Part shown: piece by piece, positions 1 to 64,000 of the stretch
Numbering within the stretch: the first letter of the stretch is position 1
Layout of the letters: every line of letters begins with the position of its first letter
Assembly (NCBI RefSeq): GCF_044324875.1
Contig: NZ_CP172185.1
Source of the DNA: Escherichia coli
GTDB taxonomy: Bacteria > Pseudomonadota > Gammaproteobacteria > Enterobacterales > Enterobacteriaceae
Reading direction: 5' to 3' (one strand)
DNA: 64,000 nucleotides
Notes under the pieces: generated by a model
What the model saw: the letters and a program-made list of their open reading frames with translations, nothing else
Database searches by the model: none
What the model was told of the DNA's origin: nothing
Made by a program: the position numbers and the translations under genes

Positions 1-197
1 GTAAAGGCTGGGTGGAAAGGTTGCCGAACCCGAATGACAAGCGCGGCGTACTGGTAAAACTTACCACCAGCGGCGCGGCAATATGTGAACAATGCCATCA
101 ATTAGTTGGCCAGGACCTGCACCAAGAATTAACAAAAAACCTGACGGCGGACGAAGTGGCAACACTTGAGCATTTGCTTAAGAAAGTCCTGCCGTAA
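1..197 (+). CDS. marR: MarR multiple-antibiotic-resistance repressor, C-terminal part (5' end outside window)
   Basis: ORF runs in frame to stop at 197; C-terminal translation matches MarR; followed by marA and marB. Confidence 0.85.
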
Positions 198-216
198 ACA
201 AAAAAGAGGTATGACG

Positions 217-600
217 ATGTCCAGACGCAATACTGACGCTATTACCATTCATAGCATTTTGGACTGGATCGAGGACAACCTGGAATCGCCACTGTCACTG
301 GAGAAAGTGTCAGAGCGTTCGGGTTACTCTAAATGGCACCTGCAACGGATGTTTAAAAAAGAAACCGGTCATTCATTAGGCCAATACATCCGCAGCCGTA
401 AGATGACGGAAATCGCGCAAAAGCTGAAGGAAAGTAACGAGCCGATACTCTATCTGGCAGAACGATATGGCTTCGAGTCGCAACAAACTCTGACCCGAAC
501 CTTCAAAAATTACTTTGATGTTCCGCCGCATAAATACCGGATGACCAATATGCAGGGCGAATCGCGCTTTTTACATCCATTAAATCATTACAACAGCTAG
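217..600 (+). CDS. marA: MarA AraC/XylS-family transcriptional activator (127 aa)
   Basis: Translation [31 protein letters not shown]... recognised as MarA; ATG at 217 (alternative ATG at 211). Confidence 0.95.
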
Positions 601-631
601 TTGATAACGTGACAACGTCACTGAGGCAATC

Positions 632-850
632 ATGAAACCACTTTTATCCGCAATTGCAGCTGCGCTTATTCTCTTTTCCGCGCAGGGCGTTGCGGAACAA
701 ACCACGCAGCAGGTTGTTACTTCCTGTGCCAATGTCGTGGTTGTTCCCCCATCGCATGAACAACCACCGTTTGATTTAAATCACATGGGTACTGGCAGTG
801 ATAAGTCGGATGCGCTCGGCGTGCCCTATTATAATCAACACGCTATGTAG
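632..850 (+). CDS. marB: MarB small periplasmic protein (72 aa)
   Basis: 72-aa ORF with signal peptide immediately after marA. Confidence 0.9.
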   Translation: MKPLLSAIAAALILFSAQGVAEQTTQQVVTSCANVVVVPPSHEQPPFDLNHMGTGSDKSDALGVPYYNQHAM

Positions 851-859
851 TTTGTTCTG

Positions 860-877
860 GCCCCGACATATCGGGGC
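860..877. terminator. Hairpin between convergent marB and eamA (likely bidirectional terminator)
   Basis: Inverted repeat gccccgacatatcggggc followed by T-rich run. Confidence 0.5.
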
Positions 878-880
878 TTA

Positions 881-1780
881 TTAACTTCCCACTTTTACCG
901 CTTTACGCCACCGCAAGCCAAATACATTGATATACAGCCCGGTCATAATGAGCACCGCACCGAAAAATTGCAGACCCGTTAAGCGTTCATCCAGCAATAG
1001 TGCCGCACTTGCCAGTCCTACTACGGGCACCAGTAACGATAACGGTGCAACCCGCCAGGTTTCATAGCGTCCCAGTAACGTCCCCCAGATCCCATAACCA
1101 ACAATTGTCGCCACAAACGCCAGATACATCAGAGACAAGATGGTGGTCATATCGATAGTGACCAGACTGTGAATCATGGTTGCGGAACCATCGAGAATCA
1201 GCGAGGCAACAAAGAAGGGAATGATTGGGATTAATGCGCTCCAGATTACCAGCGACATCACCGCCGGACGCGTTGAGTGCGACATGATCTTTTTATTGAA
1301 GATGTTGCCACACGCCCAACTAAATGCTGCCGCCAGGGTCAACATAAAGCCGAGCATCGCCACATGCTGACCGTTCAGACTATCTTCGATTAACACCAGT
1401 ACGCCAAAAATCGCTAAGGCGATCCCCGCCAATTGTTTGCCATGCAGTCGCTCACCGAAAGTAAACGCGCCAAGCACGATAGTAAAAAACGCCTGTGCCT
1501 GTAACACCAACGAAGCCAGACCAGCAGGCATACCGAAGTTAATGGCACAAAAAAGAAAAGCAAACTGCGCAAAACTGATGGTTAATCCATACCCCAGCAG
1601 CAAATTCAGTGGTACTTTCGGTCGTGCGACAAAAAAGATAGCCGGAAAAGCAACCAGCATAAAGCGCAAACCGGCCAGCATCAGCGGTGGCATGTTATGA
1701 AGCCCCACTTTGATGACCACAAAATTTAGCCCCCATACGACCACTACCAGTAGCGCCAACACCCCATCTTTTCGCGACAT
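881..1780 (-). CDS. eamA: EamA (YdeD) cysteine/O-acetylserine exporter, 299 aa
   Basis: Polytopic membrane protein translation starting MSRKDGVLALLVVVVWGLNF; internal start chosen within the longer ORF. Confidence 0.9.
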   Translation of the reverse strand: MSRKDGVLALLVVVVWGLNFVVIKVGLHNMPPLMLAGLRFMLVAFPAIFFVARPKVPLNLLLGYGLTISFAQFAFLFCAINFGMPAGLASLVLQAQAFFTIVLGAFTFGERLHGKQLAGIALAIFGVLVLIEDSLNGQHVAMLGFMLTLAAAFSWACGNIFNKKIMSHSTRPAVMSLVIWSALIPIIPFFVASLILDGSATMIHSLVTIDMTTILSLMYLAFVATIVGYGIWGTLLGRYETWRVAPLSLLVPVVGLASAALLLDERLTGLQFFGAVLIMTGLYINVFGLRWRKAVKVGS

Positions 1781-1974
1781 TCTACCGCCTCTGAATTTCA
1801 TCTTTTGTAAGCAATCAACTTAGCTGAATTTACTTTTCTTTAACAGTTGATTCGTTAGTCACCCTTTACGACGGCATTAATGCGCAAATAAGTCGCTATA
1901 CTTCGGATTTTTGCCATGCTATTTCTTTACATCTCTAAAACAAAACATAACGAAACGCACTGCCGGACAGACAA

Positions 1975-3162
1975 ATGAACTTATCCCTACGACGCTCTAC
2001 CAGCGCCCTTCTTGCCTCGTCGTTGTTATTAACCATCGGACGCGGCGCTACGCTGCCGTTTATGACCATTTACTTGAGTCGCCAGTACAGCCTGAGTGTC
2101 GATCTAATCGGTTATGCGATGACAATTGCGCTCACTATTGGCGTCGTTTTTAGCCTCGGTTTTGGTATCCTGGCGGATAAGTTCGACAAGAAACGCTATA
2201 TGTTACTGGCAATTACCGCCTTCGCCTGCGGTTTTATTGCCATTCCTTTAGTGAATAACGTGACGCTGGTGGTGCTCTTTTTTGCCCTCATTAACTGCGC
2301 CTATTCCGTTTTTGCTACTGTGTTGAAAGCCTGGTTTGCCGACAATCTTTCGTCCACCAGCAAAACGAAAATCTTCTCAATCAACTACACCATGCTCAAC
2401 ATTGGCTGGACCATCGGTCCGCCGCTCGGCACGCTGTTGGTGATGCAGAGCATCAATCTGCCCTTTTGGCTGGCAGCTATCTGTTCCGCGTTTCCCATGC
2501 TTTTCATTCAAATTTGGGTAAAGCGCAGCGAGAAAATCATCGCCACGGAAACAGCCAGTGCCTGGTCGCCGAAAGTTTTATTACAAGATAAAGCACTGTT
2601 GTGGTTTACCTGCTCTGGCTTTCTGGCTTCTTTTGTTAGCGGCGCATTTGCTTCATGCATTTCACAATATGTGATGGTGATTGCTGATGGGGATTTTGCC
2701 GAAAAGGTGGTCGCGGTTGTTCTTCCAGTGAATGCTGCCATGGTAGTTACGTTGCAATATTCCGTGGGCCGGCGACTTAACCCGGCTAACATCCGCACGC
2801 TGATGACAGCAGGCACCCTCTGTTTCGTCATCGGTCTGGTCGGTTTTATTTTTTCCGGCAACAGCCTGCTATTGTGGGGTATGTCAGCTGCGGTATTTAC
2901 TGTCGGTGAAATCATTTATGCGCCGGGCGAGTATATGTTGATTGACCATATTGCGCCGCCAGGAATGAAAGCCAGCTATTTTTCCGCTCAGTCTTTAGGC
3001 TGGCTTGGTGCGGCGATTAACCCATTAGTGAGTGGCATAGTGCTAACCAACCTGCCGCCTTCCTCGCTGTTTATCATCTTAGCGTTGGTGATCATTGCTG
3101 CGTGGGTGCTGATGTTAAAAGGAATTCGTGCAAGACCGTGGGGGCAGCCCGCGCTTTGTTGA
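1975..3162 (+). CDS. ydeE: YdeE MFS transporter, 395 aa
   Basis: 395-aa multi-TM ORF recognised as YdeE. Confidence 0.9.
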   Translation: MNLSLRRSTSALLASSLLLTIGRGATLPFMTIYLSRQYSLSVDLIGYAMTIALTIGVVFSLGFGILADKFDKKRYMLLAITAFACGFIAIPLVNNVTLVVLFFALINCAYSVFATVLKAWFADNLSSTSKTKIFSINYTMLNIGWTIGPPLGTLLVMQSINLPFWLAAICSAFPMLFIQIWVKRSEKIIATETASAWSPKVLLQDKALLWFTCSGFLASFVSGAFASCISQYVMVIADGDFAEKVVAVVLPVNAAMVVTLQYSVGRRLNPANIRTLMTAGTLCFVIGLVGFIFSGNSLLLWGMSAAVFTVGEIIYAPGEYMLIDHIAPPGMKASYFSAQSLGWLGAAINPLVSGIVLTNLPPSSLFIILALVIIAAWVLMLKGIRARPWGQPALC

Positions 3163-3288
3163 TTTAAGTCGAACACAATAAAAATTTAATTCAGCCTTCG
3201 TTTAGGTTACCTCTGCTAATATCTTTCTCATTGAGATGAAAATTAAGGTAAGCGAGGAAACACACCACACCATAAACGGAGGCAAATA

Positions 3289-3384
3289 ATGCTGGGTAAT
3301 ATGAATGTTTTTATGGCCGTACTGGGAATAATTTTATTTTCTGGTTTTCTGGCCGCGTATTTCAGCCACAAATGGGATGACTAA
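3289..3384 (+). CDS. mgtS: MgtS (YneM) 31-aa small membrane protein
   Basis: ATG at 3289 encodes MLGNMNVFMAVLGIILFSGFLAAYFSHKWDD with stop at 3382-3384; not in the ORF track because it is under 60 aa. Confidence 0.85.
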   Translation: MLGNMNVFMAVLGIILFSGFLAAYFSHKWDD

Positions 3385-3411
3385 TGAACGGAGATAATCC
3401 CTCACCTAACC

Positions 3412-3450
3412 GGCCCCTTGTTACAGTTGTGTACAAGGGGCCTGATTTTT
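3412..3450 (+). terminator. Rho-independent terminator of mgtS
   Basis: Stem ggccccttgt...acaaggggcc followed by tgattttt. Confidence 0.6.
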
Positions 3451-3459
3451 ATGACGGCA

Positions 3460-3560
3460 AAAAAAAACCGCCAGTAAACCGGCGGTGAATGCTTGCATGG
3501 ATAGATTTGTGTTTTGCTTTTACGCTAACAGGCATTTTCCTGCACTGATAACGGATCGTT
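3460..3560 (-). ncRNA. mgrR: MgrR small RNA (PhoP-activated), about 95-100 nt
   Basis: Minus-strand unit ending in terminator accgcc-N8-ggcggt plus T9 (3460-3488), preceded by a PhoP-box-like direct repeat at 3590-3610; lies between mgtS and dgcZ as in K-12; ends approximate. Confidence 0.6.
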
Positions 3561-3589
3561 GACACAGTAGCATCAGTTTTCTCAATGAA

Positions 3590-3610
3590 TGTTAAACGGA
3601 GCTTAAACTC
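3590..3610 (-). promoter_or_regulatory. PhoP-box-like direct repeat (GTTTAA-N5-GTTTAA) upstream of mgrR
   Basis: Minus-strand reads gaGTTTAAgctccGTTTAAcat, two hexamers with 11-bp periodicity; overlaps the dgcZ stop. Confidence 0.5.
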
Positions 3611-4493
3611 GGTTAATCACATTTTGTTCGTCAATAAACATACAGCGATTTCTTCCGGTTTGCTTACCCTCATACATTGCCCGGTCCGCTCTTCCAATGA
3701 CCACATCCAGAGGTTCTTCAGGAAATGCGCGACTCACACCTGCAGTCACGGTAATGTTGATATGCCCTTCAGAATGTGTGATGGCATGGTTATCGACTAA
3801 CTGGCAAATTCTGATACCTGCACGACATGCTTCTTCATCATTAGCCGCTTTGACAATAATGATAAATTCTTCGCCACCGTAGCGATAAACCGTTTCGTAA
3901 TCGCGCGTCCAACTGGCTAAGTAAGTTGCCAGGGTGCGTAATACTACATCGCCGATTAAATGCCCGTAGGTATCATTAACCAATTTAAATCGGTCAATAT
4001 CCAACAACATTAAATAAAGATTCAGAGGCTCAGCGTTGCGTAACTGATGATCAAAGGATTCATCAAGAACCCGACGACCCGGCAATCCCGTCAAAACATC
4101 CATATTGCTACGGATCGTCAGCAAATAAATTTTGTAATCGGTTAATGCCGCAGTAAAAGAAAGCAACCCTTCCTGAAAGGCGTCGAAATGCGCGTCCTGC
4201 CAGTGATTTTCAACAATAGCCAACATTAATTCCCGACCACAGTTATGCATATGTTGATGGGCAGAATCCATTAGCCGAACGTAAGGTAATTCATCGTTAT
4301 CGAGTGGTCCCAGATGATCAATCCACCGACCAAACTGGCACAGTCCATAAGAATGGTTATCCGTTATTTCTGGCTTACTGGCATCTCTCGCGACCACGCT
4401 GTGAAACATACTCACCAGCCACTGGTAGTGGGCATCGATAGCCTTATTGAGATTTAACAAGATGGCATCAATTTCCGTTGTCTTCTTGATCAT
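3603..4493 (-). CDS. dgcZ: DgcZ (YdeH) zinc-regulated diguanylate cyclase, 296 aa
   Basis: Translation MIKKTTEIDAILLNLNKAIDAHYQWL... with GGEEF motif (RYGGEEFIII). Confidence 0.92.
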   Translation of the reverse strand: MIKKTTEIDAILLNLNKAIDAHYQWLVSMFHSVVARDASKPEITDNHSYGLCQFGRWIDHLGPLDNDELPYVRLMDSAHQHMHNCGRELMLAIVENHWQDAHFDAFQEGLLSFTAALTDYKIYLLTIRSNMDVLTGLPGRRVLDESFDHQLRNAEPLNLYLMLLDIDRFKLVNDTYGHLIGDVVLRTLATYLASWTRDYETVYRYGGEEFIIIVKAANDEEACRAGIRICQLVDNHAITHSEGHINITVTAGVSRAFPEEPLDVVIGRADRAMYEGKQTGRNRCMFIDEQNVINRV

Positions 4494-4747
4494 TGCCACT
4501 CCTTTTTCACAGTTCCTTGTGCGCGCTATTCTAACGAGAGAAAAGCAAAATTACGTCAATATTTTCATAGAAATCCGAAGTTATGAGTCATCTCTGAGAT
4601 AACATTGTGATTTGAAACAAAATCAGCAGATAAAAAAGTGTTTAATTCTGTAAATTAAGCCTGCATTATCGCAATTAAAAGGATGACAAATAGCATAAAC
4701 CAATACCCTAATGGCCCAGTAGTTCAGGCCATCAGGCTCATTTATTT

Positions 4748-5140
4748 TTATTTCTGCAAATGAGTGACCCGAACGACGGCCGGCGCGCTTTTCTTATCCA
4801 GACTGCCGCTAATGTTGATCATCTGGTCCGGCTGAACTTCTCGTCCATCAAAGACTGCCGCAGGAATAACAACATTAATTTCACCGCTCTTATCGCGAAA
4901 AACGTAACGGTTCTCTCCTTTGTGAGAAATCAAATTACCGCGTAGTGAAACCGAAGCGCCATCATGCATGGTTTTTGCGAAATCTACGGTCATTTTTTTT
5001 GCATCATCGGTTCCGCGATAGCCATCTTCTATTGCATGAGGCGGCGGTGGCGCTGCATCCTGTTTTAAACCGCCCTGGTCATCTGCCAACGCATAAGGCA
5101 TGACAAGAAAACTTGCTAATACAATGGCCTGAAATTTCAT
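4748..5140 (-). CDS. ydeI: YdeI periplasmic OB-fold (YgiW/BOF family) stress protein, 130 aa
   Basis: 130-aa secreted protein with signal peptide. Confidence 0.85.
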
Positions 5141-5461
5141 ACTGACTCCTTAATTGCGTTTGGTTTGACTTATTAAGTCTGGTTGCTATTTTTATAATTG
5201 ACAAATAAGAATACTGCCAATTGTTATAAGGCATTTAAAATCAGGCAACTAGCTGTCAAATATTAAGAGAATTTAACTCACTAAAGTAAGAAGAAGATTA
5301 AAGAGTCTTAAACATATTTCAGAACAATCAGATTTATAAATTTGAAAATTATTATAACGGAAGGGTATACAAAAAAAGTAATTTTGCTGGCGACTGCGAA
5401 ACGGCATTCGCATTAGCGGTGAAGTTTGCCCCCACCCAGCTGCTGCAATTACTGCTCTAAC

Positions 5462-5500
5462 CAGGCTGGCCTGGCGATATCTCCAGGCCAGCCATTGGTG
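5462..5500. terminator. Hairpin just downstream of dcp
   Basis: Inverted repeat ggctggcctgg / ccaggccagcc directly after the dcp stop. Confidence 0.45.
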
Positions 5501-5504
5501 GTGT

Positions 5505-7550
5505 TTATATGTTCAAGCCACGATGTTGCAGCATCGGCATAATCTGAGGTGCCTTACCGCGCCATTGTCGATACAGGCGTTCCAGATCTTCGCTGTTACC
5601 TCTGGAAAGAATCGCCTCGCGAAAACGCCGCCCATTTTCACGCGTTAATCCGCCCTGCTCAACAAACCACTGGTAACCATCATCGGCCAACATTTGCGTC
5701 CACAGATAAGCGTAATAACCTGCGGCATATCCGCCACCAAAAATATGGGCGAAATAACTGCTGCGATAGCGTGGCGGTATAGCGGGAAGATCCATATTTT
5801 CTGCCACCAGCGCCCGCAATTCGAAATCATCGACATCCTGCATTGCTTCGTTTTCTTCCAGGCAATGCCAGCGCATATCGAGAAGTGCGGCGCTAAGCAG
5901 TTCGCTCATCTCATACCCTTTATTGAACAGGCTGGCATTACGCATTTTCTGTTGCAGTTCGTCAGGCATTGCTGCCCCGCTCTGATAATGCCGGGCGTAG
6001 CGAGCGAATACCTGCGGATGCGTTGCCCAGTGTTCGTTGATTTGCGACGGAAATTCGACAAAATCACGCGGCGTGTTGGTGCCGGAAAGTGTGGCATAAC
6101 GCTGGCGGGCAAAGAGGCCGTGCAACGTATGACCAAATTCATGGAATAAGGTTATGACATCATCCCAGAGTAACAACGCAGGCTCACCGGCAGCGGGTTT
6201 CTGATAATTGCAGACGTTATAAATTACCGGATGCGTTTCATTAAGCGTTGATTGCTCAACAAAATTGCCCATCCATGCACCGCCGCTTTTTGAATCACGG
6301 GCGAAGAAATCACCGTAAAATAACGCCAGCCCCACGCCATTATGATCAAAAATTTCCCATACACGAACGTCAGGATGGTAGACAGGAATATCAAAACGTT
6401 CGACAAACTTAATACCGAAGAGCTGATTCGCGGTCCAGAATACACCTTCATTCAACACCGTGTTTAATTCAAAATATGGCTTGAGCTGCGATTCATCGAG
6501 ATCGAATTTCTCACGTCTTACCTGCTCGGCATAAAATGCCCAGTCCCACGGCTGCGCGCTAAACCCGCCCTGCTGCTTATCGATAACCGCCTGTATGGAG
6601 GCTAATTCATCGCTCGCACGTTGACGCGCCGCTGGAACAATTTCCCGCATAAAGTTGAGTGCTGCTTCTGGCGTTTTTGCCATCTGATCGGCGATTTTCC
6701 ATGCGGCATAATGAGGGAAACCAAGCAGTTTCGCCTGCTGCGCGCGGATCTCCACCAGACGTTGAATGATAGCGCGGGTATCATTGGCATCATTTTTTTC
6801 CGCTCGCGTCCAGCCCGCAGTGAACAGTTTTTCACGCGTCGCGCGATCGCGCAGTTCAGCAAGCGCTGGTTGCTGGGTGGTATTCAGCAACGGAATCAGC
6901 CATTTGTTATCCAGACCTTTCTCGCGAGCCGCCTCTGCCGCCAGCGCAATCTCTTGCTCACTCATTCCTGCCAGCTGCGCGAAATCGTTCACAACCAGAC
7001 CGCCGGATTTATTTGCTGCCAGTAACCGCTGGTTAAACTGGCTGGTCAGGGTCGCAGCTTCTGTATTCAGGACTTTTAATTTTGCTTTATCAGCTTGTGC
7101 AAGTTTGGCTCCGGCAAGGACAAAACGTTGATGAATGACCTCCACCAGGCGGATGGATTCACTATCAAGTCCCAGGGATTCACGGCGTTGCCAGACAGCA
7201 TCTACCCGCGCGAATAATTCACCGTTCAGATAGATATCATTAGCCAGTTCCGCCAGTTCAGCGGAAAACTGTTCATCAAGACGCTGTAATTCATCATTAG
7301 TATGCGCCGCAGTCATCGCAAAAAAGACGCTGGTAACGCGGGTAAGTAATTCTCCGCTTTGTTCCAGTGCCAGAATAGTATTGTTGAAATCAGGTGTTTG
7401 CGGGTTAAGCGCGATGGCAGCAATTTCTGCCCGCTTTTGCTGCATTCCCTCATCGAATGCCGGGCGATAGTGATGATTGGCAATTTGATCAAAATGGGGA
7501 GCCAGATACGGCAGTGTGCTTTGCACAAGGAAAGGATTCATTGTTGTCAT
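5505..7550 (-). CDS. dcp: Dcp dipeptidyl carboxypeptidase II (M3 family), 681 aa
   Basis: Translation from MTTMNPFLVQSTLPYL...; HEFGH zinc motif present (LFHEFGHTLH). Confidence 0.93.
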   Translation of the reverse strand: MTTMNPFLVQSTLPYLAPHFDQIANHHYRPAFDEGMQQKRAEIAAIALNPQTPDFNNTILALEQSGELLTRVTSVFFAMTAAHTNDELQRLDEQFSAELAELANDIYLNGELFARVDAVWQRRESLGLDSESIRLVEVIHQRFVLAGAKLAQADKAKLKVLNTEAATLTSQFNQRLLAANKSGGLVVNDFAQLAGMSEQEIALAAEAAREKGLDNKWLIPLLNTTQQPALAELRDRATREKLFTAGWTRAEKNDANDTRAIIQRLVEIRAQQAKLLGFPHYAAWKIADQMAKTPEAALNFMREIVPAARQRASDELASIQAVIDKQQGGFSAQPWDWAFYAEQVRREKFDLDESQLKPYFELNTVLNEGVFWTANQLFGIKFVERFDIPVYHPDVRVWEIFDHNGVGLALFYGDFFARDSKSGGAWMGNFVEQSTLNETHPVIYNVCNYQKPAAGEPALLLWDDVITLFHEFGHTLHGLFARQRYATLSGTNTPRDFVEFPSQINEHWATHPQVFARYARHYQSGAAMPDELQQKMRNASLFNKGYEMSELLSAALLDMRWHCLEENEAMQDVDDFELRALVAENMDLPAIPPRYRSSYFAHIFGGGYAAGYYAYLWTQMLADDGYQWFVEQGGLTRENGRRFREAILSRGNSEDLERLYRQWRGKAPQIMPMLQHRGLNI

Positions 7551-7686
7551 TTTCTTCTCCTGAACGCGAGGTGTTCCATAGCGTAGGCTTACTGATAACG
7601 GAGTGCAATCTTGCAAACCAGTATTACCCGCTCTTAAGCATCACGTGCTATGTTATTGACACACAAAAGCGTTGAGGAACAGTGAG

Positions 7687-8433
7687 ATGATCGTTTTAGT
7701 AACTGGAGCAACGGCAGGTTTTGGTGAATGCATTACTCGTCGTTTTATTCAACAAGGGCATAAAGTTATCGCCACTGGCCGTCGCCAGGAGCGGTTGCAG
7801 GAGTTAAAAGACGAACTGGGAGATAATCTTTATATCGCCCAACTGGACGTTCGCAACCGCGCCGCTATTGAAGAGATGCTGGCATCGCTTCCTGCCGAGT
7901 GGAGCAATATTGATATCCTGGTAAATAATGCCGGCCTGGCGTTGGGCATGGAGCCTGCGCATAAAGCCAGCGTTGAAGACTGGGAAACGATGATTGATAC
8001 CAACAATAAAGGCCTGGTATATATGACGCGCGCCGTCTTACCGGGTATGGTTGAACGTAATCATGGTCATATTATTAACATTGGCTCAACGGCAGGTAGC
8101 TGGCCGTATGCCGGTGGTAACGTTTACGGTGCGACGAAAGCGTTTGTTCGTCAGTTTAGCCTGAATCTGCGTACGGACCTGCATGGTACGGCGGTGCGCG
8201 TCACCGACATCGAACCGGGTCTGGTGGGTGGCACCGAGTTTTCCAATGTCCGCTTTAAAGGCGATGACGGTAAAGCGGAAAAAACCTATCAAAATACCGT
8301 TGCATTGACGCCAGAAGATGTCAGCGAAGCCGTCTGGTGGGTATCAACGCTGCCTGCTCACGTTAATATCAATACCCTGGAAATGATGCCGGTTACCCAA
8401 AGCTATGCCGGACTGAATGTCCACCGTCAGTAA
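7687..8433 (+). CDS. ydfG: YdfG NADP-dependent short-chain dehydrogenase, 248 aa
   Basis: SDR Rossmann motif TGATAGFG near N-terminus; start MIVLVTG. Confidence 0.9.
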   Translation: MIVLVTGATAGFGECITRRFIQQGHKVIATGRRQERLQELKDELGDNLYIAQLDVRNRAAIEEMLASLPAEWSNIDILVNNAGLALGMEPAHKASVEDWETMIDTNNKGLVYMTRAVLPGMVERNHGHIINIGSTAGSWPYAGGNVYGATKAFVRQFSLNLRTDLHGTAVRVTDIEPGLVGGTEFSNVRFKGDDGKAEKTYQNTVALTPEDVSEAVWWVSTLPAHVNINTLEMMPVTQSYAGLNVHRQ

Positions 8434-8521
8434 TTTTTATACCCGGCGTAACTGCCGGGTTATTGCTTGTCACAAAAAAGTGGTAGACTCATGCAGTTAA
8501 CTCACTCACAAGCAAGAACGA

Positions 8522-9208
8522 ATGACCGTCGAAACGCAACTTAATCCCACACAGCCTGTCAATCAGCAGATTTATCGTATTCTTCGTCGCGACATTGTCC
8601 ATTGCCTGATTGCACCAGGCACACCGTTGTCGGAAAAAGAAGTTTCTGTTCGTTTCAATGTGTCACGCCAGCCGGTTCGTGAAGCCTTTATTAAACTGGC
8701 GGAAAACGGCCTGATTCAAATTCGTCCGCAGCGTGGCAGCTACGTCAACAAAATTTCCATGGCCCAGGTGCGCAACGGCAGTTTTATCCGTCAGGCCATT
8801 GAGTGCGCGGTGGCGCGTCGGGCGGCGAGCATGATTACCGAAAGCCAGTGCTACCAACTGGAACAAAATCTTCACCAGCAACGCATTGCCATTGAGCGCA
8901 AGCAACTGGATGATTTTTTTGAACTTGATGACAACTTCCATCAACTCCTGACGCAGATTGCCGACTGTCAACTGGCGTGGGATACCATTGAGAACCTGAA
9001 AGCGACCGTTGATCGCGTGCGCTATATGAGTTTCGACCACGTTTCTCCACCAGAAATGCTGTTACGCCAGCATCTTGAGATTTTCTCTGCCCTGCAAAAA
9101 CGTGATGGCGATGCGGTAGAACGTGCAATGACGCAACATTTGCAGGAAATCAGCGAATCCGTGCGCCAGATCCGCCAGGAAAACAGCGACTGGTTTAGCG
9201 AAGAGTAA
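8522..9208 (+). CDS. ydfH: YdfH (RspR) GntR-family transcriptional regulator, 228 aa
   Basis: N-terminal GntR-type HTH with FadR-like C-terminal domain. Confidence 0.85.
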
Positions 9209-9281
9209 TTCATTTCCTCTCATCCCATTCGGGGTGAGAGTCTCTCCCCCCGCCTTATGGCTCATGCATGCATCAAAAAAG

Positions 9282-9296
9282 ATGTGAGCTTGATCA
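9282..9296 (+). promoter_or_regulatory. Possible FNR half-site pair (TTGATcaaaAACAA) upstream of ydfZ
   Basis: Near-match to TTGAT-N4-ATCAA about 90 bp upstream of the ydfZ start. Confidence 0.3.
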
Positions 9297-9384
9297 AAAA
9301 CAAAAAATATTTCACTCGACAGGAGTATTTATATTGCGCCCGTTACGTGGGCTTCGACTGTAAATCAGAAAGGAGAAAACACCT

Positions 9385-9588
9385 ATGACGACCTACGATC
9401 GTAACCGTAACGCAATCACCACTGGCAGCCGTGTTATGGTTAGCGGCACCGGTCACACTGGCAAGATCCTGTCGATTGATACTGAAGGTCTGACCGCTGA
9501 GCAAATCCGCCGCGGAAAAACCGTAGTTGTTGAAGGTTGTGAAGAGAAACTGGCACCTCTGGACCTGATTCGTCTCGGCATGAACTAA
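9385..9588 (+). CDS. ydfZ: YdfZ small protein, 67 aa
   Basis: 67-aa ORF with strong SD (aggagaaaacacctATG). Confidence 0.85.
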
Positions 9589-9623
9589 GCGTGTGAATGC
9601 CGCCGATGGCGGCATTGCTTTTT

Positions 9624-11084
9624 TTACTTCACGGAATATTTCGCAACGGTCGCTTTCGCACCATGCGCTAATAAAGACAAGTACGCTTCCGTCACTTTTG
9701 CAGTAAACAAGCTATTGTCTGGCAAATCATCACCAAAGATCGCCTTAATCGCCAGCAATGACTGGACGCGCGCTTTCCCTTCGGCACTACTTTGTACAGC
9801 CTTCTGAATAACAGGTAACAGTGGGTCACTGCTTTCTATCGGATTTCCCTGTTCATCAACACCACCGACATAACGCATCCAACCTGCGACGCCCAGCGCC
9901 AGCAGATCGAACTTGCTGTCATGCGCCAGATGCCAGCGAACAGAATCCAACATCCGCTGTGGCAATTTCTGGCTGCCATCCATCGCAATCTGCCAGGTTC
10001 GATGACGTAGCGCCGGGTTGCTATAGCGTTCAATTAATCGGTTAGCGTAATCTTGCAAATCAACGCCCTGCACTTTCAACGTCGGCGCTTGTTCCTGCAA
10101 CATCAAGGCATACGCTGCATGACGATAATGTTCATCTTCCATGCAGTCATTAATGTGCTGATATCCGGCAAGATACCCCAGATACGCCAGGAATGAATGA
10201 CTGCCGTTGAGCATGCGCAACTTCATCTCTTCATAAGGCAGCACATCACTAACCAGTTCGGCTCCCGCTTTTTCCCATTCCGGACGTCCGGCAACAAAGT
10301 TATCTTCTATTACCCACTGGCGGAAAGGTTCACAGGCAACGCCAGCAGGATCGCGCACACCGGTAAGTTGTTCGATTTTCGCCAGCGTATCCTCTGTCAC
10401 TGCGGGCACAATACGGTCCACCATTGTTGATGGGAAAGTCACGTTTACTTCGATCCATTGTGCCAGTTTTACATCAACAGCTTGCGCGTAGGAAGTGACA
10501 ACGTCACGCATAACATGACCGTTTTCTGGCATGTTGTCACATGACATGACGGTAAATGCGGGAAGTCCTGCCGCTTTACGGCGAGCCAGCGCCTCAACAA
10601 TCACCCCTGTTGCAGTTTTCGGCTGGTGGGGATTTTGCACGTCGGCAGCGACCATCGGGTGATCGAGCATTAACTGTCCGGTCGCCGGAGAGTGGAAATA
10701 CCCTTTTTCGGTGATTGTCAGAGAGACAATCGCGATTTGCGGTTCACACATCGCAGCCAACACGGTTTCTAAGCCATCTATCTGTACGTGCAAGGCTTTT
10801 TTAACGACGCCAACGACGCGAGCCGTCCACGCATCGGCCGACATTTCCGCAACGGTATAAAGATTATCTTGCTGTTGTAAATCGGCAATTTGCTGTTCGC
10901 CGCCGATTAAATTGACCTCATAATATCCCCAATCACTGAAATGTTTTGTAGCAAGAATATCGGCATACACGCCCTGATGCGCACGGTGAAATGCGCCAAA
11001 GCCTAAATGAACAATTCTTGGGGCCAAGTTATTACGATCATAAACAGGGAGCGTCGCTTTTGCTGATAACAAATTATTTCCCAT
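9624..11084 (-). CDS. ydfI: YdfI mannitol/mannonate dehydrogenase-family oxidoreductase, 486 aa
   Basis: N-terminal NAD-binding motif [10 protein letters not shown]. Confidence 0.9.
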
Positions 11085-11173
11085 AACAATTCCTTAAATT
11101 TAAATATGGCAAGCTGCATGTTTTGTTATATGAATAAAAAATCCCCTCTCCGGTAAGAGAAGGGATGGAGGAT

Positions 11174-12541
11174 TTACAGACTTCTTGAAGGTTGCGCAGC
11201 TGTTACAACACGCGGTTGATCTTCCGCGGCATCTTCCAGTGCACTTAAATCACGGTCTCTCACTTCTGGCATTTTCAGCGCAGAGATTAAACCAATCACT
11301 GAATATGCCATGATCATAATGGCGATCGGATACCAGGATTCCGTCATGGTGCAGAAAATACCCGCCAGGATAGGACCAAAACCGGAAGCGATAAGACCAC
11401 CAATTTCTTTAGAAATCGCCATCCGGGTAAAGCGGTTTTTACAGCCGAACATTTCTGCCATGGTAATGTTTTCCAGAGCAAATAATCCCAGCACCGCACA
11501 GTTATGAATCACAATCAGTGCAACCATAATGGTGCTCGGGGCATAGCTTTTATCTACGATGATAGAAAGCATTGGCCACGCCAGCACAATCGCAGAGGTA
11601 TTCATAATAATATACGGGATCCGGCGACCTATTTTATCGGATAACCAACCAAGGAACGGAATGGTCATAAAGCCGAGAATCGAACTGATCATCAATGCAT
11701 CTGTTGGAATTGCTTTGTTAAACAATAACGTCTGCACTAAATAGCCTGCAAGGAAAGTCTGAATTAAACCGGAGTTACCAGCCTGACCAAAACGCAGCCC
11801 TGTTGCCAGCCAGAAGGATTTGCTCTGGAACATGCTACCAGCAGGTGCAGGTTTTGCTGTCGGTTGGTTGCTGTCGTTAACCTTCTCAAAGACCGGGCTT
11901 TCTTTCAGATTCATACGCAACCAGATAGCAAAGACCATCACGACAACGCTCGCCAGGAACGGTATACGCCATCCCCACGCAAGCAGTTCCTCTTTACTGA
12001 GAATGAAGAACATAAAGGCCCAGATTGCCGTTGCGCTCAAGGTTCCGCAGTTAGTCCCCATAGCAACAAATGAGGAGATAATTCCGCGCTTACCTTTTGG
12101 TGCATATTCCGCCAGCATCGTGCCGGCACCGGAAATTTCCGCGCCTGCCCCCAGCCCCTGAATAATACGCAGCGTCACCAGCAAAATTGGCGCAAACACA
12201 CCAATTTGTGCATAGGTCGGCAGCACACCAATTAAGGTAGTACAGATCCCCATCATAGTGATGGTAATAAAGAGCACTTTTTTACGCCCGATTCTGTCGC
12301 CCATTTTGCCGAAAATAAATGCTCCGACAATACGCGCCACATAACCTGCACCGTAGGTTCCCATTGCCAGAATTAACGCCATTGCCGTTGATGATTCAGG
12401 AAAAAATATTTCATGAAACACTAACGCTGCGCCGAGCGAATATAACTGGAAATCCATAAATTCAAGCGCAGTGCCCAGCCATCCCGATACTGCTGCTTTC
12501 ACCAAATCCTTAGTGCTTCTTTCGTGTTTTTCTATTGTCAT
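11174..12541 (-). CDS. ydfJ: YdfJ MFS transporter, full-length 455 aa
   Basis: Multi-TM MFS translation, uninterrupted. Confidence 0.85.
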   Translation of the reverse strand: MTIEKHERSTKDLVKAAVSGWLGTALEFMDFQLYSLGAALVFHEIFFPESSTAMALILAMGTYGAGYVARIVGAFIFGKMGDRIGRKKVLFITITMMGICTTLIGVLPTYAQIGVFAPILLVTLRIIQGLGAGAEISGAGTMLAEYAPKGKRGIISSFVAMGTNCGTLSATAIWAFMFFILSKEELLAWGWRIPFLASVVVMVFAIWLRMNLKESPVFEKVNDSNQPTAKPAPAGSMFQSKSFWLATGLRFGQAGNSGLIQTFLAGYLVQTLLFNKAIPTDALMISSILGFMTIPFLGWLSDKIGRRIPYIIMNTSAIVLAWPMLSIIVDKSYAPSTIMVALIVIHNCAVLGLFALENITMAEMFGCKNRFTRMAISKEIGGLIASGFGPILAGIFCTMTESWYPIAIMIMAYSVIGLISALKMPEVRDRDLSALEDAAEDQPRVVTAAQPSRSL

Positions 12542-12598
12542 AATGGTTATCTCTAAAAAAGAGGTAAGATGCGTACTACTTACTCGCCGTTATTGGTA

Positions 12599-13618
12599 TT
12601 ATTCAGAAAAAGTGAGTAAGACTTTGCAGCAATGCTTTTGATCCTGTTCAAATAAACTAATGGCATCAGCAACATGCTGGAAATCAAACGTATGGGTAAT
12701 TAGTTTTTCTGGTTTAATTAACCCTTTACTTAACCAGTCGATAACGACCGGGAATTTATTTGCATTTAAGCGTGAAGAGAAAATAGAGAGTTCTTTTCCG
12801 GTAATTCCTTGCTGAATCACTTCAGACGGTTCACTGGAGAAGCCCATCAATACAATACGTGCCGCTGGAGAAGCCAGCGTTACGGCTTCTTTCAGGATTG
12901 AAGGATGACAAGCCGCATCGATAATTAATGTCGGCTTTATGCCTTTTTCAGCGAAAATCTCGCCAAGCGGTGTCTGGCTGTTATTAATCGCCCAGTCTGC
13001 CCCGCTCTCTTTCGCTTTTTCCAGTCGTTCATCAATGCGATCGGCAACAATCACATTCTTAACGTTATAGACGCCTTTTAATACCTGAACGATCGTCAGG
13101 CCGATTGGACCGGCACCGTAAACCAGAACGGTATCATTTTCAGTCGGTTGACCATGACCGGTAACGTTAGCCGCAATGGTAAAAGGTTCGATCATCACCG
13201 CATATTGATCGGCCACTGCTTCAGGAATTTTCCACGCATTTTTTGCCGGCACCACGGCATATTCACTGAAACCACCGTCAGCGTGCACACCTAATACAGC
13301 CAGTGTCGTACAAACGTTCGGCTTACCTATAGAGCACGGATAGCAATGCCCACAGCTGACCACCGGATCGACAGCAACGCGTTCACCGACTCTGGCGCTT
13401 TCCACGCCTTCACCCACTGCATCAATGACGCCAAAGAATTCATGACCAATGACGCGCGGATATTTCGCAAAAGGATTATGCCCACGATAAATATGGCTAT
13501 CTGAACCACAAATTCCGGCAAGTTTCACTTTTACTCGTACTTCACCCGCTGACGGGGTGGGTATTTCGCGTTCGATAATTGCCAGTTGATTCGGTTTTTC
13601 AATTAAAATGCTTTTCAT
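12599..13618 (-). CDS. rspB: RspB zinc-type alcohol dehydrogenase-like starvation-sensing protein, 339 aa
   Basis: MDR signatures GHEFFG and GAGPIG; start MKSILIEK. Confidence 0.9.
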   Translation of the reverse strand: MKSILIEKPNQLAIIEREIPTPSAGEVRVKVKLAGICGSDSHIYRGHNPFAKYPRVIGHEFFGVIDAVGEGVESARVGERVAVDPVVSCGHCYPCSIGKPNVCTTLAVLGVHADGGFSEYAVVPAKNAWKIPEAVADQYAVMIEPFTIAANVTGHGQPTENDTVLVYGAGPIGLTIVQVLKGVYNVKNVIVADRIDERLEKAKESGADWAINNSQTPLGEIFAEKGIKPTLIIDAACHPSILKEAVTLASPAARIVLMGFSSEPSEVIQQGITGKELSIFSSRLNANKFPVVIDWLSKGLIKPEKLITHTFDFQHVADAISLFEQDQKHCCKVLLTFSE

Positions 13619-13629
13619 TATCTTACTCC

Positions 13630-14844
13630 TTACCAGTTCCACAGCGTGCCATCTTCCAGACGTGCGACTGGCAGATAAGCAGGTTCATAGGGATATTTCG
13701 CCGCCAGCTTTTCATCGAATTCGATGCCAAGACCCGGTTTGTCTCCCGGATGCATATAGCCGTTATCGAAAGTCCAGTTGTGCGGGAAGACTTCAAGCAT
13801 TTGTTCGGAATAACCCATGTATTCCTGGACACCGAAATTGGGGACCCACAGATCAAAGTGCAGCGCCGCAGCCATGCAGACTGGTGACAAATCGGAAGGA
13901 CCGTGTGAGCCAGTACGTACCTGATACAACGAAGCAAAATCGGCAATCCGGCGCATACCGGTAATTCCGCCTGCATGGGTCAGCGTGGTGCGGATATAAT
14001 CGATAAGTTGCTCTTCAATCAGTTGATTGCAGTCCCAGATGCTGTTGAAGACTTCACCCACCGCGATGGGTGTGACGGTATGTTGGCGAATGAGACGGAA
14101 GCATTCCTGGTTTTCCGCAGGCGTCGGGTCTTCCATCCAGAACATGCGATAATCTTCAATGCTTTTACCAAAGCGCGCCGCTTCAATAGGCGTTAAGCGA
14201 TGGTGCATGTCATGCAGCAAATGTTCATTAAAACCAAACTTGTTACGTACCGCGTCAAACAATTTCGGCATGAAATCGAGGTATTTCTCCGTCGACCACA
14301 ACTGCTCTTCCGGCCACTGTCCTTTGGTTGCGGGTTCATAAGCCAGACCTTTGCCTTTCGACATGCCGTAGGTGGTTTTCATACCAGGGATTCCGCACTG
14401 CACGCGGATGGCTTTGAATCCCAGCTCCTGATGACGGGCATAATCATCCAGAGCTTCATCAATACTGTGACCGGTGGTATGGCAATAAACCATCACCCCT
14501 TCACGAGACGCGCCGCCGAGTAACTGGTAAAGCGGCATGTTGGCAGCTTTGGCTTTAATATCCCACAGCGCCATATCAACCGCTGAAATGGCCGACATCG
14601 TCACCGGACCGCGACGCCAGTAAGCACCTTTATAGAAAAACTGCCAGATATCTTCGATACGGTGTGCATCGCGACCAATAAGCTGCGGACAAAGGTGATC
14701 CTGCAAATAAGAGGCCACGGAAAGCTCACGTCCATTGAGGGTGGCATCCCCAAGGCCCGTAATACCGTCCTCAGTGGTGATTTTTAATGTGACGAAATTA
14801 CGCCCCGGACAGGTAACAAAAACTTCAGCCTTTACGATCTTCAT
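13630..14844 (-). CDS. rspA: RspA enolase-superfamily mannonate dehydratase-like protein, 404 aa
   Basis: Translation [27 protein letters not shown]...; 11 bp upstream of rspB. Confidence 0.9.
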
Positions 14845-15049
14845 GTTCGATTCCTTGCATCGCTTGTCGTGATGCATGAAACCTACGCAACTGAGCTACT
14901 ACCATACAAGTATGAAGATCGAAAAAAGCCGGAGTGATCACAAAAAAAGGCGTATATTTGCGCCGGGAATGGTTGACAAAAGATGAAATAGAATACCTTT
15001 TGTCAGCTGACACTTCCTTGTATCTTATTGATAAAATGGATTTATGTCC

Positions 15050-15376
15050 TTACGCGCGCCCCCAGCCCGCAACAATGATCAACATGCCGCAAAGCGCAAT
15101 CAACGCCCCCGTCCAGTCATAAAGACTCAGTTTCACGCCATCCACAACGCGCAGCCACATCAACGCCGTGCAGACATAAACGCCACCATAAGCCGCGTAA
15201 ACACGCCCACTCGCCGCAGGATGCAACGTTAACAACCAGACAAACAGTGCCAGAGAAATCCCCGCCGGAAGCAACAGCCAGATACTGGCGTTTCGTTTTA
15301 ACCACAACCAGGGCAGAAAGCATCCAATAATTTCACACAGCGCAGTAGCAAAAAATAGTAACGTTGTTTTAATCAT
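15050..15376 (-). CDS. ynfA: YnfA UPF0060 inner-membrane protein, 108 aa
   Basis: Small 4-TM protein. Confidence 0.85.
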
Positions 15377-15510
15377 CTTTGTCACTTATTGACATCATGT
15401 ATAGTTATAGGACGACATAATATCATCAATATAAACATCCTCCTGGTACGTTTTGCGTTCGCAGTGGATGGTGTAGAATCACCTTTAATCATTCATACAG
15501 GGAATGAATT

Positions 15511-15852
15511 ATGAAAATTACTCTCAGCAAACGAATTGGCCTGCTCGCTTTTCTGCTGCCTTGCGCACTGGCATTGAGCACAACTGTTCATGCCGAAAAT
15601 AACAAACTGGTGATTGAGTCTGGCGACAGTGCGCAAAGCCGCCAGCACGCCGCTATGGAAAAAGAGCAATGGAATGACACGCGCAATCTGCGCCAGAAAG
15701 TGAATAAACGCACTGAAAAAGAGTGGGATAAAGCCGACGCCGCTTTTGATAACCGCGATAAATGTGAGCAAAGCGCCAACATCAATGCCTACTGGGAGCC
15801 AAATACTTTGCGCTGCCTGGACCGTCGAACTGGCCGCGTTATTACCCCCTAA
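15511..15852 (+). CDS. ynfB: YnfB secreted protein, 113 aa
   Basis: Signal peptide plus charged mature region. Confidence 0.85.
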
Positions 15853-15886
15853 CCTGTTATTGATTTAAGGAATGTAAGGACACGTT

Positions 15887-16447
15887 ATGCCAAGCGCCCA
15901 CAGTGTTAAGCTACGCCCGCTGGAGCGTGAAGATTTACGCTATGTACATCAACTCGACAATAACGCCAGTGTGATGCGTTACTGGTTTGAGGAACCCTAC
16001 GAAGCCTTTGTTGAACTCTCTGATCTGTACGATAAGCATATTCACGATCAGAGCGAACGGCGCTTTGTGGTGGAATGTGACGGCGAAAAAGCCGGTCTGG
16101 TGGAGCTGGTGGAAATTAACCATGTTCATCGCCGCGCAGAATTTCAGATAATTATCTCCCCGGAATATCAGGGGAAAGGTCTGGCAACGCGTGCCGCAAA
16201 ATTAGCAATGGACTATGGCTTCACCGTTCTCAATCTCTATAAGCTGTATCTGATCGTCGATAAAGAGAATGAAAAAGCGATACACATTTACCGCAAGCTT
16301 GGCTTTACGGTTGAAGGTGAATTGATACATGAGTTCTTTATTAATGGTCAATATCGGAATGCCATTCGCATGTGCATATTCCAGCATCAGTATCTGGCAG
16401 AGCACAAAACACCGGGTCAGACTCTCCTGAAGCCGACCGCACAATAG
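15887..16447 (+). CDS. speG: SpeG spermidine N-acetyltransferase, 186 aa
   Basis: GNAT-fold translation; stop TAG at 16445-16447 abuts the IS1 end. Confidence 0.93.
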
Positions 16448-16462
16448 GGTAATGACTCCAAC

Positions 16463-16966
16463 TTATTGATAGTGTTTTATGTTCAGATAATGCCCGATGA
16501 CTTTGTCATGCAGCTCCACCGATTTTGAGAACGACAGCGACTTCCGTCCCAGCCGTGCCAGGTGCTGCCTCAGATTCAGGTTATGCCGCTCAATTCGCTG
16601 CGTATATCGCTTGCTGATTACGTGCAGCTTTCCCTTCAGGCGGGATTCATACAGTGGCCAGCCATCCGTCATCCATATCACCACGTCAAAGGGTGACAGC
16701 AGGCTCATAAGACGCCCCAGCGTCGCCATAGTGCGTTCACCGAATACGTGCGCAACAACCGTCTTCCGGAGCCTGTCATACGCGTAAAACAGCCAGCGCT
16801 GGCGCGATTTAGCCCCGACATAGCCCCACTGTTCGTCCATTTCCGCGCAGACGATGACGTCACTGCCCGGCTGTATGCGCGAGGTTACCGACTGCGGCCT
16901 GAGTTTTTTAAGTGACGTAAAATCGTGTTGAGGCCAACGCCCATAATGCGGGCAGTTGCCCGGCAT
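16463..16966 (-). CDS. insB: IS1 InsB transposase component, 167 aa
   Basis: Translation [26 protein letters not shown]... recognised as IS1 InsB. Confidence 0.93.
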
Positions 16967-17160
16967 CCAACGCCATTCATGGCCATATCAATGATTTTCT
17001 GGTGCGTACCGGGTTGAGAAGCGGTGTAAGTGAACTGCAGTTGCCATGTTTTACGGCAGTGAGAGCAGAGATAGCGCTGATGTCCGGCGGTGCTTTTGCC
17101 GTTACGCACCACCCCGTCAGTAGCTGAACAGGAGGGACAGCTGATAGAAACAGAAGCCAC
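16885..17160 (-). CDS. insA: IS1 InsA, 91 aa
   Basis: Translation [30 protein letters not shown]...; overlaps insB in the -1 frame. Confidence 0.93.
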
Positions 17161-17225
17161 TGGAGCACCTCAAAAACACCATCATACACTAAATCAGTAA
17201 GTTGGCAGCATCACCCACAATAGCA

Positions 17226-17936
17226 TTAATAATAATCGATAGTATTTTTGATGGTGTAAACCCGTTCGATGGCGGGTTTTACTCCTTCATCAACAATGAT
17301 TAGCTGACAGTCCACCGGATTGGCGTGACTGTCATATTCACAGCTCTGTTTTACATTACCAACTCTTTGATTATTCAGTAAAGTAACCGCTGTGTAATCT
17401 AATTTTTTGATCGGGTCCGTTGATGGCGTGGCGCTAACAGATAATGTTTTGTCGTGACTTTTCGTGGTTTTACCCAGCGGATACCCCTGATCATCATAGC
17501 GATATTCCATCTGCATCTGTTTGCTGCTGGCTTTAATCACAAAGCCATTATCATCGGTTTCCCAACTCACCCCGGCAGAAGGTAATTCTGCTAGCTGGCA
17601 TTTTCCCTGCAAACGAACTCTTTTCTCCAGTGTCTGGGCATCACGGTAATAATTGGCGTCCAGTACCAGGGCAACCACGGTATTATTTTCCAGATCCAGT
17701 AATTCGAGTGAATCAAAACAGCCTTCTTCCGACAAAGTCCCCGAAACACGTTTCGTCACTTCACCTTGCTCATCCATTAATGTCTGAGTGAAATCTTTTA
17801 CCGGACCACGCAGCGGATCAAAATCGAATTCATTAGAGAAACTGGCCATCTCAGGGGTAAATGAAAGTGTTACCTCTGTTCGGTCACATCCTGTGAGGAA
17901 TATCGCGAGTAAGCATGGCAGTAATTTGTATTTCAC
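17226..17936 (-). CDS. ynfC: YnfC lipoprotein (UPF0257), 236 aa, probable GTG start
   Basis: Lipobox LTGC after signal peptide; start taken as the GTG encoding VKYKLLPC; stop TAA at 17226-17228 lies 3 bp beyond the IS1 target duplication. Confidence 0.85.
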   Translation of the reverse strand: MKYKLLPCLLAIFLTGCDRTEVTLSFTPEMASFSNEFDFDPLRGPVKDFTQTLMDEQGEVTKRVSGTLSEEGCFDSLELLDLENNTVVALVLDANYYRDAQTLEKRVRLQGKCQLAELPSAGVSWETDDNGFVIKASSKQMQMEYRYDDQGYPLGKTTKSHDKTLSVSATPSTDPIKKLDYTAVTLLNNQRVGNVKQSCEYDSHANPVDCQLIIVDEGVKPAIERVYTIKNTIDYY

Positions 17937-18043
17937 AACAGTCACCAGAGAGTAGAGATGATTCTCAATCATAGTAGCAAATACAGTACTTTACACGTTA
18001 AATGCTATGCTTAAAGAAGTTATCTTCGCGTAAGGAGCTTATG

Positions 18044-18349
18044 ATGAAACTCTCAACCTGCTGTGCCGCGCTTCTGCTCGCCCTCGCCTCACCCGCGGTA
18101 CTCGCCGCGCCGGGATCCTGTGAGCGCATACAGAGCGATATATCACAGCGCATTATCAATAATGGCGTACCCGAAAGCAGCTTCACGTTAAGTATTGTAC
18201 CCAATGACCAGGTTGATCAGCCTGATTCCCAGGTCGTCGGGCATTGCGCTAATGATACGCATAAAATTCTCTACACCCGCACCACCAGCGGTAACGTCTC
18301 TGCTCCCGCGCAGTCTACCCAGGATGGCGCGCCTGCCGAACCGCAGTAA
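18044..18349 (+). CDS. ynfD: YnfD secreted protein, 101 aa
   Basis: Signal peptide MKLSTCCAALLLALASPAVLA; SD aaggag upstream. Confidence 0.8.
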   Translation: MKLSTCCAALLLALASPAVLAAPGSCERIQSDISQRIINNGVPESSFTLSIVPNDQVDQPDSQVVGHCANDTHKILYTRTTSGNVSAPAQSTQDGAPAEPQ

Positions 18350-18547
18350 CACATTATCGACTGAACGCCGGATACGACACATCCGGCGATTTGAACATAC
18401 AACATAATCCCACCTTATTACTCATACCCTTCTATTGATATGGATTAATAATTCTTAACCCAAAATGGGTAGACTCCCTCTATTGTTAGCGCGCTAAATA
18501 TTCAATATATAAACTTTTATATAACGATAAAGATCAGGGAGTGAGTT

Positions 18548-20974
18548 ATGTCCAAAAATGAACAAATGGTGGGCATCAGCCGCAGAACACTCGTTAAATC
18601 TACCGCGATAGGTTCTCTGGCGCTGGCTGCAGGCGGTTTTTCTTTACCGTTCACCCTGCGCAGTGCAGCGGCAGCGGTACAGCAGGCCAGCGAGAAAGTG
18701 GTCTGGGGTGCCTGTTCCGTCAACTGTGGTAGCCGCTGTGCACTTCGTCTGCATGTTAAAGATAATGAAGTGACCTGGGTGGAAACTGACAACACCGGCA
18801 ACGACGAGTATGGCAATCATCAAGTACGTGCCTGTTTGCGCGGTCGCTCCATCCGTCGGCGTATTAATCATCCCGATCGCTTGAATTACCCAATGAAACG
18901 CGTGGGCAAACGCGGCGAAGGCAAATTCGAACGGATTAGCTGGGATGAAGCCCTGGATACTATCGCCAGTAGCCTGAAAAAAACCGTCGAACAATATGGC
19001 AATGAGGCTGTATATATTCAGTACTCTTCAGGGATCGTTGGCGGCAATATGACCCGCTCTTCGCCATCCGCCTCGGCGGTCAAACGCCTGATGAACTGCT
19101 ACGGCGGTTCACTCAACCAGTATGGCTCCTACAGCACCGCGCAAATTTCCTGTGCCATGCCCTACACCTACGGCAGTAATGATGGCAACAGCACCACGGA
19201 TATTGAAAACAGCAAGCTGGTCGTGATGTTTGGTAACAACCCGGCAGAAACCCGCATGAGCGGCGGTGGCATCACTTATCTTCTTGAAAAAGCGCGCGAG
19301 AAATCGAACGCAAAAATGATTGTTATCGATCCGCGATATACCGATACAGCTGCTGGTCGTGAAGACGAATGGCTACCTATTCGCCCGGGCACCGATGCCG
19401 CGCTGGTTGCGGGTATTGCCTGGGTATTGATTAACGAAAATCTCGTTGATCAACCTTTTCTCGATAAATACTGCGTCGGCTATGACGAAAAAACCTTACC
19501 CGCAGATGCACCAAAAAATGGTCACTATAAAGCCTATATTCTTGGTGAAGGAGACGACAAAACAGCGAAAACGCCGCAGTGGGCTTCGCAAATTACCGGT
19601 ATCCCGGTGGACCGTATCATCAAACTGGCGCGTGAAATTGGCACAGCAAAACCCGCTTATATCTGCCAGGGCTGGGGACCGCAACGCCAGGCAAACGGCG
19701 AGCTGACTGCACGCGCTATTGCGATGTTGCCTATTCTGACGGGCAATGTCGGCATCAGCGGCGGAAATAGTGGCGCGCGTGAATCGACCTATACCATTAC
19801 CATAGAACGCCTACCGGTGCTGGATAATCCGGTCAAAACGTCAATCTCCTGCTTCAGCTGGACAGATGCTATCGATCATGGCCCGCAAATGACGGCAATC
19901 CGCGACGGTGTCCGGGGCAAAGATAAACTGGATGTGCCCATTAAGTTCATCTGGAACTACGCGGGAAATACCCTCGTTAATCAGCATTCTGACATCAACA
20001 AAACGCATGAAATTCTGCAGGACGAATCGAAATGCGAAATGATTGTGGTCATCGAAAACTTTATGACCTCATCGGCAAAATATGCCGACATTCTGCTGCC
20101 AGACCTGATGACCGTTGAGCAGGAAGATATTATTCCTAACGACTACGCCGGTAACATGGGATATCTCATTTTCCTCCAGCCTGTCACCAGCGAAAAATTC
20201 GAACGCAAACCGATTTACTGGATCCTGAGTGAAGTCGCGAAACATCTTGGACCTGAAGTCTATCAAAAGTTCACTGAAGGTCGCACTCAGGAACAATGGT
20301 TACAACATCTGTACGCCAAAATGCTTGCCAAAGATCCGGCGTTACCGTCTTACGACGAATTAAAAAAAATGGGTATCTATAAGCGTAAAGATCCCAATGG
20401 TCATTTTGTCGCCTACAAAGCATTTCGTGACGACCCCGAGGCAAATCCACTTAAAACGCCTTCCAGTAAGATTGAAATTTACTCCAGCAAGCTGGCGGAA
20501 ATTGCCCGTACCTGGGAACTGGAAAAAGATGAAGTGATAAGCCCACTGCCGGTTTATGCCTCAACCTTTGAAGGCTGGGACACCCCTGAACGTAGTACCT
20601 TTCCACTGCAACTGTTTGGTTTCCATTACAAATCCCGTACTCACTCGACCTACGGCAACATTGATGTCCTGAAGGCAGCCTGCCGTCAGGAAGTGTGGAT
20701 CAACCCTATAGATGCACAGAAACGTGGGATTGCCAACGGCGATATGGTGCGGGTGTTTAACCATCGTGGCGAAGTTCGGCTACCAGCCAAAGTGACACCA
20801 CGCATTCTCCCTGGGGTTAGCGCTATGGGCCAGGGAGCCTGGCACGAGGCCAATATGTCTGGCGATAAAATCGACCATGGCGGCTGTGTGAATACGCTAA
20901 CCACTCTGCGCCCTTCACCACTGGCGAAGGGAAACCCGCAGCACACTAATCTGGTCGAGATCGAAAAAATATAA
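18548..20974 (+). CDS. ynfE: YnfE Tat-exported molybdopterin oxidoreductase catalytic subunit (DmsA paralog), 808 aa
   Basis: Twin-arginine signal (SRRTLVK) and Cys cluster CSVNCGSRC. Confidence 0.93.
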   Translation: MSKNEQMVGISRRTLVKSTAIGSLALAAGGFSLPFTLRSAAAAVQQASEKVVWGACSVNCGSRCALRLHVKDNEVTWVETDNTGNDEYGNHQVRACLRGRSIRRRINHPDRLNYPMKRVGKRGEGKFERISWDEALDTIASSLKKTVEQYGNEAVYIQYSSGIVGGNMTRSSPSASAVKRLMNCYGGSLNQYGSYSTAQISCAMPYTYGSNDGNSTTDIENSKLVVMFGNNPAETRMSGGGITYLLEKAREKSNAKMIVIDPRYTDTAAGREDEWLPIRPGTDAALVAGIAWVLINENLVDQPFLDKYCVGYDEKTLPADAPKNGHYKAYILGEGDDKTAKTPQWASQITGIPVDRIIKLAREIGTAKPAYICQGWGPQRQANGELTARAIAMLPILTGNVGISGGNSGARESTYTITIERLPVLDNPVKTSISCFSWTDAIDHGPQMTAIRDGVRGKDKLDVPIKFIWNYAGNTLVNQHSDINKTHEILQDESKCEMIVVIENFMTSSAKYADILLPDLMTVEQEDIIPNDYAGNMGYLIFLQPVTSEKFERKPIYWILSEVAKHLGPEVYQKFTEGRTQEQWLQHLYAKMLAKDPALPSYDELKKMGIYKRKDPNGHFVAYKAFRDDPEANPLKTPSSKIEIYSSKLAEIARTWELEKDEVISPLPVYASTFEGWDTPERSTFPLQLFGFHYKSRTHSTYGNIDVLKAACRQEVWINPIDAQKRGIANGDMVRVFNHRGEVRLPAKVTPRILPGVSAMGQGAWHEANMSGDKIDHGGCVNTLTTLRPSPLAKGNPQHTNLVEIEKI

Positions 20975-21034
20975 CCCACTACAACCATAAATTCTGACAT
21001 GACATTTTGTTTGAAAAGCAATAAGTGAGTAATG

Positions 21035-23458
21035 ATGAAAATCCATACCACAGAGGCGCTCATGAAGGCTGAAATCAGCCGTAGAAGTCTGATGAAAACC
21101 TCCGCACTTGGCAGTCTCGCGCTGGCAAGCAGTGCTTTCACTCTGCCATTTTCCCAAATGGTCCGAGCGGCAGAGGTACCGGTAGAAGAGAAAGCGGTCT
21201 GGAGTTCCTGCACCGTTAACTGCGGGAGCCGCTGTCTGTTACGTTTGCATGTGAAAGATGACACCGTGTACTGGGTGGAGTCTGATACGACAGGTGACGA
21301 CGTCTACGGTAATCATCAGGTTCGGGCGTGTTTACGCGGACGCTCTATCCGTCGACGGATGAATCATCCTGATAGGTTGAAATATCCCATGAAGCGTGTC
21401 GGCAAGCGCGGTGAAGGTAAATTTGAACGGATAAGTTGGGACGAAGCCCTGGATACCATCAGTGATAATCTTCGGCGGATCCTAAAAGATTACGGCAATG
21501 AGGCTGTACATGTTCTCTATGGAACAGGCGTAGATGGCGGAAACATCACCAACTCAAACGTCCCGTACCGTCTGATGAACTCTTGCGGTGGTTTTCTCAG
21601 TCGCTATGGCAGCTACAGTACCGCACAGATCAGTGCCGCAATGAGTTATATGTTCGGTGCCAATGATGGCAACAGCCCGGATGATATCGCCAATACGAAA
21701 CTGGTCGTTATGTTCGGAAATAACCCGGCAGAAACTCGGATGAGCGGCGGTGGTGTCACTTACTACGTCGAGCAAGCCCGAGAACGTTCAAATGCACGCA
21801 TGATCGTCATCGATCCACGTTATAACGACACAGCTGCCGGACGTGAAGATGAATGGCTGCCCATTCGCCCTGGCACCGATGGAGCACTGGCCTGTGCGAT
21901 TGCCTGGGTACTGATTACTGAAAACATGGTCGATCAGCCATTTCTCGACAAATATTGTGTTGGTTACGATGAAAAAACGCTGCCCGCCAACGCACCACGT
22001 AACGCGCATTATAAAGCCTATATTCTGGGCGAAGGGCCTGACGGCATAGCTAAAACGCCGGAATGGGCAGCAAAAATCACCAGCATACCGGCAGAAAAAA
22101 TTATCCATTTGGCACGAGAGATCGGTTCAGCAAAACCTGCTTATATTTGTCAGGGTTGGGGGCCACAACGACACTCCAACGGCGAACAAACGTCCCGCGC
22201 TATTGCCATGCTTTCCGTTCTCACCGGTAACGTCGGCATAAACGGCGGCAACTCAGGTGTACGCGAAGGTAGCTGGGATCTGGGGGTAGAATGGTTCCCG
22301 ATGCTTGAGAATCCTGTTAAAACGCAGATTTCCGTCTTTACATGGACAGATGCCATCGACCACGGTACGGAAATGACCGCGACCCGTGATGGTGTTCGTG
22401 GAAAAGAAAAACTGGATGTCCCCATCAAGTTTTTATGGTGCTACGCCAGTAACACATTGATCAATCAACATGGCGACATCAATCACACCCATGAGGTGCT
22501 TCAGGATGACAGCAAGTGCGAGATGATTGTTGGCATTGACCACTTCATGACTGCCTCGGCTAAGTATTGCGATATCCTGTTGCCCGACCTGATGCCAACA
22601 GAGCAAGAAGACCTTATCTCTCACGAATCTGCCGGGAATATGGGCTATGTGATCCTCGCCCAACCCGCAACCTCAGCAAAATTTGAACGCAAACCCATCT
22701 ACTGGATGCTGAGCGAAGTCGCCAAACGCTTAGGACCAGACGTTTATCAAACCTTTACTGAAGGCCGCAGTCAGCACGAATGGATCAAATATCTCCATGC
22801 GAAAACGAAGGAACGTAACCCTGAGATGCCCGACTACGAGGAGATGAAAACGACCGGGATCTTTAAGAAAAAATGCCCGGAAGAACACTACGTCGCTTTC
22901 CGCGCATTCCGTGAAGATCCACAGGCAAACCCGTTGAAAACACCTTCGGGGAAAATCGAAATTTATTCTGAACGACTGGCGACGATTGCGGATACCTGGG
23001 AATTGAAAAAAGATGAAATTATTCATCCCCTTCCTGCGTATACCCCAGGTTTTGATGGCTGGGACGATCCCCTGCGGAAAACCTATCCACTGCAGCTAAC
23101 GGGCTTCCACTACAAAGCGCGTACCCACTCCAGCTACGGCAATATTGATGTGTTACAGCAGGCCTGCCCACAAGAGGTGTGGATCAACCCTATTGATGCT
23201 CAGGCACGCGGTATCCGTCATGGCGATACCGTGCGGGTATTTAACAATAATGGAGAAATGCTGATTGCCGCAAAAGTGACTCCGCGTATTCTGCCTGGCG
23301 TTACCGCCATCGGGCAAGGTGCGTGGCTTAAAGCGGATATGTTTGGTGACCGGGTCGATCACGGCGGCAGTATCAATATTCTGACCTCTCACCGCCCTTC
23401 ACCGCTGGCAAAGGGAAACCCGTCGCACAGCAATCTTGTCCAGATCGAAAAGGTTTAA
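21035..23458 (+). CDS. ynfF: YnfF Tat-exported molybdopterin oxidoreductase catalytic subunit, tandem paralog of ynfE, ~807 aa
   Basis: Twin-arginine signal (SRRSLMK) and CTVNCGSRC; highly similar to ynfE; start could be 21032. Confidence 0.92.
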   Translation: MKIHTTEALMKAEISRRSLMKTSALGSLALASSAFTLPFSQMVRAAEVPVEEKAVWSSCTVNCGSRCLLRLHVKDDTVYWVESDTTGDDVYGNHQVRACLRGRSIRRRMNHPDRLKYPMKRVGKRGEGKFERISWDEALDTISDNLRRILKDYGNEAVHVLYGTGVDGGNITNSNVPYRLMNSCGGFLSRYGSYSTAQISAAMSYMFGANDGNSPDDIANTKLVVMFGNNPAETRMSGGGVTYYVEQARERSNARMIVIDPRYNDTAAGREDEWLPIRPGTDGALACAIAWVLITENMVDQPFLDKYCVGYDEKTLPANAPRNAHYKAYILGEGPDGIAKTPEWAAKITSIPAEKIIHLAREIGSAKPAYICQGWGPQRHSNGEQTSRAIAMLSVLTGNVGINGGNSGVREGSWDLGVEWFPMLENPVKTQISVFTWTDAIDHGTEMTATRDGVRGKEKLDVPIKFLWCYASNTLINQHGDINHTHEVLQDDSKCEMIVGIDHFMTASAKYCDILLPDLMPTEQEDLISHESAGNMGYVILAQPATSAKFERKPIYWMLSEVAKRLGPDVYQTFTEGRSQHEWIKYLHAKTKERNPEMPDYEEMKTTGIFKKKCPEEHYVAFRAFREDPQANPLKTPSGKIEIYSERLATIADTWELKKDEIIHPLPAYTPGFDGWDDPLRKTYPLQLTGFHYKARTHSSYGNIDVLQQACPQEVWINPIDAQARGIRHGDTVRVFNNNGEMLIAAKVTPRILPGVTAIGQGAWLKADMFGDRVDHGGSINILTSHRPSPLAKGNPSHSNLVQIEKV

Positions 23459-23468
23459 GGAGTAGCCC

Positions 23469-24086
23469 ATGACCACACAATATGGATTTTTTATCGATTC
23501 CAGCCGCTGTACTGGCTGTAAAACCTGCGAACTGGCGTGCAAAGATTTTAAAGATCTTGGCCCGGAAGTCAGTTTCCGCCGTATTTATGAATATGCTGGC
23601 GGCGACTGGCAGGAAGATAATGGCGTCTGGCACCAGAACGTGTTCGCTTATTATCTCTCCATCTCCTGTAACCATTGCGATGACCCCGCATGTACAAAAG
23701 TCTGCCCCAGCGGCGCAATGCATAAGCGTGAAGATGGCTTTGTGGTGGTTGATGAAGATGTTTGTATCGGCTGCCGCTACTGCCACATGGCTTGTCCATA
23801 CGGCGCGCCACAGTACAATGCTGAAAAAGGACACATGACGAAGTGCGATGGTTGTTATTCGCGCGTCGCCGAGGGGAAACAACCCATATGTGTCGAATCC
23901 TGCCCGCTGCGTGCACTTGAGTTCGGTCCAATTGAAGAGCTTCGCCAGAAGCACGGCACTCTGGCTGCCGTTGCGCCACTGCCGCGCGCGCATTTCACAA
24001 AACCCAATATCGTTATCAAACCTAACGCCAACAGCCGCCCGACCGGCGATACCACTGGTTATCTGGCTAATCCGGAGGAAGTGTAA
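23469..24086 (+). CDS. ynfG: YnfG 4Fe-4S ferredoxin-type electron-transfer subunit (DmsB-like), 205 aa
   Basis: Multiple CxxCxxCxxxCP ferredoxin motifs. Confidence 0.93.
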   Translation: MTTQYGFFIDSSRCTGCKTCELACKDFKDLGPEVSFRRIYEYAGGDWQEDNGVWHQNVFAYYLSISCNHCDDPACTKVCPSGAMHKREDGFVVVDEDVCIGCRYCHMACPYGAPQYNAEKGHMTKCDGCYSRVAEGKQPICVESCPLRALEFGPIEELRQKHGTLAAVAPLPRAHFTKPNIVIKPNANSRPTGDTTGYLANPEEV

Positions 24087-24087
24087 A

Positions 24088-24942
24088 ATGGGAAATGGAT
24101 GGCATGAATGGCCACTGGTTATCTTTACCGTATTGGGTCAATGCGTAGTAGGCGCGCTGATTGTTAGCGGAATTGGCTGGTTCGCCGCCAATAATGACGC
24201 AGACCGTCAGCGTATTGTCCGTGGCATGTTTTTCCTCTGGCTGTTGATGGGCATCGGGTTTATTGCCTCTGTCATGCACCTGGGATCGCCACTGCGAGCG
24301 TTTAACTCGCTGAATCGAATCGGTGCTTCTGGTCTGAGTAACGAAATTGCTGCCGGTTCAATATTTTTTGCCGTTGGCGGATTATGGTGGCTGGTGGCAG
24401 TCATCGGTAAAATGCCGCAAGCGTTGGGGAAACTCTGGTTACTTGTCAGCATGGCGCTCGGCGTCATTTTCGTCTGGATGATGACCTGCGTGTATCAAAT
24501 CGACACAGTGCCAACCTGGTATAACGGTTACACTACGCTAGCTTTCTTCCTGACAGTATTGTTGAGCGGTCCAATACTTGCTGCCACAATTCTGCGGGCA
24601 GCCCGCGTTACATTTAATACCACACCATTTGCCATCATTAGCGTTCTGGCGCTGATCGCTTGTGCCGGGGTGATTGTGCTGCAAGGTTTGTCTCTGGCGT
24701 CTATTCACTCATCCGTACAACAAGCCAGCGCACTGGTACCAGATTACGCCTCCTTACAGGTCTGGCGTGTGGTATTGTTATGCGCAGGTCTAGGATGCTG
24801 GCTTTGTCCGCTCATTCGTCGCCGTGAACCTCACGTTGCCGGACTTGTTCTGGGGCTAATCCTCATACTTGGCGGTGAGATGATCGGGCGTGTGCTCTTT
24901 TATGGCCTGCACATGACGGTAGGAATGGCTATTGCAGGTTAA
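24088..24942 (+). CDS. ynfH: YnfH membrane anchor subunit (DmsC-like), 284 aa
   Basis: Start at ATG 24088 (MGNGWHEWPLVIF) directly after ynfG; the ORF-track entry 23848..24942 is an upstream extension overlapping ynfG. Confidence 0.9.
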   Translation: MGNGWHEWPLVIFTVLGQCVVGALIVSGIGWFAANNDADRQRIVRGMFFLWLLMGIGFIASVMHLGSPLRAFNSLNRIGASGLSNEIAAGSIFFAVGGLWWLVAVIGKMPQALGKLWLLVSMALGVIFVWMMTCVYQIDTVPTWYNGYTTLAFFLTVLLSGPILAATILRAARVTFNTTPFAIISVLALIACAGVIVLQGLSLASIHSSVQQASALVPDYASLQVWRVVLLCAGLGCWLCPLIRRREPHVAGLVLGLILILGGEMIGRVLFYGLHMTVGMAIAG

Positions 24943-24984
24943 CAAATTGGTGCGGGGCAACCCGCACATTTCAGGATGTTAGGA

Positions 24985-25599
24985 ATGACCCATTTTTCAC
25001 AGCAAGATAATTTTTCTGTCGCGGCGCGCGTGTTGGGCGCGCTGTTTTATTACGCTCCAGAGAGTGCGGAAGCCGCCCCCCTGGTTGCGGTACTCACCCG
25101 TGACGGCTGGGAAACTCAGTGGCCTCTACCAGAAGCGTCATTAGCGCCGCTGGTGACTGCTTTTCAGACACAGAGTGAAGAGACTCACGCCCAGGCCTGG
25201 CAGCGTTTGTTTGTCGGCCCGTGGGCACTGCCGTCACCGCCGTGGGGGTCGGTCTGGCTGGATCGCGAATCTGTGCTGTTTGGCGATTCAACATTGGCAC
25301 TTCGTCAGTGGATGCGCGAGAAAGGCATTCAGTTTGAAATGCAGCAAAACGAACCGGAAGATCATTTTGGTTCACTGCTGTTGATGGCTGCGTGGTTGGC
25401 GGAGAATGGTCGCCAGACAGAATGCGAAGAATTGCTGGCATGGCACCTTTTTCCGTGGTCAACACGATTTCTTGACGTTTTTATCGAAAAAGCAGAACAC
25501 CCTTTCTACCGTGCACTGGGGGAACTGGCTCGCTTAACGCTGGCGCAATGGCAATCACAACTGTTAATTCCTGTCGCGGTTAAACCACTCTTTCGTTAG
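24985..25599 (+). CDS. dmsD: DmsD Tat proofreading chaperone, 204 aa
   Basis: Translation MTHFSQQDNFSVAARVLGALFYYAPESAEA... Confidence 0.92.
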   Translation: MTHFSQQDNFSVAARVLGALFYYAPESAEAAPLVAVLTRDGWETQWPLPEASLAPLVTAFQTQSEETHAQAWQRLFVGPWALPSPPWGSVWLDRESVLFGDSTLALRQWMREKGIQFEMQQNEPEDHFGSLLLMAAWLAENGRQTECEELLAWHLFPWSTRFLDVFIEKAEHPFYRALGELARLTLAQWQSQLLIPVAVKPLFR

Positions 25600-25793
25600 G
25601 ATCACCGTAATATTGCCGGATGGTGACGATTACGCGCAATTCGGCAATAATAGGTTACAGCGTCACGTTTTTTTATCTCTTAAAGCACGCACTGCTTTTG
25701 CGGCTGGCCTCTTTTGCCGCAAAATAGTCGCCCGTGTTTCATTGCCCATTTCTGCTCATGCATCATCTACACATCTATCCGGATCTGCGCACT

Positions 25794-27050
25794 ATGTTCC
25801 GCCGTCTGCTTATCGCAACAGTCGTCGGTATTCTTGCGGCCTTTGCCGTTGCCGGGTTTCGTCATGCAATGCTGCTACTGGAGTGGTTGTTCCTCAATAA
25901 TGACTCGGGCAGTCTGGTCAATGCAGCGACAAATCTTTCCCCATGGCGACGGCTGCTAACCCCGGCGCTCGGCGGACTGGCGGCGGGTTTGTTGCTGATG
26001 GGCTGGCAGAAATTTACCCAGCAACGCCCTCATGCGCCGACCGATTACATGGAAGCGTTGCAAACCGATGGGCAGTTTGATTACGCAGCAAGCCTGGTTA
26101 AATCGCTTGCCTCTCTGCTGGTAGTAACCAGCGGCAGTGCAATTGGTCGCGAAGGTGCGATGATTCTTTTAGCTGCCCTTGCCGCCTCCTGTTTTGCCCA
26201 ACGTTTTACGCCACGCCAGGAGTGGAAATTATGGATCGCCTGTGGGGCCGCGGCGGGAATGGCTGCGGCCTATCGTGCCCCGCTTGCTGGCAGTTTATTT
26301 ATAGCCGAAGTGCTGTTTGGCACTATGATGTTGGCCTCTCTCGGCCCGGTGATTATTTCCGCCGTCGTGGCGTTGCTGGTTAGCAATCTGATTAATCATA
26401 GCGACGCGTTACTCTACAGCGTACAACTCTCAGTGACGGTTCAGGCTCGTGACTATGCGCTGATTATCAGTACAGGTGTGCTGGCAGGTCTGTGCGGACC
26501 ACTGTTGTTAACGTTAATGAACGCCTGTCATCGTGGATTTGTGAGTCTCAAACTTGCGCCGCCCTGGCAACTGGCACTGGGCGGGTTGATCGTGGGTCTG
26601 CTTTCCCTGTTCACACCTACAGTGTGGGGCAACGGCTATAGCACCGTACAATCCTTTTTAACCGCCCCGCCACTGTTAATGATCATTGCCGGGATCTTCC
26701 TATGTAAACTGTTTGCCGTGCTGGCGAGTAGTGGTTCTGGCGCGCCCGGTGGTGTCTTTACACCGACGCTATTTATCGGTCTTGCCATTGGCATGCTGTA
26801 TGGTCGTAGCCTGGGATTATGGTTCCCTGATGGCGAAGAAATGACGCTTTTACTCGGATTGACCGGAATGGCGACACTGTTGGCGGCGACCACGCACGCG
26901 CCGATTATGTCGACGTTGATGATATGTGAAATGACCGGGGAATATCAGCTACTCCCCGGTTTATTGATTGCCTGCGTAATTGCGTCGGTAATTTCGCGGA
27001 CGTTACACCGTGACTCTATCTACCGCCAGCACACTGCGCAGCATAGCTAA
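25794..27050 (+). CDS. clcB: ClcB voltage-gated ClC-type chloride channel, 418 aa
   Basis: ClC motifs GSAIGREG and GxFxP (GGVFTP); start [10 protein letters not shown]. Confidence 0.9.
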
Positions 27051-27698
27051 GCGGATGTATTGCCCCAGTTCACGCTGTTCGGCGCGCGGCAGATAAGGCA
27101 GTTCACCAATGAGCGGTGCCGGAAGTTTTTTACCCAGCACATCAATGATTTCCGCATAATGCGCCAGTCCTGGATTGATTCGGTTAGCCACCCAGCCAAT
27201 GAGCGGTAGCCCGTCGTTGGCGATCGCCTGAGCTGTTAGCAGTGCATGGTTAATGCAACCTTCCTGAATACCGACAACCATCAACACCGGCAGTTGTTCC
27301 TGCACCACCCATTCAGAGAGCGGACGCAAATCATTCATCAGACTGCGCCAGCCGCCAGTCCCTTCTACCACCACATGATCGACTTTATCGGTCAGGTTTG
27401 CCAGGCCGTTTGAAATGAGGGTGTAATTGATTGGGCAACTGTGCGCCACGCTACTTTCTTCTTCGCTTAACGCGATAGGATTAACTGCTTCATAAGGCAG
27501 TTCGATGGTTGAAACACTCTGCAACACCAGGGCATCTTTATTACGCAGCCCTTCGGGTGTCTCTTTGCTCCCCTTCGCTACGGGTTTATATCCCGCAACC
27601 GTTTTTCCCTGGGAGGCTAACGCTTGTAGCAATGCGCGGGAAACCACCGTTTTCCCTACAGAAGTGTCTGTACCGGTAATAAAGAAACGCTTCAGCAT
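27003..27698 (-). CDS. ynfK: YnfK (BioD2) dethiobiotin synthetase paralog, 231 aa
   Basis: P-loop GTDTSVGKT; 3' end overlaps clcB by 48 bp (convergent). Confidence 0.9.
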
Positions 27699-27822
27699 CA
27701 CTAACTCCACCGTTATGCTTCACAAATATAAACCAGGAAAATAATTAACCTTGAAAGTCTAAGTTATGCTTTCCTGGCCCAAATTGAGATAGCGCAAATT
27801 TTGGTAGAACAGTTAAAAAATG

Positions 27823-29043
27823 TTAACCCTGCAACAGACGAATCAACAAAGAACCGTTATACATCGCGTCTTTTACCAGCGCAGCCCCTGCCATCGTACC
27901 CTGGTTAGAAAACTGAGTACTCTCAACGCTAATGTGCTGACTATACGCAGGAAGGGCCTGCTGACGGATGCTGTCCGAGATGACCGGGAAGAGGATATCT
28001 GCCGCTTTACTTAACGGTGAGCCAATCAGTATTTTTTGTGGGTTAAATAAATTCACCATGATGGCAAGAATGCGACCGACATGCGCGCCTACCCCGGTAA
28101 TGATGTCTTTTGCCAGTAGATCGCCGCGCAATGCCGCCTGACACAATGAGTCCACGGTTAACGGTTGTCCATGTAACATCGAGCTCATGGATTGATTGAG
28201 ACGCAGCTGTGCCAGCTCAAGAATACTGTCCACACTGGCGATGGTTTCGAGGCAACCGTGATTCCCGCAATAACAGCGTTTCCCATACGGGTCGACCTGT
28301 GTGTGGCCTATTTCCACGAGGCTACTGCTGCCTGCGTGTAGCAGATGACCATCGGTAATGACGCCCGCCCCCACGTTGTGATCGATAACCACCTGAATCA
28401 CATCGCGCGCCCCGCGTGAGGCACCAAACAAGGCCTCTGCCATCGTCCATGCGCTGATATCATGCTGAATATAAACCGGTACGCCGGTATGCTGCTCCAG
28501 CGCCTCGCCGAGCGGCATCTCTTTTACATCCTCGTAGAACGGCATGCGATGTACTATGCCATTTTCCGTATCAATAATTCCCGGCAAGGTTATGGCAATC
28601 GAAGTCAGACGCTCAAGTTTTTTCTGGTGGCGGATAAAAAACTGATCGATATGGGAAATGATACGATCCAGCAATGGTGAGTCATCTTTTAACGCCAGTT
28701 CCTGCGCCTCCTCCACCACCAGTTTGCTGCTCAGATCGCGCAGAGCAAGGAAAATCTCCCCGCGACTAATGCGCAGAGAAAGATAGTGCCAGGCTTCAGT
28801 TTCAACCACCAGCCCCACCGCCGGACGGCCACGGTTCCCCGCTTCTTTGATTTCCAGCTCTTGCACCAGGTGTGCTTCGAGCATCTCACGGACAATTTTG
28901 GTGATACTGGCAGGAGCCAGTTGCGCCAGACGGGAAAGATCGATACGCGAGACTGGACCAAGCTGATCAATCAGGCGATAAACCGCGCCCGCGTTGGTCT
29001 GCTTTATTTGATCAATGTGCCCAGGCTGGTTTTCAGCAACCAC
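27823..29043 (-). CDS. mlc: Mlc (DgsA) ROK-family global regulator, 406 aa, non-ATG start
   Basis: ROK signature with Cys cluster (CYCGNHGC); translation begins VAENQPGHIDQIK. Confidence 0.93.
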   Translation of the reverse strand: MVAENQPGHIDQIKQTNAGAVYRLIDQLGPVSRIDLSRLAQLAPASITKIVREMLEAHLVQELEIKEAGNRGRPAVGLVVETEAWHYLSLRISRGEIFLALRDLSSKLVVEEAQELALKDDSPLLDRIISHIDQFFIRHQKKLERLTSIAITLPGIIDTENGIVHRMPFYEDVKEMPLGEALEQHTGVPVYIQHDISAWTMAEALFGASRGARDVIQVVIDHNVGAGVITDGHLLHAGSSSLVEIGHTQVDPYGKRCYCGNHGCLETIASVDSILELAQLRLNQSMSSMLHGQPLTVDSLCQAALRGDLLAKDIITGVGAHVGRILAIMVNLFNPQKILIGSPLSKAADILFPVISDSIRQQALPAYSQHISVESTQFSNQGTMAGAALVKDAMYNGSLLIRLLQG

Positions 29044-29177
29044 CGCATACTCCCTATATTTTCGCGCTCCGAAATAATCTGTAGGCTATGGTGAAGCACT
29101 TCAATACGTGTCGTCAAATTTTTACTTAGGCATGTGATTAACAGCACATTTTTCGGGCTTTTTCGCTGAAATTTCCC

Positions 29178-30071
29178 TCACCTGAGAGCATTCAGCAGAT
29201 GAATACGAAAGTTACGCGCAGCCGGACTTTGTTCATGGTGTTTCGGCCAGACCAACCACATTTCAGAAACCGCATCCTCTTCAGCAATCGGCACCCAGCG
29301 CATTTCGTTGAGCTGAACACGTTTAAATGACGCAGGCAAAATTGAAACACCCAGACCAGCGGAAACCAGACCGATGATGGTCATTGCCTCACCCACCTCC
29401 TGAGTGATGACGGGCGTCAAATTGTAACGTCGCATCAGCCCGAGAATATCGTCATACAGCCCTGTCCCTACGTGCGGATCAAAAAAGACAAAGGGTTCTT
29501 TCGCCAGTTCAGCCAGCGTTACACTCGGGTTATTTGCCAAGGGATGATCGTGCGGGATCATCGCCATAAGCGGTTCATGGACGATGACTGCGTGTTCAAG
29601 CGTCTCCGGTAACGCTGTGTTACGCAGCAATCCCATATCCAGCGTTCCTTCAATGAGCGGAGCGATTTGCTCGCGAGTGTTCATTTCGCGGGTTTGTAAA
29701 TGGACATCGGGATAATCACGGCGAAACAGCGATAACGTATCGGACACTGCCCGAATAAAAGGAGCGGACGAAGTAAAACCAATGCGCAACTCCCCCGCTT
29801 CGCCCTGATGCAGCCTTTCAGCGCGAGCGGCAGCATCATCCACCATAGACAAGATTTGCCGACTATCTACAAGAAACTGTTTTCCTGCTGCCGTCAGCAA
29901 TACACTGCGATTGGTCCGTGCCAGCAGTCGGGCACCAATTTGTTGCTCCAGCGCCTGAATCTGTTGACTTAGCGGTGGTTGCGAAATATTCAGGCGGGCA
30001 GCGGCGCGCCCGAAATGCAGCTCTTCTGCAACCGCAACAAAGTAACGCAGATGACGAAGTTCAATATTCAT
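29178..30071 (-). CDS. ynfL: YnfL LysR-type transcriptional regulator, 297 aa
   Basis: N-terminal LysR HTH (LRYFVAVAEELHFGRAAARL); divergent from ynfM. Confidence 0.88.
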   Translation of the reverse strand: MNIELRHLRYFVAVAEELHFGRAAARLNISQPPLSQQIQALEQQIGARLLARTNRSVLLTAAGKQFLVDSRQILSMVDDAAARAERLHQGEAGELRIGFTSSAPFIRAVSDTLSLFRRDYPDVHLQTREMNTREQIAPLIEGTLDMGLLRNTALPETLEHAVIVHEPLMAMIPHDHPLANNPSVTLAELAKEPFVFFDPHVGTGLYDDILGLMRRYNLTPVITQEVGEAMTIIGLVSAGLGVSILPASFKRVQLNEMRWVPIAEEDAVSEMWLVWPKHHEQSPAARNFRIHLLNALR

Positions 30072-30177
30072 ATTTAAAACATCTTATTTGAGATTATTAA
30101 TATATTAGACAGAACAATTCGATTTTCCTAATCTATTCATAAGCCTGATCCACAGGCATATTTAGCAAGGATTTCAA

Positions 30178-31431
30178 GTGAGCCGTACTACAACTGTTGA
30201 TGGCGCTCCGGCAAGCGACACTGACAAGCAAAGCATTTCTCAGCCAAATCAATTTATTAAACGCGGTACGCCGCAATTTATGCGCGTCACCCTGGCGCTG
30301 TTCTCTGCCGGACTGGCAACCTTCGCACTTCTCTATTGTGTGCAACCTATCCTTCCGGTGCTTTCGCAGGAGTTTGGCTTAACGCCCGCGAACAGTAGTA
30401 TTTCACTGTCCATTTCCACGGCGATGTTGGCTATCGGTTTGCTGTTTACTGGCCCGTTATCCGATGCCATTGGTCGCAAACCAGTGATGGTCACGGCGCT
30501 ACTGTTGGCCTCCATTTGTACGTTACTTTCGACAATGATGACCAGCTGGCACGGCATTTTGATTATGCGCGCCTTGATTGGGCTTTCGTTAAGTGGCGTA
30601 GCAGCTGTTGGCATGACTTATCTTAGCGAGGAAATCCACCCCAGTTTCGTGGCCTTTTCGATGGGGTTGTATATCAGCGGCAACTCAATTGGCGGCATGA
30701 GCGGACGCTTAATTAGCGGTGTCTTCACGGACTTTTTCAACTGGCGAATTGCGCTGGCGGCAATCGGTTGTTTCGCGCTGGCCTCGGCGTTAATGTTCTG
30801 GAAAATCCTCCCTGAATCACGCCATTTTCGCCCGACTTCGCTGCGACCTAAGACGTTGTTTATCAACTTTCGTCTGCACTGGCGTGACCGGGGATTACCG
30901 TTATTGTTCGCAGAAGGCTTTTTGCTGATGGGGTCGTTCGTCACGCTGTTTAATTACATCGGCTATCGGTTGATGCTCTCCCCCTGGCATGTCAGCCAGG
31001 CCGTGGTTGGCTTATTATCGCTGGCTTATTTGACCGGTACATGGAGCTCACCCAAAGCCGGAACCATGACCACCCGCTATGGGCGCGGTCCGGTGATGTT
31101 GTTTTCGACGGGGGTTATGCTGTTTGGTTTACTGATGACCTTATTTAGCTCGCTGTGGCTGATCTTTGCCGGAATGTTACTCTTCTCAGCCGGATTCTTC
31201 GCAGCCCACTCAGTAGCCAGCAGCTGGATCGGCCCCCGCGCAAAACGCGCTAAAGGCCAGGCCTCCTCGCTGTATCTGTTCAGTTACTATCTGGGGTCGA
31301 GTATTGCCGGGACGCTGGGTGGTGTTTTCTGGCATAACTATGGCTGGAACGGCGTCGGCGCATTTATTGCTCTGATGCTGGTCATTGCTCTGCTGGTCGG
31401 GACGCGTTTGCATCGTCGTCTGCACGCCTGA
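30178..31431 (+). CDS. ynfM: YnfM MFS transporter, 417 aa
   Basis: 12-TM MFS translation. Confidence 0.88.
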   Translation: MSRTTTVDGAPASDTDKQSISQPNQFIKRGTPQFMRVTLALFSAGLATFALLYCVQPILPVLSQEFGLTPANSSISLSISTAMLAIGLLFTGPLSDAIGRKPVMVTALLLASICTLLSTMMTSWHGILIMRALIGLSLSGVAAVGMTYLSEEIHPSFVAFSMGLYISGNSIGGMSGRLISGVFTDFFNWRIALAAIGCFALASALMFWKILPESRHFRPTSLRPKTLFINFRLHWRDRGLPLLFAEGFLLMGSFVTLFNYIGYRLMLSPWHVSQAVVGLLSLAYLTGTWSSPKAGTMTTRYGRGPVMLFSTGVMLFGLLMTLFSSLWLIFAGMLLFSAGFFAAHSVASSWIGPRAKRAKGQASSLYLFSYYLGSSIAGTLGGVFWHNYGWNGVGAFIALMLVIALLVGTRLHRRLHA

Positions 31432-31449
31432 AAAAATAAATATCCTCCG

Positions 31450-32160
31450 GCATAGCCGGAGGTTTTTCAAATGCGCCTATAAGGCTCTCTTACCAGCCGC
31501 GCCCTAACAGGCGCACACGATCTGACATTTGCATCCAACTTCGTTACTTACGGCCCGTAAACGGGCTGCCCGGATAGGGAATCGATAACTGCTCTCCCAT
31601 TTTATCCTCTTCAAGCTGGTGCTTTATGTAATCCTGTATCTTCGCCGTGTTCTTACCCACCGTATCGACGTAATACCCTCTGCACCAGAACTCCCTGTTC
31701 CTGTATTTGAATTTCAAATCACCAAACTGCTCGTAAAGCATCAGACTGCTTTTCCCTTTCAGATATCCCATAAAGCCTGATACGCTCATTTTGGGCGGGA
31801 TCTCCACAAGCATATGGATATGATCTGCACAGCATTCAGCTTCCAGAATCCGTACACTTTTCCACTCACACAGCTTTCTCAAAATACAGCCTATTGCTCT
31901 ACGCTTCTCTCTGTAGAACACCTGTCTTCGGTATTTTGGCGCAAATACTATGTGATATTTACAGTTCCATCGGGTGTGCGCTAAGCTCTTTTCGTTCCCC
32001 ATTGGGACCCCCTTTTGATTTCTTGTTTGACACTTGCAGTTGCCAGACCGCAAGGTGTTTTAACAAATCAAAAGGGGTTTTAATAACTGGCTCAAAGCTG
32101 AAAGCTTTCCGGAACCCCCAGCCTAGCTGGGGGTTTTCTGTGCACAATAAGTCCGGACTG
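31450..32160 (-). mobile_element. IS200-like element (IS200/IS605 family), about 0.7 kb; ends approximate
   Basis: Contains Y1 (HuH) transposase gene; upstream of its ATG is a stem-loop that includes the SD, and further upstream a perfect palindrome ggaacccccagcctagctgggggtt at ~32103-32128; no terminal inverted repeats expected for this family. Confidence 0.7.
31544..32002 (-). CDS. tnpA: IS200-family TnpA Y1 transposase, 152 aa
   Basis: Translation MGNEKSLAHTRWNCKYHIVFAPKYRRQVFY... with HuH motif (ADHIHMLVEIPP) and catalytic Tyr region. Confidence 0.9.
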   Translation of the reverse strand: MGNEKSLAHTRWNCKYHIVFAPKYRRQVFYREKRRAIGCILRKLCEWKSVRILEAECCADHIHMLVEIPPKMSVSGFMGYLKGKSSLMLYEQFGDLKFKYRNREFWCRGYYVDTVGKNTAKIQDYIKHQLEEDKMGEQLSIPYPGSPFTGRK

Positions 32161-32566
32161 CGGTAAATACCCATCCGGACTTATTGCCTGCTCAAACCAA
32201 CGTTAATAGCCATCCTAAAATAGACGAAGCGCCAGCCAATTCCCGCAGCGCATCTAGTGTCATCAGGATTATAAATACCCAAATAAACGGATTCATTTTG
32301 CTGTGTGTCATTTATTACTGATGCGCAGTTATTCTACCGCTTTGTAAGTAGTAAAATAGTTAACCCGATCAAGACTACTATTATTGGTAGCTAAATTTCC
32401 CTTAAGTCACAATACGTTATTATCAACGCTGTAATTTATTCAGCGTTTGTACATATCGTTACACGCTGAAACCAACCACTCACGGAAGTCTGCCATTCCC
32501 AGGGATATAGTTATTTCAACGGCCCCGCAGTGGGGTTAAATGAAAAAACAAATTGAGGGTATGACA

Positions 32567-32875
32567 ATGAAAAAAGTATTAGCTCTGGTTGTTGCCGCTG
32601 CTATGGGTCTGTCTTCTGCTGCCTTTGCTGCAGAGACTGCGACCACACCTGCTCCGACTGCGACGACCACCAAAGCAGCGCCGGCGAAAACCACACATCA
32701 TAAAAAACAGCATAAAGCAGCACCTGCCCAGAAAGCGCAGGCGGCTAAAAAGCATCATAAAAATGCCAAAGCTGAACAGAAAGCTCCTGAACAAAAAGCG
32801 CAGGCAGCGAAGAAACACGCCAAGAAACACAGCCATCAGCAACCGGCAAAACCTGCTGCACAACCCGCAGCGTAA
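32567..32875 (+). CDS. asr: Asr acid-shock periplasmic protein, 102 aa
   Basis: Signal peptide then low-complexity Ala/Lys/His/Gln-rich repeats. Confidence 0.9.
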
Positions 32876-32967
32876 GTTATCAATAGTAATGCTGGCGCGC
32901 CCCCTCGCGCCTGAAAATTACGGTGCTAAGCGGATAACGTTTAGCACCGCCTTTAGCGGAGGGTAGT

Positions 32968-33051
32968 ATGGTGGGCCGTTATCGCTTTGAGTTCATTCTT
33001 ATCATCCTTATTTTATGCGCACTGATTGCCGCCCGTTTTTATCTTTCCTGA
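32968..33051 (+). CDS. ydgU: YdgU 27-aa small membrane protein
   Basis: ATG at 32968 encodes MVGRYRFEFILIILILCALIAARFYLS with stop at 33049-33051; SD ggaggg upstream. Confidence 0.7.
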   Translation: MVGRYRFEFILIILILCALIAARFYLS

Positions 33052-33150
33052 TCGTAGTTATCTGATTTTACTCCCACTTTCATCCCGTCCCGTCTATAGT
33101 ATTTATGAGGGTTTGCTTTTAATAATCATAATTACCCACCAGAGTGTGAT

Positions 33151-33972
33151 ATGCGTACAACCATTGCTGTAGTGTTGGGTGCAATTAGTTTGACGTCTGC
33201 TTTTGTGTTTGCAGATAAACCAGACGTTGCCAAATCGGCAAACGATGAGGTCAGCACCCTGTTTTTTGGTCATGATGATCGTGTGCCAGTGAATGACACG
33301 ACCCAATCACCGTGGGATGCGGTTGGCCAACTGGAAACGGCCAGCGGCAATTTATGTACGGCGACGCTGATTGCACCCAATCTGGCATTAACGGCAGGAC
33401 ACTGTTTATTGACGCCGCCAAAGGGTAAAGCCGATAAAGCGGTGGCGCTGCGTTTTGTGTCAAATAAAGGTCTTTGGCGCTATGAGATCCACGACATAGA
33501 AGGCCGCGTTGACCCGACACTGGGAAAGCGGTTAAAAGCAGATGGGGATGGTTGGATTGTTCCTCCCGCAGCTGCGCCGTGGGACTTCGGTTTGATTGTG
33601 CTACGTAATCCCCCTTCTGGCATTACACCATTGCCGTTATTTGAGGGAGATAAAGCCGCGCTTACCGCCGCATTAAAAGCGGCAGGTCGTAAAGTGACTC
33701 AGGCGGGATACCCTGAAGATCATCTCGATACGTTGTACAGTCATCAAAACTGTGAAGTGACTGGCTGGGCGCAAACGTCGGTGATGTCGCATCAGTGCGA
33801 TACCTTGCCGGGTGACAGCGGTTCGCCTCTGATGTTGCATACCGATGACGGCTGGCAATTAATTGGGGTGCAAAGTTCGGCTCCTGCCGCGAAAGATCGC
33901 TGGCGCGCCGATAACCGGGCCATTTCTGTTACCGGTTTTCGCGACAGGCTGGATCAACTGTCGCAAAAATAA
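33151..33972 (+). CDS. ydgD: YdgD secreted trypsin-like serine protease, 273 aa
   Basis: Signal peptide; TAGHC (His) and GDSGSP (Ser) catalytic motifs. Confidence 0.9.
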
Positions 33973-34010
33973 TGTTCAAACGCTGCCCGACAGCGCGGGC
34001 AGCGTGTTCA

Positions 34011-34340
34011 TCAGGCAAGTTTCACCATGATCATTCCAGCCAACAGCAAGACCAGGCCAATCCAGCCTTTACGATTTAACCGTTGACCAAACAAGATCCA
34101 ACCTGCGGCTAACGTGGCGGCAATACCAAACCCGCCCCACAATGCATAAGCGACAGACAAGTCGATCCCTTTAACGGCCTGAGAAAGCGCACTAAAGGCA
34201 GCCAGCACCGCCGCCAGAGAGAGCACGCCAAATATTTTGCGACGAAAGCCGTCAGAAAATTTCAAAAAAACGTTAGCAACGATTTCCAGCACGATTGCCA
34301 ATGCCAGCCAGGCGGCGTGAACCCATTCAAACTGCGCCAT
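34011..34340 (-). CDS. mdtI: MdtI SMR-family spermidine exporter subunit, 109 aa
   Basis: 4-TM SMR translation; overlaps mdtJ. Confidence 0.9.
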
Positions 34341-34692
34341 GGTTCACCTCCAGTTCAGGTTTACGCGCTTTACGGGTACCTGATTTGATCAACACAATCC
34401 CGGCCACCAGGGTGGTTAACCCGGCAATTTTCATCAGCGATAAACTTTCGTCGAATAACAAAACGCTAAACAAGGTAATAAATAAAATACCGATACCTTC
34501 CCACAGCGCATAAGCCACGCCTAAGGCGATCTTTTTAACGGCGAAAGAGAGAAATATATACGACAGAGAAATCATCACCAGCATTAAAATAAAGCCGCCA
34601 TTTCCCTCACTGACGCTCGCCCATTTCATGGACAGCGTACCGGTAATTTCTGTAGCAATAGCCAGACCTAATAAAATCCAATAAATATACAT
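34327..34692 (-). CDS. mdtJ: MdtJ SMR-family spermidine exporter subunit, 121 aa
   Basis: 4-TM SMR translation upstream of mdtI. Confidence 0.9.
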
Positions 34693-35103
34693 TGTCCTTC
34701 TCCTGCAAGAGAATTATTTTAATTTTCGCTTAATTCAGCGAAACCAAAGTAAAGTGGTCAAGCTCCGCGCATGGCGCAAGCTTAGGCAGAAGTAAGGACT
34801 AAAGCGCGTTGCGCCAGTGTTGCTCACCTACGAGCAAGATAGTGGATGAGGTACGAAGATGGGTAAATGTAGAAAATAACGCCCTGAACAAATTGTCCAT
34901 AATATTACAATTATCCGCAGTGTTGCTTCTCGTCATCGCGGATGATAATTGTCCTCGGTAGTTGAACACGCCTGATTTGTATCATAGCTTAAGAATTAAC
35001 TCAAAATATTTTCACTTCTTTACCTGAGCGGTTTGATTTTCGTTATGATGACGGAGCGAAAAAGACATTATTATTAGCAAAGGAAGAAAAAACGGGGACA
35101 AGC

Positions 35104-35240
35104 ATGGCAAAGCCGATCATCACGCTCAATGGCCTAAAAATCGTCATTATGTTGGGAATGCTGGTCATTATTCTCTGCGGTATCCGTTTTGCCGCCGAGA
35201 TCATCGTGCCGTTTATTCTCGCATTATTTATTGCTGTTAT
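35104..35240 (+). pseudogene. tqsA: tqsA (AI-2 exporter) 5' fragment, first ~45 codons, truncated by element insertion
   Basis: ATG at 35104 encodes [45 protein letters not shown], then the frame runs into AT-rich foreign sequence and stops within ~25 bp; the rest of the gene resumes at 50814. Confidence 0.88.
35232..35240. repeat. Left attachment-site core (attL), 9-bp TGCTGTTAT
   Basis: Same 9-mer recurs at 50813-50821, where the tqsA reading frame resumes. Confidence 0.7.
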
Positions 35241-35316
35241 ATATAACTTATTTCACTTAACACATTGATTTAATTAAATAATTTACACTACAAAAAGTGC
35301 CAAAAATCGCAAATTA

Positions 35317-35369
35317 ACTACACCATTAACTACACCGTTCGGCGCACTGTATGAAACAACGTGGAACAA
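35317..35369 (+). repeat. Left-arm repeat cluster: 2x ACTACACC (12-bp spacing) then GAAACAACGTGGAACAA
   Basis: ACTACACC at 35317-35324 and 35329-35336; 17-mer at 35353-35369 recurs inverted at 49334-49350. Confidence 0.6.
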
Positions 35370-35559
35370 ATAGGCACAAGAAATATAAAGGCGGGTAATT
35401 TTTAGGGGGCGTTAATGTCGATATGGGGATCCACATATCGAGATTGATACCTGGCTTTTTTTCCGGTTAACCTTTAATCAGGCTGGTGGGCTTTACCTGT
35501 TCTGTAGGAGTGGTCATTATGACCATTCAGCCAATGACCTTAATCAGAATTTTTCGCTA

Positions 35560-35590
35560 AAAAATGACGTTGGCCACGTCATCCGGAAAG
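35560..35590 (-). terminator. Probable terminator at the end of the packaging operon
   Basis: Palindrome atgacgttggccacgtcat followed by a T6 run on the minus strand. Confidence 0.45.
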
Positions 35591-35652
35591 CACAAAATCA
35601 CGTCGATTTTTAATGGATGGTTAAACCGTCTTTATCTCGATGTCCGTACGTA

Positions 35653-35943
35653 TTACGTACGCAGTCGTTCCGGCTTCTTCCAGTGGTACGTATTTTTCGC
35701 GCTCTCCCTCCGTTGTTGAGAACGGCGACGGTATGCCAGCAACTCAAGGACTCTTGTTCGTATGTTGCGCATATCCACGCCGTTAAGCTCAATACCATCA
35801 CGGCGCATCACCTCCGCAACAACACGCACATAATTTTCGGCGGTCACGCTGTCCGGCTGCGTGGCCTGTTCGTCATGCTGCTGGCTGATTCCGGTAACGC
35901 GGCGGATTAATCCCAGTAGTTCGGCTTCGCTCATTCTCGTCAT
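35653..35943 (-). CDS. Hypothetical protein (96 aa), start overlaps terL stop (ATGA)
   Basis: ORF start overlaps the terL stop; no recognisable motif. Confidence 0.4.
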   Translation of the reverse strand: MTRMSEAELLGLIRRVTGISQQHDEQATQPDSVTAENYVRVVAEVMRRDGIELNGVDMRNIRTRVLELLAYRRRSQQRRESAKNTYHWKKPERLRT

Positions 35944-37601
35944 ACCCCATCAAACGCCGCAAGCCGCTCTTTGTGGCTGTCGCTCATATCGAATGCAAAT
36001 TCCTCATGCTCTGCCTGGAATGTGCCAAACGCCATCAGCGCCGCAACGCTCGGGTCTATCTTGTTGGATGATTTTTTCTTGTTCGGCTTGATATTGGCGT
36101 TCGCGTCACTCTGCATCACAACATTACTCATTGACCAGGCCAGCACCGGATCACCACGATGCACAATCACCTTCCGGTTAACAAAAACTTCGAACGATTT
36201 CGCCGCCGGACTGAAACGAAGGTATGTTTGCGGGAACGGCTCCACCTCAAATCCCGCCCCCTGTAGCTGTGTTCTCAGGTGAGTGGCGTTCCATGTATCG
36301 AAGCCCACCAGCCTGATACTGAAATTCTCTGCATCCGCCATGATGTCATCACGGATACGGTCATAATCAATGCAGTCACCCGGTGTTGTGCGTATCCAGC
36401 CAGCCTTTACCCACTGGCGATAGATGGCGCGGTTTTTATTGGCGGGGTTCTGTAGCTGAAATTCCGGCAGATAGTGACGGGAAACCAGCATAATTTTTTT
36501 ACCGACCGGGAAGGCATAGCACACGCTGGAAATATCGCTGGTTGATGATAAGTCCAGCCCCGCGTAGCACTCCTGCCCGTATAAATCCGCCTCCGCGAAC
36601 GTTCCGGCGCACTCCGCCCATGCACCGTTACCCATCCACGGCGTAGCCCCCTGACACCAGATATTGAATCGCTTGGTGAGCATTTCCACCCACTGCGACG
36701 GAATACCCCGCGCTTTCTGGATGGTTGAGGCCAGTTTTTCACGATCGACGGAAACATCGATATTGGGATTCGCCTTTATCCACATCGCCGGATCGTCAAC
36801 CTCGCTTTCATCATCCAGCTCGTAAATCAGCACGAACATGGATTCGTTCACCTCTTCACCATCCAGTATCTGGCAGCAATAGTCATAGTGTTGTTTACAG
36901 GCTGAAACAACGTTGCTCCCCGATGTGGTGATGGCAAATAACAGCCCCTCCGGACGCGCCCCCATTCCCAGCTCAAGCGCGGAATAAACCCCGTTGTCAG
37001 GGTGCAGGTGATATTCATCCACAATGGCAAGACTCGGGTTTGTACCTTCAATGGTTGCCGCTTTTGCTGCCAGTGGCTTTAACAGGCTGTTGGTTTTCGC
37101 GTGTATCACCTTGTGTGCCTGAATATTTACCCGCTTTCGTAACGGTCGGGATAAAAGGCACATCTGACGCGCATCATCAAACACGATCCGCGCCTGATCA
37201 CGACTCACGGCGGCGGTGTAAATATCCTGCTGCCCGTTTTCCATAACCAGAAACCAGTTAGCCAGGATAGCGGCGACCGTGGATTTGGCATTTTTTCGCG
37301 GTACTTCAATGAATGCGCTGGTGTATTTGCGCCGTCCGGTGGCCTTAACCTTAAAGCCCAGGATGCACGCAAAGGCGAACTGCTGCCACGGCTCCAGCTC
37401 AATGGGGCTACCGCGCATTGCGCCTTTTACGTGCGGACACACCCTGGAAAAGGCAATAAACCGCTCCACGACCTCCGGATCGAACGTGTAAAGGGGGTTT
37501 TCAAGGTCAGAAAAATACCGTTTAACAGCCTGTTTCAGTCGTTTACAGGCCGTAATTTTGCCGTTTTTTACGCCTTCTGCGTACTCATGCCAGGCGGTCA
37601 A
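35940..37601 (-). CDS. terL: Terminase large subunit, 553 aa
   Basis: ATPase P-loop-like VPRKNAKST and Walker B-like LAIVDEYH, C-terminal nuclease-like region; overlaps terS 3' end. Confidence 0.85.
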   Translation of the reverse strand: MTAWHEYAEGVKNGKITACKRLKQAVKRYFSDLENPLYTFDPEVVERFIAFSRVCPHVKGAMRGSPIELEPWQQFAFACILGFKVKATGRRKYTSAFIEVPRKNAKSTVAAILANWFLVMENGQQDIYTAAVSRDQARIVFDDARQMCLLSRPLRKRVNIQAHKVIHAKTNSLLKPLAAKAATIEGTNPSLAIVDEYHLHPDNGVYSALELGMGARPEGLLFAITTSGSNVVSACKQHYDYCCQILDGEEVNESMFVLIYELDDESEVDDPAMWIKANPNIDVSVDREKLASTIQKARGIPSQWVEMLTKRFNIWCQGATPWMGNGAWAECAGTFAEADLYGQECYAGLDLSSTSDISSVCYAFPVGKKIMLVSRHYLPEFQLQNPANKNRAIYRQWVKAGWIRTTPGDCIDYDRIRDDIMADAENFSIRLVGFDTWNATHLRTQLQGAGFEVEPFPQTYLRFSPAAKSFEVFVNRKVIVHRGDPVLAWSMSNVVMQSDANANIKPNKKKSSNKIDPSVAALMAFGTFQAEHEEFAFDMSDSHKERLAAFDGV

Positions 37602-37941
37602 GCTCGTCCTCTTCCTCTGTTTCCGGTGGATTTCTGCGGCGGCTTACCGGGTCAAAACCCAGCAAAGAAGCCATTTTGATCATTATTCTTTCCGCGTCAG
37701 CCTTTGCGCTCAGGGCGGGGTTTCTGCTCTCGCTGCCCTGACTGTTAACAATGCTGAACCCGCGCGTGGCAAGGTCTTCGACGGCTTTGCGGTATATGGA
37801 GTAGTTAACGCAATACAGCTCCAGATTGCTCCAGTCGGCGGGAGTAAGGTCTTCCCGTCCGGAAAGCTGGCGCGATTTTTCCTTCCACTGCCTGACCGCG
37901 ATTTCATCCAGGTAAGCGGGGGCTTTTGGTGGTCTTGCCAT
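37585..37941 (-). CDS. terS: Terminase small subunit (P27-type), ~118 aa
   Basis: Translation MARPPKAPAYLDEIAVRQWKEKSRQL...; overlaps terL start by 17 nt. Confidence 0.7.
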   Translation of the reverse strand: MARPPKAPAYLDEIAVRQWKEKSRQLSGREDLTPADWSNLELYCVNYSIYRKAVEDLATRGFSIVNSQGSESRNPALSAKADAERIMIKMASLLGFDPVSRRRNPPETEEEDELDRLA

Positions 37942-38004
37942 GTTCTTTTTTCGCCCAATTATTTTCAAAAAAATTCCCGTGCACAAAAATTTGAGCAGGC
38001 GGTC

Positions 38005-38060
38005 GGTTCTGGGCGGGGTCGGGTTCGTCCTGAAAACTCCCCCCCACCCCGTCCGGCTGC
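38005..38060. other. Candidate cos/packaging-initiation region (GC-rich, lambda-cosN-like)
   Basis: gggcggggtcgggttcgtcc and ctcccccccaccccgtccggc between the HNH module and terS; resembles the lambda cohesive end GGGCGGCGACCT. Confidence 0.35.
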
Positions 38061-38064
38061 CTCA

Positions 38065-38247
38065 TCAGCGATTGCGGAAACATTCCATAACCTCGCGGTC
38101 ACGGTCGTTTAATCGCGTCGCTGTGATGCGTTCTGCGCGTCCTGATGCTTTATCTTTATGCCCTGTTTCCTGTGCCTTCCATGCGTCACGCTGCCTTATC
38201 AGTCCACGAATAAGGCTGTTTTGTTCCCGTTCATTCATCAGCGTCAT
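38065..38247 (-). CDS. Possible small hypothetical protein (60 aa) between HNH and terS
   Basis: Internal ATG of the 38065..38481 ORF, starting just before the HNH stop. Confidence 0.3.
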   Translation of the reverse strand: MTLMNEREQNSLIRGLIRQRDAWKAQETGHKDKASGRAERITATRLNDRDREVMECFRNR

Positions 38248-38671
38248 ACATCCAGTTATTGCGGTTGGCTGCCCGTTCTTCCTCCTCACGGAATCCGCCA
38301 ACTGCACGCTTGTTTTTTGTGGCCGGATCAAGCCATTTCGTTTTCTGGTTATGACACGCCTGACACAATGGCTGATGATTCCACTCAGGCCAGAAGAGAA
38401 CATCATTACCGCCATCGATGGGGATAATGTGATCCACCACCACGGCGGGCGTGTATATTCCTTTTTCCAGGCAATGCGCACATAACGGGTTTTTACTCAG
38501 GTACATAGCGCGGTATTTCTCCCACTGCCTCGTATACCCTCGCTCCCTGCTGCTGCCTCTCCGGCTGTCCTGCTGCTGGCGTGCGCTGCGTCTGTGCTCC
38601 TCACACTTGCCGGACTTCACGCGCCTGTTGCAGCCTGGTTGTGTGCATCGTCTCAATGGTTGCCACGGCAT
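38231..38671 (-). CDS. HNH endonuclease (terminase-associated), 146 aa
   Basis: Zn-finger/HNH motifs CTQPGCN...CEEH, CAHC, VDHIIPIDGGND, NHQPLCQACHNQK. Confidence 0.85.
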   Translation of the reverse strand: MPWQPLRRCTQPGCNRRVKSGKCEEHRRSARQQQDSRRGSSRERGYTRQWEKYRAMYLSKNPLCAHCLEKGIYTPAVVVDHIIPIDGGNDVLFWPEWNHQPLCQACHNQKTKWLDPATKNKRAVGGFREEEERAANRNNWMYDADE

Positions 38672-38967
38672 CAGTACACCCCCACATCACGATAAACCGA
38701 CCAGAGCGCGGAAATCGTCAGGGGAATTTCTTTTGTATCGGTATCGCCAAGCGTTGTCCGGTACTCGTACAGTTGCGAGATGTACATCAGGCAACCAATT
38801 TTTATTGCAGGGGTAAATTCCAGGCCGTCATCAAAACGCCTGCCAATATGCTTCTGGCATACCTCCAGCGCCGCGCTTATGTATGCCTGAATCAGTGTGT
38901 CTTCTGTGTTACCATCTATGCGGCAGTGAAGTTTGGCCTCTTCCAGGGTTATTTTTTCTGCTGTCAT
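38671..38967 (-). CDS. gp6-like head-tail connector protein, 98 aa
   Basis: N-terminal LEEAKLHCRID...DTLIQAYISAALE signature. Confidence 0.65.
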   Translation of the reverse strand: MTAEKITLEEAKLHCRIDGNTEDTLIQAYISAALEVCQKHIGRRFDDGLEFTPAIKIGCLMYISQLYEYRTTLGDTDTKEIPLTISALWSVYRDVGVY

Positions 38968-39302
38968 TTTTCTGTACCCACCTTTGCCAGAATTTCCAGC
39001 CGGGTTCTTTTCGCATCAGGTAAGGGGATCCCGATGATATTAAGCGTGCTCCCGGCAAAAGCGCCGGTAAGCACTTTCAGGCGACTGGCGGCGGATATGT
39101 CGCCACGATAGCGAACCCATACCCGAATCGTTGCAGGTGCGGTTTCTGCGCCTGCGGTCAGTAATTCCCGTCCGCTGATCCCCTTGACCTCTGCCCAGAT
39201 GGTTTCCCCTTCCGTCCATATCTGCTGGATCGCACCTGACGGCAGGCGCTGTGTGGTAAATGTCATAATCGTCACCCGGTCCCGCATCTTTCCGGCTATC
39301 AT
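38964..39302 (-). CDS. Head-tail joining / head closure protein, 112 aa
   Basis: Size, position next to portal, and the typical RDRVTI...WAEVKGISGRE pattern. Confidence 0.6.
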   Translation of the reverse strand: MIAGKMRDRVTIMTFTTQRLPSGAIQQIWTEGETIWAEVKGISGRELLTAGAETAPATIRVWVRYRGDISAASRLKVLTGAFAGSTLNIIGIPLPDAKRTRLEILAKVGTEK

Positions 39303-40516
39303 TCGTCACCGCCCTTACTGTTCTTGCTGATTGTCACTTCCTGCTTCCATGCCTGGCTGAACTCGTCGCCACCTTCACGCGGCGGCATTCCCTCACGCTC
39401 ACGGGCTTCGTTCGGATTGATGATCCCGTTCTTAATCCCTTTCTCATACGTGGCGTAACGTTCGGTAGGGGTGGCGCGTAATAAATCGGCTGAATCAAAC
39501 TCAACCAGATAACGGGTACCAGGTACGGGAGAAGCCACCAGCAAAGCAGCCTTGATTTGCTGTTCGAAGTTCGCCAGCCACGGGCGCATTGTCATGGTCA
39601 GAAACGCGCGGCTTGCCTCACTGAAATTGCTGTAGGTGCTGTTGCTGTATTCCTGCAAAAAAATCGGCGAGACGTTGAACATTCGGGCGATGTCTTCAAT
39701 GGTAAAGCGACGGGAGGCCAGCCATTCAGCATCCTGATTACTCATGCCCAGCTGCTGATAGCTCATACCCCCTTCAAGGATGGGCGTTTTTCCGGCGTTT
39801 CTGGCCCCTTTGTAGCGTTCCAGTGCGGCTAATGCCTGTTTGCCCTTCACGCCGTCCAGCCATTCGCCTGACGTGATAACCCCTGCCGCCATCATGCCAT
39901 CACGCATCACGCTCGCGCCGTGGCGTTGTTGGGCCAGCCCAAGCCCCAGCGATTCGCGGCAGATGGTTACAGGTGAGCGCCCCATAAAGCCGTCATCCGT
40001 GGAGTAACGAAGGTGGAGAACCTCCCACGGTAAATAGTTGCGGGTGTTTCCGGTGTAGGCGTCAGTGATGCAGTAGCGCCAGTTATGCTCACCTGTCTGC
40101 TCCACGTTCACCGACTGCGGCGGGTAAGGATGTAAAGCCACCGGAAAACCATCACGCCCCCACTGAATAACCGCATAAGCATTACCGTTTAACAGGCAGT
40201 GGCGGATCATCATTCGCTTAAACTGGTAGGGGGTTTGCCATGCGTTCGGGCGCTCGTTGAGGATGTGATCGACCGGATGAGAATCAAGCCACTCGCGGGC
40301 CTCCTTCCCCTTCTCATTGCGTACCAGGTACAGGTAACACGGCATGGTAGCCACCGCCTCAGAGATGACCGTCACGGCGTTCATGACGGCGGGCAGTGAT
40401 TCCGCTGTCCCCGATGATACGTACTCACCCGCCCCCGTGTTCGATGTGCCCGCCAGCGCCATAAATTCATCAAGCGTCATGCTGCGCTGCTCTTTTTTTC
40501 TTCTGAAAAGCCACAT
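39299..40516 (-). CDS. Portal protein (HK97-type), 405 aa
   Basis: Length and position between protease and connector genes; HK97-portal-like translation. Confidence 0.8.
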   Translation of the reverse strand: MWLFRRKKEQRSMTLDEFMALAGTSNTGAGEYVSSGTAESLPAVMNAVTVISEAVATMPCYLYLVRNEKGKEAREWLDSHPVDHILNERPNAWQTPYQFKRMMIRHCLLNGNAYAVIQWGRDGFPVALHPYPPQSVNVEQTGEHNWRYCITDAYTGNTRNYLPWEVLHLRYSTDDGFMGRSPVTICRESLGLGLAQQRHGASVMRDGMMAAGVITSGEWLDGVKGKQALAALERYKGARNAGKTPILEGGMSYQQLGMSNQDAEWLASRRFTIEDIARMFNVSPIFLQEYSNSTYSNFSEASRAFLTMTMRPWLANFEQQIKAALLVASPVPGTRYLVEFDSADLLRATPTERYATYEKGIKNGIINPNEAREREGMPPREGGDEFSQAWKQEVTISKNSKGGDE

Positions 40517-40517
40517 A

Positions 40518-41090
40518 TCACACCCCCGCTAAATCCACCCACCAGCGGCGATTATCCGCACGCGGCATTTTTTCGGGGTGCTGCTCATACAGGGAACGGC
40601 GGGCCAGCTCCACGCCAGAATCGGGGTAAGCCGGTACCGATGTAACGGTAATTTCGTACAGTTCCGCCACCAGCACGGTACGAACGCATGGATCTGTTGT
40701 GGTATCCCATACATCCTTACGGGAGCGAAAGCCAAAGCTCATGCCGGATATATCACCGCGTTTAACCAGTTCGATAACGTCGCGCCCTGTACTGGTATCC
40801 GGTGGGGTCAGTTCAAAGCGTAACCCTGTTTCGTCCTCTTCCAGTTTCAGCGTGCCGGAACGGGTGCGCCCCAGTAACATGCTGTGGTCATGCTCATACA
40901 GGCCGCGAACGTCATTACCCGCCGCAAGCCATTCAGTAAACGCCCCCCGCTGGAATTTTTCGTAAAACTCACCCCATAACAGTTCTGAAAGCTTATCCCA
41001 GCGAACAACGTAGCCCGTCAGCGTACCGGCTCCGCTCGTGGTGATTTCCGATGACCGGATTTCCATACTCTTCATAATTTTTTCACCCAT
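40518..41090 (-). CDS. Prohead protease (HK97 family), 190 aa
   Basis: Translation resembles HK97-type prohead protease; lies between capsid and portal. Confidence 0.75.
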   Translation of the reverse strand: MGEKIMKSMEIRSSEITTSGAGTLTGYVVRWDKLSELLWGEFYEKFQRGAFTEWLAAGNDVRGLYEHDHSMLLGRTRSGTLKLEEDETGLRFELTPPDTSTGRDVIELVKRGDISGMSFGFRSRKDVWDTTTDPCVRTVLVAELYEITVTSVPAYPDSGVELARRSLYEQHPEKMPRADNRRWWVDLAGV

Positions 41091-41129
41091 AAAACACTAA
41101 AGGGGCTTTTAAGCCCCTTCTGTATGCTG

Positions 41130-49033: not shown

Positions 49034-49316
49034 TATTGCCCCCTTTCGTTTCTTAAAGAGTTATTTCGTGTTCTATTGCGTTGGTATGTGTCTGATTGTG
49101 TCAGGGTGATTCAGAGTTGGCAAATGTTGGTGGCGGGTATTTTACAGAAACGGGGTAATTTTAATAAAAAACATTTTAATTCAGTATTATGCAAAGGCAT
49201 AAAATCTCGTTTTATGCCTTTTTTCTCACTATTTAAAGCGTTATTCGCTAATGTATAAAAAACCAGTTGAGCATTAAAAATCAGCAACTTATAAGTCTGT
49301 ATACTTTTTCGCCTCT

Positions 49317-49359
49317 TGTTCGTGGTTGTTCCACGTTGTTTCACATTGTTCGCCGTTGT
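49317..49359 (-). repeat. Phased GAACAA-type repeats between int and alpA, inverted relative to the other copies
   Basis: Minus strand reads CAACGGCGAACAATGTGAAACAACGTGGAACAACCACGAACAA; contains both 17-mers found at 35353-35369 and 42512-42528. Confidence 0.6.
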
Positions 49360-49407
49360 ATCTGTGTGCTTATCCAGTATGCGCATACTGAAAAAACACG
49401 AAAAAAA

Positions 49408-50637
49408 TTATTTTCTTCTGGCTACTGGTAGCGTGGTTACGTTTTCATGTGCTCCCGCCAGTATCTCCAACCGCTCCACCCACATATCCAGCGCATTGCG
49501 TTTCGCATCCAGATAACGGGAATGATTATAAACTCGCTGCATTCCTGGCATCTGGTGGCCTGTAAGCTGCTCCACGACATGCGGATCAACGCCTAAATCG
49601 TTCAGCATGGTTGTAAAGGTGCGCCGGATGTCATGCAGTGACCAGTGAGGGTGTTTAAGCCTCCTGTGCGCTAATCTTCCATACTGCGATACGCTGGCCT
49701 CCTGTTTCACTTCCCCCAGCAATAAGCCCGTGTGCCTGTTCTGCTCCACCAGCTGCGTGACGAACGGCAGTATCGCTTCCGGTATGGGCCGGAATATGGC
49801 TACCTTCGTTTTGCTGTGCTCCTTCGGAACGGTCCATAGCATTTCGGTAAAATCCCACTCCCCGATCTCCGATAGCCTCAGTTCTACTGTCCTGGCTCCG
49901 AAGACAATCAGGAGGCGGATTAGTGCGACGTAGTAAGGGGAAAATATTTTTTTATCCAGCGCCTGCAATAACTCGCCCAGTTCTTTGGTGCTTAAGACAC
50001 GTTCGCTTATATCCGGTTTTTTCCCAACGTCCGCCACGTTCAGATCGTCCAGAACGTTGCTGATTGCATAGCGCCGCCTACGGCAAAACTTAAGCGCCTG
50101 TTTGCACGCCTGTAGCACGAATCCGGCAGTAACAGGCGTTCGCTTTGCCACCTGGTCAAAACAGGCCAGCCAGTGCCGTAGCTCGCATTTATCCAGCGGC
50201 ATAGCACCAATGTGCTGTATTACGTGATTATTAACTCGCCTTTTCAGGGCGATATAATCCACGCGGTTTTCCTTTACGTAAGACTCAAGCCAGTAGGTGA
50301 GCGCATCGCCAACCGTTACCGGCTTTAACGCTTCCTGTACGGCGTAATTCATCTCATGGCGTGGATTTTTCCCCTCCGCCAGCCATGCGCGACACTGGGC
50401 GGCTTTTTCCCTGGCTGCTTTCAGGCTCAGATCAGGATAATTTCCCAGCTTAATACGTTCCGGTCGTGTCTCTCTTCCCGTTCCTGCCCTGTAAGTGAAA
50501 TACCAGGTTAATATCCCTGATGTTAAATATTTCACGCTCAGATTTCCGCCATCGCTATAAAACGTGTTTTTCTCCGCTGGCTTACCATGAAGTTTCCTTA
50601 GCAAGGTATCGCTCAGTTTGTTCATTGCTCTGCTCAC
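49408..50637 (-). CDS. int: Tyrosine integrase (P4-like family), ~405-409 aa
   Basis: C-terminal catalytic region HDIRRTF ... RVYNHSRY; adjacent to the att junction. Confidence 0.88.
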   Translation of the reverse strand: MSRAMNKLSDTLLRKLHGKPAEKNTFYSDGGNLSVKYLTSGILTWYFTYRAGTGRETRPERIKLGNYPDLSLKAAREKAAQCRAWLAEGKNPRHEMNYAVQEALKPVTVGDALTYWLESYVKENRVDYIALKRRVNNHVIQHIGAMPLDKCELRHWLACFDQVAKRTPVTAGFVLQACKQALKFCRRRRYAISNVLDDLNVADVGKKPDISERVLSTKELGELLQALDKKIFSPYYVALIRLLIVFGARTVELRLSEIGEWDFTEMLWTVPKEHSKTKVAIFRPIPEAILPFVTQLVEQNRHTGLLLGEVKQEASVSQYGRLAHRRLKHPHWSLHDIRRTFTTMLNDLGVDPHVVEQLTGHQMPGMQRVYNHSRYLDAKRNALDMWVERLEILAGAHENVTTLPVARRK

Positions 50638-50664
50638 GCTTTACCCCTTGTTTACGAAAAAGTG

Positions 50665-50728
50665 ACTACACCAGTGACTACACCGATCGTTGCACAAAGG
50701 GCTACAACGTGAAACAAGCTGGAACAAG
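50665..50728 (+). repeat. Right-arm repeat cluster: 2x ACTACACC (12-bp spacing) then GTGAAACAAGCTGGAACAAG
   Basis: ACTACACC at 50665-50672 and 50677-50684; GAAACAA/GGAACAA repeats at 50709-50728; same layout as the left arm. Confidence 0.6.
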
Positions 50729-50812
50729 AAAAATCACAAATTTGTTTATAATCAAAAACATAATGAACAAACTGAAACATTATGAAACGGCAAAAAACAC
50801 TAATTGATAAAA

Positions 50813-50821
50813 TGCTGTTAT
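50813..50821. repeat. Right attachment-site core (attR), 9-bp TGCTGTTAT
   Basis: Direct repeat of 35232-35240; tqsA frame resumes here. Confidence 0.7.
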
Positions 50822-51719
50822 TCTTAACCCGCTGGTGCAACACATGGTCCGCTGGCGTGTGCCGCGTGTACTGGCAGTGTCGATTTTGATGACCATCATC
50901 GTGATGGCGATGGTGTTGCTATTAGCTTATCTGGGTTCCGCGCTCAACGAGTTGACGCGGACGTTACCGCAATATCGCAACTCTATTATGACGCCGCTGC
51001 AAGCGATTGAACCGTTGTTGCAACGCGTAGGGATTGATGTCTCAGTTGACCAACTGGCGCATTACATTGATCCGAACGCGGCGATGACGTTGCTCACCAA
51101 CTTATTGACGCAGTTATCTAATGCCATGTCATCAATATTTTTATTGCTGCTGACGGTGCTGTTTATGCTGCTCGAAGTGCCACAATTGCCCGGAAAATTT
51201 CAGCAAATGATGGCGCGTCCGGTTGAAGGGATGGCGGCGATTCAGCGTGCGATTGACAGTGTTTCTCATTATCTGGTGCTGAAAACAGCCATCAGCATCA
51301 TCACCGGCCTGGTCGCCTGGGCGATGCTCGCCGCACTCGATGTTCGCTTCGCTTTTGTCTGGGGATTGCTGGCCTTTGCGCTTAATTACATCCCGAATAT
51401 TGGTTCAGTTCTCGCGGCAATCCCCCCTATCGCTCAGGTATTGGTGTTTAATGGCTTCTACGAAGCGTTGCTGGTGCTGGCGGGATATCTGCTGATTAAT
51501 CTGGTCTTCGGCAATATTCTGGAGCCACGCATCATGGGGCGTGGGCTGGGGCTTTCCACGTTGGTGGTATTTCTGTCGTTGATTTTTTGGGGATGGTTGT
51601 TAGGACCGGTGGGTATGCTGCTTTCCGTGCCGTTGACAATTATTGTCAAAATTGCGCTTGAACAAACAGCGGGAGGTCAAAGCATCGCCGTTCTGTTAAG
51701 CGATCTCAATAAAGAGTGA
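50814..51719 (+). pseudogene. tqsA: tqsA 3' fragment (codons ~44 to end); no in-frame ATG upstream of the junction
   Basis: Frame continues ...[22 protein letters not shown]... to stop at 51719; in-frame stop TAA at 50808-50810 inside the element; only internal GTG/ATG starts available. Confidence 0.85.
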
Positions 51720-51742
51720 CGGCCTCCGCAGAGGCCGTCAGG
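51716..51742. terminator. Hairpin between convergent tqsA and pntB
   Basis: gacggcctc-cgca-gaggccgtc. Confidence 0.5.
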
Positions 51743-51743
51743 G

Positions 51744-53135
<1,392 letters not shown>

Positions 53136-53142
53136 TTACCCC

Positions 53143-54738
<1,596 letters not shown>

Positions 54739-55198
54739 TCATGTACGAGCTAAATGTTACTCCGTTAAAATAAATTAGTAACAAACGCCCTATAACGTAC
54801 TGAAAATTATGCCTGTGATCTAGCGCCAAAAATCAGTATTTCGGCGTGAACTCGCAAAATATTAACGATTCAGCCGTGATAGTGGGATAAACACCTTAGA
54901 ACGCCGGATAAAGACTGATAATTGTCTTCGACGGTCGGGTAAAACGTGATATCGCCCCGGCACGAATCACTACTTAACATTAAATTAACTTATACAATTC
55001 AGTTGTTTCAGTAGTATTGATGCTGATACGGCTGTTTTTTAAGCATAGACGGTCATTTGAGCAGGATTAAAATTGGCTTAAGGAATGTGATATGAAAAAT
55101 GACGCAGACAGTTACACCGTTTAAATGCAATAATCAGCCACGTTTCTCGTTAATAACAATACCAGTACCTGGTTTGCGCAAGGCGAAGGATTATTTTT

Positions 55199-56143
55199 AT
55201 GAAGCTTAAGAACACCCTCCTGGCGTCGGCACTGCTTTCTGCTACGGCATTCTCCGTTAACGCAGCAACAGAACTGACACCGGAGCAAGCGGCAGCGGTT
55301 AAACCTTTTGACCGTGTAGTGGTTACCGGTCGTTTTAATGCTATTGGCGAAGCGGTGAAAGCCGTTTCTCGTCGCGCAGATAAAGAAGGTGCCGCCTCTT
55401 TTTATGTTGTCGACACTTCTGATTTTGGTAACAGCGGTAACTGGCGTGTGGTCGCTGACCTCTATAAAGCCGATGCTGAAAAAGCAGAAGAAACAAGTAA
55501 TCGCGTAATTAACGGTGTTGTCGAACTGCCGAAAGATCAGGCTGTTCTGATTGAACCGTTTGACACGGTCACCGTCCAGGGCTTTTATCGTAGCCAGCCA
55601 GAAGTCAATGATGCCATCACCAAAGCGGCAAAAGCGAAAGGTGCCTACTCTTTCTACATCGTTCGTCAAATCGATGCCAACCAGGGCGGCAACCAGCGTA
55701 TTACTGCATTCATCTATAAAAAAGATGCTAAGAAACGTATCGTCCAGAGCCCGGATGTGATCCCGGCAGATTCCGAAGCAGGACGTGCAGCTCTGGCTGC
55801 CGGTGGCGAAGCCGCGAAGAAAGTTGAGATCCCGGGTGTTGCGACTACCGCATCACCAAGTTCTGAAGTCGGTCGCTTCTTTGAAACCCAGTCATCAAAA
55901 GGCGGGCGTTACACCGTCACGCTCCCGGATGGCACTAAAGTCGAAGAACTGAACAAAGCGACCGCAGCGATGATGGTCCCGTTCGACAGCATCAAATTCT
56001 CTGGCAACTACGGCAACATGACCGAAGTCTCCTATCAGGTTGCGAAACGTGCCGCGAAGAAAGGTGCTAAGTATTACCACATCACCCGCCAGTGGCAGGA
56101 ACGTGGTAATAACCTGACCGTCAGCGCAGATCTGTATAAATAA
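55199..56143 (+). CDS. ydgH: YdgH periplasmic protein with three DUF1471-like repeats, 314 aa
   Basis: Signal peptide and three internal repeats. Confidence 0.88.
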   Translation: MKLKNTLLASALLSATAFSVNAATELTPEQAAAVKPFDRVVVTGRFNAIGEAVKAVSRRADKEGAASFYVVDTSDFGNSGNWRVVADLYKADAEKAEETSNRVINGVVELPKDQAVLIEPFDTVTVQGFYRSQPEVNDAITKAAKAKGAYSFYIVRQIDANQGGNQRITAFIYKKDAKKRIVQSPDVIPADSEAGRAALAAGGEAAKKVEIPGVATTASPSSEVGRFFETQSSKGGRYTVTLPDGTKVEELNKATAAMMVPFDSIKFSGNYGNMTEVSYQVAKRAAKKGAKYYHITRQWQERGNNLTVSADLYK

Positions 56144-56328
56144 CTATTCAGTTACTCCTATAAGGCGGCTTGATGCCGCCTTTCGCATTTTTAGTCACAA
56201 ATTTCCCCGCGACCATTGCATGCAGACACATCTCTTCGTAAAATCCCGCGCTTCAGTGGCAAACTCCATTTTTATGCGTTTTGCCCTAATATTTATTCTT
56301 CTTATCACGTTTTAATCACTGGATATCG

Positions 56329-57711
56329 ATGGAAAAGAAACTGGGACTGAGCGCACTCACCGCGCTGGTATTAAGCTCAATGCTGGGCGCGGGTGTTTTC
56401 AGTCTGCCGCAAAATATGGCGGCAGTTGCCAGCCCGGCAGCACTGCTCATCGGCTGGGGTATTACTGGCGCAGGCATTTTATTGCTGGCCTTTGCCATGC
56501 TGATCCTCACGCGCATTCGTCCCGAACTTGACGGCGGTATCTTTACCTATGCCCGCGAAGGGTTTGGCGAGCTAATCGGCTTTTGTTCCGCATGGGGATA
56601 CTGGCTGTGCGCGGTCATCGCCAACGTCTCCTATCTGGTGATCGTTTTTTCCGCGTTAAGCTTTTTTACGGACACGCCGGAATTGCGCCTGTTTGGCGAT
56701 GGTAATACCTGGCAATCGATCGTCGGTGCATCGGCTTTATTGTGGATTGTTCACTTTTTGATCCTGCGCGGGGTGCAAACCGCTGCCAGCATTAACCTGG
56801 TGGCGACACTGGCAAAATTGTTGCCGCTGGGTCTGTTTGTTGTGCTGGCGATGATGATGTTCAAACTGGATACCTTCAAGCTCGACTTCACCGGACTTGC
56901 ACTTGGCGTACCCGTTTGGGAACAGGTGAAAAACACCATGCTGATCACCCTGTGGGTTTTCATTGGTGTGGAAGGTGCCGTGGTTGTTTCTGCGCGTGCG
57001 CGTAATAAACGTGATGTTGGCAAAGCGACACTGCTGGCGGTTCTCTCCGCTCTGGGCGTTTACTTGCTGGTAACGCTGCTTTCGCTGGGCGTGGTGGCAC
57101 GTCCTGAACTGGCTGAAATTCGTAACCCGTCAATGGCCGGTCTGATGGTGGAAATGATGGGACCATGGGGCGAAATCATCATCGCTGCCGGTTTGATCGT
57201 TTCCGTTTGCGGCGCGTACTTAAGCTGGACCATCATGGCGGCAGAAGTTCCGTTCCTGGCAGCCACTCATAAAGCATTCCCGCGCATTTTTGCGCGCCAG
57301 AACGCACAAGCTGCGCCATCCGCTTCACTGTGGCTGACCAATATCTGCGTGCAAATTTGTCTGGTACTCATCTGGCTGACCGGTTCCGATTACAACACAT
57401 TGCTGACCATCGCCTCAGAGATGATTCTGGTGCCCTATTTCCTGGTCGGCGCGTTCTTGCTGAAAATCGCAACCCGTCCACTGCATAAAGCGGTAGGTAT
57501 CGGTGCCTGCATTTATGGCTTATGGTTATTGTACGCCTCTGGTCCAATGCACTTGCTGTTATCCGTTGTTCTGTATGCGCCGGGGCTGCTGGTTTTCCTG
57601 TATGCGCGTAAAACGCATACACATGATAATGTACTGAACCGTCAGGAAATGGTGCTGATTGGCATGCTGTTAATTGCCTCAGTTCCGGCGACCTGGATGC
57701 TGGTGGGATAA
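56329..57711 (+). CDS. ydgI: YdgI APC-family amino-acid antiporter (arginine/ornithine-type), 460 aa
   Basis: 12-TM APC transporter translation. Confidence 0.88.
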   Translation: MEKKLGLSALTALVLSSMLGAGVFSLPQNMAAVASPAALLIGWGITGAGILLLAFAMLILTRIRPELDGGIFTYAREGFGELIGFCSAWGYWLCAVIANVSYLVIVFSALSFFTDTPELRLFGDGNTWQSIVGASALLWIVHFLILRGVQTAASINLVATLAKLLPLGLFVVLAMMMFKLDTFKLDFTGLALGVPVWEQVKNTMLITLWVFIGVEGAVVVSARARNKRDVGKATLLAVLSALGVYLLVTLLSLGVVARPELAEIRNPSMAGLMVEMMGPWGEIIIAAGLIVSVCGAYLSWTIMAAEVPFLAATHKAFPRIFARQNAQAAPSASLWLTNICVQICLVLIWLTGSDYNTLLTIASEMILVPYFLVGAFLLKIATRPLHKAVGIGACIYGLWLLYASGPMHLLLSVVLYAPGLLVFLYARKTHTHDNVLNRQEMVLIGMLLIASVPATWMLVG

Positions 57712-57747
57712 CGTTCATCCCATCGTTGGATAGCAAAGGAGATAACG

Positions 57748-58470
57748 ATGGGTAAAACCCAGCCCTTGCCAATATTAATTACTGGCGGAGGTCGTCGCAT
57801 CGGCCTCGCACTCGCCTGGCATTTCATTAATCAAAAGCAACCGGTGATTGTCAGCTATCGGACGCACTATCCAGCCATTGATGGACTAATTAAGGCAGGT
57901 GCGCAGTGTATTCAGGCTGATTTTTCGACCAACGACGGTGTGATGGCGTTTGCCGATGAAGTACTAAAAAGTACCCATGGTCTGCGTGCTATTTTGCATA
58001 ACGCCAGCGCGTGGATGGCGGAAAAACCGGGTGCGCCACTGTCCGACGTACTGGCTTGCATGATGCAGATCCACGTTAATACCCCATACCTGCTCAACCA
58101 TGCGCTAGAAAGATTACTGCGTGGGCACGGACACGCCTCCAGCGATATCATTCACTTTACCGATTATGTGGTGGAGCGCGGTAGCGACAAACATATTGCC
58201 TATGCTGCAAGCAAAGCGGCACTGGATAATATGACTCGCTCGTTTGCCCGCAAGCTGGCACCGGAAGTGAAAGTGAATTCTATTGCGCCATCGCTGATCC
58301 TGTTTAATGAACATGATGATGCCGAATATCGACAACAGGCGCTGAATAAATCACTGATGAAAACCGCGCCTGGCGAGAAAGAAGTGATCGACCTGGTCGA
58401 TTACTTACTTACCAGCTGCTTTGTCACCGGACGCAGTTTCCCTCTTGATGGCGGTCGTCATCTGCGTTAA
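57748..58470 (+). CDS. folM: FolM dihydromonapterin/dihydrofolate reductase (SDR), 240 aa
   Basis: SDR N-terminal motif ITGGGRRIG. Confidence 0.9.
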   Translation: MGKTQPLPILITGGGRRIGLALAWHFINQKQPVIVSYRTHYPAIDGLIKAGAQCIQADFSTNDGVMAFADEVLKSTHGLRAILHNASAWMAEKPGAPLSDVLACMMQIHVNTPYLLNHALERLLRGHGHASSDIIHFTDYVVERGSDKHIAYAASKAALDNMTRSFARKLAPEVKVNSIAPSLILFNEHDDAEYRQQALNKSLMKTAPGEKEVIDLVDYLLTSCFVTGRSFPLDGGRHLR

Positions 58471-58802
58471 TGCAGCTTTATCCAGCATATAATCAACACC
58501 CATGCGCTTATCCCCCAACACGCAACAGAACCAACAAAAGCGGCGGGCAAGCGCATCATTCCGGTGAAATACCACAGCGACGCCAGGTAAACAAAATAGG
58601 GAATAATCGACCACATGCTAAAAATGATGGTTGCGCGTAAGGCTTCAATGCCGCGTTCGCTGGCAACAATATAATGCGCGATGAGCGCAAAGGTCGGGAA
58701 AAGTGGGATCAGCCCGGCGATATAATAATTTTTCGTTTTTGCTAAAACACCAATCAACAGCACTACCAGCGCACCGAGCGCGGCTTTGATTACCAGCCCC
58801 AT
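58467..58802 (-). CDS. ydgC: YdgC GlpM-family inner-membrane protein, 111 aa
   Basis: Small multi-TM protein. Confidence 0.85.
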   Translation of the reverse strand: MGLVIKAALGALVVLLIGVLAKTKNYYIAGLIPLFPTFALIAHYIVASERGIEALRATIIFSMWSIIPYFVYLASLWYFTGMMRLPAAFVGSVACWGISAWVLIICWIKLH

Positions 58803-58930
58803 CTTTTTACCTTAACACTTCCATAACAAGTCATCAGTAGAATACCTGATGAAAACTTGTTTAGAAACGATTGATAGTAAGTAAAAACAGCGCGGTGTAT
58901 TGTGACGTTTTTATATCTACCGTGAATAAT

Positions 58931-59650
58931 ATGAACACTATCGTATTTGTGGAAGATGATGCGGAAGTCGGTTCACTGATTGCCGCGTACCTGGCAAAAC
59001 ATGATATGCAGGTTACCGTAGAGCCGCGCGGCGACCAGGCCGAAGAAACTATTCTGCGAGAAAATCCGGATTTGGTGTTACTCGACATCATGCTACCAGG
59101 CAAGGACGGCATGACCATTTGTCGTGATTTACGCGCAAAGTGGTCCGGACCAATTGTTCTTCTAACCTCTCTCGATAGCGATATGAACCACATCCTGGCA
59201 CTGGAAATGGGAGCCTGCGACTATATTCTCAAAACGACGCCCCCTGCTGTTTTGTTAGCGCGTTTACGTTTGCATTTGCGTCAGAATGAGCAAGCCACAC
59301 TGAGCAAAGGTCTTCAGGAAACGTCTCTGACTCCCTACAAAGCCCTGCATTTCGGCACGTTGACCATCGATCCTATCAACCGCGTAGTCACCCTGGCTAA
59401 CACTGAAATCTCGCTCTCGACAGCTGATTTCGAATTATTGTGGGAATTAGCTACCCATGCCGGGCAAATCATGGACCGCGATGCATTGCTGAAAAATTTA
59501 CGTGGCGTCAGTTATGACGGACTGGATCGTAGCGTGGACGTGGCTATTTCGCGGTTAAGAAAAAAACTGCTCGATAACGCCGCAGAACCTTATCGCATTA
59601 AAACTGTGCGTAACAAAGGCTATCTTTTTGCGCCTCATGCATGGGAATAA
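58931..59650 (+). CDS. rstA: RstA OmpR-family response regulator, 239 aa
   Basis: Receiver domain from MNTIVFVEDDAEVGSL... with winged-helix C-terminus. Confidence 0.92.
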   Translation: MNTIVFVEDDAEVGSLIAAYLAKHDMQVTVEPRGDQAEETILRENPDLVLLDIMLPGKDGMTICRDLRAKWSGPIVLLTSLDSDMNHILALEMGACDYILKTTPPAVLLARLRLHLRQNEQATLSKGLQETSLTPYKALHFGTLTIDPINRVVTLANTEISLSTADFELLWELATHAGQIMDRDALLKNLRGVSYDGLDRSVDVAISRLRKKLLDNAAEPYRIKTVRNKGYLFAPHAWE

Positions 59651-59653
59651 GCG

Positions 59654-63361
<3,708 letters not shown>

Positions 63362-63477
63362 GGCCTGCTCCTCACCTGATTAATTTTTTCTTTCTGTTTT
63401 GCTTTCGTTAAGCAACTTTTAGCTCACTCATTATTTACTATTTGATAACAAATGTTTGGTCTTTCGTGCCATGTAAA

Positions 63478-63503
63478 AAAACCGCCCCGAAGGGCGGCTC
63501 TGT
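63478..63503 (-). terminator. Rho-independent terminator of fumA
   Basis: Minus strand reads gccgcccttcggggcgg followed by a T-run. Confidence 0.6.
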
Positions 63504-64000
63504 TTATTTCACACAGCGGGTGCACTGTGTGAGTTGTATCTGCTGGAAGAAGTCATTTCCTTTATCATCCACAAGGATAAATGCCGGGAAATCTTCCACT
63601 TCAATTTTCCAGATGGCTTCCATTCCCAGTTCCGGATATTCAACACATTCCAGGCTCTTAATACTACCCTGCGCCAATACAGCGGCCGGACCACCGATAC
63701 TGCCAAGGTAGAAGCCGCCGTGTTTTTTACAGGCATCCGTCACCTGCTGGCTGCGGTTGCCTTTCGCCAGCATGATCATACTTCCGCCCTGCGCTTGCAG
63801 TTGATCGACATAAGAATCCATCCGGCCGGCGGTCGTTGGGCCAAGAGAACCGGAAGCATAACCTTCCGGCGTTTTGGCCGGACCCGCGTAGTAAATCGGA
63901 TGATCTTTAATGTACTGCGGCAGCCCTTCACCGTTATCCATCCGCTCTTTCAGTTTGGCGTGAGCAATATCACGACCAACGATAATCGTGCCATTCAGCG
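63504..64000 (-). CDS. fumA: FumA class I fumarate hydratase, C-terminal part (5' end outside window)
   Basis: C-terminal translation ends ...[13 protein letters not shown]; reading frame is open to the window edge. Confidence 0.85.

Follow-up and report, generated by a model that had tools for sequence, protein, structure and literature searches.

In Escherichia coli, the small membrane protein MgtS raises the levels of MgtA and of intracellular Mg2+, and the sRNA MgrR represses eptB, ygdQ and pitA; PitA is reported as a common target of MgtS and MgrR. Accumulation of MgrR at low Mg2+ is PhoQ/PhoP- and Hfq-dependent, the mgtS promoter is PhoP/PhoQ-dependent, and the two genes (mgrR and yneM/mgtS) are convergently oriented and directly activated by PhoP, with PhoP binding/PhoP-dependent transcription reported for both promoters on the basis of lacZ fusions. 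The mgrR promoter was reportedly defined by Moon and Gottesman in 2009. A further small open reading frame (ORF), mgtT, forms a PhoQP-dependent operon with mgtS. Its translation has been detected through ribosome profiling of initiation and as SPA-tagged protein on immunoblots, and initiation is induced at low Mg2+; neither membrane localization nor a deletion or overexpression phenotype was found for MgtT. The canonical E. coli PhoP box, as defined by Minagawa 2003 (cited in PMC7667037), is (T/G)GTTTA-N5-(T/G)GTTTA placed at the −35 region. The limit quoted for E. coli boxes is two mismatches, and at some other genes the box lies farther upstream than −35 (PMC7667037).

We compared these systems with a locus in a 64,000-nucleotide stretch of E. 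coli DNA (the window). The locus is confirmed to be the E. coli low-magnesium mgtS–mgrR locus, in which a gene for a small membrane protein and a gene for an sRNA converge: positions 3160–3660 match E. coli K-12 MG1655 at 497 of 501 aligned bases (four differ), and the region is present in 5416 of 5426 complete E. coli genomes. The initial annotation had named mgtS and mgrR and suggested alignment to their K-12 counterparts as a check. This alignment placed mgtS at 3289–3384 (plus strand) and mgrR at 3557–3460 (minus strand) and, together with matches in NCBIfam, Pfam and Rfam, bore out both identities. The K-12 annotation and the literature also agree with its description of the locus as already known—the essentials are all published and the locus is ordinary, without new biology. 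The description as a pair was right for mgtS and mgrR but incomplete, as two further tiny overlapping genes (mgtT and CDS58) had been missed; the locus holds four genes rather than two (CDS58, mgtS, mgtT and mgrR), overlapping or abutting within approximately 420 bp. The features are as follows, in window coordinates.

3188–3204, plus strand: PhoP box of the mgtS promoter, AATTCA-GCCTT-CGTTTA, in which the first half-site is degenerate and the second perfect.
3217–3222, plus strand: mgtS −10 hexamer TAATAT, conserved as a TAnTAT column in the cross-genus alignment.
3236–3289, plus strand: CDS58, a 17-codon ORF (MKIKVSEETHHTINGGK) whose TAA overlaps the mgtS ATG in TAATG.
3289–3384, plus strand: mgtS (yneM; K-12 b4599), encoding the 31-amino-acid small membrane protein MLGNMNVFMAVLGIILFSGFLAAYFSHKWDD.
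3384–3488, plus strand: mgtT, a 34-codon ORF annotated in K-12 (b4775) and by PGAP.
3412–3452, plus strand: mgtS intrinsic terminator, stem 3412–3421/3433–3442 followed by UGAUUUUUAU, with the mapped 3′ end at 3447.
3459–3486, minus strand: MgrR intrinsic terminator, an 8-bp GC-rich stem (3486–3467) and a U9 run (3466–3459), found by the terminator scan.
3460–3557, minus strand: mgrR (K-12 b4698), a 98-nt Hfq-dependent sRNA with its 5′ end at 3557 and its 3′ end at 3460.
3490–3503, minus strand: MgrR seed U55–A68, UAUCCAUGCAAGCA, identical to K-12.
3564–3572, minus strand: extended −10 element of mgrR, TGcTACTGT, with TG at −15/−14 and the hexamer at −12 to −7.
3582–3598, minus strand: conserved PhoP box of mgrR, CGTTTA (3598–3593)-ACATT-CATTGA (3587–3582), at −41 to −25.
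3604–3609, minus strand: distal third half-site AGTTTA, at −52 to −47; its last three bases and the next base contain the dgcZ stop codon TAA (3605–3603).

The mgtS gene does not differ from K-12 (YneM, b4599) in either its coding DNA or its 31-residue product. The protein scored 80.6 bits against NCBIfam NF033842 (cut-off, 35) and 88.2 bits against Pfam PF22865 (cut-off, 27), in both cases over the full 31 residues. Its frame is under strong purifying selection, with 258 synonymous and 69 nonsynonymous codon differences between the window and other genera. Alignment showed that the PhoP box of its promoter is kept as RRTTMA-N5-YGTTTA in Escherichia, Citrobacter, Salmonella, Kosakonia, Phytobacter and others, and that the distance from the box to the −10 hexamer is 12 bp across genera; in the window, the box has four mismatches to (T/G)GTTTA-N5-(T/G)GTTTA. 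Promoter geometry alone predicts that transcription of mgtS starts at approximately 3229. Upstream of mgtS, the ORF at 3236–3289 has a translation identical in sequence to CDS58 of supplementary file 5 of the PIRT-Seq study, in which the SPA-tag signal of CDS58 was weak; in the alignment, its ATG is missing in E. albertii. A conserved 3′ stretch after the mgtS stop codon appeared by eye to pair with a conserved 5′ untranslated region motif (AAGGTAAGCGAGGA), but this candidate was rejected as the 5′ motif is invariant and the 3′ stretch varies without compensation.

The sRNA is likewise close to its K-12 counterpart (b4698; RF01407), with 97 of 98 nt identical and with the same promoter, A-rich motif, seed and terminator. 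The single mismatch, at 3554, gives C in place of U at +4, which is unpaired in the fold, and the window has one more U beyond the annotated 3′ end (A at 3459). MgrR folds (z = −2.9) into a 5′ stem-loop, an open centre that contains the A-rich segment and the seed, and the terminator, in agreement with published structure probing, and the seed (U55–A68) pairs with targets that include eptB (PMC6239178). Rfam family RF01407 (STnc560) matched positions 3591–3378 on the minus strand over the full model (1–214) with 281.1 bits (gathering score, 55; E = 4.5e-65), and its boundaries are far wider than the 98-nt sRNA. A literature search for a link between the names ‘STnc560’ and ‘MgrR’ returned none; we equate the two given that the coordinates of the Rfam match overlap K-12 mgrR. 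RNAalifold analysis of the whole MgrR alignment recovered the terminator and nothing else, and we make no claim of covariation for the 5′ stem-loop because this region is too divergent for reliable alignment.

Species for comparison were chosen by an exact match to the MgrR seed, and the set is therefore biased towards close relatives. A 19-mer that contains the seed, invariant by construction of the search, was found in approximately 79 enterobacterial species representatives. Among 84 genome matches, five (L025, L045, L059, L065 and L077) were left out as chance 19-mer matches with no terminator after them. Two others (L008 and L085), representing enterobacterial DNA under non-enterobacterial labels, were left out of the counts, and L017, although a true MgrR locus, was left out of the promoter, half-site and terminator counts.

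Both hairpins between mgtS and mgrR are real intrinsic terminators. The plus-strand hairpin has a folding energy of −22.6 kcal/mol (z = −4.8; none of 200 shuffles folded as well). All nine pairs of its core are formed in 35 of 35 orthologous sequences, and eight of the nine occur as two or more pair types, showing compensatory changes across genera. A clean T7–8 tract follows the hairpin in other genera, and a Term-seq 3′ end of K-12 (1622804, plus strand) corresponds to window position 3447. The hairpin was absent from the results of a simple terminator scan, which we attribute to its bulged inner stem and long loop. For the MgrR terminator (−13.7 kcal/mol, z = −4.6), which with its poly-U tail is the Hfq-binding module, six of the seven consensus stem pairs are intact in every one of 73 species sequences and the seventh, innermost pair is intact in 71, with compensatory alternation among G·U, A-U and G-C between species; the Term-seq 3′ end (K-12 1622824, minus strand; score, 2.4 million) lies at window position 3467. 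Convergence with closely spaced terminators, as first described for this DNA, was thus upheld: Term-seq ends map on both strands, and only 8 nt (3451–3458) separate the T-run of one terminator from the A-run of the other. Two facing hairpins are also characteristic of other convergent pairs with close or shared intrinsic terminators. Unlike a shared bidirectional terminator, however, each E. coli hairpin has its own U-tract and serves one strand only, making these two unidirectional terminators. In Kluyvera, the mgtS stop codon lies approximately 12 nt from the MgrR terminator and there is no separate mgtS hairpin.

A scan for the sigma-70 −35/−10 consensus gave no promoter match at either gene; given that both promoters are activator-dependent, we did not count this against them. 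Upstream of mgrR, the extended −10 pattern TGnTAnnnT was found in 74 of 75 species loci, as was the longer arrangement GTT[TG]A-N6-nTT..-N-TGnTAnnnT. Some of the columns counted as invariant here were imposed by the anchor pattern itself; the final T (74 of 74) lies outside its constraints. The initial annotation had placed a PhoP-box-like repeat over the dgcZ stop codon, and this repeat (GTTTAA at 3608–3603 and 3597–3592, minus strand) is indeed present. On its own it is only mildly improbable—GTTTA-N6-GTTTA occurs once in the 64-kb window versus 0.09 expected, and 9 of 100 shuffles contained at least one match—and it gains meaning from lying immediately upstream of where mgrR begins. The box that is conserved across species is instead the promoter-proximal pair, CGTTTA-N5-CATTGA at −41 to −25. 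Its middle half-site, GTTTA, is essentially invariant among 74 species, and its proximal half-site matches KGTTTA at no fewer than four of six positions in 64% of them, compared with 8% for background. The mean score was 5.3 for the middle, 3.7 for the proximal and 2.4 for the distal half-site, with a background of 1.8. The proximal pair lies 12 bp from the −10 element, a spacing that the mgtS promoter shares. This pair, counted from the annotated 5′ end of MgrR (3557), and the mgtS box are both at the −35 region of promoters that have no −35 hexamer; the hexamer pair at −52 to −36 lies outside that region. Both promoters resemble the canonical system in having direct hexamers with an 11-bp period in place of the −35 element, with one perfect GTTTA each. 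They differ from it in that the upstream half-site of mgtS is degenerate (AATTCA) and in that mgrR has three half-sites, of which the pair at the canonical position (middle and proximal) has four mismatches and the pair with two mismatches (distal and middle) lies one helical turn upstream. On the basis of cross-species conservation, we infer that PhoP occupies the promoter-proximal pair. As an internal comparison for box geometry, we looked at the rstA promoter, which also lies in the window, but dropped it owing to the ambiguous placement of its −10 element.

Alternatively, the working PhoP box of mgrR may be AGTTTA-AGCTC-CGTTTA at −52 to −36, in which case PhoP would act one helical turn farther upstream than −35 and CATTGA would be irrelevant. 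The two mismatches of this pair are within the limit quoted for E. coli, its repeat is unique in the window and the boxes known farther upstream at other genes offer precedent (PMC7667037); moreover, the three half-sites, spaced 11 bp apart, face the same side of the helix, which could allow both registers to serve. The distal hexamer at the exact 11-bp spacing, however, is conserved in Escherichia only (KGTTTA matched at four or more of six positions in 18% of the 74 species, versus the same 8% background). It is shifted by ±1 bp as a GTT-containing element in Citrobacter and Enterobacter, and Kluyvera, Kosakonia, Leclercia and Pluralibacter lack it although the remainder of the promoter is preserved there. 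Given these patterns and the better conservation and mgtS-like spacing of the proximal hexamer, we consider the upstream register unlikely, and the pair at −41 to −25 the probable site of PhoP binding.

Downstream of mgtS, the ATG of mgtT overlaps the mgtS TAA (TAATG junction at 3382–3386), and the frame, after crossing the mgtS terminator, shares 29 nt with the 3′ end of mgrR. MgtT matched Pfam PF23498 with 92.2 bits (cut-off, 27). Compared with K-12 MgtT (b4775; PF23498), the position and the TAATG overlap with mgtS are the same and 33 of 34 residues are identical, with K26 instead of E26 (E26K); K26 is a minority allele in E. coli, for which the PGAP label is ‘hypothetical protein’ rather than ‘protein MgtT’. 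That mgtT encodes a functional 34-amino-acid protein under selection, which would make the overlap with mgrR true dual coding, is suggested by its annotation in K-12 and by PGAP, by the existence of a Pfam family, and by the initiation signal and its induction at low Mg2+, the tagged protein on blots and the recovery of in-frame PIRT-Seq fusions. The PIRT-Seq insertion, however, lies 17 nt into the frame and reports initiation only, and the literature describes no membrane localization or phenotype. The two overlapped RNA hairpins account equally well for the high identity of mgtT within E. coli (at least 99% in 4952 of 5416 records). Compared across genera, the frame is not conserved as coding sequence beyond E. 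coli: it has 34 codons in E. coli and E. albertii only, 30 in E. whittamii (through a frameshift) and 7 to 83 outside Escherichia. Within Escherichia, mgtT has 19 nonsynonymous and 3 synonymous changes versus 4 and 5 in mgtS (Fisher p = 0.027; small counts, with no phylogenetic correction). The mgtT ratio is consistent with neutral evolution, and several of its substitutions are compensatory or stem-improving in the hairpins. Full-length MgtT also needs read-through, given that the mapped plus-strand 3′ end (3447) falls inside mgtT codon 22. We therefore judge a selected 34-residue protein to be improbable, and MgtT is better read as a probable lineage-specific by-product than as a conserved protein.

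The beginning of the frame behaves differently. An ATG that overlaps the mgtS stop codon is present in 35 of 35 non-Kluyvera sequences, and the ATG and the first ~8 codons (M-N-G/D/T-D-N/S-P-x-P) are conserved across genera, the codons being semi-conserved with a weak wobble pattern. Considering this conservation and the detection of MgtT–SPA on blots, translation at mgtT may have some function. We give little credence to the more specific proposal that the conserved item downstream of mgtS is not MgtT but a translationally coupled mini-ORF that ends or runs on at the 5′ arm of the terminator, where re-initiating ribosomes would cover or melt the arm, set read-through into mgrR antisense and leave non-stop complexes on terminated transcripts, with E. 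coli MgtT as a lineage-specific long form.

The two transcription units are not cleanly separated, given that mgtT runs through the plus-strand terminator into mgrR and that read-through occurs on both strands; a Rho-dependent termination region on the minus strand at window position 3196 places minus-strand transcripts across mgtS in antisense. Close convergence could itself be regulatory, with mutual antisense read-through coupling mgtS/mgtT and MgrR through interference or an RNA duplex. These minus-strand transcripts fit such coupling, as do the extension of mgtT into mgrR (with the tagged protein implying some plus-strand read-through), the extension of the Rfam family, defined in Salmonella, 82 nt past the MgrR terminator, and the firing of both promoters under the same condition. 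Both terminators are strong, however, with a Term-seq signal at the MgrR end approximately 1000 times that at the plus-strand end. The spacer between the terminators ranges from 8 to approximately 60 nt across relatives, so that the overlap is not conserved, and approximately 33 species have MgrR without an adjacent mgtS. The papers searched reported no MgrR–mgtS interaction, and an RIL-seq paper on EPEC, in which this RNA–RNA interaction was sought, does not mention mgtS. Regulatory convergence thus appears decidedly improbable.

The full explanation that we favour, and consider highly probable, is as follows. Two convergent PhoP-activated promoters lie approximately 330 bp apart; neither has a −35 element, and in its place each has a PhoP box that consists of one perfect GTTTA and one degenerate half-site and spans −41 to −25, with 12 bp between it and the −10 hexamer. 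The plus-strand promoter produces an mRNA of a predicted length of approximately 220 nt with three small ORFs (CDS58, mgtS and mgtT) that overlap serially through TAATG junctions. The first of these yields a weakly expressed 17-amino-acid product, and the 31-amino-acid MgtS is the conserved functional product of the mRNA. The minus-strand promoter produces the 98-nt MgrR, with its 5′ stem-loop, A-rich Hfq motif, seed (U55–A68) and terminator with a U8–9 tail. The 34-amino-acid MgtT can be encoded by read-through transcripts only, and such transcripts cover the terminator of MgrR in antisense.

The locus is a textbook case of a small protein and an sRNA that cooperate in one stress response (Mg2+ limitation, through PhoQ/PhoP), and both mgtS and mgrR are easily overlooked by ORF-based annotation. 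The use of the analysis lies in a corrected map of the window, with four genes in approximately 420 bp, a terminator inside an annotated coding sequence, an Rfam family that overshoots the sRNA and a PhoP-box register that differs from the most obvious repeat. It also bears on how new bacterial microproteins are to be interpreted, as the MgtT frame follows the overlapping hairpins whereas conservation is seen at its start codon and the first codons after it.

The segment at 3160-3660 aligned without gaps to 1622517-1623017 of Escherichia coli K-12 MG1655, with four mismatches in 501 bases (3183, 3459, 3554 and 3642), and the region was found in 5,416 of 5,426 complete E. coli genomes. K-12 annotation was transferred to the window by a constant offset; with CDS58 added, the map is as follows:

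1975-3162, + strand: ydeE (K-12 annotation transfer)
3236-3289, + strand: CDS58, a 17-codon ORF (MKIKVSEETHHTINGGK) equal to PIRT-Seq CDS58
3289-3384, + strand: mgtS (K-12 annotation transfer)
3384-3488, + strand: mgtT (annotated in K-12 and by PGAP)
3557-3460, − strand: mgrR (K-12 annotation transfer)
4493-3603, − strand: dgcZ (K-12 annotation transfer)

MgtS (31 amino acids) is identical to the K-12 protein and scores far over the cut-offs of NCBIfam NF033842 and Pfam PF22865, mgrR is identical at 97 of 98 positions, and the single Rfam family on the − strand (RF01407, 'STnc560') matched with 281 bits at 3591-3378. Alignment to the annotated K-12 genes, the check named by the initial annotation, therefore bears out its identification of mgtS and mgrR; this convergent locus is published, and nothing in its identity is new. 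Both members of the described 'pair' are present, but two more small ORFs (mgtT and CDS58) had been missed, which makes the locus a series of three small ORFs, each overlapping the next, in convergent orientation to an sRNA gene. The initial reading is thus supported with three amendments: the two extra ORFs, a terminator that lies inside an annotated coding sequence overlapping the sRNA gene, and a different conserved register of the PhoP box.

The back-to-back terminators were confirmed on both strands. The + strand hairpin (stem 3412-3442, then UGAUUUUUAU) folds with −22.6 kcal/mol (z = −4.8) and the − strand terminator (stem 3486-3467 plus U9) with −13.7 kcal/mol (z = −4.6). Although a simple terminator scanner reported the − strand terminator only, we accept the + strand hairpin given the comparative and experimental evidence. 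Its nine core pairs form in all 35 distinct orthologous sequences (Escherichia, Citrobacter, Salmonella, Kosakonia, Phytobacter, Pluralibacter, Yokenella and others), with at least two pair types at eight of the nine, and a clean T7-8 tract follows the stem in genera other than Escherichia. Term-seq 3′ ends at K-12 1622804 (+) and 1622824 (−), the latter with approximately 1,000 times the signal (Adams et al. 2021, supplementary file 1), correspond to 3447 and 3467 in the window, so that the usual ends of the two transcripts are 19 nt apart. A Rho-dependent termination region on the − strand (K-12 1622553, window 3196) indicates that some transcripts extend beyond the MgrR terminator and cross mgtS in antisense, and detection of tagged MgtT indicates some + strand read-through; a minority of transcripts on each strand is thereby shown to read through.

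The mgtT start codon shares the A of the mgtS TAA (TAATG junction), and its frame crosses the mgtS terminator to end at 3488, overlapping the oppositely oriented mgrR by 29 nt. The MgtT protein was discovered in ribosome profiles of stalled initiation complexes, and a chromosomal SPA tag confirmed it, at a level below that of MgtS; the mgtS-mgtT operon is PhoQP-dependent, and MgtT is not membrane-associated and has no phenotype on deletion or overexpression. The + strand end at 3447 is the first base of mgtT codon 22, and terminated transcripts hence carry no stop codon for this frame. Judging from this Term-seq coordinate and the annotation, full-length MgtT would come solely from read-through transcripts.

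Among loci with an adjacent mgtS, a length of 34 codons for the frame on the mgtS stop is confined to E. coli and E. albertii; a 1-nt deletion leaves 30 codons in E. whittamii, and in the remaining loci the frame ranges from 7 to 83 codons. Within Escherichia, differences from the window were 19 nonsynonymous and 3 synonymous in mgtT versus 4 and 5 in mgtS (Fisher p = 0.027), whereas the cross-genus codon differences in mgtS were 258 synonymous and 69 nonsynonymous. In mgtT, several 'nonsynonymous' changes represent both sides of compensatory hairpin substitutions, and one strengthens a G·U pair of the MgrR terminator. On this comparative evidence we conclude that the MgtT sequence is probably shaped by the two overlapped RNA hairpins and not by protein-level selection. 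A3459 gives MgtT K26 instead of E26, a minority allele (most E. coli records are one base off the window in mgtT). All 35 non-Kluyvera sequences keep the ATG that overlaps the mgtS stop, and the approximately eight first codons (3384-3410, +; MN-G/D/T-D-N/S-P-x-P) show partial conservation and a weak wobble pattern (slightly more third-position variation). In several genera the frame ends after 7 to 9 codons, just 5′ of the terminator hairpin.

The CDS58 TAA overlaps the mgtS ATG in another TAATG junction, and PIRT-Seq detected a faint SPA-tagged band. If the mgtS transcript begins near 3229, only some 7 nt would precede the CDS58 ATG, which is absent in E. albertii. Within the mgtS 5′UTR, the motif AAGGTAAGCGAGGA (3245-3258, +) is near-invariant in Escherichia, Citrobacter, Kosakonia, Pluralibacter and Phytobacter, and the flanking UTR is variable.

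The mgrR promoter elements, all on the − strand, are as follows:

3609-3604: distal half-site AGTTTA, −52 to −47
3598-3593: middle half-site CGTTTA, −41 to −36
3587-3582: proximal half-site CATTGA, −30 to −25
3572-3564: extended −10 TGcTACTGT, TG at −15/−14, hexamer −12 to −7
3557: transcription start G, +1

The proposed PhoP-box-like repeat (3608-3603 and 3597-3592, −) is real, as is its overlap with the dgcZ stop codon (3605-3603, inside the distal hexamer), and GTTTA-N6-GTTTA occurs once in the 64-kb window versus 0.09 expected; the conserved box, however, lies in another register, at −41 to −25. The arrangement GTT[TG]A-N6-nTT..-N-TGnTAnnnT is common to 74 of 75 species loci; the anchor pattern, which these 74 satisfied, itself fixed some of the invariant columns, but columns that it left free, the final T of the −10 among them, are likewise invariant. 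Scored against KGTTTA (maximum 6) over 74 species, the middle half-site averaged 5.3 (at least 4 in all species, each locus having 5 or 6), the proximal 3.7 (at least 4 in 64%) and the distal 2.4 (18%), compared with 1.8 (8%) at background offsets. According to the literature, a PhoP box in E. coli sits at the −35 region and carries no more than two mismatches (PMC7667037); the distal–middle pair has two mismatches but lies outside that position, whereas the conserved middle–proximal pair lies at that position but, in the E. coli sequence, carries four. The mgtS promoter, kept across genera, has AATTCA-N5-CGTTTA (3188-3204, +), 12 bp and TAATAT (3217-3222), the same box/−10 geometry as that of mgrR. 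Both registers may be used at mgrR. Given the conserved proximal half-site, the −35 position and the shared mgtS geometry, we favour a PhoP box at −41 to −25 for both mgrR and mgtS; the distal hexamer of mgrR would be an Escherichia-specific extra half-site on the same helix face. Direct PhoP activation of both promoters has been reported from lacZ fusions.

Elsewhere in the window, three PhoP-like half-sites at 11-bp spacing (TGATGA, TGTTTA and GATTGA; 58847-58874, +) lie directly upstream of response-regulator and sensor-kinase ORFs (58871-59650 and 59654-60955). We take this pair, starting MNTIVFVEDD..., to be rstA-rstB, a known PhoP-activated operon; if so, this would be a second PhoP promoter besides the mgtS-mgrR locus.

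MgrR is a class II Hfq-dependent sRNA that base-pairs with eptB and other targets through its seed (U55-A68, 3503-3490); ygdQ and pitA are further regulated genes. Relative to K-12, G3554 places C, not U, at +4, unpaired in the fold, and A3459 supplies the ninth U behind the stem. The RF01407 match comprises 34 nt of promoter, the 98-nt sRNA and 82 nt past the MgrR terminator, including complements of the mgtS terminator and stop. The family boundaries therefore exceed the gene, and RF01407 matches should not be taken as sRNA boundaries.

Scanning one genome per species with the MgrR seed 19-mer gave 84 loci (numbered with L), approximately 79 of them true enterobacterial. A convergent mgtS adjoins MgrR in Escherichia, Salmonella, Kluyvera, Kosakonia and Yokenella, most Citrobacter, and some Phytobacter and Pluralibacter. 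In approximately 33 species, MgrR and its PhoP promoter lie beside unrelated genes (Enterobacter cloacae complex, Lelliottia, Leclercia, Silvania, Siccibacter and Huaxiibacter; L005, L011, L024, L034, L066, L069 and ~27 others), and tblastn found no MgtS-like ORF anywhere in these loci. In Kluyvera and relatives (L010, L031, L033, L048, L055, L074, L075 and L078) the mgtS stop is ~12 nt from the MgrR terminator (~34 nt in L033); these eight loci lack both a separate mgtS hairpin and an ATG across the stop, and their MgrR has an extra UAUA 5′ of the terminator stem. Citrobacter has ~60 nt between the two terminators. These differing spacings indicate that the close packing seen in Escherichia, like the overlap of mgtT with mgrR, is lineage-specific. 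Enterobacteriaceae bacterium RIT691 carries the MgrR 3′ portion twice on the same strand, 1.6 kb apart (L014 1438-1456 and 3032-3050); the mgtS-adjoining copy lacks the conserved PhoP-box promoter, which the other has. Contigs labelled as a Caldithrix MAG (L008, with MgtS and MgtT identical to E. coli K-12) and Chryseobacterium sp. 18061 (L085) contain enterobacterial mgtS-mgrR DNA and are probably contaminated or mislabelled public assemblies.

In a working account drawn partly from the literature and partly from inference, low Mg2+ would activate PhoQ/PhoP, and PhoP~P would bring RNA polymerase to the two promoters, neither of which has a −35 hexamer. MgtS increases the amount of MgtA and the intracellular Mg2+, and PitA, going by the title of a published paper, is acted on by both MgtS and MgrR.

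Follow-up and report, generated by a model that had tools for sequence, protein, structure and literature searches.

A remnant of ydeJ between ydeI and dcp of Escherichia coli and the 475-bp deletion that very probably produced it

In the analyzed window (the whole 64-kb stretch of Escherichia coli DNA), ydeI and dcp, both encoded on the minus strand, are separated by 364 bp (5141–5504), measured from the ydeI start codon to the dcp stop codon (5505). The features of this locus are collected in Table 1. The product of ydeI reached 256 bits on NF007471 (cut-off 179) and also matched the Pfam family BOF (PF04076), while the gene name was taken from the RefSeq annotation of genomes that are 100% identical at the locus. 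The open reading frame (ORF) that contains dcp was listed as 5505–7616 with an upstream TTG start, and the start given in the table is that of the RefSeq equivalent.

Table 1. Features of the ydeI–dcp locus, with positions counted from the first base of the window
Feature	Position	Strand	Remarks
ydeI	4748-5140	-	intact, 130 aa; YdeI family stress-tolerance OB-fold / BOF periplasmic protein
retained ydeI-ydeJ divergent intergenic region	5141-5380	.	240 of ~275 bp; 27% GC
deletion junction ..ACAAAAAAAGTA / ATTTTGCTGG..	5380/5381	.	alignment, blastn, breakpoint scan; 1 nt (A) microhomology
ydeJ 3' remnant (pseudogene), last 26 codons and stop, NFAGDCETAFALAVKFAPTQLLQLLL	5381-5460	+	in-frame translation; without start codon or RBS
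hairpin, 11-bp G+C-rich stem, 8-nt loop	5464-5493	.	folding; conserved in K-12
dcp (peptidyl-dipeptidase Dcp)	5505-7550	-	intact; RefSeq equivalent in genomes identical at locus

The first-pass annotation had described the interval as only a spacer, very AT-rich, free of ORFs of 60 aa or more and ending in a hairpin beside the dcp stop codon. The longest ORFs overlapping 5141–5504 have 51, 46, and 38 aa and none reaches 60 aa, in agreement with that description. The base composition agreed with it in part: GC content was 0.285–0.30 across 5100–5400 (200-bp windows) and the left 240 bp are AT-rich (27% GC in 5141–5380, compared to 37% in the whole 364 bp and 49.7% in the entire window), but the right 124 bp have a GC content of ~56%. 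In the same way, the length of 364 bp and the AT-rich left part are those of a spacer, while 5381–5460 is the 3' end of ydeJ. The hairpin was confirmed, with a stem formed by GGCTGGCCTGG (5464–5474) paired with CCAGGCCAGCC (5483–5493) that ends 11 nt from the dcp stop codon, minimum free energies of -30.5 (+) and -28.8 (-) kcal/mol, z-scores of -4.8 and -4.5, and 0 of 200 shuffled sequences folding as well. Its stems are kept in the alignment of the window with K-12. It lies between the convergent 3' ends of ydeJ and dcp and, although a G+C-rich stem-loop is present, it was not scored as a Rho-independent terminator because the T-tract is missing (tails ATTGGTGG on the + strand and TGGTTAGA on the - strand). 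Accordingly, the terminator scan returned no terminator-like site in 5050–5560.

The AT-rich part (5141–5380) is collinear with positions 1942–2180 of the locus in a K-12 MG1655 derivative (L001; 91.6% identity). It should still carry the ydeI promoter and probably retains the ydeJ promoter too. Sigma-70-like matches on the + strand were found at 5165–5192 and 5214–5241, both weak and in a number no higher than in shuffled sequences, so that they place neither the ydeI nor the ydeJ promoter. In K-12, RcdA was reported to bind the ydeI–ydeJ spacer and to affect ydeI expression (PMC3535384). No exact copy of the published RcdA box (TTGTnnACA; PMC3535384) occurs in the spacer of either the window or K-12, and each of them has one site with 1 mismatch.

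No Rfam 15 family matched within 5141–5504 (cmscan of 3000–6000, E ≤ 1). The sole match in 3000–6000 was a full-length one to the Hfq-binding sRNA STnc560 at 3378–3591 on the minus strand (281 bits, E 1.4e-65), opposite the ORFs 3289–3384 and 3384–3488 (+), i.e., RefSeq mgtS and mgtT; the sRNA spans the whole of mgtT, and its 3' end reaches over the final 7 nt of mgtS. Farther along, the region 9624–14877 (-) encodes a ydfI-like protein of 486 aa and a ydfJ-like MFS transporter of full length (455 aa), directly followed by rspB-like and rspA-like genes. The Qin prophage presumably interrupts ydfJ in K-12 at the position that matches this region, and the strain appears to be without Qin at its ydfJ-like gene. 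For the segment 1–20000 the best genome matched at 98.7% in at least 3 pieces, there were ~14,900 plasmid matches, and the content was variable beyond 9.5 kb, so that 1–2000 or 9500–20000 may contain an element that is mobile or repeated, or else a mosaic junction.

The first-pass annotation had placed a CinA/PncC-like gene, ydeJ, between ydeI and dcp of K-12, had proposed that it is absent or deleted here, and would have been wrong if K-12 also had a spacer of ~360 bp. Both the position and the family assignment were correct: the K-12 locus is composed of ydeI (-), ydeJ (+, 519 bp, 172 codons), and dcp (-), the protein matches PF02464 and TIGR00199, and the distance from ydeI to dcp is 837 bp in the K-12 MG1655 derivative vs. 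364 bp in the window. When the segment 4700–5600 was searched by megablast against 5,426 complete E. coli genomes, many of them matched as two pieces over ~1,375 bp, with 'ydeJ' annotated in between. The MAFFT alignment of the window with the K-12 ydeI–ydeJ–dcp region contained a single clean gap of 475 bp (alignment columns 283–757) with collinear flanks, and blastn placed K-12 1–681 on window 4700–5381 and K-12 1156–1400 on window 5381–5626. An explicit breakpoint scan gave the missing K-12 segment as L001 2181–2655 or 2182–2656, always 475 bp. As the GTG start codon of K-12 ydeJ is at L001 2217, the loss comprises 35–36 bp upstream of the gene, including the ribosome-binding region, and the first 439–440 of its 519 nt, i.e., 85% of the coding sequence plus the start. 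The proposal of an absent or deleted gene was thus borne out as a deletion, but the gene is truncated rather than cleanly absent, its 3' end being retained.

This retained end was examined as a candidate gene and as a pseudogene. Read in frame, window 5381–5460 gives (N)FAGDCETAFALAVKFAPTQLLQLLL followed by a stop codon, and the K-12 counterpart (H)FAGDCETVLALAVRFALAQLLQLLL followed by a stop codon (K-12 YdeJ C-terminus for comparison: HFAGDCETVLALAVRFALAQLLQLLL, then stop). Five of the 26 residues are changed besides the junction codon, and most changes in the stub are non-synonymous. With tblastn, K-12 YdeJ had a sole match in the 64-kb window, the 3' remnant (aa 147–163, E = 2.5e-4). Neither a CinA/PncC profile match at E ≤ 0.1 nor any Pfam match was found in the remnant, while K-12 YdeJ reached 162 bits with PF02464 and 329 bits with NF002972 and also matched TIGR00199. 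The position is that of ydeJ, on the + strand between the minus-strand genes ydeI and dcp and with a homologous 3' end, and the window shares this slot, the last 26 codons in frame, and the downstream hairpin with K-12 ydeJ (b1537; P31131) and Salmonella RdsA. Unlike K-12 ydeJ, it has no RBS, no start codon, no codons 1–146, and no detectable CinA domain, so that it does not amount to a complete ORF (~172 codons) that has a start and an RBS of its own. What is present is part of a gene that relatives have intact, bounded by a clean gap and under relaxed constraint, as expected of a pseudogene formed by deletion. Identity to K-12 was lower in the remnant (91.25% at nucleotide level) and in the intergenic region (91.6%) than in dgcZ (99.0%), ydeI (98.5%), and dcp (97.1%), and this low identity relative to the flanking genes fits drift after an old inactivation. 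Since the remnant was both retained and drifted, it shows a derived deletion and not an ancestral absence.

The frequency of this arrangement was surveyed in the same set of 5,426 complete genomes. The full K-12 ydeJ coding sequence was covered by ≥ 80% in 3,607 of them (intact length), and 461 bp internal to the deletion were found in 3,618 and absent from 1,808 at megablast sensitivity. A 60-mer centred on the junction, designed so that separate half-matches are impossible, detected the exact junction of the window in 1,630/5,426 genomes (~30%; E ≤ 1e-8). An assembly or sequencing artefact has practically no probability at all, given that the identical junction occurs in these 1,630 independently assembled complete genomes and that at least 40 genomes bearing it match the 7.5-kb locus without a single difference.

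Relocation of ydeJ, with a functional copy elsewhere in the genome, is extremely unlikely. The inspected part of this genome is 64 kb and a few genomes do match ydeJ at 2 places, both of which would leave room for a relocated or diverged copy in this strain, against which the argument is made at the level of the population, but tblastn found no second copy within the 64-kb window, and the deleted 461-bp segment could not be detected anywhere in 1,808 of the 5,426 genomes, so that it was not simply moved. This number is compatible with all 1,630 junction genomes together with other deletions. Moreover, among the matches listed, the genomes with only the remnant have it at a single place, and pncC/ygaD and yfaY are paralogues, distinct from ydeJ.

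The allele has already been annotated in public genomes. Over all 7,501 bases of 2000–9500, at least 40 genomes are identical to the window; one of them is strain 118UI, listed under ST69 and phylogroup D (PMC8900328). At the locus of the 100% identical genomes, positions 3381–3461 (window 5380–5460) carry the same 81 bp as a RefSeq/PGAP pseudogene, described as 'incomplete; partial in the middle of a contig; missing N-terminus'. Examples are Eco118UI_RS27140 (118UI) and IMQ31_RS23675 (O169:H41), and RM14516 has this annotation too. The pseudogenes of 118UI and O169:H41 and the window have identical sequence and coordinates, without any difference, and represent the same allele. This pseudogene call in identical genomes means that the allele is already part of the public annotation.

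To the reverse scenario, in which ydeJ was never in the lineage and K-12-like strains gained it by insertion between ydeI and dcp, we attribute an exceedingly remote chance. It could draw on the frequency of the short arrangement, with its junction in 1,630 genomes, and on a cryptic Escherichia species that is likewise without ydeJ. An insertion in K-12 would leave no part of the gene at the 'empty' site, and the 80 nt kept in the window, which are homologous to the ydeJ 3' end and in its reading frame, therefore count as the product of a deletion. A scan of public genome contigs with a 23-mer from the remnant gave 0 matches, and a codon-degenerate pattern from the dcp 3' end retrieved one genome, Escherichia sp. 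MOD1-EC7003 (L007 9337–10807, NZ_PTRE01000081.1), in which eamA is followed by dcp 440 bp on. In this locus the equivalents of window 903–1908, 3434–3659, and 5417–5719 are joined directly, with deletions of ~1909–3433 (ydeE, mgtS) and ~3660–5416 (dgcZ, ydeI, ydeJ), leaving a 226-bp piece that matches the MgrR/STnc560 region and ~44 nt of the ydeJ 3' end. The cryptic Escherichia locus thus has another breakpoint and a piece of ydeJ, which makes it another deletion instead of an empty site. Judged by their breakpoints, the deletions of MOD1-EC7003 are independent and do not reveal the ancestral state, and they show that this neighbourhood erodes repeatedly. The gene is present in Salmonella and Shigella as well, namely in Salmonella 14028s (STM14_1830; PMC7387798) and in S. 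flexneri 301 (PMC4782007). We consider ydeJ to be ancestral because of the remnant and because of its reported presence in Salmonella and S. flexneri.

All these observations are best explained by a ydeJ deletion allele, which we regard as very probably the correct reading: a single loss of 475 bp that left a 3' stub, with ydeI and dcp intact. One deletion of this size would have removed the RBS, the start codon, and most of ydeJ, and would have left behind the AT-rich divergent promoter region, an untranslatable stub of 80 nt, and the hairpin shared with the convergent dcp. The cell would therewith make no YdeJ, and ydeI, its upstream region, and dcp would be untouched, as far as can be deduced from the sequence.

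Neither an IS end, nor a target duplication, nor foreign DNA was found at the junction, where both flanks align base for base to K-12. A 3-bp GCA microhomology, proposed from the gap placement by MAFFT, was rejected, as the breakpoint scan left only 1 nt in register. A break that relied on almost no homology (1 nt) and shows neither a repeat nor an IS scar would point to illegitimate recombination of the end-joining or slippage type, and from the junction we infer that the mechanism of the deletion was probably homology-independent. An adjacent deletion mediated by an IS element that has since been lost is very unlikely. The spacer is indeed an IS target, as AF206 (99.9% identical) has an IS1 between ydeI and the remnant, but the junction of the window bears none of the traces named above, and the IS1 of AF206 is located upstream of a junction that had already formed, making it a later, secondary event. 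This IS1 occupies L004 2172–2869 (NZ_OZ547571.1), inside the equivalent of ~5141–5380.

The deletion was followed by a second one in other strains. In a further class of genomes the matches extended over only 45% of the 4700–5600 query, and this was traced to a double-deletion allele. In FDAARGOS_1255 (L003, NZ_CP069447.1, 1549–1757) the annotation shows ydeI as well as ydeJ as a fragment that lacks its N-terminus, and the locus has the same ydeJ junction plus a second deletion, with the junction GGCTGAA / TTTGAAAAT. The nested deletion is equivalent to window 4837–5340 (504 bp, 2-nt overlap) and removes the 5' 304 nt of ydeI (the N-terminal 101 codons) together with 200 bp of the intergenic region. 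A 60-mer across this second junction was found in 1,039/5,426 genomes, with UPEC 536, IHE3034, an O6:K2:H1 strain, an APEC O1:K1:H7 strain, and Nissle derivatives among the carriers. By subtraction, roughly 590 genomes are in the state of the window, with ydeJ deleted and ydeI intact. We take the strains with the nested junction (536, IHE3034, Nissle, etc.) to be members of phylogroup B2. This B2-type allele (536, IHE3034, Nissle 1917, FDAARGOS_1255) has the same 475-bp junction and the same remnant as the window, but lost the 5' part of ydeI, which the window keeps intact. The nesting of the two junctions implies the order of events, from the intact locus to ydeJ deleted and then to ydeI and ydeJ deleted, and the ydeJ-deletion allele served as the substrate for the later 504-bp deletion that destroyed ydeI in B2-type strains.

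By its distribution among the sequenced genomes, the deletion is evidently old and widespread and not private to one strain. Strains of different phylogroups (D-type ST69 and B2) probably have the junction in common, which could result from one ancient event spread by recombination or from an old polymorphism that was retained. The deletion also appears to have reached fixation in large lineages of extraintestinal pathogens (B2 strains and, as represented by this locus, ST69-like phylogroup D). Overall, the ydeJ deletion is a real and already annotated lineage polymorphism, and there is nothing mechanistically new in it.

With regard to the function of the lost protein, YdeJ is a single-domain CinA/PncC protein (PF02464, TIGR00199) and was described as a non-functional paralogue of NMN deamidase, in which the YxNxxK block and phosphate-binding blocks carry substitutions (PMC3855486). 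In Salmonella, the ydeJ promoter is sensitive to supercoiling, the gene was renamed rdsA, and the DNA of a ydeJ deletion mutant is more negatively supercoiled; RdsA, a supercoiling modulator, was reported to lower negative supercoiling (PMC7387798). In the RefSeq/NCBIfam annotation the product of YdeJ is named '2-oxo-tetronate isomerase' (equivalog NF002972, 329 bits; L001 2217–2735). The E. coli 2-oxo-tetronate isomerase is b2739 (UniProt EC 5.3.1.35; DeepEC prediction hydroxypyruvate isomerase; PMC12506659), and we found no paper supporting this activity for YdeJ, for which the name looks doubtful.

As a third of E. coli have naturally lost the gene, YdeJ appears to be dispensable, and the same would hold in nature for the stress protein YdeI of B2 strains. 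It is unlikely, though conceivable, that the loss of YdeJ/RdsA is not neutral and has shifted the supercoiling set-point or the stress responses in extraintestinal-pathogenic lineages, or that the retained ydeJ promoter drives a short orphan transcript across the 80-nt stub to the hairpin. The locus offers a presence/absence marker with three ordered states that track major E. coli lineages, and the dispensability of YdeJ would be relevant to those who use the ydeJ promoter or RdsA as a reporter or regulator of supercoiling.

Follow-up and report, generated by a model that had tools for sequence, protein, structure and literature searches.

The window analyzed here, a stretch of 64,000 nucleotides of Escherichia coli DNA, very probably (about 96%) carries the empty attB of lambdoid phages of the Qin/mEp460 group, and hence an uninterrupted row of the genes rspA, rspB, ydfJ and ydfI. 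Intact ydfJ adjoins rspB in the window because no prophage is present at the site which Qin occupies in strain K-12. None of the evidence obtained by comparing the window with K-12, with free phages, with other Enterobacterales and with complete E. coli genomes contradicted this reading. Both the Qin insertion and the empty-site state have already been published (PMC6379469, PMC8112680); the difference between strains is a common one, and the window represents one more empty-site strain. The junction comprises the following features:

11174–12541, minus strand: ydfJ, an uninterrupted 455-codon open reading frame with an ATG start, MHS-family MFS transporter gene
12542–12598, no strand assigned: rspB-ydfJ intergenic spacer of 57 bp, between the ydfJ ATG and the rspB stop codon
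12449–12464, no strand assigned: candidate unoccupied attB core GAAATCCATAAATTCA, 16 bp exact; the overlap of the flanks aligned by BLAST, 12446–12464, is 19 bp with one mismatch

Comparison with K-12 MG1655

An earlier note on this DNA had placed the Qin cryptic prophage between ydfJ and rspB in K-12 and had described K-12 ydfJ as truncated, which the K-12 genome bears out. Qin, of approximately 20.5 kb, is annotated at NC_000913.3 1632277..1652745 (20,469 bp), and ydfJ has lost its first 28 codons. The order of elements in K-12 is a 427-aa ydfJ (b1543), Qin, a 36-aa ynfP (b4534), 57 bp, and rspB. The same note had called for an alignment to MG1655. When window positions 8000–16000 were compared with K-12 by BLAST, 8000–12464 aligned to the left flank of Qin with 97.9% identity and 12446–16000 to the right flank with 98.3% identity, and no alignment of this section of the window to the Qin interior was obtained in the K-12 stretch. 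The junctions thus fall at window 12446–12464, inside ydfJ, and a contiguous ydfJ-rspB arrangement is absent from K-12.

Relative to the Qin site in K-12 ydfJ (attL and attR, NC_000913.3 1632277 and 1652745), the window equals K-12 minus Qin, joined at the core. The flanks are ~98% identical, and the 16-bp core and the 57-bp spacer are shared. The window differs from K-12 in that it has no prophage, a ydfJ of 455 instead of 427 codons, and no separate ynfP open reading frame. K-12 YdfJ starts at Met29 of the window protein (MDFQLY...), and K-12 YnfP consists of residues 1–31 of the window YdfJ followed by five phage-encoded residues (KSHAC). Judged by these alignments, ynfP of K-12 is a by-product of prophage insertion and not an independent gene. 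In the K-12 stretch that was fetched, ynfP is located at 25729–25839.

The ydfJ gene and its neighborhood

The earlier note had also described ydfJ as an uninterrupted MFS gene of 455 codons at a distance of 57 bp from rspB, a description with which the list of open reading frames, the TIGR00883 score and the RefSeq coordinates agree. The window YdfJ matched TIGR00883 (metabolite/H+ symporter) with 462.9 bits, above the cut-off of 443.45 bits and over profile positions 1–400 of 400, and had Pfam matches to MFS_1 and Sugar_tr. At the matching coordinates of E. coli M7424 (NZ_CP063153.1), whose sequence corresponding to window 11100–13700 is 100% identical, the RefSeq name is ‘MHS family MFS transporter YdfJ’. 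Based on these profiles and names, the window protein is assigned to the MHS (metabolite:H+ symporter) family of the MFS as an orthologue of YdfJ, with a predicted function in transport.

The neighboring genes are also annotated in M7424, where RefSeq lists ydfI, ydfJ, rspB and rspA at matching coordinates:

12599–13618, minus strand: rspB, Zn-dependent oxidoreductase, 339 aa (NF007489, 694.5 bits; RefSeq coordinates in M7424); its stop codon is at 12601–12599
13630–14844, minus strand: rspA, D-mannonate dehydratase-family protein (enolase superfamily), 404 aa (NF011654, 818 bits; NF043051, 743 bits; RefSeq coordinates)
9624–11084, minus strand: ydfI, mannitol dehydrogenase / fructuronate reductase-family oxidoreductase (NF011611, 648.7 bits), downstream of ydfJ
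8522–9208, plus strand: rspR (ydfH), encoding the GntR-type regulator of the rsp cluster (annotated by RefSeq in both M7424 and K-12)
11141–11166, minus strand: terminator-like hairpin and T-run right after the ydfJ stop codon, with an 11-pair stem followed by TTTTTATT, identified by consensus scan alone

The genes rspA, rspB, ydfJ and ydfI lie on one strand, with 11, 57, and 89 bp between successive genes. When the 57-bp rspB-ydfJ spacer was scanned for consensus sites, neither a promoter-like nor a terminator-like site was obtained. The short gap and this negative scan fit a model in which ydfJ would be transcribed together with rspAB where the site is empty.

Gene arrangement in other Enterobacterales

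The degenerate motif E-F-M-D-F-Q-L-Y was scanned in one genome per species, and the loci found were searched by tblastn with the window proteins. In at least 30 loci of other Enterobacterales genera, rspB is followed directly by a full-length ydfJ that has the same orientation. These genera include Enterobacter, Citrobacter, Klebsiella (K. oxytoca), Siccibacter, Lelliottia, Pluralibacter, and Shimwellia, and further Pectobacterium, Brenneria, Serratia, Budvicia, Providencia, and Gilliamella. Among the matches listed, the gap between rspB and ydfJ measured 36–113 bp in 26 of 30 outgroup loci. Usually rspA was found upstream, and ydfI and rspR lay beyond ydfJ, so that rspR shares the locus with the cluster in these organisms, too. 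The recurrence of a contiguous rspB-ydfJ pair in at least 30 outgroup loci indicates that the arrangement predates Escherichia; this comparison rests on other genera, as no Escherichia species (E. albertii, E. fergusonii) was among the matches listed. With YdfJ as query, tblastn identities in the outgroup were 75–90%, and in most of these loci (at least 30 in all) the alignment started with query residue 1, which supports the ATG at 12541 as the native start.

Only two of 30 outgroup ydfJ genes (among the matches listed) contained the exact 16-bp core, and the remaining ones differed from it synonymously. The attB sequence therefore appears to be largely Escherichia-specific, although the encoded (L)EFMDF motif is conserved.

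The motif scan also listed many actinobacterial MHS paralogues. In Streptomyces, Microbacterium, Arthrobacter, Rhodococcus and other actinobacteria, YdfJ-like MHS transporters (50–57% identity) are encoded within a few kb of RspA-like dehydratases (57–67% identity). These neighborhoods suggest that the functional link between transporter and dehydratase is very old.

The attB core and its phage partner

The core corresponds to ydfJ nucleotides 78–93 in codons 26–31 (T GAA TTT ATG GAT TTC, encoding (L)EFMDF), and the insertion point of Qin is 77 nt downstream of the ydfJ ATG. According to the K-12 flank alignments, the window is composed of the outer attL arm, a single core, and the outer attR arm. 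The earlier note had proposed an unoccupied ancestral site and had flagged the spacer at 12542–12598. An empty site and the ancestral arrangement were indeed recovered, with attB placed not in the spacer but at 12449–12464. As an att site the spacer was rejected, because it is intact in K-12, where the ynfP-rspB spacer is identical to that of the window at 57 of 57 positions.

The legend of Fig. 4E in PMC6379469 likewise gives ydfJ as the gene into which Qin is inserted. In Nakamura et al. 2021 (PMC8112680, S7 Fig), which deals with the PPydfJ lambdoid prophages of STEC, the phage-free ydfJ of O104:H4 strain C227-11 serves as attB, and the att sequence of the locus is given as 18–19 bp. This STEC ‘ydfJ locus’ resembles the window in that an unoccupied ydfJ is the attB reference and in that, compared by length, 18–19 bp fits the 16-bp exact and 19-bp extended overlap observed here.

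We queried sequenced phages with the K-12 intQ remnant together with attR. Four free phages (PhiR42_1, HannyBb, Tritos, and mEp460_ev081) matched with 98.8–99.8% identity over 98% of the query, and in all four the homology between phage and Qin ends at the last base of the core. The tyrosine integrase of mEp460_ev081 is 98.8% identical to the Qin intQ remnant at the DNA level. The respective region of this phage contains an excisionase gene (DUF1233) and the gene for an integrase of 426 aa (Arm-DNA-bind_2 and Phage_integrase), and the attP core GAAATCCATAATTCA is located ~37 bp downstream of the integrase gene. These attP and integrase modules differ from the feature in the window in that they belong to the phage side of the reaction and do not represent the bacterial site. 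The four sites are arranged as follows:

attB (window): ...ataactg-CORE-agcgcagtgcc...
attP (mEp460_ev081): ...tgactctt-CORE-caggtgtttttt...
attL (K-12): bacterial left arm, core, and phage arm ‘caggtgtttttt’ (longer: ‘caggtgttttttccc’)
attR (K-12): phage arm ‘...catgactctt’, core, and bacterial right arm

Thus, the attP of mEp460_ev081 unites around the core exactly those phage arms that flank Qin in the attL and attR of K-12. The attP core is one A shorter than the attB core, CATAATTCA (CATAA-TTCA) compared with CATAAATTCA, and in K-12 attL has the phage version of the core and attR the bacterial version. From this distribution of the two versions we infer that strand exchange would occur in the left 9–11 bp of the core.

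A tyrosine integrase would accordingly recombine the attP core (GAAATCCATAA-TTCA) with the attB core of 16 bp in ydfJ codons 26–31, to which it is nearly identical, by the recombination chemistry expected from the integrase family. Through integration 77 nt into the gene, ydfJ would be parted from both its first 28 codons and the rsp promoter side, and the orphan 5' end of ydfJ would stay beside rspB, as the K-12 ‘ynfP’. In the window, where no such integration is seen, ydfJ has its full length and lies on the same strand 57 bp downstream of rspB, without a terminator-like signal in between. A comparable case in K-12 is the Rac prophage at the 5' end of ttcA: according to the legend of Fig. 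4C in PMC6379469, this cryptic lambdoid prophage, too, has inserted site-specifically into the 5' part of a host gene, the N-terminus of which is altered. Rac/ttcA differs from Qin/ydfJ in the gene, the core, and the integrase.

Occupancy of the site in E. coli

A 411-bp junction query (window 12250–12660) was compared with 5,426 complete E. coli genomes. The junction was matched in 5,374 of them and was uninterrupted in 2,006 (37% of the 5,374). The interrupted genomes matched as two halves that ended at query positions 197–200 or 215, corresponding to window 12446–12464; break positions were examined in an even sample down the ranking, and nearly all sampled genomes break at the core. With a 2.6-kb query, 2,010 genomes were contiguous, and the others that were sampled break at query position 1365, which is window 12464. 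According to the occupancy figures in PMC6379469, 48% of the 638 genomes of Escherichia and Shigella considered there have a prophage of 11–97 kb at the ydfJ locus, and the STEC prophages considered in PMC8112680 identify the ydfJ site as a hotspot of lambdoid prophages, among them clusters that carry effectors or are associated with Stx. In NZ_OZ392478.1, the ydfJ-side half of the query is 99.9% identical, yet the site is occupied by a full lambdoid prophage whose tail module is complete. Occupancy therefore differs among close relatives.

This variability among close relatives also bears on the history of the site. The site could formerly have been occupied in this lineage, with the prophage lost by precise excision through integrase and excisionase and a scar-free attB restored, in which case the empty state would be secondary. 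We regard such a history as unlikely, albeit plausible enough to be weighed, as 63% of the E. coli genomes are occupied and as free phages of this att type have intact integrase and excisionase genes. However, precise excision is traceless, so that no sequence feature favors it, and the core in the window is of the bacterial type (‘AAA’) and lacks the phage-type ‘AA’, which suits a site that was never occupied. The bacterial ‘AAA’ would also suit an excision with its crossover on the same side as in integration. Since precise excision regenerates attB, the sequence does not separate a never-lysogenised lineage from a cured one, and the term ‘ancestral’ in the earlier note stands for the gene arrangement, which is shared by at least 30 outgroup loci, and not necessarily for the history of the lineage.

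Because prophage regions are repeat-rich, we considered whether the assembly might have collapsed or skipped a prophage and so produced a falsely contiguous junction. The probability of such an artefact is negligible: nothing was found in its favor, the same uninterrupted junction occurs in the 2,006 complete genomes (several of them 100% identical across the junction), and the junction yields a perfect in-frame ydfJ that matches its orthologues from residue 1.

Other elements in the window

The window is 99.94% identical to M7424 over positions 1–16447 and 98.8–99.3% identical beyond an IS1 copy, and in the comparison of the whole window with M7424 it has three extra segments. The IS1 copy, which is absent from M7424, is located at approximately 16448–17215, where the 3' ends of speG and ynfC converge, and encodes InsA (91 aa) and InsB (167 aa; Pfam DDE_Tnp_IS1). 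The step in divergence at IS1 could reflect a recombination boundary near speG/ynfC. An IS200-family element of 706 bp at 31440–32145, between ynfM and asr, is also absent from M7424; it contains an open reading frame for a 169-aa Y1_Tnp transposase at 31544–32053 on the minus strand.

At about 5380–5460, between ydeI and dcp, the annotation of M7424 has a gene fragment (‘2-oxo-tetronate isomerase’) of 81 bp, which looks like the remnant of a deleted gene block. In K-12, the gene between ydeI and dcp is presumably ydeJ.

A phage-like island of 15.6 kb without tail genes (35241–50812) splits tqsA and is flanked by a 9-bp repeat that corresponds to tqsA nucleotides 129–137. Its genes encode HK97-type capsid and portal proteins, a prohead protease and TerL, as well as a RepA/AAA_25 helicase and a tyrosine integrase (49408–50637, minus strand). 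In E. coli O43 RM10042, a homologous island additionally carries genes of the TerS, HNH, head-tail connector, head-closure, PerC, SSB, and Icd-like types. Such a set of genes agrees with the description of capsid-forming PICI satellites in a preprint (bioRxiv 10.1101/2025.02.11.637232). A 7-kb query across the left junction of the island was covered to at least 80% in 193 complete E. coli genomes, the best-ranked of which were ~95% identical; for window 30500–37500, the best match among complete E. coli genomes had 90% coverage at 94.7% identity.

Implications for the rsp/ydf cluster

The immediate consequence concerns annotation, as the 427-aa ydfJ and the 36-aa ynfP of K-12 are the two halves of a single ancestral gene; beyond correct annotation, the empty site may be of little consequence. 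It also marks a strain that would still be open to lysogeny by phages of the Qin/mEp460 type.

For the rsp/ydf cluster of E. coli CFT073, Wichelecki et al. (Biochemistry 2014) reportedly described a cryptic L-gulonate pathway. The substrate of YdfJ might be L-gulonate. Our full-text literature search returned no usable support for an L-gulonate pathway of the rspA/rspB/ydfJ/ydfI cluster. A far-reaching and, in our estimation, improbable idea is that prophage occupancy of the ydfJ core acts as an on/off switch for the sugar-acid pathway at the population level, a switch that an intact integrase would make reversible, and that in empty-site strains rspA-rspB-ydfJ(-ydfI) would form one RspR-controlled unit with a working transporter. 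If this were true, ydfJ would lack its promoter and 28 codons in 63% of E. coli, including K-12, uptake would be lost in these strains, and the rsp cluster of K-12 would be ‘cryptic’ as an artefact of the prophage. Since empty-site strains such as the one that contributed the window keep an intact transporter gene and an unbroken rspAB-ydfJI cluster, they would be a better model than K-12 for the rsp/ydf sugar-acid cluster.

Follow-up and report, generated by a model that had tools for sequence, protein, structure and literature searches.

Insertion sequence (IS)-mediated inactivation of speG has been described in Shigella and EIEC as a pathoadaptive change that costs these bacteria their spermidine acetyltransferase (Barbagallo et al. 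2011, Campilongo et al. 2014; PMC3213128, PMC4156367), in the same papers that describe the ynfB-speG operon. In Escherichia coli MG1655, speG and its convergent neighbour ynfC have been assigned to the core convergent excludome (ExcludonFinder, NAR 2025; PMC12288877), with overlap of the two transcripts reported in at least 50% of 58 MG1655 transcriptomes (PMC12288877). ISs in general are more frequent than expected between convergent genes in 68 of 116 genomes, which has been read as marking the least intrusive place for an insertion (Plague 2010, PMC2942039). Work on IS1 in K-12 has attributed more than 99.9% of its transposition to the 'consensus' element, copies with at least nine mismatches being nearly inactive, and has found that upstream transcription raises both IS1 transcription and transposition (PMC12428005).

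The locus analysed here lies in a 64,000-nucleotide stretch of an E. coli genome (contig NZ_CP172185.1, assembly GCF_044324875.1; 'the window'), and has the ynfB-speG locus and the class of agent in common with the Shigella and EIEC cases, which include IS1N in S. dysenteriae, but differs in that the IS sits just past the speG stop codon, with the ORF and the promoter region intact. With the MG1655 excludon it shares the gene pair and, in its reconstructed ancestral state, the same 2-bp tail-to-tail layout, whereas here the partners stand 776 bp apart (IS1 plus a duplication), the transcript overlap itself being known from MG1655. As in the survey of convergent genes, the present IS1 is intergenic between tail-to-tail genes, although the target offered only 2 bp of intergenic sequence. 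This arrangement very probably arose when a structurally intact IS1A-type IS1 recently transposed, in a simple event, into the AT-rich junction of the convergent genes speG and ynfC. The genes and the junction, in coordinates of the window, are:

15511-15852, plus strand: ynfB (DUF1283), which precedes speG in the ynfB-speG operon, from the ORF list
15887-16447, plus strand: speG, spermidine N1-acetyltransferase, 186 aa, with its TAG stop at 16445-16447 inside the left target-site duplication (TSD)
16440-16447, no strand: left copy of the 8-bp TSD, CACAATAG, which includes the speG stop codon
16448-17215, transposase genes on the minus strand: IS1, 768 bp, with IRR at its left end and IRL at its right
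17216-17223, no strand: right copy of the 8-bp TSD, CACAATAG, a perfect match to the left copy
17224-17225, no strand: CA, the whole original speG-ynfC spacer, between the right TSD and the ynfC stop
17226-17936, minus strand: ynfC, YnfC-family lipoprotein, 236 aa; GTG start at 17936, stop codon at 17226-17228

The original prediction of a 768-bp IS1 flanked by an 8-bp duplication containing the speG stop was borne out when the two repeats were re-read at these positions. The ninth base is mismatched between the flanks (G versus C), which limits the duplication to 8 bp; the probability that 8 bp agree by chance at two fixed positions is 4^-8, or ∼1.5e-5. On the right of the cut, 30 bp of AT-rich sequence follow (TAGCATTAATAATAATCGATAGTATTTTTG), consistent with the preference of IS1 for A+T-rich targets that Meyer, Iida and Arber reportedly described in 1980. 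As an IS1 duplication size, 8 bp is less common than 9 bp. Duplications of either size are stated for IS1 in PMC12428005, and a nearby natural IS1 insertion (H1) carries one of 9 bp. Two details of the predicted geometry required adjustment: the ynfC stop, placed 3 bp beyond the right repeat, does begin at the third base, leaving a gap of 2 bp rather than 3, and the span of the feature, given as 16439-17228, starts one base before the left repeat, a trivial offset. Staggered cleavage across the 8 bp of CACAATAG, followed by repair, has given a second copy of the final 8 bp of speG, which therefore retains its own stop codon; ynfC lies wholly to the right of the duplication. Both ORFs are spared in a 2-bp target because the duplication regenerates the end of speG.

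That both ORFs are intact, as had been claimed, is supported by full-length matches of SpeG to the NCBIfam equivalog NF011709 (1-186/186, E=1.6e-122; GNAT domains in Pfam) and of YnfC to NCBIfam NF002798 (1-236/236) and Pfam UPF0257 (1-236/236). The exact proteins are widespread in IS-free genomes, SpeG being present in 269 collection blocks and YnfC in 610, and every locus returned by exact-protein look-ups of the two was IS-free. The convergent geometry of speG and ynfC was confirmed from the ORFs, and ynfB is annotated as such in the collinear strain A10. Neither protein is changed, and no promoter is touched, by the IS1 insertion.

The empty site was reconstructed in silico by removing the IS together with one copy of the repeat, and 5383 of 5426 complete E. 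coli genomes align to a 600-bp stretch of it without interruption, the aligned span being exactly 600 bp among the matches listed. The junction GACCGCACAATAGCATTAATAA is exact, base for base, in all 10 IS-free loci that were read, comprising seven loci with an identical YnfC protein, K-12, O55:H7 and a third strain; each reads TAG-CA-TTA, which confirms both the 2-bp original spacer and the IS-free junction that had been predicted. Two IS-free relatives (L018 and L013) differ from the reconstructed sequence at two and three of 6561 nt, respectively, and the region upstream of speG shows 2-3 nt differences from IS-free relatives in 3 kb.

None of the 5426 complete genomes carries IS1 at the exact speG-ynfC site (megablast, IS plus 300-bp flanks), and the exact 30-nt left junction CCGACCGCACAATAGGGTAATGACTCCAAC has no match in the GTDB representative genomes or the JGI metagenome contigs. 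Seven of the 5426 genomes have IS1 in the neighbourhood, all at other positions; in E. coli P30_L1_05.20 it is located inside speG. The insertion is regarded as recent and private because no searched genome or metagenome collection has IS1 at this exact site, and by its site it differs from the known IS1 copies. It is a strain-specific polymorphism, and thus a feature of an already known kind, not a new one.

The component parts of the element are:

16448-16470, plus strand: IRR, the 23-bp terminal inverted repeat of the left end, GGTAATGACTCCAACTTATTGAT
16463-16966, minus strand: insB' reading frame, DDE_Tnp_IS1 domain, expressed only as the InsAB' fusion
16885-17160, minus strand: insA, 91 aa, repressor and DNA-binding protein of IS1
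16901-16911, minus strand: A6C programmed -1 frameshift motif TTAAAAAACTC, which yields the InsAB' transposase
17181-17208, minus strand: promoter-like site CTGCCA-16-TATGAT inside IRL, from a consensus scan
17193-17215, minus strand: IRL, the 23-bp terminal inverted repeat of the right end, GGTGATGCTGCCAACTTACTGAT

In length, inverted repeats, two-ORF layout with a -1 frameshift, domain content, a duplication within the 8-9 bp range and near identity to the reference, the element agrees with the IS1 family, whose imperfect inverted repeats of ∼23 bp begin GGT(A/G)ATG. IS1 itself was found in 4969 of the 5426 complete E. coli genomes, at a median of 11 places per genome. IRR and IRL match at 18 of 23 positions. 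IS1A of K-12 has the same 768 bp, the same 23-bp inverted repeats, an identical insA, the A6C motif and a 232-aa InsAB', and differs from the present copy by 3 nt (765/768 identical), one of which accounts for the single amino-acid change (S to R) in the InsB' part; copies that are 100% identical to the present one occur in four E. coli records. The InsA protein is identical to that of K-12 and is matched by both Zn_ribbon_InsA and HTH_Tnp_IS1 of Pfam (PF03811 and PF12759, above cut-offs). The A6C motif lies at IS position 305, counted from IRL, and the conceptual frameshifted InsAB', 232 aa as in K-12, matches the full length of the DDE_Tnp_IS1 model (PF03400, 1-131/131, E=3.5e-78, above cut-off) and scores 245 bits against NCBIfam transpos_IS1 (cut-off 100). 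The promoter-like site within IRL is, by its position and from general knowledge of IS1, presumably the insA promoter. The copy is structurally intact, with both inverted repeats, insA, the A6C motif and the full InsAB' frame; its ability to transpose, at 3 nt from the 'consensus' IS1A, is not assured.

The original prediction further held that the 3' UTRs and terminators of speG and ynfC had been replaced by IS1 sequence, and this requires qualification on both counts. Each gene has, for its native 3' UTR, sequence antisense to the coding end of the other, which is still present, displaced by 776 bp; a spacer of 2 bp leaves no room for an intergenic terminator, and none can have been there to lose. 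A consensus scan gave no convincing intrinsic terminator for speG or ynfC, terminator-like sites being no commoner than in shuffled sequence, and the four junction RNAs folded no more stably than shuffles (z-scores -1.15 to +1.02); with no excess in the scan and unremarkable folds, no terminator can be called lost. The only candidates are a site at 16294-16277 inside speG, from the scan, and, beyond the element, a modest hairpin that is a weak candidate terminator for speG read-through:

17259-17280, plus strand: hairpin AAACCCG-N8-CGGGTTT with a short run of T after it, within the ynfC 3' end

K-12, O55:H7 and 13C1065T all share the stem of this hairpin, the loop being variable, and the distance of the hairpin from the speG stop has grown from ∼35 nt in the IS-free state to ∼810 nt; its fold z-score is only -1.15, and the terminator scan left it uncalled. 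At the IRL end, a possible outward hybrid promoter, TTGGCA-17 nt-ATTAAT (17202-17230, plus strand), was rejected, as it lacks the conserved A at position 2 of the -10 element and was not called by the scan; at the IRR end there was no credible outward hybrid promoter. A scan with Rfam at the gathering threshold found no RNA family at or near the junction. The effect of IS1 on mRNA stability or read-in transcription that had been suggested is plausible.

The following consequences for RNA are expected of the simple insertion. In the IS-free state each transcript would run antisense into the other gene, and 776 bp now lie between the two. Read-through from speG would cross IS1 antisense to insB' and insA as untranslated RNA, with a C/G ratio of 1.05-1.56 across the first ∼390 nt of the element; an untranslated RNA richer in C than in G makes Rho-dependent termination likely over that stretch, as judged from composition, and the antisense overlap that speG and ynfC share would probably shrink. 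Read-through from ynfC, by the orientation of IS1, passes through IRL into the element in the same sense as insA; it may increase transcription of insA/insAB' and in that way influence how mobile the copy is. A further reading, in which IS1 acts as an insulator that splits the speG-ynfC excludon and relieves or alters its mutual antisense control, with ynfC read-through driving insA/insAB' expression and so coupling the activity of this IS copy to ynfC expression, is unlikely.

Selection for a regulatory change at the polyamine locus, in which SpeG would be lowered or raised and spermidine acetylation shifted, as in a milder form of the Shigella/EIEC silencing of speG, is unlikely. The proposed routes are replacement of the proximal speG 3' UTR, or transcripts from the insA promoter and from ynfC read-through that leave IRR antisense into speG. 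IS hits at the speG locus of Shigella and EIEC have measured effects on spermidine and on survival of oxidative stress (PMC3213128, PMC4156367), the speG and ynfC transcripts overlap in MG1655, and the transcription of IS1 itself is directed toward speG, in antisense. Against this, antisense read-through from ynfC reaches speG even where no IS is present. The speG ORF is intact, as is the ynfB-speG region upstream of it, and both are all but identical to their counterparts in IS-free relatives. Silencing of the Shigella kind involves destruction of the ORF or of the ynfB-speG promoter, whereas SpeG here is full length, and nothing in the sequence indicates a loss of SpeG function. Nor does the surrounding DNA resemble an IS-laden Shigella genome, no other hallmark of which is present in the window (one IS1, one IS200-like element). 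A Shigella origin of the window finds no support either: E. coli A10 is its nearest complete genome on the left, ISs are few and speG is intact. The absence of the insertion from every other genome and metagenome searched gives no sign of spread or recurrence, and IS1 is not enriched in the ynfB-ynfD interval, being found there in seven genomes against ∼24 expected, a rough even-spread estimate that was derived from the chromosomal IS1 count and ignores clonal inheritance.

It is very improbable that IS1 marks a rearrangement or an import, be it one terminus of a composite transposon, a junction left by IS1-IS1 recombination or the boundary of a recombined tract. Among complete genomes, E. coli A10 is the closest over the left ∼22 kb of the window, draft loci being closer still, and identity to A10 is uneven, at 99.95% on the left versus 98.8-99.3% further right, as might be expected of a recombined tract; the step in divergence, however, falls near 22 kb, ∼5 kb beyond the right end of the IS, and not at 17.2 kb, on which ground a recombination breakpoint at the element was rejected. 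The 3 kb adjoining IS1 on the right are identical to A10 (no mismatches in 17224-20243); on the left, eight mismatches are spread over 16.4 kb. A product of recombination between two IS1 copies would have flanks that do not match, as in K-12 IS1A and H7, whereas the TSD here is perfect; there is only one IS1 in the window, and both flanks are collinear with A10 and with thousands of other genomes. The matching TSD and collinear flanks effectively refute this reading. Misplacement of a repeat-collapsed IS1 by the assembler is least credible of all: although an element so highly repeated in E. coli is of a kind that commonly breaks or confuses assemblies, a misplaced copy would not give a precise 8-bp target duplication at the exact IS1 termini. 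The junctions here are exact to the base, and the remainder of the window is collinear with relatives.

Simple transposition of an intact IS1 thus remains the preferred explanation, and the insertion appears to have been tolerated and is probably neutral or nearly so, the space between convergent genes being where ISs do least harm and are known to build up. As a clean private lineage marker, the speG-ynfC IS1 junction has little import beyond strain typing, and it shows in textbook form how IS1 can insert with an 8-bp duplication and spare the ORFs. It could also serve as a convenient natural test case for a convergent excludon whose partners have been pulled 776 bp apart, and for the feeding of IS1 transposase expression by read-through from a host gene, here ynfC, as suggested for other contexts by recent work in K-12. 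Since speG controls spermidine acetylation and is an antivirulence locus in Shigella, a measurable effect on speG, of which there is no sign here, would be of some physiological interest; insulation of the two genes by IS1, if true, would be a natural case of an IS rewiring regulation at the 3' end, not the promoter, without touching the ORFs.

The IS1 element lies between the stop codons of the tail-to-tail genes speG and ynfC, in the following arrangement:

15887-16447, plus strand: speG, with its stop codon TAG (16445-16447) within the left copy of the target-site duplication (TSD)
16440-16447: left TSD copy CACAATAG, directly left of IS1
16448-17215: IS1, exactly 768 bp, transposase genes on the minus strand
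16463-16966, minus strand: insB' frame
16885-17160, minus strand: insA
16901-16911, minus strand: TTAAAAAACTC frameshift motif
17216-17223: right TSD copy CACAATAG, directly right of IS1
17226-17936, minus strand: ynfC, with its stop codon (17226-17228) two bases (CA) past the right TSD copy

The left end of IS1 reads GGTAATGACTCCAACTTATTGAT and the right end, on the minus strand, reads GGTGATGCTGCCAACTTACTGAT; these terminal repeats of 23 bp agree with each other at 18/23 positions. Pfam domains in its products comprise the InsA zinc ribbon, InsA HTH and DDE_Tnp_IS1, and the InsAB' fusion (232 aa after a conceptual -1 frameshift) is an IS1-family transposase according to NCBIfam. Of the element's 768 bases, 765 agree with K-12 IS1A and 3 differ, with InsA identical and one S-to-R change in InsAB', and 100% identical copies are present in four E. 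coli records. Most complete E. coli genomes contain IS1 (4969 of 5426; median 11 places each); the 64-kb window carries one copy, at 16448-17215.

Flanking repeats matching on both sides had been claimed in the original prediction, and the perfect CACAATAG copies bear this out; the duplication is set at 8 bp because the ninth base mismatches on both sides. Duplications of 8 or 9 bp have been reported for IS1 (PMC12428005), and a natural IS1 within speG of strain P30_L1_05.20 has a 9-bp duplication, the commoner size. Deletion of IS1 and one repeat copy yields the empty site ...GACCGCACAATAG-CA-TTAATAATAATCG..., a 600-bp reconstruction of which aligns as a single piece in 5383/5426 complete E. 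coli genomes, spanning exactly 600 bp in all full-coverage matches listed. The IS-free junction, foreseen as tag-ca-tta, was recovered to the letter in seven loci with identical YnfC, as well as in K-12, O55:H7 CB9615 and strain 13C1065T, and the anatomy originally described for the insertion is correct. Loci with identical SpeG are IS-free among the matches listed, two of them differing from the reconstructed IS-free window at 2 (L018, GCA_027706465.1) and 3 (L013) of 6561 bases. SpeG residue 147 (codon 16325-16327) is Ile here and Met in the collinear E. coli strain A10 (ATA vs ATG, mismatch at 16327); the Ile147 allele is natural and widespread, with 269 collection blocks, IS-free among the matches listed. 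One draft contig with an identical ynfC allele (GCA_017774835.1, DADTOK010000001.1) stops 28 bp past ynfB, between ynfB and ynfA, which may reflect a repeat or IS there on the promoter side of ynfB-speG.

No IS1 was found at the junction site in 5426 complete E. coli genomes, and the exact 30-nt left junction was not found in GTDB representative genomes or JGI metagenome contigs; given this absence from the searched collections, together with the near-identical IS-free relatives, the insertion is recent and private. Only seven complete E. coli genomes (H1-H7) carry IS1 near enough to join the flanks, all seven at other positions:

H1: IS1 inside speG (NZ_CP085060.1, 1722-2489), 9-bp TSD TGCCATTCG
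H3, H4: IS1 inside ynfC
H7: IS1 inside ynfC (NZ_AP022105.1, 2141-2908), no TSD; an accompanying deletion takes out ynfD and extends through the 5' end region of ynfE
H2, H5, H6: IS1 near ynfB or ynfD, placed from match span and annotation

These seven genomes compare with roughly two dozen expected, a rough estimate that spreads chromosomal IS1 places evenly over the genome and ignores clonal inheritance. The speG-ynfC locus is no IS1 hot spot in E. coli, and the feature is of an already known kind, a strain-specific IS1 insertion polymorphism.

The insertion is probably tolerated. SpeG (match 1-186/186) and YnfC (1-236/236) are full length by NCBIfam, and the regions upstream of both genes are unchanged. 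Only 11 of ~1274 target positions across the two genes spare both ORFs, the actual insertion being the leftmost. The 30 bp right of the cut are AT-rich, in agreement with a bias of IS1 toward A+T-rich DNA, as reported (Meyer, Iida and Arber 1980). ISs are in excess between convergent genes in 68/116 genomes, read as weaker purifying selection there (PMC2942039). A selected, adaptive change at speG is very unlikely, even though speG is a documented antivirulence locus, which raises the prior for such an effect: Shigella has lost its function through IS1N, IS911/IS600, deletions or point mutations, and EIEC HN280 through IS2 in the promoter, which alters spermidine levels and survival under stress (PMC3213128, PMC4156367). 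Unlike those knocked-out loci, speG here retains an intact ORF and promoter; moreover, only this sequence, among those searched, carries the insertion, and ISs are not abundant in the surrounding 64 kb. A rearrangement scar at IS1 is rejected, as the flanks are collinear with A10, the divergence step lies elsewhere and the TSD copies match, the last also disfavouring IS1-IS1 recombination; the flanks of K-12 IS1A and of the deletion-associated H7 copy show no match.

The window is collinear with A10 except for three insertions (IS1, a 706-bp IS200-like element and a 15.6-kb island), with 99.95% identity on the left and lower identity far right. The 3 kb immediately right of IS1 are identical to A10; divergence is 0.05% up to ~22 kb and 0.7-1.2% thereafter, and this step, which falls within ynfE/ynfF, marks a boundary of mosaicism or recombination unconnected with IS1. 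The other features comprise:

3378-3591, minus strand: STnc560 (Hfq-binding sRNA), full-length Rfam match, 281 bits
31440-32145: IS200-like element, absent from A10
31547-32002, minus strand: Y1_Tnp transposase ORF, in the IS200-like element
32012-32135: STnc490 (Rfam match), in the IS200-like element
35241-50812: island, absent from A10
35232-35240 and 50813-50821: 9-bp direct repeat TGCTGTTAT bounding the island
47472-47559: C4 antisense RNA, within the island

The IS200-like element sits ~9 nt past the ynfM stop, a second IS in the window at a gene's 3' end. The island sits ~137 nt inside tqsA, which is therefore probably disrupted. It encodes integrase, primase/helicase-like, repressor-like, major head, protease, portal, head-closure, and small and large terminase proteins, with no tail genes among 10 ORFs scanned, and resembles a phage satellite of the capsid-forming type (cf-PICI-like).

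The original prediction is supported in part, its statement that IS1 replaces the 3' UTRs and terminators being imprecise: native sequence is retained and no intergenic terminator existed, since the spacer was only 2 bp. In the IS-free state, the 3' UTR of each gene runs antisense through the coding end of the other, and speG-ynfC is among 165 core convergent excludons of MG1655, detected in 50% or more of 58 transcriptomes (ExcludonFinder, PMC12288877). Terminator-like sites in a consensus scan showed no excess over shuffled sequence; two candidates are:

17259-17280, inside ynfC: modest candidate terminator hairpin, stem conserved, loop variable
16294-16277, inside speG: candidate terminator site from the consensus scan

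All candidate 3'-end sequences are retained, now 776 bp farther from the stop codons. From its orientation, speG read-through would cross IS1 as untranslated RNA antisense to insB'/insA, in which C exceeds G over the first ~390 nt of IS1, making Rho-dependent termination plausible; this would fit classical IS1 polarity. Read-through from ynfC would enter IS1 at its terminal repeat IRL, sense to insA, and in recent K-12 experiments upstream host transcription increased IS1 transcription and transposition, while an upstream terminator had a lowering effect (PMC12428005). Taken with what is known of IS1, its orientation and composition suggest that the speG-ynfC transcript overlap defining the excludon is probably reduced.

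Follow-up and report, generated by a model that had tools for sequence, protein, structure and literature searches.

The DNA analysed here, referred to as the window, is a stretch of 64,000 nucleotides from Escherichia coli (assembly GCF_044324875.1, contig NZ_CP172185.1) in which the genes clcB and ynfK lie tail to tail. clcB occupies positions 25794..27050 of the plus strand and codes for 418 amino acids when the K-12 start is used (the PGAP start is at 25758); its product is a homologue of the ClC-type chloride/proton transporters. ynfK lies on the minus strand at 27003..27698, codes for 231 amino acids and is a paralogue of the dethiobiotin synthetase gene bioD; it is called bidA in the current K-12 annotation and 'bioD' by PGAP. 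It has reportedly been characterised as an anaerobic BioD paralogue by Song and Cronan in Mol Microbiol 2021. Both frames are true protein genes and not shadow ORFs, as seen from the matches to BioD and ClcA structures and from the coding-type conservation of codon positions. ClcB matched ClcA structures with E=2.5e-26; residues 5-402 could be aligned with E. coli ClcA and residues 5-410 with Salmonella ClcA 1kpl (chain 36-445), and sequence comparison points to homology of its transmembrane domain with the ClC family, including the central Tyr. YnfK matched E. coli BioD structures with E=5e-65, its residues 3-220 being aligned to BioD 2-224 and thus reaching the last BioD residue. Its N-terminal GxxGxGKT motif contains the invariant G15, K16 and T17, and judged by its sequence YnfK appears to be a BioD-family protein over its full length.

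The two genes share 48 bp at 27003..27050, read on both strands, where ClcB codons 404-418 and the stop lie against YnfK codons 217-231 and the stop. This amounts to 15 sense codons plus a stop for each gene, or 16 codons when the stops are counted. The ORF list and the sequence agree on the frame stops, TAA at 27048-27050 on the plus strand for clcB and TAA at 27005-27003 on the minus strand for ynfK. The frames are in exact antiparallel register, codon against codon and position 2 against position 2. The ynfK stop (27003..27005, minus strand) is the reverse complement of the TTA codon of ClcB Leu404, and the clcB stop (27048..27050, plus strand), whose position shifts between genera, is the reverse complement of the TTA codon of YnfK Leu217. 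An overlap of 16 codons at this place had been claimed in the earlier note, and it is borne out by the sequence, by the ORF list and by the annotation of K-12 MG1655. Checking of the stops annotated in K-12 gave the same 48-bp overlap in the RefSeq record of MG1655 (clcB 1665315..1666571, bidA 1666524..1667219), and it is identical in the RefSeq records of K-12 NEB 5-alpha and of the genome nearest to the window over this stretch. It should be noted here that the window is colinear with this nearest genome (AF40) only at about 12.4-35.2 kb; gene coordinates elsewhere are derived from the window itself.

An overlap of this length invites the explanation that a sequencing error, a frameshift or a mis-called stop has lengthened one of the two ORFs. 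Among annotated long convergent overlaps, 124 of the 178 exceeding 60 bp were found to be errors of 3'-end extension; the convergent orientation is the one that allows long overlaps to be genuine (PMC2478687). The antisense register can also stay open for more than 100 codons, as in a Klebsiella variant without the ynfK stop (P0024) where reading continues for 116 further codons, and a spurious extension is therefore easily made. Such an artefact is contradicted by the identical stops in 5420 complete E. coli genomes, by a ynfK stop that does not shift by a codon among 80 species from many genera, by the retention of the YnfK tail length and its Val-Asp-Arg motif even in genomes without clcB, and by the presence, in the ClcB part of the overlap, of a conserved Tyr, the counterpart of ClcA Tyr445. 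The junction region is present at >=95% identity in 5420 of the 5426 complete E. coli genomes, which rules out an error of sequencing or coordinates. That most genomes should have an earlier stop, ahead of 27003 in ynfK or of 27048 in clcB, is likewise excluded. The artefact explanation is already refuted and the probability left to it is negligible. A 16-codon extension is not in itself improbable in this antisense register, where stops arise only opposite TTA, CTA or TCA codons of the partner. The part that exceeds chance is the conservation of the overlap and not its length.

Conservation of the overlap was complete among the species compared. An overlap of 27-66 bp was present in 63 of the 63 Enterobacteriaceae species that carry both genes, namely 27 bp in 3 species, 39 bp in 1, 45 bp in 15, 48 bp in 33 and 66 bp in 11; as the species are related, these counts do not represent independent events. 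The genera concerned are Escherichia, Salmonella, Citrobacter, Klebsiella, Raoultella, Enterobacter, Kluyvera, Buttiauxella and others, so that the suggestion that the overlap is a conserved feature of the locus holds. The ynfK stop is fixed across 80 species, with YnfK exactly 231 amino acids long in all 80, whereas the clcB stop wanders. Tyr410 of ClcB always falls inside the overlap in the 63 species with both genes, and in every species that has clcB the gene runs at least 1 residue beyond it.

The mutual constraint that had been proposed for the two C-termini was evident in the codons. Third positions of YnfK codons within the overlap had an entropy of 0.80 where clcB is present; for the remainder of ynfK the figure was 1.19, and for the overlap sites of genomes from which clcB has been lost it was 1.35. 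The clearest case is YnfK Val226, which lies opposite the TAC codon of ClcB Tyr410 (27021..27023, plus strand), the residue that corresponds in the alignment to ClcA Tyr445, the central tyrosine in anion coordination. Only in genomes with clcB is the Val226 codon invariably GTA, its third base having an entropy of 0.0 with clcB and 1.8 without it. On the other side, only TAA or TAG serves as the ynfK stop in genomes with clcB, and ClcB Leu404 is limited to TTA or CTA because the ynfK stop lies opposite; TGA as the ynfK stop was found in clcB-less genomes only. Taken together, we regard the presence of a real and conserved overlap with mutual constraint as close to certain, with a probability of about 0.97.

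How two proteins can accommodate such an overlap is suggested by the nature of their tails. The alignment of YnfK to BioD stops at residue 220, and residues 221-231 (27006..27038, minus strand) make up a tail of 11 residues past the end of the BioD fold. In the AF2 model of YnfK the mean pLDDT is 48 at residues 221-230 and values are below 50 at 225-231, as against 90.5 for the whole protein. The alignments of ClcB to Salmonella ClcA 1kpl, Synechocystis CLC and eukaryotic CLCs all stop at residue 410, and in E. coli clcB continues for 8 codons past Tyr410. The overlap would thus be tolerated since the shared stretch consists of a low-confidence YnfK tail and a ClcB tail of variable length after Tyr410; the conservation pattern behind this is observed directly, and the tails themselves are probably flexible. 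The fixed points of the overlap are the ynfK stop, the Asp-Arg motif of YnfK and the Ser-Ile-Tyr motif of ClcB. The YnfK tail motif ..VDR[VI]xA-stop is retained even in clcB-less genomes. We had considered that the YnfK tail might be a unique extension made by reading into clcB, and this idea was dropped: relatives of YnfK at 42-65% identity, which were obtained by an exhaustive search of representatives (a word-indexed search gave close relatives only), have tails that differ in length and sequence. Among database variants of YnfK of 213-229 amino acids no clean removal of the tail was found; most had internal deletions and two had altered C-termini.

A second feature of the junction is a GC-rich stem-loop in the ynfK-sense RNA at 26934..26960 (minus strand), with its 5' arm at 26960-26952 and its 3' arm at 26942-26934, forming 9 bp that can be extended to 11. 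It lies within the clcB codons for Thr-Gly-Glu-Tyr-Gln-Leu-Leu-Pro-Gly, begins after a 42-nt spacer from the ynfK stop and precedes the clcB stop by 88 nt. Because there is no intergenic space, the whole ynfK 3' UTR lies antisense within clcB, and the stem-loop is held there by selection on synonymous sites of clcB. The 121-nt region folds with -33.3 kcal/mol (z=-2.56), and the stem, at about -17 to -21 kcal/mol, is conserved across species and found at the same place in all species that have clcB. In the alignment 93.1% of cells are paired and 20 cells are compensatory, with 0 of 500 shuffles as good, and RNAalifold independently recovered the same 9-bp stem. Pair 7 is compensatory, being C-G in 33 sequences and G-C in 18-24, through a Glu/Gln change in ClcB together with a synonymous CTC/CTG change at Leu; this covariation may reflect only two or three changes. 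A search for an Rfam family at the junction or the hairpin found none. In a lineage further removed (L154) the convergent pair overlaps by only 4 bp and the hairpin is weak, at -9.2 kcal/mol.

The evidence that the stem is maintained comes from the synonymous sites. Across the 63 species the hairpin Pro is CCC, a rare codon, in all 63 and the hairpin Thr is ACC in all 63, whereas the Gly codon is GGG in 53, GGA in 9, GGC in 1 and GGT in none. Among 100 conserved four-fold columns of clcB, where the mean third-position entropy is 1.53, zero entropy is confined to these Thr and Pro sites, and the hairpin Gly site is the fifth lowest. The observed mean folding energy was -16.7 kcal/mol as against -6.2 kcal/mol for synonymous recodings, p<=0.022 in 62 of 62 species; that is to say, in each of the 62 the hairpin is more stable than at least 97.8% of its synonymous recodings. 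The peptide EMTGxYxLLPG does not force the hairpin, because some 30 distant CLC genes that encode the same peptide with no ynfK neighbour use mixed codons and fold weakly, mostly at -0.4 to -6 kcal/mol. Selection on the hairpin is therefore very probable.

The hairpin could also serve clcB itself, or act at the level of DNA, its place downstream of ynfK being incidental; the possible forms are a translational pause for insertion of the last helices, a stabiliser or attenuator of the clcB mRNA, or a palindrome bound by a protein. A metagenomic clcB orthologue (L165, 70% identity) retains a hairpin of -17 kcal/mol with no ynfK within 11 kb, so that the hairpin may not serve ynfK alone, or the rearrangement may be recent. 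In E. coli UUUAUUGAUU comes after the hairpin in the clcB sense, the variation at pair 10 favours the clcB strand and pairs on that strand only, and the mean folding energies are nearly equal on the two strands (-16.6 and -16.5 kcal/mol). Over all 11 pairs the strand asymmetry in non-Watson-Crick cells is modest, with 47 G-U and 50 mismatches in the ynfK sense and 32 and 65 in the clcB sense. In the core pairs 2-9 it is pronounced, since the departures are 23 G-U and 7 mismatches when read as ynfK-sense RNA and 2 G-U and 28 mismatches when read as clcB-sense RNA, which speaks against a role on the clcB strand. The codons that would pair on the clcB strand only, ACT and CCT, never occur, and at the Gly site the 9 cases of GGA, which pairs on the ynfK strand only, stand against a single case of GGC and GGT together. 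Nor is the U-rich run of the clcB strand conserved, the Leu codons being free to vary.

Genomes that lost clcB bear on the same question. All four genomes with only a 3' remnant of clcB retain the hairpin, and in Trabulsiella (2 genomes) and Lelliottia nimipressuralis the arms CCGGGCAG...CUGCCCGG are retained while the rest of clcB is gone. That the arms outlive the gene speaks against a function for clcB, and we consider such a function, or one at the level of DNA, improbable. Among clcB-less genomes 11 of 13 have a hairpin of -14 kcal/mol or more stable that starts <=40 nt from the ynfK stop. Canonical terminators consisting of a hairpin and a T-run directly follow the ynfK stop in two C. 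amalonaticus genomes, one Kosakonia and one soil MAG. In two clcB-less Kosakonia genomes the hairpins past ynfK are only weak ones. ynfK itself is unchanged in the lineages without clcB.

Of the four statements in the earlier note the three taken up above hold; the fourth, that the overlap couples the transcription termination of the two genes, did not find support here. A consensus scan, which needs 5 T in 8 bases, called no terminator near the junction on either strand, the hairpin site included. The hairpin has the GC-rich stem-loop of an intrinsic terminator and lacks the U-run; the sequence that follows, UCAUUUCAC (26925..26933, minus strand), makes a poor U-tract and lies antisense to the conserved codons for Cys-Glu-Met-Thr of ClcB. 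On the ynfK side, a published Rho region with its peak at MG1655 1666514(-) is listed as 'primary' for ynfK and antisense to clcB (PMC7815308, supplementary file 2), which after conversion of coordinates falls at 26993 on the minus strand of the window, 10 nt past the ynfK stop. Its Rho score is 4.2 (p=1.5e-6), with upstream/downstream reads of 85/11 without bicyclomycin and 292/159 with bicyclomycin (PMC7815308); this position, upstream of the hairpin, is approximate, as it comes from 800-nt windows with low read counts in one data set. Neither ynfK nor clcB has a 3' end in the Term-seq tables of the same study, whose cultures were grown in LB and M63 glucose, whereas ynfK is activated by FNR (PMC3688515). 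The TERMITe supplements likewise lack an entry for the two genes, and among the papers searched one alone names both, in rows of a table.

Nothing comparable was observed for clcB. Beyond its stop, the clcB-sense RNA has less structure than shuffled versions (z=+1.18). A mirror element in ynfK was looked for across 62 species, and no four-fold ynfK site was frozen, the lowest entropies belonging to ordinary preferred codons. The C-rich stretch at 27250-27400 (C/G up to 2.0) is no more than a hint of a Rho site for clcB. In place of a shared terminator at the junction there is a ynfK-sense hairpin inside clcB and a Rho region at the ynfK 3' end, with no counterpart for clcB inside ynfK. The consequence for termination therefore looks one-sided, the 3' end of ynfK being encoded in clcB, rather than an established coupling of the two.

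Rho-terminated mRNAs of E. coli end just past stable stem-loops without U-tracts, with rut sites downstream (PMC6061677). The ynfK hairpin agrees with this description, being stable, having no U-rich stretch after it and lying 42 nt from the ORF stop. The ynfK-sense RNA has a C/G ratio of 1.1-1.56 for about 200 nt past the hairpin, which is compatible with rut and not distinctive. Given one published bicyclomycin data set and the Dar and Sorek rule, the most likely role of the stem-loop is to provide the ynfK mRNA with a stable 3' end: Rho would stop transcription past the ynfK stop and the hairpin would then block 3'-5' exonucleases. Pausing or weak termination at the hairpin may come in addition. 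On balance we favour, with some reserve, a role of the hairpin as a 3'-end element of ynfK.

It could also be possible that the hairpin is not mainly protective and is the termination device itself, either as an intrinsic terminator of low strength or as the hairpin that pauses polymerase in a bidirectional terminator of the collision type described between convergent E. coli genes. This would agree with the stable GC-rich stem followed by UCAUUUCAC, with a model in which hairpins lacking canonical U-tracts define the collision sites of convergent genes (bioRxiv 10.1101/2022.10.23.513370), and with the canonical intrinsic terminators that are often present at the same position in clcB-less genomes. 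It is less easily reconciled with the poor U-tract, at which the scan called nothing, and with the published indication of Rho dependence. A collision-type hairpin is expected between the two genes; the present one lies well upstream of the clcB stop, and clcB polymerases stopping there would truncate ClcB before Tyr410. We hold this to be unlikely.

The arrangement also raises the possibility of regulation between the two genes. The mRNAs are complementary over >=48 nt, or about 115 nt if ynfK transcripts reach the hairpin, the arrangement is conserved, and ynfK is directly activated by FNR (PMC3688515). The overlap could in that case be an excludon-like antisense device in which FNR-driven ynfK lowers ClcB through polymerase collision or through RNase III acting on the 3' duplex, or the reverse. 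Together with the hairpin it would form an oxygen-responsive switch, anaerobic expression of ynfK lowering full-length ClcB by way of polymerases paused at the hairpin or of the duplex of about 115 nt with the clcB mRNA. If true, such a switch would link anoxic biotin synthesis to chloride/proton transport, and the hairpin would mark how far antisense transcription may reach into clcB. Both the unchanged ynfK of lineages without clcB and the overlap of 4 bp with which the related lineage L154 manages weigh against the device, and the constraint on two proteins and a hairpin explains the conservation adequately. We consider regulation by antisense, and the oxygen-responsive switch built on it, to be improbable.

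Within about 120 bases the locus carries information of three kinds, namely two protein tails, a functional residue of a transporter and an RNA structure of the opposite gene. An RNA structure of a neighbouring gene can freeze the so-called silent sites in a gene for a membrane protein, as the invariant CCC and ACC codons in 63 species illustrate. Tests of selection on clcB and analyses of its codon usage will be distorted at the hairpin sites, and a recoded or codon-optimised clcB would no longer carry the ynfK hairpin. A clcB deletion that removes 26934-27050 also takes away the YnfK tail and the 3' hairpin, and a ynfK deletion that removes 27003-27050 truncates ClcB before or at Tyr410. The phenotypes of single knockouts of clcB or ynfK would need to be read with the shared sequence in mind. 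As an overlap the locus is of an ordinary kind and was annotated before; the modestly new detail is the hairpin written into the clcB coding sequence.

Convergent overlapping pairs are a known class in prokaryotes, and E. coli has 75 of them in total (PMC4161906). Two further convergent overlaps, of 4 bp each, are present in the same window, folM/ydgC at 58467-58470 and tus/fumC at 61958-61961. Like other members of the class, clcB and ynfK are two real genes on opposite strands that share their 3' ends, with stops that have moved and an arrangement conserved in relatives. The overlap differs from the typical 4-bp convergent overlap in being far longer, 48 bp here and 27-66 bp across genera, and from the class as a whole in including a functional residue, Tyr410 of ClcB. 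With the excludons of Listeria and other antisense transcript pairs that overlap at their 3' ends, clcB/ynfK shares convergent transcription units with complementary 3' regions, through which reciprocal regulation would be conceivable; compared with classical excludons its overlap is short. Bidirectional terminators such as ynaJ-uspE (Ju et al. 2019, as cited in bioRxiv 10.1101/2022.10.23.513370) resemble the present locus in having a convergent pair, a non-canonical hairpin and transcripts that necessarily overlap. Those sites lie between the genes and serve both, whereas the hairpin studied here is inside clcB and cannot be the clcB terminator; the class is moreover described there as Rho-independent, whereas the published data for clcB/ynfK point to Rho. 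There is a likeness also to the protective stem-loops of Dar and Sorek 2018 (PMC6061677), with which the locus shares a stem-loop without a proper U-tract near the stop, a reported bicyclomycin-sensitive termination region and downstream RNA that is mildly rich in C relative to G. The ynfK hairpin, with its putative 3'-end role, differs from the stem-loops described there in lying wholly in the coding sequence of the convergent gene, where it is maintained through the synonymous sites of clcB.

The window is a segment of an E. coli chromosome, and between 26400 and 27800 it is 99.9% identical to isolate AF40, the closest genome in this interval, and about 98.5% identical to K-12. Here clcB on the plus strand, which codes for a ClC-type chloride/proton transporter homologue, converges with ynfK on the minus strand, which codes for a BioD paralogue. 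The clcB stop (TAA) lies at 27048-27050 (+) and the ynfK stop (TAA) at 27005-27003 (-), and the genes share 27003-27050 on both strands, that is, 48 bp or 16 codons per gene including the stops. The identical overlap is annotated in RefSeq for K-12 MG1655 (clcB 1665315..1666571; bidA, a synonym of ynfK, 1666524..1667219), and the records of K-12 NEB 5-alpha and AF40 carry it as in MG1655. The overlap proposed in the earlier note is thus real, as the sequence, the ORF list and the annotation of three records agree. An error of sequencing or coordinates is excluded, as 5420 of the 5426 complete E. coli genomes contain the region and K-12 has the same annotation. Candidate starts of clcB at 25734 (first in-frame GTG), 25758 (PGAP, 430 aa) and 25794 (K-12, 418 aa) leave the 3' overlap unaffected. 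The local background for the 48-bp case is given by two further convergent overlaps in the window, folM/ydgC at 58467-58470 and tus/fumC at 61958-61961, each of just 4 bp. In E. coli WGS1363 (NZ_CP141204.1 740300-742476) the match covers annotations for an IS1 family transposase, for clcB and, twice, for bioD (ynfK), which suggests that IS1 interrupts ynfK.

Elsewhere the window departs from AF40. Inside tqsA lies a phage-like element (35241-50812; about 15.6 kb), flanked by 9-bp direct repeats (35232-35240 and 50813-50821), which AF40 does not have. Comparable elements of other E. coli genomes contain an integrase, a RepA-family helicase, a terminase large subunit, a portal protein and a major capsid protein; most of the element is present in just 22 of 5426 genomes, and it includes an Rfam C4 antisense RNA match at 47472-47559 (-). 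The first part of the window (1-12445) is not colinear with AF40, which has prophage genes there (RusA, hokD, dicB, integrase), and contains an Rfam STnc560 match at 3378-3591 (-; 281 bits). AF40 also lacks a stretch of about 0.7 kb (31440-32145) that lies between ynfM and asr and holds an Rfam STnc490 match at 32012-32135 (-; 146 bits).

Throughout the overlap the frames run in exact antiparallel register, codon facing codon. The ClcB side reads Leu404-His-Arg-Asp-Ser-Ile-Tyr410-Arg-Gln-His-Thr-Ala-Gln-His-Ser418-stop and the YnfK side, in the same left-right order, stop-Val231-Thr-Val-Arg228-Asp227-Val226-Ala-Leu-Val-Ser-Arg221-Leu-Met-Ala-Leu217; the TTA codon of ClcB Leu404 is the complement of the ynfK stop, and that of YnfK Leu217 the complement of the clcB stop. 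In this register a stop is possible only opposite TTA, CTA or TCA, and therefore long open antisense frames are expected. As a property of ORFs the overlap is for this reason not statistically surprising, and it is its conservation that counts. The openness of the frame can be seen in a Klebsiella-like YnfK of 347 aa from NCBI, which has lost its stop and continues for 116 further codons through the clcB antisense.

Residues 3-220 of YnfK align to E. coli BioD through the last BioD residue (E=5e-65), and residues 221-231 form an additional tail. An AlphaFold2 model built with 40 homologues has a pLDDT of 90.5 overall, a mean of 48 at 221-230 and values below 50 at 225-231. On the YnfK side the overlap thus takes in the tail and the four residues that end the BioD-like fold. 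ClcB matches ClcA structures with E=2.5e-26, and its residue 410 stands opposite ClcA Tyr445, which is the central anion-coordinating residue in established ClC structural work; whether the partner is Salmonella ClcA, a cyanobacterial CLC or a eukaryotic one, the alignment extends to position 410. The overlap thus holds one probably important ClcB residue, Tyr410, with just eight residues after it.

Mutual constraint was measured as mean nucleotide entropy at YnfK codon positions 1, 2 and 3. In genomes with clcB it was 0.35, 0.12 and 1.19 in ynfK outside the overlap, as against 1.01, 0.30 and 0.80 within it, while the overlap region of genomes without clcB gave 0.95, 0.45 and 1.35. Within the overlap, the YnfK protein is under weaker constraint, and clcB holds the silent sites of ynfK, which relax after clcB loss. 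The clearest single case is the third base of YnfK Val226 (GTA), which lies opposite ClcB Tyr410 and is invariant in genomes with clcB, whereas its entropy is 1.8 in those without. Where clcB is present, ynfK ends in TAA or TAG only, because the same bases must read Leu in clcB, and TGA was seen only where clcB is missing. The suggestion that both C-termini are constrained is borne out by these observations.

It had also been supposed that the overlap is conserved at the locus, and this was confirmed. One genome per species was scanned with a YnfK query, giving 80 species of Enterobacteriaceae, and YnfK was exactly 231 aa in all 80. In the 63 species with intact clcB the overlap measures 27 bp (3 species), 39 (1), 45 (15), 48 (33) or 66 (11); the ynfK stop is fixed and the clcB stop shifts, never coming nearer than one residue past Tyr410. 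The gene clcB is missing in 13 species and reduced to a 3' remnant in 4, and in nearly all of these YnfK is unchanged in length and ends in Asp-Arg-[Val/Ile]-x-Ala. A YnfK relative of about 65% identity is located after mlc, has another tail and is followed by a permease gene. A metagenome contig (RCUM01000814.1; ClcB 64% and YnfK 66% identical) has the convergent pair with an overlap of just 4 bp, CTAG, at 5539-5542; both proteins are short-tailed, the hairpin described below is weaker (-9.2 kcal/mol), and the arrangement may be ancestral or secondarily shortened. As such relatives have another downstream gene or a 4-bp overlap, the long overlap is a conserved trait of core Enterobacteriaceae and not required by the gene pair. 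An assembly titled Chryseobacterium sp. 18061 (CACSKA010000003.1) contains an enterobacterial ynfK-clcB locus (YnfK 88% and ClcB 75% identical to E. coli) and is probably mislabelled or contaminated.

No intrinsic terminator was predicted at the clcB/ynfK junction, and the RNA past the clcB stop is unstructured. A strong hairpin, absent from the earlier note, is found in the ynfK-sense RNA at 26934-26960 (-), 42 nt past the ynfK stop, within the clcB codons for Thr-Gly-Glu-Tyr-Gln-Leu-Leu-Pro-Gly, and it occupies the same position in every species with clcB. The third-position entropy averages 1.53 over 100 conserved clcB codon columns with four-fold degeneracy (61 species); just two of them are invariant, Thr ACC and Pro CCC of the hairpin, and the hairpin Gly (GGG/GGA) is fifth lowest. 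CCC is a non-preferred codon in enterobacteria. No comparable frozen four-fold sites were found in ynfK. When the nine codons were resampled synonymously with each species' own codon usage, the mean folding energy was -6.2 kcal/mol versus -16.7 observed, and in each of the 62 species no more than 2.2% of recodings folded equally well. Pair 7 alternates between G-C and C-G, a Glu/Gln exchange in ClcB on one arm being compensated on the other by a synonymous CTC/CTG exchange at Leu; in the alignment 93.1% of cells are paired, none of 500 shuffles matched the observed values, and RNAalifold independently recovered the same stem. About 30 distant metagenome CLC genes with the identical peptide EMTGxYxLLPG and no ynfK neighbour have mixed codons and folds of mostly -0.4 to -6 kcal/mol, and therefore the peptide does not force the hairpin. 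The hairpin is selected at the nucleotide level.

The variation of the hairpin favours the ynfK strand, and natural clcB deletions agree. In the core stem (pairs 2-9 of 11), the non-Watson-Crick pairs comprise 23 G-U and 7 mismatches on the ynfK-sense RNA versus 2 G-U and 28 mismatches on the clcB-sense RNA. ACT and CCT, which would pair on the clcB strand only, never occur, and GGA, which pairs on the ynfK strand only, occurs 9 times versus once for GGC and GGT combined. The hairpin is retained in all 4 genomes where clcB is reduced to a 3' remnant; in Trabulsiella and Lelliottia nimipressuralis the arms are kept with a different loop and a shorter spacer, the remainder of clcB being lost. 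In 11 of 13 genomes without clcB a hairpin of at least -14 kcal/mol strength starts at most 40 nt past the ynfK stop, and two C. amalonaticus, one Kosakonia and one soil MAG, all without clcB, have canonical hairpin-plus-T-run terminators directly past it. A role for ynfK alone is, however, opposed by two Kosakonia genomes with just weak structures past ynfK, by the modest strand asymmetry over all 11 pairs, and by a clcB orthologue that has the hairpin with no ynfK nearby. This orthologue (70% identity; metagenome contig Ga0308165_1004853, 2831-4135) has ghrA/ycdX-like ORFs downstream and no ynfK in 11.4 kb; its hairpin (ACC GGG...CCC GGG) reaches -17 kcal/mol, and a minus-strand hairpin-plus-T-run terminator lies past its clcB stop.

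From the strand preference and published termination data we infer that the hairpin is a ynfK 3'-end element. A Rho termination region listed by Adams et al. (PMC7815308, supplementary file 2) has its best coordinate at MG1655 1666514 (-) and is classed as 'primary' for ynfK and antisense to clcB; the coordinate falls 10 nt beyond the ynfK stop and corresponds to about 26993 in the window. In that single data set, which comes from LB cultures grown aerobically, has few reads and uses 800-nt windows, the read counts upstream and downstream were 85 and 11 without bicyclomycin and 292 and 159 with it (Rho score 4.2, p=1.5e-6); our reading supposes that this would hold beyond these conditions. Dar and Sorek (PMC6061677) showed Rho-terminated E. 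coli mRNAs to end right after stable stem-loops without U-tracts, which shield them from 3'-5' exonucleases, with rut sites just downstream. The ynfK hairpin agrees with this picture: on the ynfK-sense RNA its 3' side continues into UCAUUUCAC, after which the RNA is mildly C-rich (C/G 1.1-1.56) for about 200 nt. The most likely reading is that the ribosome departs at the ynfK stop, that Rho then ends transcription within the clcB antisense region, and that the conserved hairpin sets and shields the 3' end of the ynfK mRNA. A corresponding element for clcB termination was sought within ynfK and none was found, so the idea that termination of the two genes is coupled is not supported.

Long gene overlaps can be real only in convergent orientation (PMC2478687), and E. 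coli has 75 convergent overlapping gene pairs (PMC4161906), a known class to which the clcB/ynfK overlap belongs. A literature search of limited reach found no published description of the clcB-embedded hairpin. The hairpin lacks the U-tract of an intrinsic terminator, and it does not lie between the genes as collision-type bidirectional terminators do. In structure it resembles the protective stem-loops of Rho-terminated mRNAs, and its Rho dependence would follow from the literature (PMC7815308). The overlap itself is ordinary and already annotated; the new part is the hairpin, a further case of a known type of RNA element.

Follow-up and report, generated by a model that had tools for sequence, protein, structure and literature searches.

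In the 64-kb stretch of Escherichia coli DNA analysed here (the window), the interval from 31432, the base after the ynfM stop codon, to 32566, the base before the asr start codon, was assigned in full to an IS200-like element by the first-pass annotation. This raises the questions of what has been inserted between the two genes, where exactly it begins and ends, and whether it affects the regulation of asr. The interval does contain an element, but it equals the whole ynfM-asr spacer, of which the element occupies only 31435..32145; the remaining 421 bp (32146..32566) are native intergenic DNA, colinear with K-12. In K-12 MG1655, and likewise in most E. coli genomes, the spacer is uninterrupted and reads ...CACGCC TGA AAAATAAGTCCGGA..., and rejoining the window flanks in the alignment gives the K-12 empty site plus one extra A, with 711 bp in between. 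This alignment, together with the RefSeq annotation ("IS200/IS605-like element IS200C family transposase"), confirms the proposal that an IS200-type element interrupts native ynfM-asr sequence. The name IS200C used here is taken from the RefSeq/PGAP annotation of the identical protein and element. With the site empty in more than 5,400 genomes, it is very unlikely that the 711 bp are ancestral and that the "empty" site would represent a deletion. The accompanying statement that IS200 is absent from K-12 is upheld by the alignment at the ynfM-asr locus only; elsewhere in its genome, K-12 is not known to carry IS200.

The first-pass annotation had also noted that terminal inverted repeats are absent, which is correct (the ends read GTGCAC... 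and ...TTATT, with subterminal hairpins at both), and had considered the exact ends uncertain for that reason, which no longer holds. Since AATAA is present at both junctions of the insertion in the window, alignment with the empty site alone leaves a 5-nt ambiguity, which was resolved with the help of copies inserted at different places. One and the same 711-bp unit, with identical ends, is found at 10 E. coli loci (ynfM-asr, rhtB-rhtC, glcA, emrB-luxS, carB, plaP-sbcB, nifJ, wzzB, a hypothetical gene/IS4 site and a plasmid site), beginning with GTGCACAGAAAA and finishing with ...GGAGGATATTTATT, and the constant ends recur in approximately 24 IS1541 copies of Yersinia pestis. With IS200C and IS1541 copies at approximately 35 other sites as the basis for comparison, the exact ends of IS200C are thus obtained without ISfinder, as a by-product of the analysis. 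Across the 10 E. coli and approximately 24 Y. pestis sites, the 5 nt ahead of the left end (LE) vary (TTATT, TTTTT, TTGTT, TTCTT and others), whereas the right end (RE) is constant, so that the target was not duplicated, in line with the peel-and-paste transposition of the IS200/IS605 family. The TTATT at both junctions was considered as a 5-bp target duplication and rejected on the same grounds: the terminal TTATT at 31435..31439 stays the same from site to site and is part of the element, unlike the target TTATT, which belongs to the host. Read on the minus strand, the empty site is CCGGACTTATT|TTTCAGG, with the element placed after TTATT, and precise removal of the element would restore the uninterrupted site CCTGAAAAATAAGTCC.

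We are therefore highly confident that the spacer holds an intact IS200C at 31435..32145 on the minus strand, pasted 3' of TTATT in the tail of the terminator between ynfM and a small KPN_01571-family gene, without duplication. It is an ordinary copy of a well-known mobile element, since IS200C is the IS200-group element of E. coli within the IS200/IS605 family, and as such it represents no novel type of feature. Between emrB and luxS of strain MCJCHV-1 there is a 711-bp copy that is 100% identical, and 99.9% identical copies also exist. No further IS200 copies or LE palindromes were found within the 64-kb window. The features of the locus are collected in Table 1.

Table 1. Features of the ynfM-asr spacer, given as positions in the window.
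Feature	Position	Strand	Basis or remark
ynfM stop codon	31429..31431	+	3 nt from RE end of the element
Complete IS200C element	31435..32145	-	LE nt 1 at 32145 (GTGCACAGAAAA...); RE last nt at 31435 (...GGAGGATATTTATT); empty-site alignment, copies at other loci
RE subterminal hairpin CCTCCGGC-TAT-GCCGGAGG, then ATATTTATT to the RE cleavage point	31444..31462	-	fold
tnpA, 152-aa Y1/HUH transposase	31544..32002	-	ORF, profile matches, catalytic motifs
Predicted art200 promoter	31958..31987	+	-35 TTTACA 31958..31963, 18-nt spacer, weak -10 TAAGCT 31982..31987
Predicted art200 antisense sRNA, ~90 nt	31994..32083	+	homology only; complementary to tnpA 5'UTR and first three codons
SD-sequestering stem-loop	32009..32077 (IS nt 69-137)	-	fold; 3' arm pairs SD AAGGGGG
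Rfam RF01405 (STnc490) match	32012..32135	-	146.4 bits, E=2.2e-31, gathering score 56, full 124-position model
LE perfect palindrome, 10-bp stem, 3-nt loop, AACCCCCAGC-TAG-GCTGGGGGTT	32113..32135	-	fold, uniqueness
Target pentanucleotide TTATT, host DNA, directly 5' of LE	32146..32150	-	empty-site alignment, copies at other loci
Host hairpin AATAAGTCCGGA...TCCGGACTTATT, native bidirectional terminator	32146..32185		folds: window z = -5.5, K-12 z = -4.1
Small ORF, 34 aa, KPN_01571 family ("transporter-adjacent" small protein)	32192..32296	-	NF033695, E=4.7e-19
RstA box of the asr promoter TACATATCGTTACA	32450..32463	+	consensus PMC4117788; identical to K-12; 305 bp from IS end

The element is approximately 0.7 kb long and has tnpA as its sole gene, with no tnpB between the mapped ends. 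TnpA matches the Pfam Y1_Tnp profile over its full length (E=1.7e-37, with 120 of the 121 positions covered) and scores 145.9 bits with the NCBIfam equivalog transpos_IS200, for which the cutoff is 55 (E=6.7e-43), and it carries both the HUH motif (H61-I-H63) and the catalytic C-terminal tyrosine (Tyr125), in agreement with the Y1/HuH transposase gene first proposed for this reading frame. The nearest solved structures are those of the IS200-type transposases of Sulfolobus, IS608 and ISDra2 (E=1e-22 to 1e-16), with which the HUH motif aligns. The protein is identical to WP_000526113.1, the annotated product of other E. coli IS200C copies; many of these are 98-99.9% identical to the window copy and have the same ends, and nothing but its location sets the window copy apart from IS200C. 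An identity as a RAYT/REP protein was tried and rejected, the match to NF047646 reaching 31 bits against a cutoff of 80 (E=1.5e-7). RAYT, or TnpA-REP, is a distantly related Y1 HUH protein that also recognises extragenic hairpins; the window tnpA differs in belonging to a discrete mobile element, whose ends are defined, and in having no REPs on either side.

The structures at the left end had been described as a stem-loop that includes the Shine-Dalgarno (SD) sequence just 5' of the ATG and, further upstream, a perfect palindrome, and both are indeed present. The 156 nt 5' of the tnpA ATG have a minimum free energy (MFE) of -60.5 kcal/mol (z = -4.6, with 0 of 200 shuffles as good), and the fold consists of the perfect palindrome, a small hairpin and a long stem-loop that pairs the SD sequence AAGGGGG (approximately 32014..32008, 5 nt ahead of the ATG). 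The palindrome is found once in the window, with 0 occurrences expected by chance, and an Rfam scan of 30900..33100 gave nothing beyond STnc490. In the published work on IS200, the LE palindrome is a bidirectional terminator at nts 12-34, which corresponds to nts 11-33 in the numbering of this copy, and the SD stem-loop spans nts 69-138 of the Salmonella element, for which SD sequestration has been shown by experiment (PMC4513863). By analogy, the LE palindrome would block impinging transcription and the stem-loop in the 5'UTR would hide the tnpA ribosome-binding site. In single-stranded DNA, the LE hairpin is presumably the site bound by TnpA.

The same region may also encode the antisense RNA art200. 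Its published 5' ends, at IS200 nt 153/154 (PMC4513863), correspond to 31994/31993 in the window, in the complement of tnpA codon 3. The predicted terminator of art200 is the plus-strand complement of the SD stem-loop followed by TTTT, as judged from the fold. The published art200 promoter has a good -35 and an almost unrecognisable -10 (PMC4513863); a good -35 and a poor -10 are present at the corresponding place in the window, and the sequence appears compatible with expression of art200 opposite the tnpA 5'UTR. A generic sigma-70 scan of 31300..32700 returned no promoter, a blank that says nothing about promoters as weak as those of tnpA and art200, or about that of asr, which depends on an activator. 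In Salmonella, tnpA of IS200 is kept at a very low level by the LE terminator, SD sequestration, art200 pairing and Hfq (PMC4513863); since the full published regulatory kit of IS200 is present, tnpA expression would be expected to be very low, and the element almost silent and rarely mobile.

Such dormancy leads to the question of whether the copy is a dead relic, complete in structure yet no longer capable of movement or expression. In favour of such a reading, IS200 is notorious for its dormancy, with repression of the transposase acting at several levels (PMC4513863). Yet the ORF is full-length, the catalytic residues are in place, and both ends and all hairpins are intact, while the 100% identical copy sits at a different locus of another strain and the differing variants found at the one ynfM-asr site (see below) argue for continuing mobility in E. 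coli. We consider a dead relic improbable, and regard the element as intact.

At the right end, the subterminal hairpin reads CCTCCGGCATAGCCGGAGG on the plus strand and is followed by TTTTT, which gives it the shape of an intrinsic terminator, 12 nt after the ynfM stop codon. Folded as single-stranded DNA, the LE and RE hairpins have z scores of -3.5 and -4.3, respectively. Their stems are identical at 14 of 19 positions, and the 8-bp cores, read from the sequence, differ at five positions, one in the loop and four that together make two compensatory changes (C-G to T-A, A-T to G-C). Compensated stems of this kind are the pattern that would be expected for two binding sites of one structure-reading protein. 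One detail of the RE junction does not fit a perfectly precise insertion: the window has six A at 31431..31436, compared to five A in 10 of 10 empty sites. This extra A (TGAAAA|AATAA) is common to the window, MEW and AHB3. It could possibly stem from homopolymer slippage, or from a cut at the RE placed one T beyond the usual point, the flank of the donor having started with T.

The target itself is the terminator of the small KPN_01571-family gene, which is co-oriented with tnpA and convergent with ynfM. As a name for this small ORF, ydgU was considered and rejected, since annotation puts ydgU (samT) downstream of asr; beyond the size that it gives for the asr promoter fragment, the 2026 paper on SamT thus has no bearing on the insertion. 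The insertion has split the minus-strand T-tail of the host hairpin, changing UUAUUUUU to UUAUUGUG, and has left the stem intact. The small gene would thus retain the stem of its terminator but have a shortened U-tract, any read-through meeting the LE palindrome 10 nt further on, and ynfM would gain the RE hairpin plus T5 as a replacement terminator. The local consequences of the insertion are probably neutral.

It had further been suggested that the element could affect asr regulation, and here the anatomy speaks against the earlier expectation, which we correct for this strain. The insertion could in principle alter the response of asr to acid or low phosphate via displaced upstream DNA, outward transcription or nucleoid structure. 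The element does share an intergenic region with the asr promoter, the DNA upstream of 32146 has been shifted 711 bp further off, and art200 would run toward asr (inferred from PMC4513863). However, the end of the element is 421 bp from the asr ATG (the CDS starts at 32567), the RstA box and the -10-like TATAGT at 32506..32511 are unchanged, and the sequence from approximately 32330 to asr is identical to K-12. A fragment from -250 to +50 suffices for RstA-activated transcription of asr in vitro (PMC13425233), and the element lies beyond it. In addition, tnpA is transcribed away from asr, the small divergent gene stands between the element and asr, and outward transcripts from the interior of the element would run into three hairpins, i.e., the art200 terminator, the LE palindrome with its TTTT, and the host hairpin. 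Given the intact promoter, its distance, the direction of tnpA and the three intervening hairpins, an effect on asr would be highly improbable.

How common is the element, and how often has it entered this site? Some match to IS200C is present in 3,094 of 5,426 complete E. coli genomes, and 2,063 (approximately 38%) have a copy that covers at least 80% of the element, with a median of 2 and a maximum of 35 places per genome. By contrast, the ynfM-asr site is occupied in only 8 of the 5,426. The exact YnfM protein is extremely common, and the site is empty in 8 of the 8 places listed for it; over the locus, identity to complete E. coli genomes does not exceed 99.3%. A search with 20 kb of the locus was dominated by a prophage inserted in tqsA. 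For the same-site comparison, we examined seven of the 8 filled genomes, the other being a near-duplicate assembly, and found that the filled genomes carry differing alleles of the flanking genes.

One ancient insertion, common by descent to the window and the 8 other filled genomes, with the differences between them arising through mutation, conversion or recombination, would account for the position and orientation of the element, which are the same in all 9 sequences, and for the extra-A variant of the RE junction that three genomes have in common; it would also sit well with the report that the IS200 family transposes very rarely (PMC4513863). The divergence of the element, however, does not track that of its flanks. 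In Ec-2939, B19374 and 510016, the flanks differ by 3-4 nt in 6.4 kb and the elements by 4-11 nt in 711 bp, while between MEW and ST3 the flanks are approximately 1% different and the elements differ by 1 nt. Moreover, TnpA of the window has Cys39, as at other loci, whereas Ser39 is found in every one of the same-site copies that were examined from other genomes. The nearest relative with an empty site (99.1-99.3% identical) is also at the same distance from the window as is the closest of the filled genomes compared, and the target, a hairpin followed by TTATT, is of the kind of site that is preferred. The mismatch between element and flank divergence, together with the Cys39/Ser39 difference, favours repeated insertion over one ancient event plus gene conversion. 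We thus lean towards repeated insertion into the same terminator, which would make this site a hot spot, and consider a single ancient insertion unlikely. The copy in the window adds to those of an IS that is common, well characterised and nearly silent; it occupies a probably neutral position and is of use mainly as a marker of strain or lineage.

The closest characterised relatives place the element firmly in the IS200 group. The prototype, IS200 of Salmonella enterica, also has a single tnpA, and its LE palindrome, SD stem-loop and art200 start agree to within 1 nt; it is 707 bp long compared to 711 bp here, and the work on art200, Hfq and the 5'tnpA sRNA was done on the Salmonella element. 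IS1541 of Y. pestis (710 bp) has the same LE palindrome and the same RE hairpin and tail (CCTCCGGCTATGCCGGAGGATATTTATT), its TnpA is identical at 143 of 152 residues, and its copies likewise insert at the end of terminator T-tracts. The differences are one base in the first 10 nt of the LE (GTGCCCAGAA versus GTGCACAGAA), a far higher copy number in Y. pestis and the presence there of tandem dimers, some IS1541 copies lying head-to-tail, directly behind the RE of another copy. More distantly, IS608 (Helicobacter pylori) and ISDra2 (Deinococcus) belong to the same Y1 HUH fold family (matches to PDB 2a6m/2vjv and 2xm3), and they likewise have subterminal hairpins and insert 3' of a short specific sequence without duplication; unlike the window element, they carry tnpB, and their targets are TTAC and TTGAT as opposed to the T-rich TTNTT beside a hairpin.

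These latter two elements are the mechanistic paradigms of the IS200/IS605 family. On one strand, TnpA binds the hairpins of both ends; it cuts at the 5' side of the LE and at the 3' side of the RE, and the single-stranded circle that is released is pasted 3' of a target resembling the site cut at the LE. Reading of the cleavage sites in IS608 relies on a "guide" tetranucleotide located 5' of the foot of the hairpin (PMC3597680, PMC2806898, PMC5027513). By analogy with IS608 and ISDra2, the window IS200C would move by a strand-specific, single-strand "peel-and-paste" route via a circle. The LE linker, from the cleavage site to the hairpin, is approximately 10 nt here compared to 19 nt in IS608 (PMC3597680), and since it is so much shorter, details of the IS608 model may not transfer.

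A side observation from the comparison of copies concerns the choice of target. All 10 E. coli IS200C insertions compared lie at the end of the T-tract of an intrinsic terminator. We also scanned one genome per species for the LE palindrome, which gave 120 loci, many of them matches at contig ends, in Yersinia, Vibrio, Dickeya, Brenneria, Edwardsiella, Pluralibacter, Mailhella/Desulfovibrio, Oxalobacter and Enterococcus and in metagenome-assembled genomes (MAGs) of Bacillota, Clostridia, Ruminococcus and Saccharibacteria. A hairpin with a T-rich tail that ends exactly at the insertion point was present in 77 of 87 distinct LE flanks, compared to 0 of 85 control windows taken 300 nt further upstream, and the mean MFE was -19.1 kcal/mol in the flanks versus -8.7 kcal/mol in the controls (p = 3e-25). 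Among the 87 insertions, T occupies position -1 in 86 and position -2 in 85, and the 5-nt consensus ahead of the LE is T-T-N-T-T. The RE of the element is itself built in this way, its hairpin leading into 9 T-rich nt of which the last two are TT. Landing at the ends of terminator T-tracts, co-oriented with the upstream gene, is a second by-product of the analysis, and it would leave the copies tolerated and transcriptionally insulated.

The association with terminators may reflect a mechanistic preference or purifying selection on insertions elsewhere, both of which are compatible with it. We put forward only tentatively, and at somewhat less than even confidence, the idea that transposases of the IS200 group select terminators as such and that the ynfM-asr terminator is a recurrent hot spot, entered separately in several E. 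coli lineages, that of the window among them. The proposed target would consist of a GC-rich hairpin and, behind it, 5-9 T-rich nt with TT at their end, mimicking the RE (a hairpin followed by ATATTTATT), and the T-tract would pair with the invariant GAAAA 5' of the LE hairpin; such reading of TTNTT by an A-rich guide is speculation. If the preference is mechanistic and this proposal is true, it would extend the "guide sequence" model of target selection in IS608 to a structured target. We treat terminator targeting as a side observation of uncertain novelty and not as a discovery. As to the candidate guide, GAAAA is found just 5' of the C-run of the LE palindrome in every IS200-like element collected, the preceding 6-7 nt being variable, and the RE has AAAAA at the equivalent position.

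At the right end (RE) junction of the IS200C copy (31431-31436), the window, MEW and AHB3 have six A, i.e., one more than the five found in the other 5 filled genomes examined and in 10/10 empty sites examined. A perfectly precise insertion does not account for the extra A at this junction. Comparison of window 31435-32145 with the other E. coli copies at the identical ynfM-asr site (L002, L134-L139) gave differences of 0.1-2% between genomes, in a divergence pattern that is incongruent with that of the flanks. In addition, TnpA residue 39 is Cys39 in the window and Ser39 in all 7 of the other same-site copies examined. Together, the incongruence between IS and flanks and the Cys39 versus Ser39 difference suggest either recurrent insertion at the ynfM-asr terminator or gene conversion between copies.

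An IS200C copy between rhtB and rhtC (L003) has flanks similar to the ynfM-asr flanks (window 31391-31434 and 32146-32183), in that a stop codon is present, one side carries an A-run and the opposite side a hairpin. Because of this similarity, the BLAST alignment of L003 with the window runs for approximately 40 nt past the IS on both sides. The likeness seems to result from convergence between bidirectional-terminator sequences and not from co-transfer of flanking DNA. Unannotated IS200C fragments are also present on E. coli plasmids of approximately 92 kb (pO157-like; O157:H7-type and others; matches H28-H29 and H78-H81); these are approximately 140 bp long, comprise the RE end only (element nt 571-711) and have approximately 92% identity.

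IS200-group insertions lie at the end of intrinsic-terminator T-tracts, in the same orientation as the upstream gene, both in the window (32146-32185) and among the loci obtained by scanning for the left end (LE) palindrome (L006-L125). When 87 distinct LE flanks of diverse bacteria were examined, 77 showed a hairpin with a T-rich tail that stops at the insertion point; the corresponding figure for control windows was 0 of 85. Base by base, the consensus 5' of LE is T-T-N-T-T, which all E. coli IS200C sites fit (10/10). The target geometry is similar to the RE of the IS200-group element itself.

IS200-like elements of several phyla (L006-L099) share the 23-nt LE palindrome, AACCCCCAGC-TAG-GCTGGGGGTT, without any change; their hosts include Enterobacterales, Vibrio, Desulfovibrionaceae, Oxalobacter, Enterococcus, Clostridia and Saccharibacteria MAGs. 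Across these loci, the GAAAA directly 5' of the palindrome C-run is invariant, and the first 6-7 nt of the elements are variable. Many of the matches are located approximately 90-130 nt from contig ends; multicopy IS200-like elements therefore break assemblies.

In Yersinia pestis NCTC5923, IS1541 copies (L101, L102 and L104) occur in head-to-tail tandem, with the RE of one copy (...ATATTTATT) adjoining the LE of the next (GTGCCCAGAA). The arrangement looks like insertion after the RE of another copy, or like an integrated RE-LE junction.

The Rfam STnc490 match includes the LE palindrome, which is upstream of the published tnpA start (approximately nt 40). The match is tnpA-sense and takes in this palindrome, whereas STnc490/art200 as published is an antisense RNA covering roughly nt 64-153; the match is therefore a marker of homologous LE DNA, and not of the sRNA strand or boundaries.

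Features in and around the ynfM-asr region of the window
Feature	Coordinates	Strand	Remarks
Rfam STnc490 match	32012-32135	-	tnpA-sense strand
KPN_01571-family ORF	32192-32296	-	34 aa, hydrophobic; NCBIfam NF033695, 'transporter-adjacent'
tqsA	start ~35104	+	AI-2 transporter gene; broken after ~45 codons, ~35240 onward

The KPN_01571-family ORF is convergent to ynfM. Its annotated length varies among RefSeq genomes (23, 34 or 39 aa), and it is without annotation in K-12 MG1655.

The DNA interrupting tqsA is foreign and AT-rich, and is probably an integrated prophage: a 553-aa ORF overlaps a region annotated as 'terminase large subunit' in matching genomes, and further ORFs have a phage-like appearance. 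This foreign DNA explains the low identity (approximately 96%) and 94% coverage obtained when E. coli genomes were searched with a 20-kb query.

Follow-up and report, generated by a model that had tools for sequence, protein, structure and literature searches.

An island that is very probably a capsid-forming PICI interrupts the AI-2 exporter gene tqsA of Escherichia coli

In the window analyzed here, the whole 64,000-nucleotide stretch of the E. coli contig NZ_CP172185.1, the gene for the AI-2 exporter TqsA is split by a 15.6 kb insert (35241-50812), which raises the questions of what this insert is, how it entered the gene, and whether the strain can still produce TqsA. The tqsA frame starts with the ATG at 35104, passes through a 9-bp core, TGCTGTTAT, and enters foreign codons, for an ORF of 54 aa in total; beyond the insert, the gene continues in frame from GCT (Ala44) at 50814. 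The core is present at both junctions; by chance, 9 nt would overlap at a fixed junction with a probability of 4^-9, or about 4e-6. The features of the split gene are the following:

35104-35268, plus strand: tqsA 5' fragment, with 46 native codons (to 35241) followed by 8 island-encoded codons and a TAA stop
35232-35240, plus strand: attL copy of the core TGCTGTTAT
50813-50821, plus strand: attR copy of the core TGCTGTTAT
50814-51719, plus strand: tqsA 3' fragment, codons 44-344, with TGA and TAA in frame upstream (50805-50810)

When 35104-35240 and 50822-51719 are joined via a single core copy, the resulting 1035 nt encode an intact TqsA of 344 aa that matches the TqsA of PDB entry 7nb6 over residues 1-344 (E=1.8e-208), and the 277 nt reconstructed around the junction show 100% identity to the uninterrupted tqsA of E. 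coli strain 2012C-4221. The initial annotation of this locus had described a split of tqsA by an island, with the 9-bp core at both junctions and the frame running from 35104 to the junction and resuming at 50814; we recovered the same coordinates, and the one-copy join restores the gene. In island-free strains, the sequence at this position is just as predicted, and the 5170 of 5426 complete E. coli genomes with an empty tqsA site have the two halves directly joined. A further copy of TGCTGTTAT, at 57554, is unrelated.

Junctions identical to those in the window were detected in 244 (attL) and 246 (attR) complete E. coli genomes, that is, in about 245 genomes (4.5%). The occupants differ: at least three distinct islands lie at the identical position in tqsA, namely, the window island, an island in RM10042 that is 89% similar to it over the structural genes, and an island in Ch1 that is 11.6 kb long, the size of a classical PICI, and has another packaging module. 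For a tally of cf-PICIs (capsid-forming PICIs) at this site, we used a 2-kb junction query; islands located between phoQ and roxA also pass the 80% coverage cut, and only those listed matches were used in which TerL lies beside the tqsA stub, an arrangement found in at least 59 genomes among the matches listed. Beyond E. coli, searches of the GTDB species-representative genomes with the island end plus core and with a degenerate attR pattern gave no matches. The proposal, also made in the initial annotation, that the island integrated site-specifically at an intragenic attB is borne out by the exact restoration of the gene with one core copy, the adjoining tyrosine integrase, the arm-type repeats described below, and the different islands at one position.

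The insert contains the following features:

35653-35943, minus strand: conserved hypothetical protein at the end of the packaging operon (phrog_1561)
35940-37601, minus strand: terminase large subunit, TerL (phrog_9, E=3.5e-180)
37585-37941, minus strand: terminase small subunit, TerS, P27 family (PHROG match and annotation of relatives)
38231-38671, minus strand: HNH endonuclease, packaging accessory (PHROG match)
38671-38967, minus strand: head-tail adaptor Ad1 (PHROG match)
38964-39302, minus strand: head closure protein Hc1 (PHROG match)
39299-40516, minus strand: portal protein (PHROG match)
40518-41090, minus strand: HK97-family prohead protease (PHROG match)
41130-42287, minus strand: HK97-fold major capsid protein (PHROG match; 98% identity with its counterpart in the O157:H7 island, L003)
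42603-43076, plus strand: accessory ORF (157 aa) located in a low-GC patch, without family match, present also in island L001
43406-43687, minus strand: PerC-family transcriptional activator (family match and annotation of relatives)
43698-44108, minus strand: single-stranded DNA-binding protein, SSB (family match)
44662-44875, no strand: iteron field with at least 9 copies of TCCCCAC-containing repeats in both orientations, presumed replication origin
44873-46279, minus strand: RepA-family helicase/primase-replicase (phrog_2850, phrog_906)
47247-47904, minus strand: P1 immI-like block, consisting of the next four features
47247-47420, minus strand: second Icd-like gene
47472-47559, minus strand: C4 antisense RNA
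47627-47676, minus strand: a1/b1 target
47707-47904, minus strand: Icd-like gene
48089-48268, plus strand: YlcI/YnfO family protein
48845-49033, minus strand: AlpA-type regulator/excisionase (phrog_2790, phrog_66)
49408-50637, minus strand: tyrosine integrase with Arm-DNA-bind_3 and Phage_integrase domains, adjoining attR

With this gene content, the insert is very probably a complete cf-PICI, a phage satellite, integrated in codons 44-46 of tqsA by its own tyrosine integrase through recombination between attP and attB. Under the SatelliteFinder definition of cf-PICIs (PMC10085698), the integrase, the AlpA regulator, and the primase-replicase module are all present, and eight capsid and packaging components (major capsid, protease, portal, adaptor, connector/closure, HNH, TerS, and TerL) show strong PHROG matches in intact ORFs, which makes 11 of the 11 core components intact. 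Among the 20 island proteins that were compared with PHROGs, none matched the "forbidden" tail or holin/lysis families, and RefSeq likewise lists no tail or lysis genes for three sister islands. The iteron field adjoins the replicase gene at its 3' side and, by analogy with the PICI layout (PMC6092414), is the presumed origin. When the accessory ORFs were screened for defence cargo with PADLOC, the outcome was a single weak match (E=0.004) to a defence-system model, which we treated as not significant.

The EcCIEDL933-type cf-PICIs share with the window island the order of the core functions (int, alpA, replicase and origin, PerC, SSB, major capsid, protease, portal, head closure, adaptor, HNH, TerS, TerL) as well as the size of about 15.5 kb and the absence of any tail or lysis match. 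The island of O157:H7 (L003) is presumably EcCIEDL933, the one that has been mobilised experimentally. It occupies the phoQ-roxA spacer, where the shared block is AAATATGTCC, whereas the window island resides in tqsA, and the similarity between the two is uneven, with high identities for the capsid (98%), protease (98%), portal (95%), and TerL (92%) but low ones for the replicase (63%), adaptor (68%), and head closure protein (55%); furthermore, the C4 RNA/Icd-like segment (47282-47702) is extra in the window island. The structural and replication genes of the window island are 97% identical to those of a phoQ-roxA island, and its ends and integrase match those of islands found in tqsA; no complete E. 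coli genome carries this island at more than 97% identity over its full length. Judging from these comparisons, the window island is a new mosaic. Named relatives in the phage collection showed only distant, partial matches, which cover no more than 13% of the island at 73-79% identity. The production of own small capsids combined with hijacked helper-phage tails has been shown experimentally for EcCIEDL933 only (bioRxiv 10.1101/2025.02.11.637232).

Given that all structural genes are phage-like, the insert could alternatively be a decayed HK97-like prophage devoid of tail and lysis genes, rather than an autonomous satellite, in which case the split of tqsA would be a fixed scar. The attP junction, searched as an exact 29-mer, had no match in IMG/VR viral contigs or JGI metagenome contigs, and no helper phage was identified within the window, which would fit such a relic, although an excised form may well exist and yet be missing from these collections. 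We nevertheless consider decay quite improbable: the gene order and content equal those of the O157:H7 phoQ-roxA island, down to the near-identity of the capsid and protease, every one of the 14 genes in the comparison has an intact ORF with no stop, and the length of 15.6 kb together with the int-alpA-rep-ori layout is typical of PICIs. Moreover, this layout is seen again in hundreds of genomes, with exchange of modules, and therefore points to an evolving mobile family rather than to random decay.

What, then, is left of TqsA in a strain that carries this cf-PICI? The protein is cut after residue 46, within helix H2, and the island supplies no substitute N-terminus. In the TqsA structure, the pentamer is held together by H1, an oblique helix (residues 7-29) that provides its main contact in the cytoplasm; H2 is a horizontal helix (residues 31-57) (PMC9475539). 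The stop reported in the initial annotation in frame before the 3' fragment, TAA at 50808-50810, is indeed there and is immediately preceded by an in-frame TGA (50805-50807); with two in-frame stops upstream of the 3' piece, loss of TqsA function in this strain is therefore likely. The earliest in-frame starts in that piece are GTG at 50835 (Val51) and ATG at 50844 (Met54), neither of which is preceded by a convincing Shine-Dalgarno sequence. A crude consensus scan near attR revealed no promoter able to drive the 3' fragment, and a terminator and promoter scan at attL, for read-through from tqsA, found nothing. A truncated protein that starts from Val51 or Met54 may be an alternative product and would lack H1 and most of H2. 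The suggestion in the initial annotation that the strain is left with no functional TqsA or with an N-terminally truncated form is thus reasonable with respect to the loss, all the more so as RefSeq annotates both pieces in sister strains as pseudogenes ("pheromone autoinducer 2 transporter, missing C-terminus" for the 5' piece and "tqsA, missing N-terminus" for the 3' piece); however, the missing part comprises H1 and most of H2, not ordinary transmembrane segments as was suggested.

Excision would give back the exact tqsA gene, and one could accordingly see the split as a reversible switch ("regulated gene integrity"), whereby regulated excision restores tqsA and controls AI-2 export. As befits that concept, the TqsA protein domain is disrupted and is not restored by the element, and several distinct islands occupy the site; tqsA is among the regulated-gene-integrity candidates in the TIGER survey (PMC7192596), and packaged tail-less cf-PICI capsids have been reported even without a helper, implying spontaneous induction (bioRxiv 10.1101/2025.02.11.637232). 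Still, a switch appears very unlikely. Induction of a PICI by AlpA leads to runaway replication that is harmful to the cell (PMC6092414), and excising cells are therefore unlikely to gain from the restored tqsA; a close sister island occupies an intergenic site, so that gene disruption is not conserved in the lineage; and there is no evidence of quorum-sensing-linked regulation.

The manner of integration can be examined through the ends of the island, where two pairs of repeats flank the att sites:

35313-35336, plus strand: tandem 12-nt repeat ATTAACTACACC, two copies, presumed arm-type integrase binding sites of the P arm
50661-50684, plus strand: tandem 12-nt repeat AGTGACTACACC, two copies, presumed arm-type sites of the P' arm

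We infer that the integrase binds these repeats, and the motif ACTACACC is found also in islands L001-L004. The repeats of the P arm are of the phoQ-roxA type and those of the P' arm are of the tqsA type, a mixture that might alter the excision efficiency of the window island. Between the two types, the attP sequences are the same through GATAAAAT, then differ in 7 of 7 bases, and then converge; the block shared by the phoQ-roxA islands, AAATATGTCC, is 10 bp long, and their left-end sequences differ from those of the tqsA type. Insertion by a transposase-type mechanism, with the 9-bp repeat as a target-site duplication rather than a recombination core, is extremely unlikely: a 9-bp direct duplication around an insert is a signature of many transposons too, and an IS1 elsewhere in the window has a short flanking duplication, but we rejected this possibility because the island ends lack terminal inverted repeats (local alignment score below the shuffle mean), and it is further contradicted by the absence of a transposase among the island proteins, which instead include a tyrosine integrase and AlpA, with arm-type repeats at the ends, by the presence of different islands at the identical position in about 245 genomes, and by the phoQ-roxA sisters, whose other left ends and 10-bp block indicate attP/attB identity rather than a fixed-length duplication.

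The site-specific system of the window island resembles those of the lambda/HK022 type, which likewise combine an N-terminal arm-binding domain with a C-terminal catalytic domain, a short core common to attP and attB, and arm motifs on both sides; a further shared trait is that close relatives with integrases about 90% identical use other cores. It differs from them in that the integrase belongs to a P4/PICI-like group with Arm-DNA-bind_3, and the arm sites, overlap length, and need for excisionase or host factors are putative assignments here. The window integrase shares 97% identity with its counterpart from the tqsA island of RM10042 and about 90% overall with the phoQ-roxA type; its N-terminal half is of the tqsA type, and in the catalytic domain (residues 241-409), only 3 of 169 positions differ from the phoQ-roxA type. 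Eight residues between positions 99 and 314 discriminate the integrases of the two types. One scenario, which we regard as rather doubtful, is that these two sister integrases direct near-identical satellites to one site or the other, the lineage having acquired a different target on the chromosome chiefly through a swap of the 7-bp overlap along with changes in a few residues of the arm- and core-binding domains, in which case the tqsA knockout, reversible on excision, in about 4.5% of E. coli would be a side effect.

For the cf-PICI as a whole, the following sequence of events can be proposed. The island integrase would recombine attP with the chromosomal attB, leaving one copy of TGCTGTTAT at each junction, with strand exchange most likely occurring in a 7-bp overlap within the core (TGCTGTT or GCTGTTA) and with the integrase apparently positioned by the tandem arm-type sites (ACTACACC) that lie some 80-130 bp inward from either end of the island. 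By analogy with the family, AlpA, turned on by a helper phage or spontaneously, would trigger excision; the excised island would replicate from the iteron origin via the RepA-type replicase; and its DNA would be packaged into its own small HK97-type capsids by its own TerS, TerL, and HNH proteins, such that phage tails would be all that the island requires to spread.

Insertions in tqsA have been recorded before. The gene appears in the list of genes disrupted by integration of Bobay et al. 2013 (PMC3603311), and TIGER (Mageeney et al. 2020) records E. coli tqsA elements of 11, 15, and 16 kb (PMC7192596). These elements (Eco282.16.tqsA, Eco557.15.tqsA, and Eco33.11.tqsA) disrupt the same host gene, and their sizes match those of the cf-PICI (about 15.5 kb) and the classical PICI (11.6 kb) seen at this site, but neither survey classed its elements as satellites. 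The tqsA target, the cf-PICI family, and gene disruption by integration are all already published. The split noticed in the initial annotation is real; the island, left unnamed there, is identified here as a cf-PICI phage satellite, and the site that it occupies was already in the literature.

The finding means that this strain almost certainly lacks the AI-2 exporter TqsA and that AI-2 signalling and biofilm behaviour could shift. The strain would also carry a mobile satellite that, by analogy with its relatives, depends on phage tails alone for its spread. More generally, with about 245 occupied sites among 5426 complete E. coli genomes, tqsA is a clean, well-populated case of a disruptive intragenic attB, and the related att site between phoQ and roxA can be used for the study of integrase retargeting.

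The tqsA gene, which encodes the AI-2 exporter, is split in the window by a 15,572-bp insert (35241-50812), with the 9-mer TGCTGTTAT present at both junctions (35232-35240 and 50813-50821; a third copy at 57554 is unrelated to either). The 5' piece starts at 35104 and encodes 46 native residues through the core, followed by 8 foreign codons (YNLFHLTH) and a stop, which yields an ORF of 54 aa (35104-35268); the 3' piece resumes with codon 44 (GCT at 50814), and its frame is open to the stop at 51719. Thus, the repeated 9-mer and the split reading frame described in the initial annotation are found exactly where they were placed. Deletion of 35241-50821 produces an ORF of 1035 nt, and the reconstructed 344-aa protein matches the solved TqsA structure (7nb6) over the full length (E=1.8e-208).

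The proposed integration at an attB site inside tqsA is also upheld by comparison with other genomes. Reconstructed over 277 nt, the joined sequence has 100% identity with the intact tqsA of the island-free strain E. coli 2012C-4221, and the two halves are contiguous in 5170 of the 5426 complete E. coli genomes, where the query matched in one piece over at least 80% of its length. The left junction of the window (attL, tqsA 5' end and island left end) is unbroken in 244 complete E. coli genomes and the right junction (attR, island right end and tqsA 3' end) in 246; about 4.5% of the complete genomes are therefore interrupted at the same nucleotide, and empty sites together with junction carriers account for nearly all of the 5426. 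A 9-nt overlap would arise by chance at a fixed junction with a probability of ~4e-6. A transposon-type target duplication is ruled out because terminal inverted repeats are lacking at the island ends and there is no transposase. Neither attR nor an island end joined to the core was found in the GTDB species-representative genomes, and the excised attP junction was not found in IMG/VR or the JGI metagenomes.

At least three distinct elements occupy this site: the window island, the RM10042 island, which is 89% identical to it over the structural genes, and the Ch1 island of 11.6 kb, which has a capsid and decoration-protein module and lacks terminase and portal. In RefSeq, both tqsA pieces are annotated as pseudogenes in RM10042 and Ch1. 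Disruption of tqsA is already known: the gene is among the conserved E. coli genes listed as disrupted by prophage integration (PMC3603311), and the supplementary tables of the TIGER survey include tqsA elements from E. coli with sizes of 16, 15 and 11 kb (PMC7192596), the sizes encountered here.

The genes of the island lie almost all on the minus strand, and 14 of the 14 compared are intact ORFs. Its features are as follows:

42603-43076 (+), 157-aa ORF located between the capsid gene and perC, on the opposite strand and within a patch of low GC (42-45%)
44662-44875, dense field of at least 9 TCCCCAC-containing iterons in both orientations, directly downstream of the replicase gene
44873-46279, RepA-family helicase/primase
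47247-47904, minus strand, P1 immI-like module: two Icd-like genes around a C4 antisense RNA and the a1/b1 target
47247-47420, Icd-like gene of this module
47472-47559, C4 antisense RNA (72 bits against a gathering score of 45)
47627-47676, a1/b1 target
47707-47904, second, upstream Icd-like gene
48845-49033, AlpA-type regulator/excisionase
49408-50637, tyrosine integrase (Pfam Arm-DNA-bind_3 and Phage_integrase domains)
Elsewhere in the island, SSB and PerC genes, and a complete set of head and packaging genes: major capsid, prohead protease, portal, head closure, head-tail adaptor, HNH, TerS and TerL

The iteron field is presumed to be the replication origin because a PICI origin would be expected there, downstream of the replicase. 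The 157-aa ORF, for which PHROG, PADLOC and NCBIfam gave no match and which occurs also in the closest related island (L001), is possibly accessory cargo; segment 47282-47702 is missing from L001. No tail or lysis family was matched among the island proteins scanned, no defence system significantly among the accessory ORFs, and no close relative of the island was found in the phage collection.

The gene order is the same as in the O157:H7 island between phoQ and roxA, which is presumably EcCIEDL933, the island studied experimentally. The identity of the island, which the initial annotation did not give, follows from its composition: phage-inducible chromosomal islands that form capsids (cf-PICIs) are defined by 11 core components and the absence of 'forbidden' ones (PMC10085698), and the window island has the full set of 11 and, among the proteins scanned, none of the latter. 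Such islands build small T=4 capsids of their own, package no DNA but their own and require nothing but phage tails to be transferred (bioRxiv 10.1101/2025.02.11.637232); in E. coli PICIs, the activator that helper phages switch on is AlpA, and excision and transfer require the integrase (PMC6092414). Compared with the O157:H7 and RM10042 islands, the capsid, protease and portal show 95-100% identity, whereas the head-tail adaptor and head closure (38671-39302) show only 68% and 55%, a divergence that may stem from compatibility with another set of phage tails.

The insertion likely causes loss of TqsA function, as the initial annotation anticipated. The in-frame TAA noted there ahead of the 3' fragment is correct and is in fact the second of two stops (TGA 50805-50807, TAA 50808-50810). 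The earliest in-frame starts past attR are GTG 50835 (Val51) and ATG 50844 (Met54), neither with a convincing ribosome-binding site, and no outward-facing consensus promoter was found near attR. An island ORF (50520-50807, +), a 60-aa hypothetical protein in RefSeq relatives, shares the frame of the 3' fragment; it stops in tandem (TGA TAA) one codon ahead of the core, so that no fusion protein is possible. In the cryo-EM structure, the pentamer's main cytoplasmic contact is made by H1 (Thr7-Phe29) of all five protomers, and H2 (Ala31-Trp57) is a horizontal, membrane-embedded helix (PMC9475539). With the split after Ile46, the remaining protein is cut off from H1 and the initial 16 residues of H2, and a product begun at Val51 or Met54 would lack the same elements, which makes loss of function likely. 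No polar effect is expected, given that the downstream gene, pntB, is convergent.

Several other features of the window were observed. An IS1 copy (~16453-17220) lies between speG and ynfC with CACAATAG on both flanks, and an IS200-like element (~31440-32146) sits between ynfM and asr, with its transposase encoded on the minus strand and an Rfam STnc490 hit at 32012-32135; both are missing from strain RM10042. Region 1-12445, with an Rfam STnc560 match at 3378-3591, matches genomes in which dcp, ydfI and ydfJ are annotated as ordinary genes; it has no counterpart to the Qin-type prophage genes upstream of rspB in RM10042 and thus appears to be without that prophage.

The window island is a mosaic, with structural and replication genes close to those of a phoQ-roxA island and with ends and an integrase matching islands in tqsA. 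Region 35660-47281 is 97% identical to the LH50-c island, located at phoQ-roxA, and the Ch1 island in tqsA, a classical-type PICI, shares 95-99% identity with both ends and the integrase region. The exact island is present in no complete E. coli genome (best match, 93% coverage at 96.5% identity). The integrase of the window island shares 97% identity with the RM10042 integrase (tqsA site) and 90% with the LH50-c one (phoQ-roxA site), from which it differs at only 3 of the last 169 residues. A comparison of five integrases yields 25 positions out of 409 that tell the tqsA type apart from the phoQ-roxA type, and 17 of these fall within residues 1-57.

The integrase and attR region (window 49408-50821) was compared with L001 (16434-17845) and the O157:H7 island. 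With the shared core in capitals, attB reads ...cattatttatTGCTGTTATtcttaaccc... and the putative attP ...attgataaaaTGCTGTTATatataactt.... Tandem 12-nt repeats containing ACTACACC, a motif conserved in all four related islands examined, lie ~80-130 bp inside each island end (35313-35336 and 50661-50684) and would be the arm-type integrase sites; the two arms differ in type, with ATTAACTACACC (phoQ-roxA type) in the P-arm repeats and AGTGACTACACC (tqsA type) in those of the P' arm. In the phoQ-roxA sister islands, the block AAATATGTCC is common to island and target. The two attP types are the same up to GATAAAAT, differ past it at 7 of 7 positions (GCTGTTA vs ATGTCCT) and are then alike again (TnTATnAC). 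The register over which attP fully agrees with attB in both systems spans 7 bp (TGCTGTT or TATGTCC) and is our best guess for the strand-exchange overlap.

Since the attP sites match at no position of a 7-bp block but resemble each other on either side of it, it is conceivable, if rather improbable, that the sister integrases (~90% identical) and their att sites were retargeted between tqsA and phoQ-roxA by an overlap swap. The split of tqsA by an island is confirmed and was already known, and cf-PICIs are a described, abundant family (PMC10085698; bioRxiv 10.1101/2025.02.11.637232); the initial annotation, which did not mention the earlier literature on the tqsA site, thus correctly read a situation that was known before. 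Mild novelty lies only in the sister integrases with their att sites, and the retargeting that they suggest would be of moderate interest if true.
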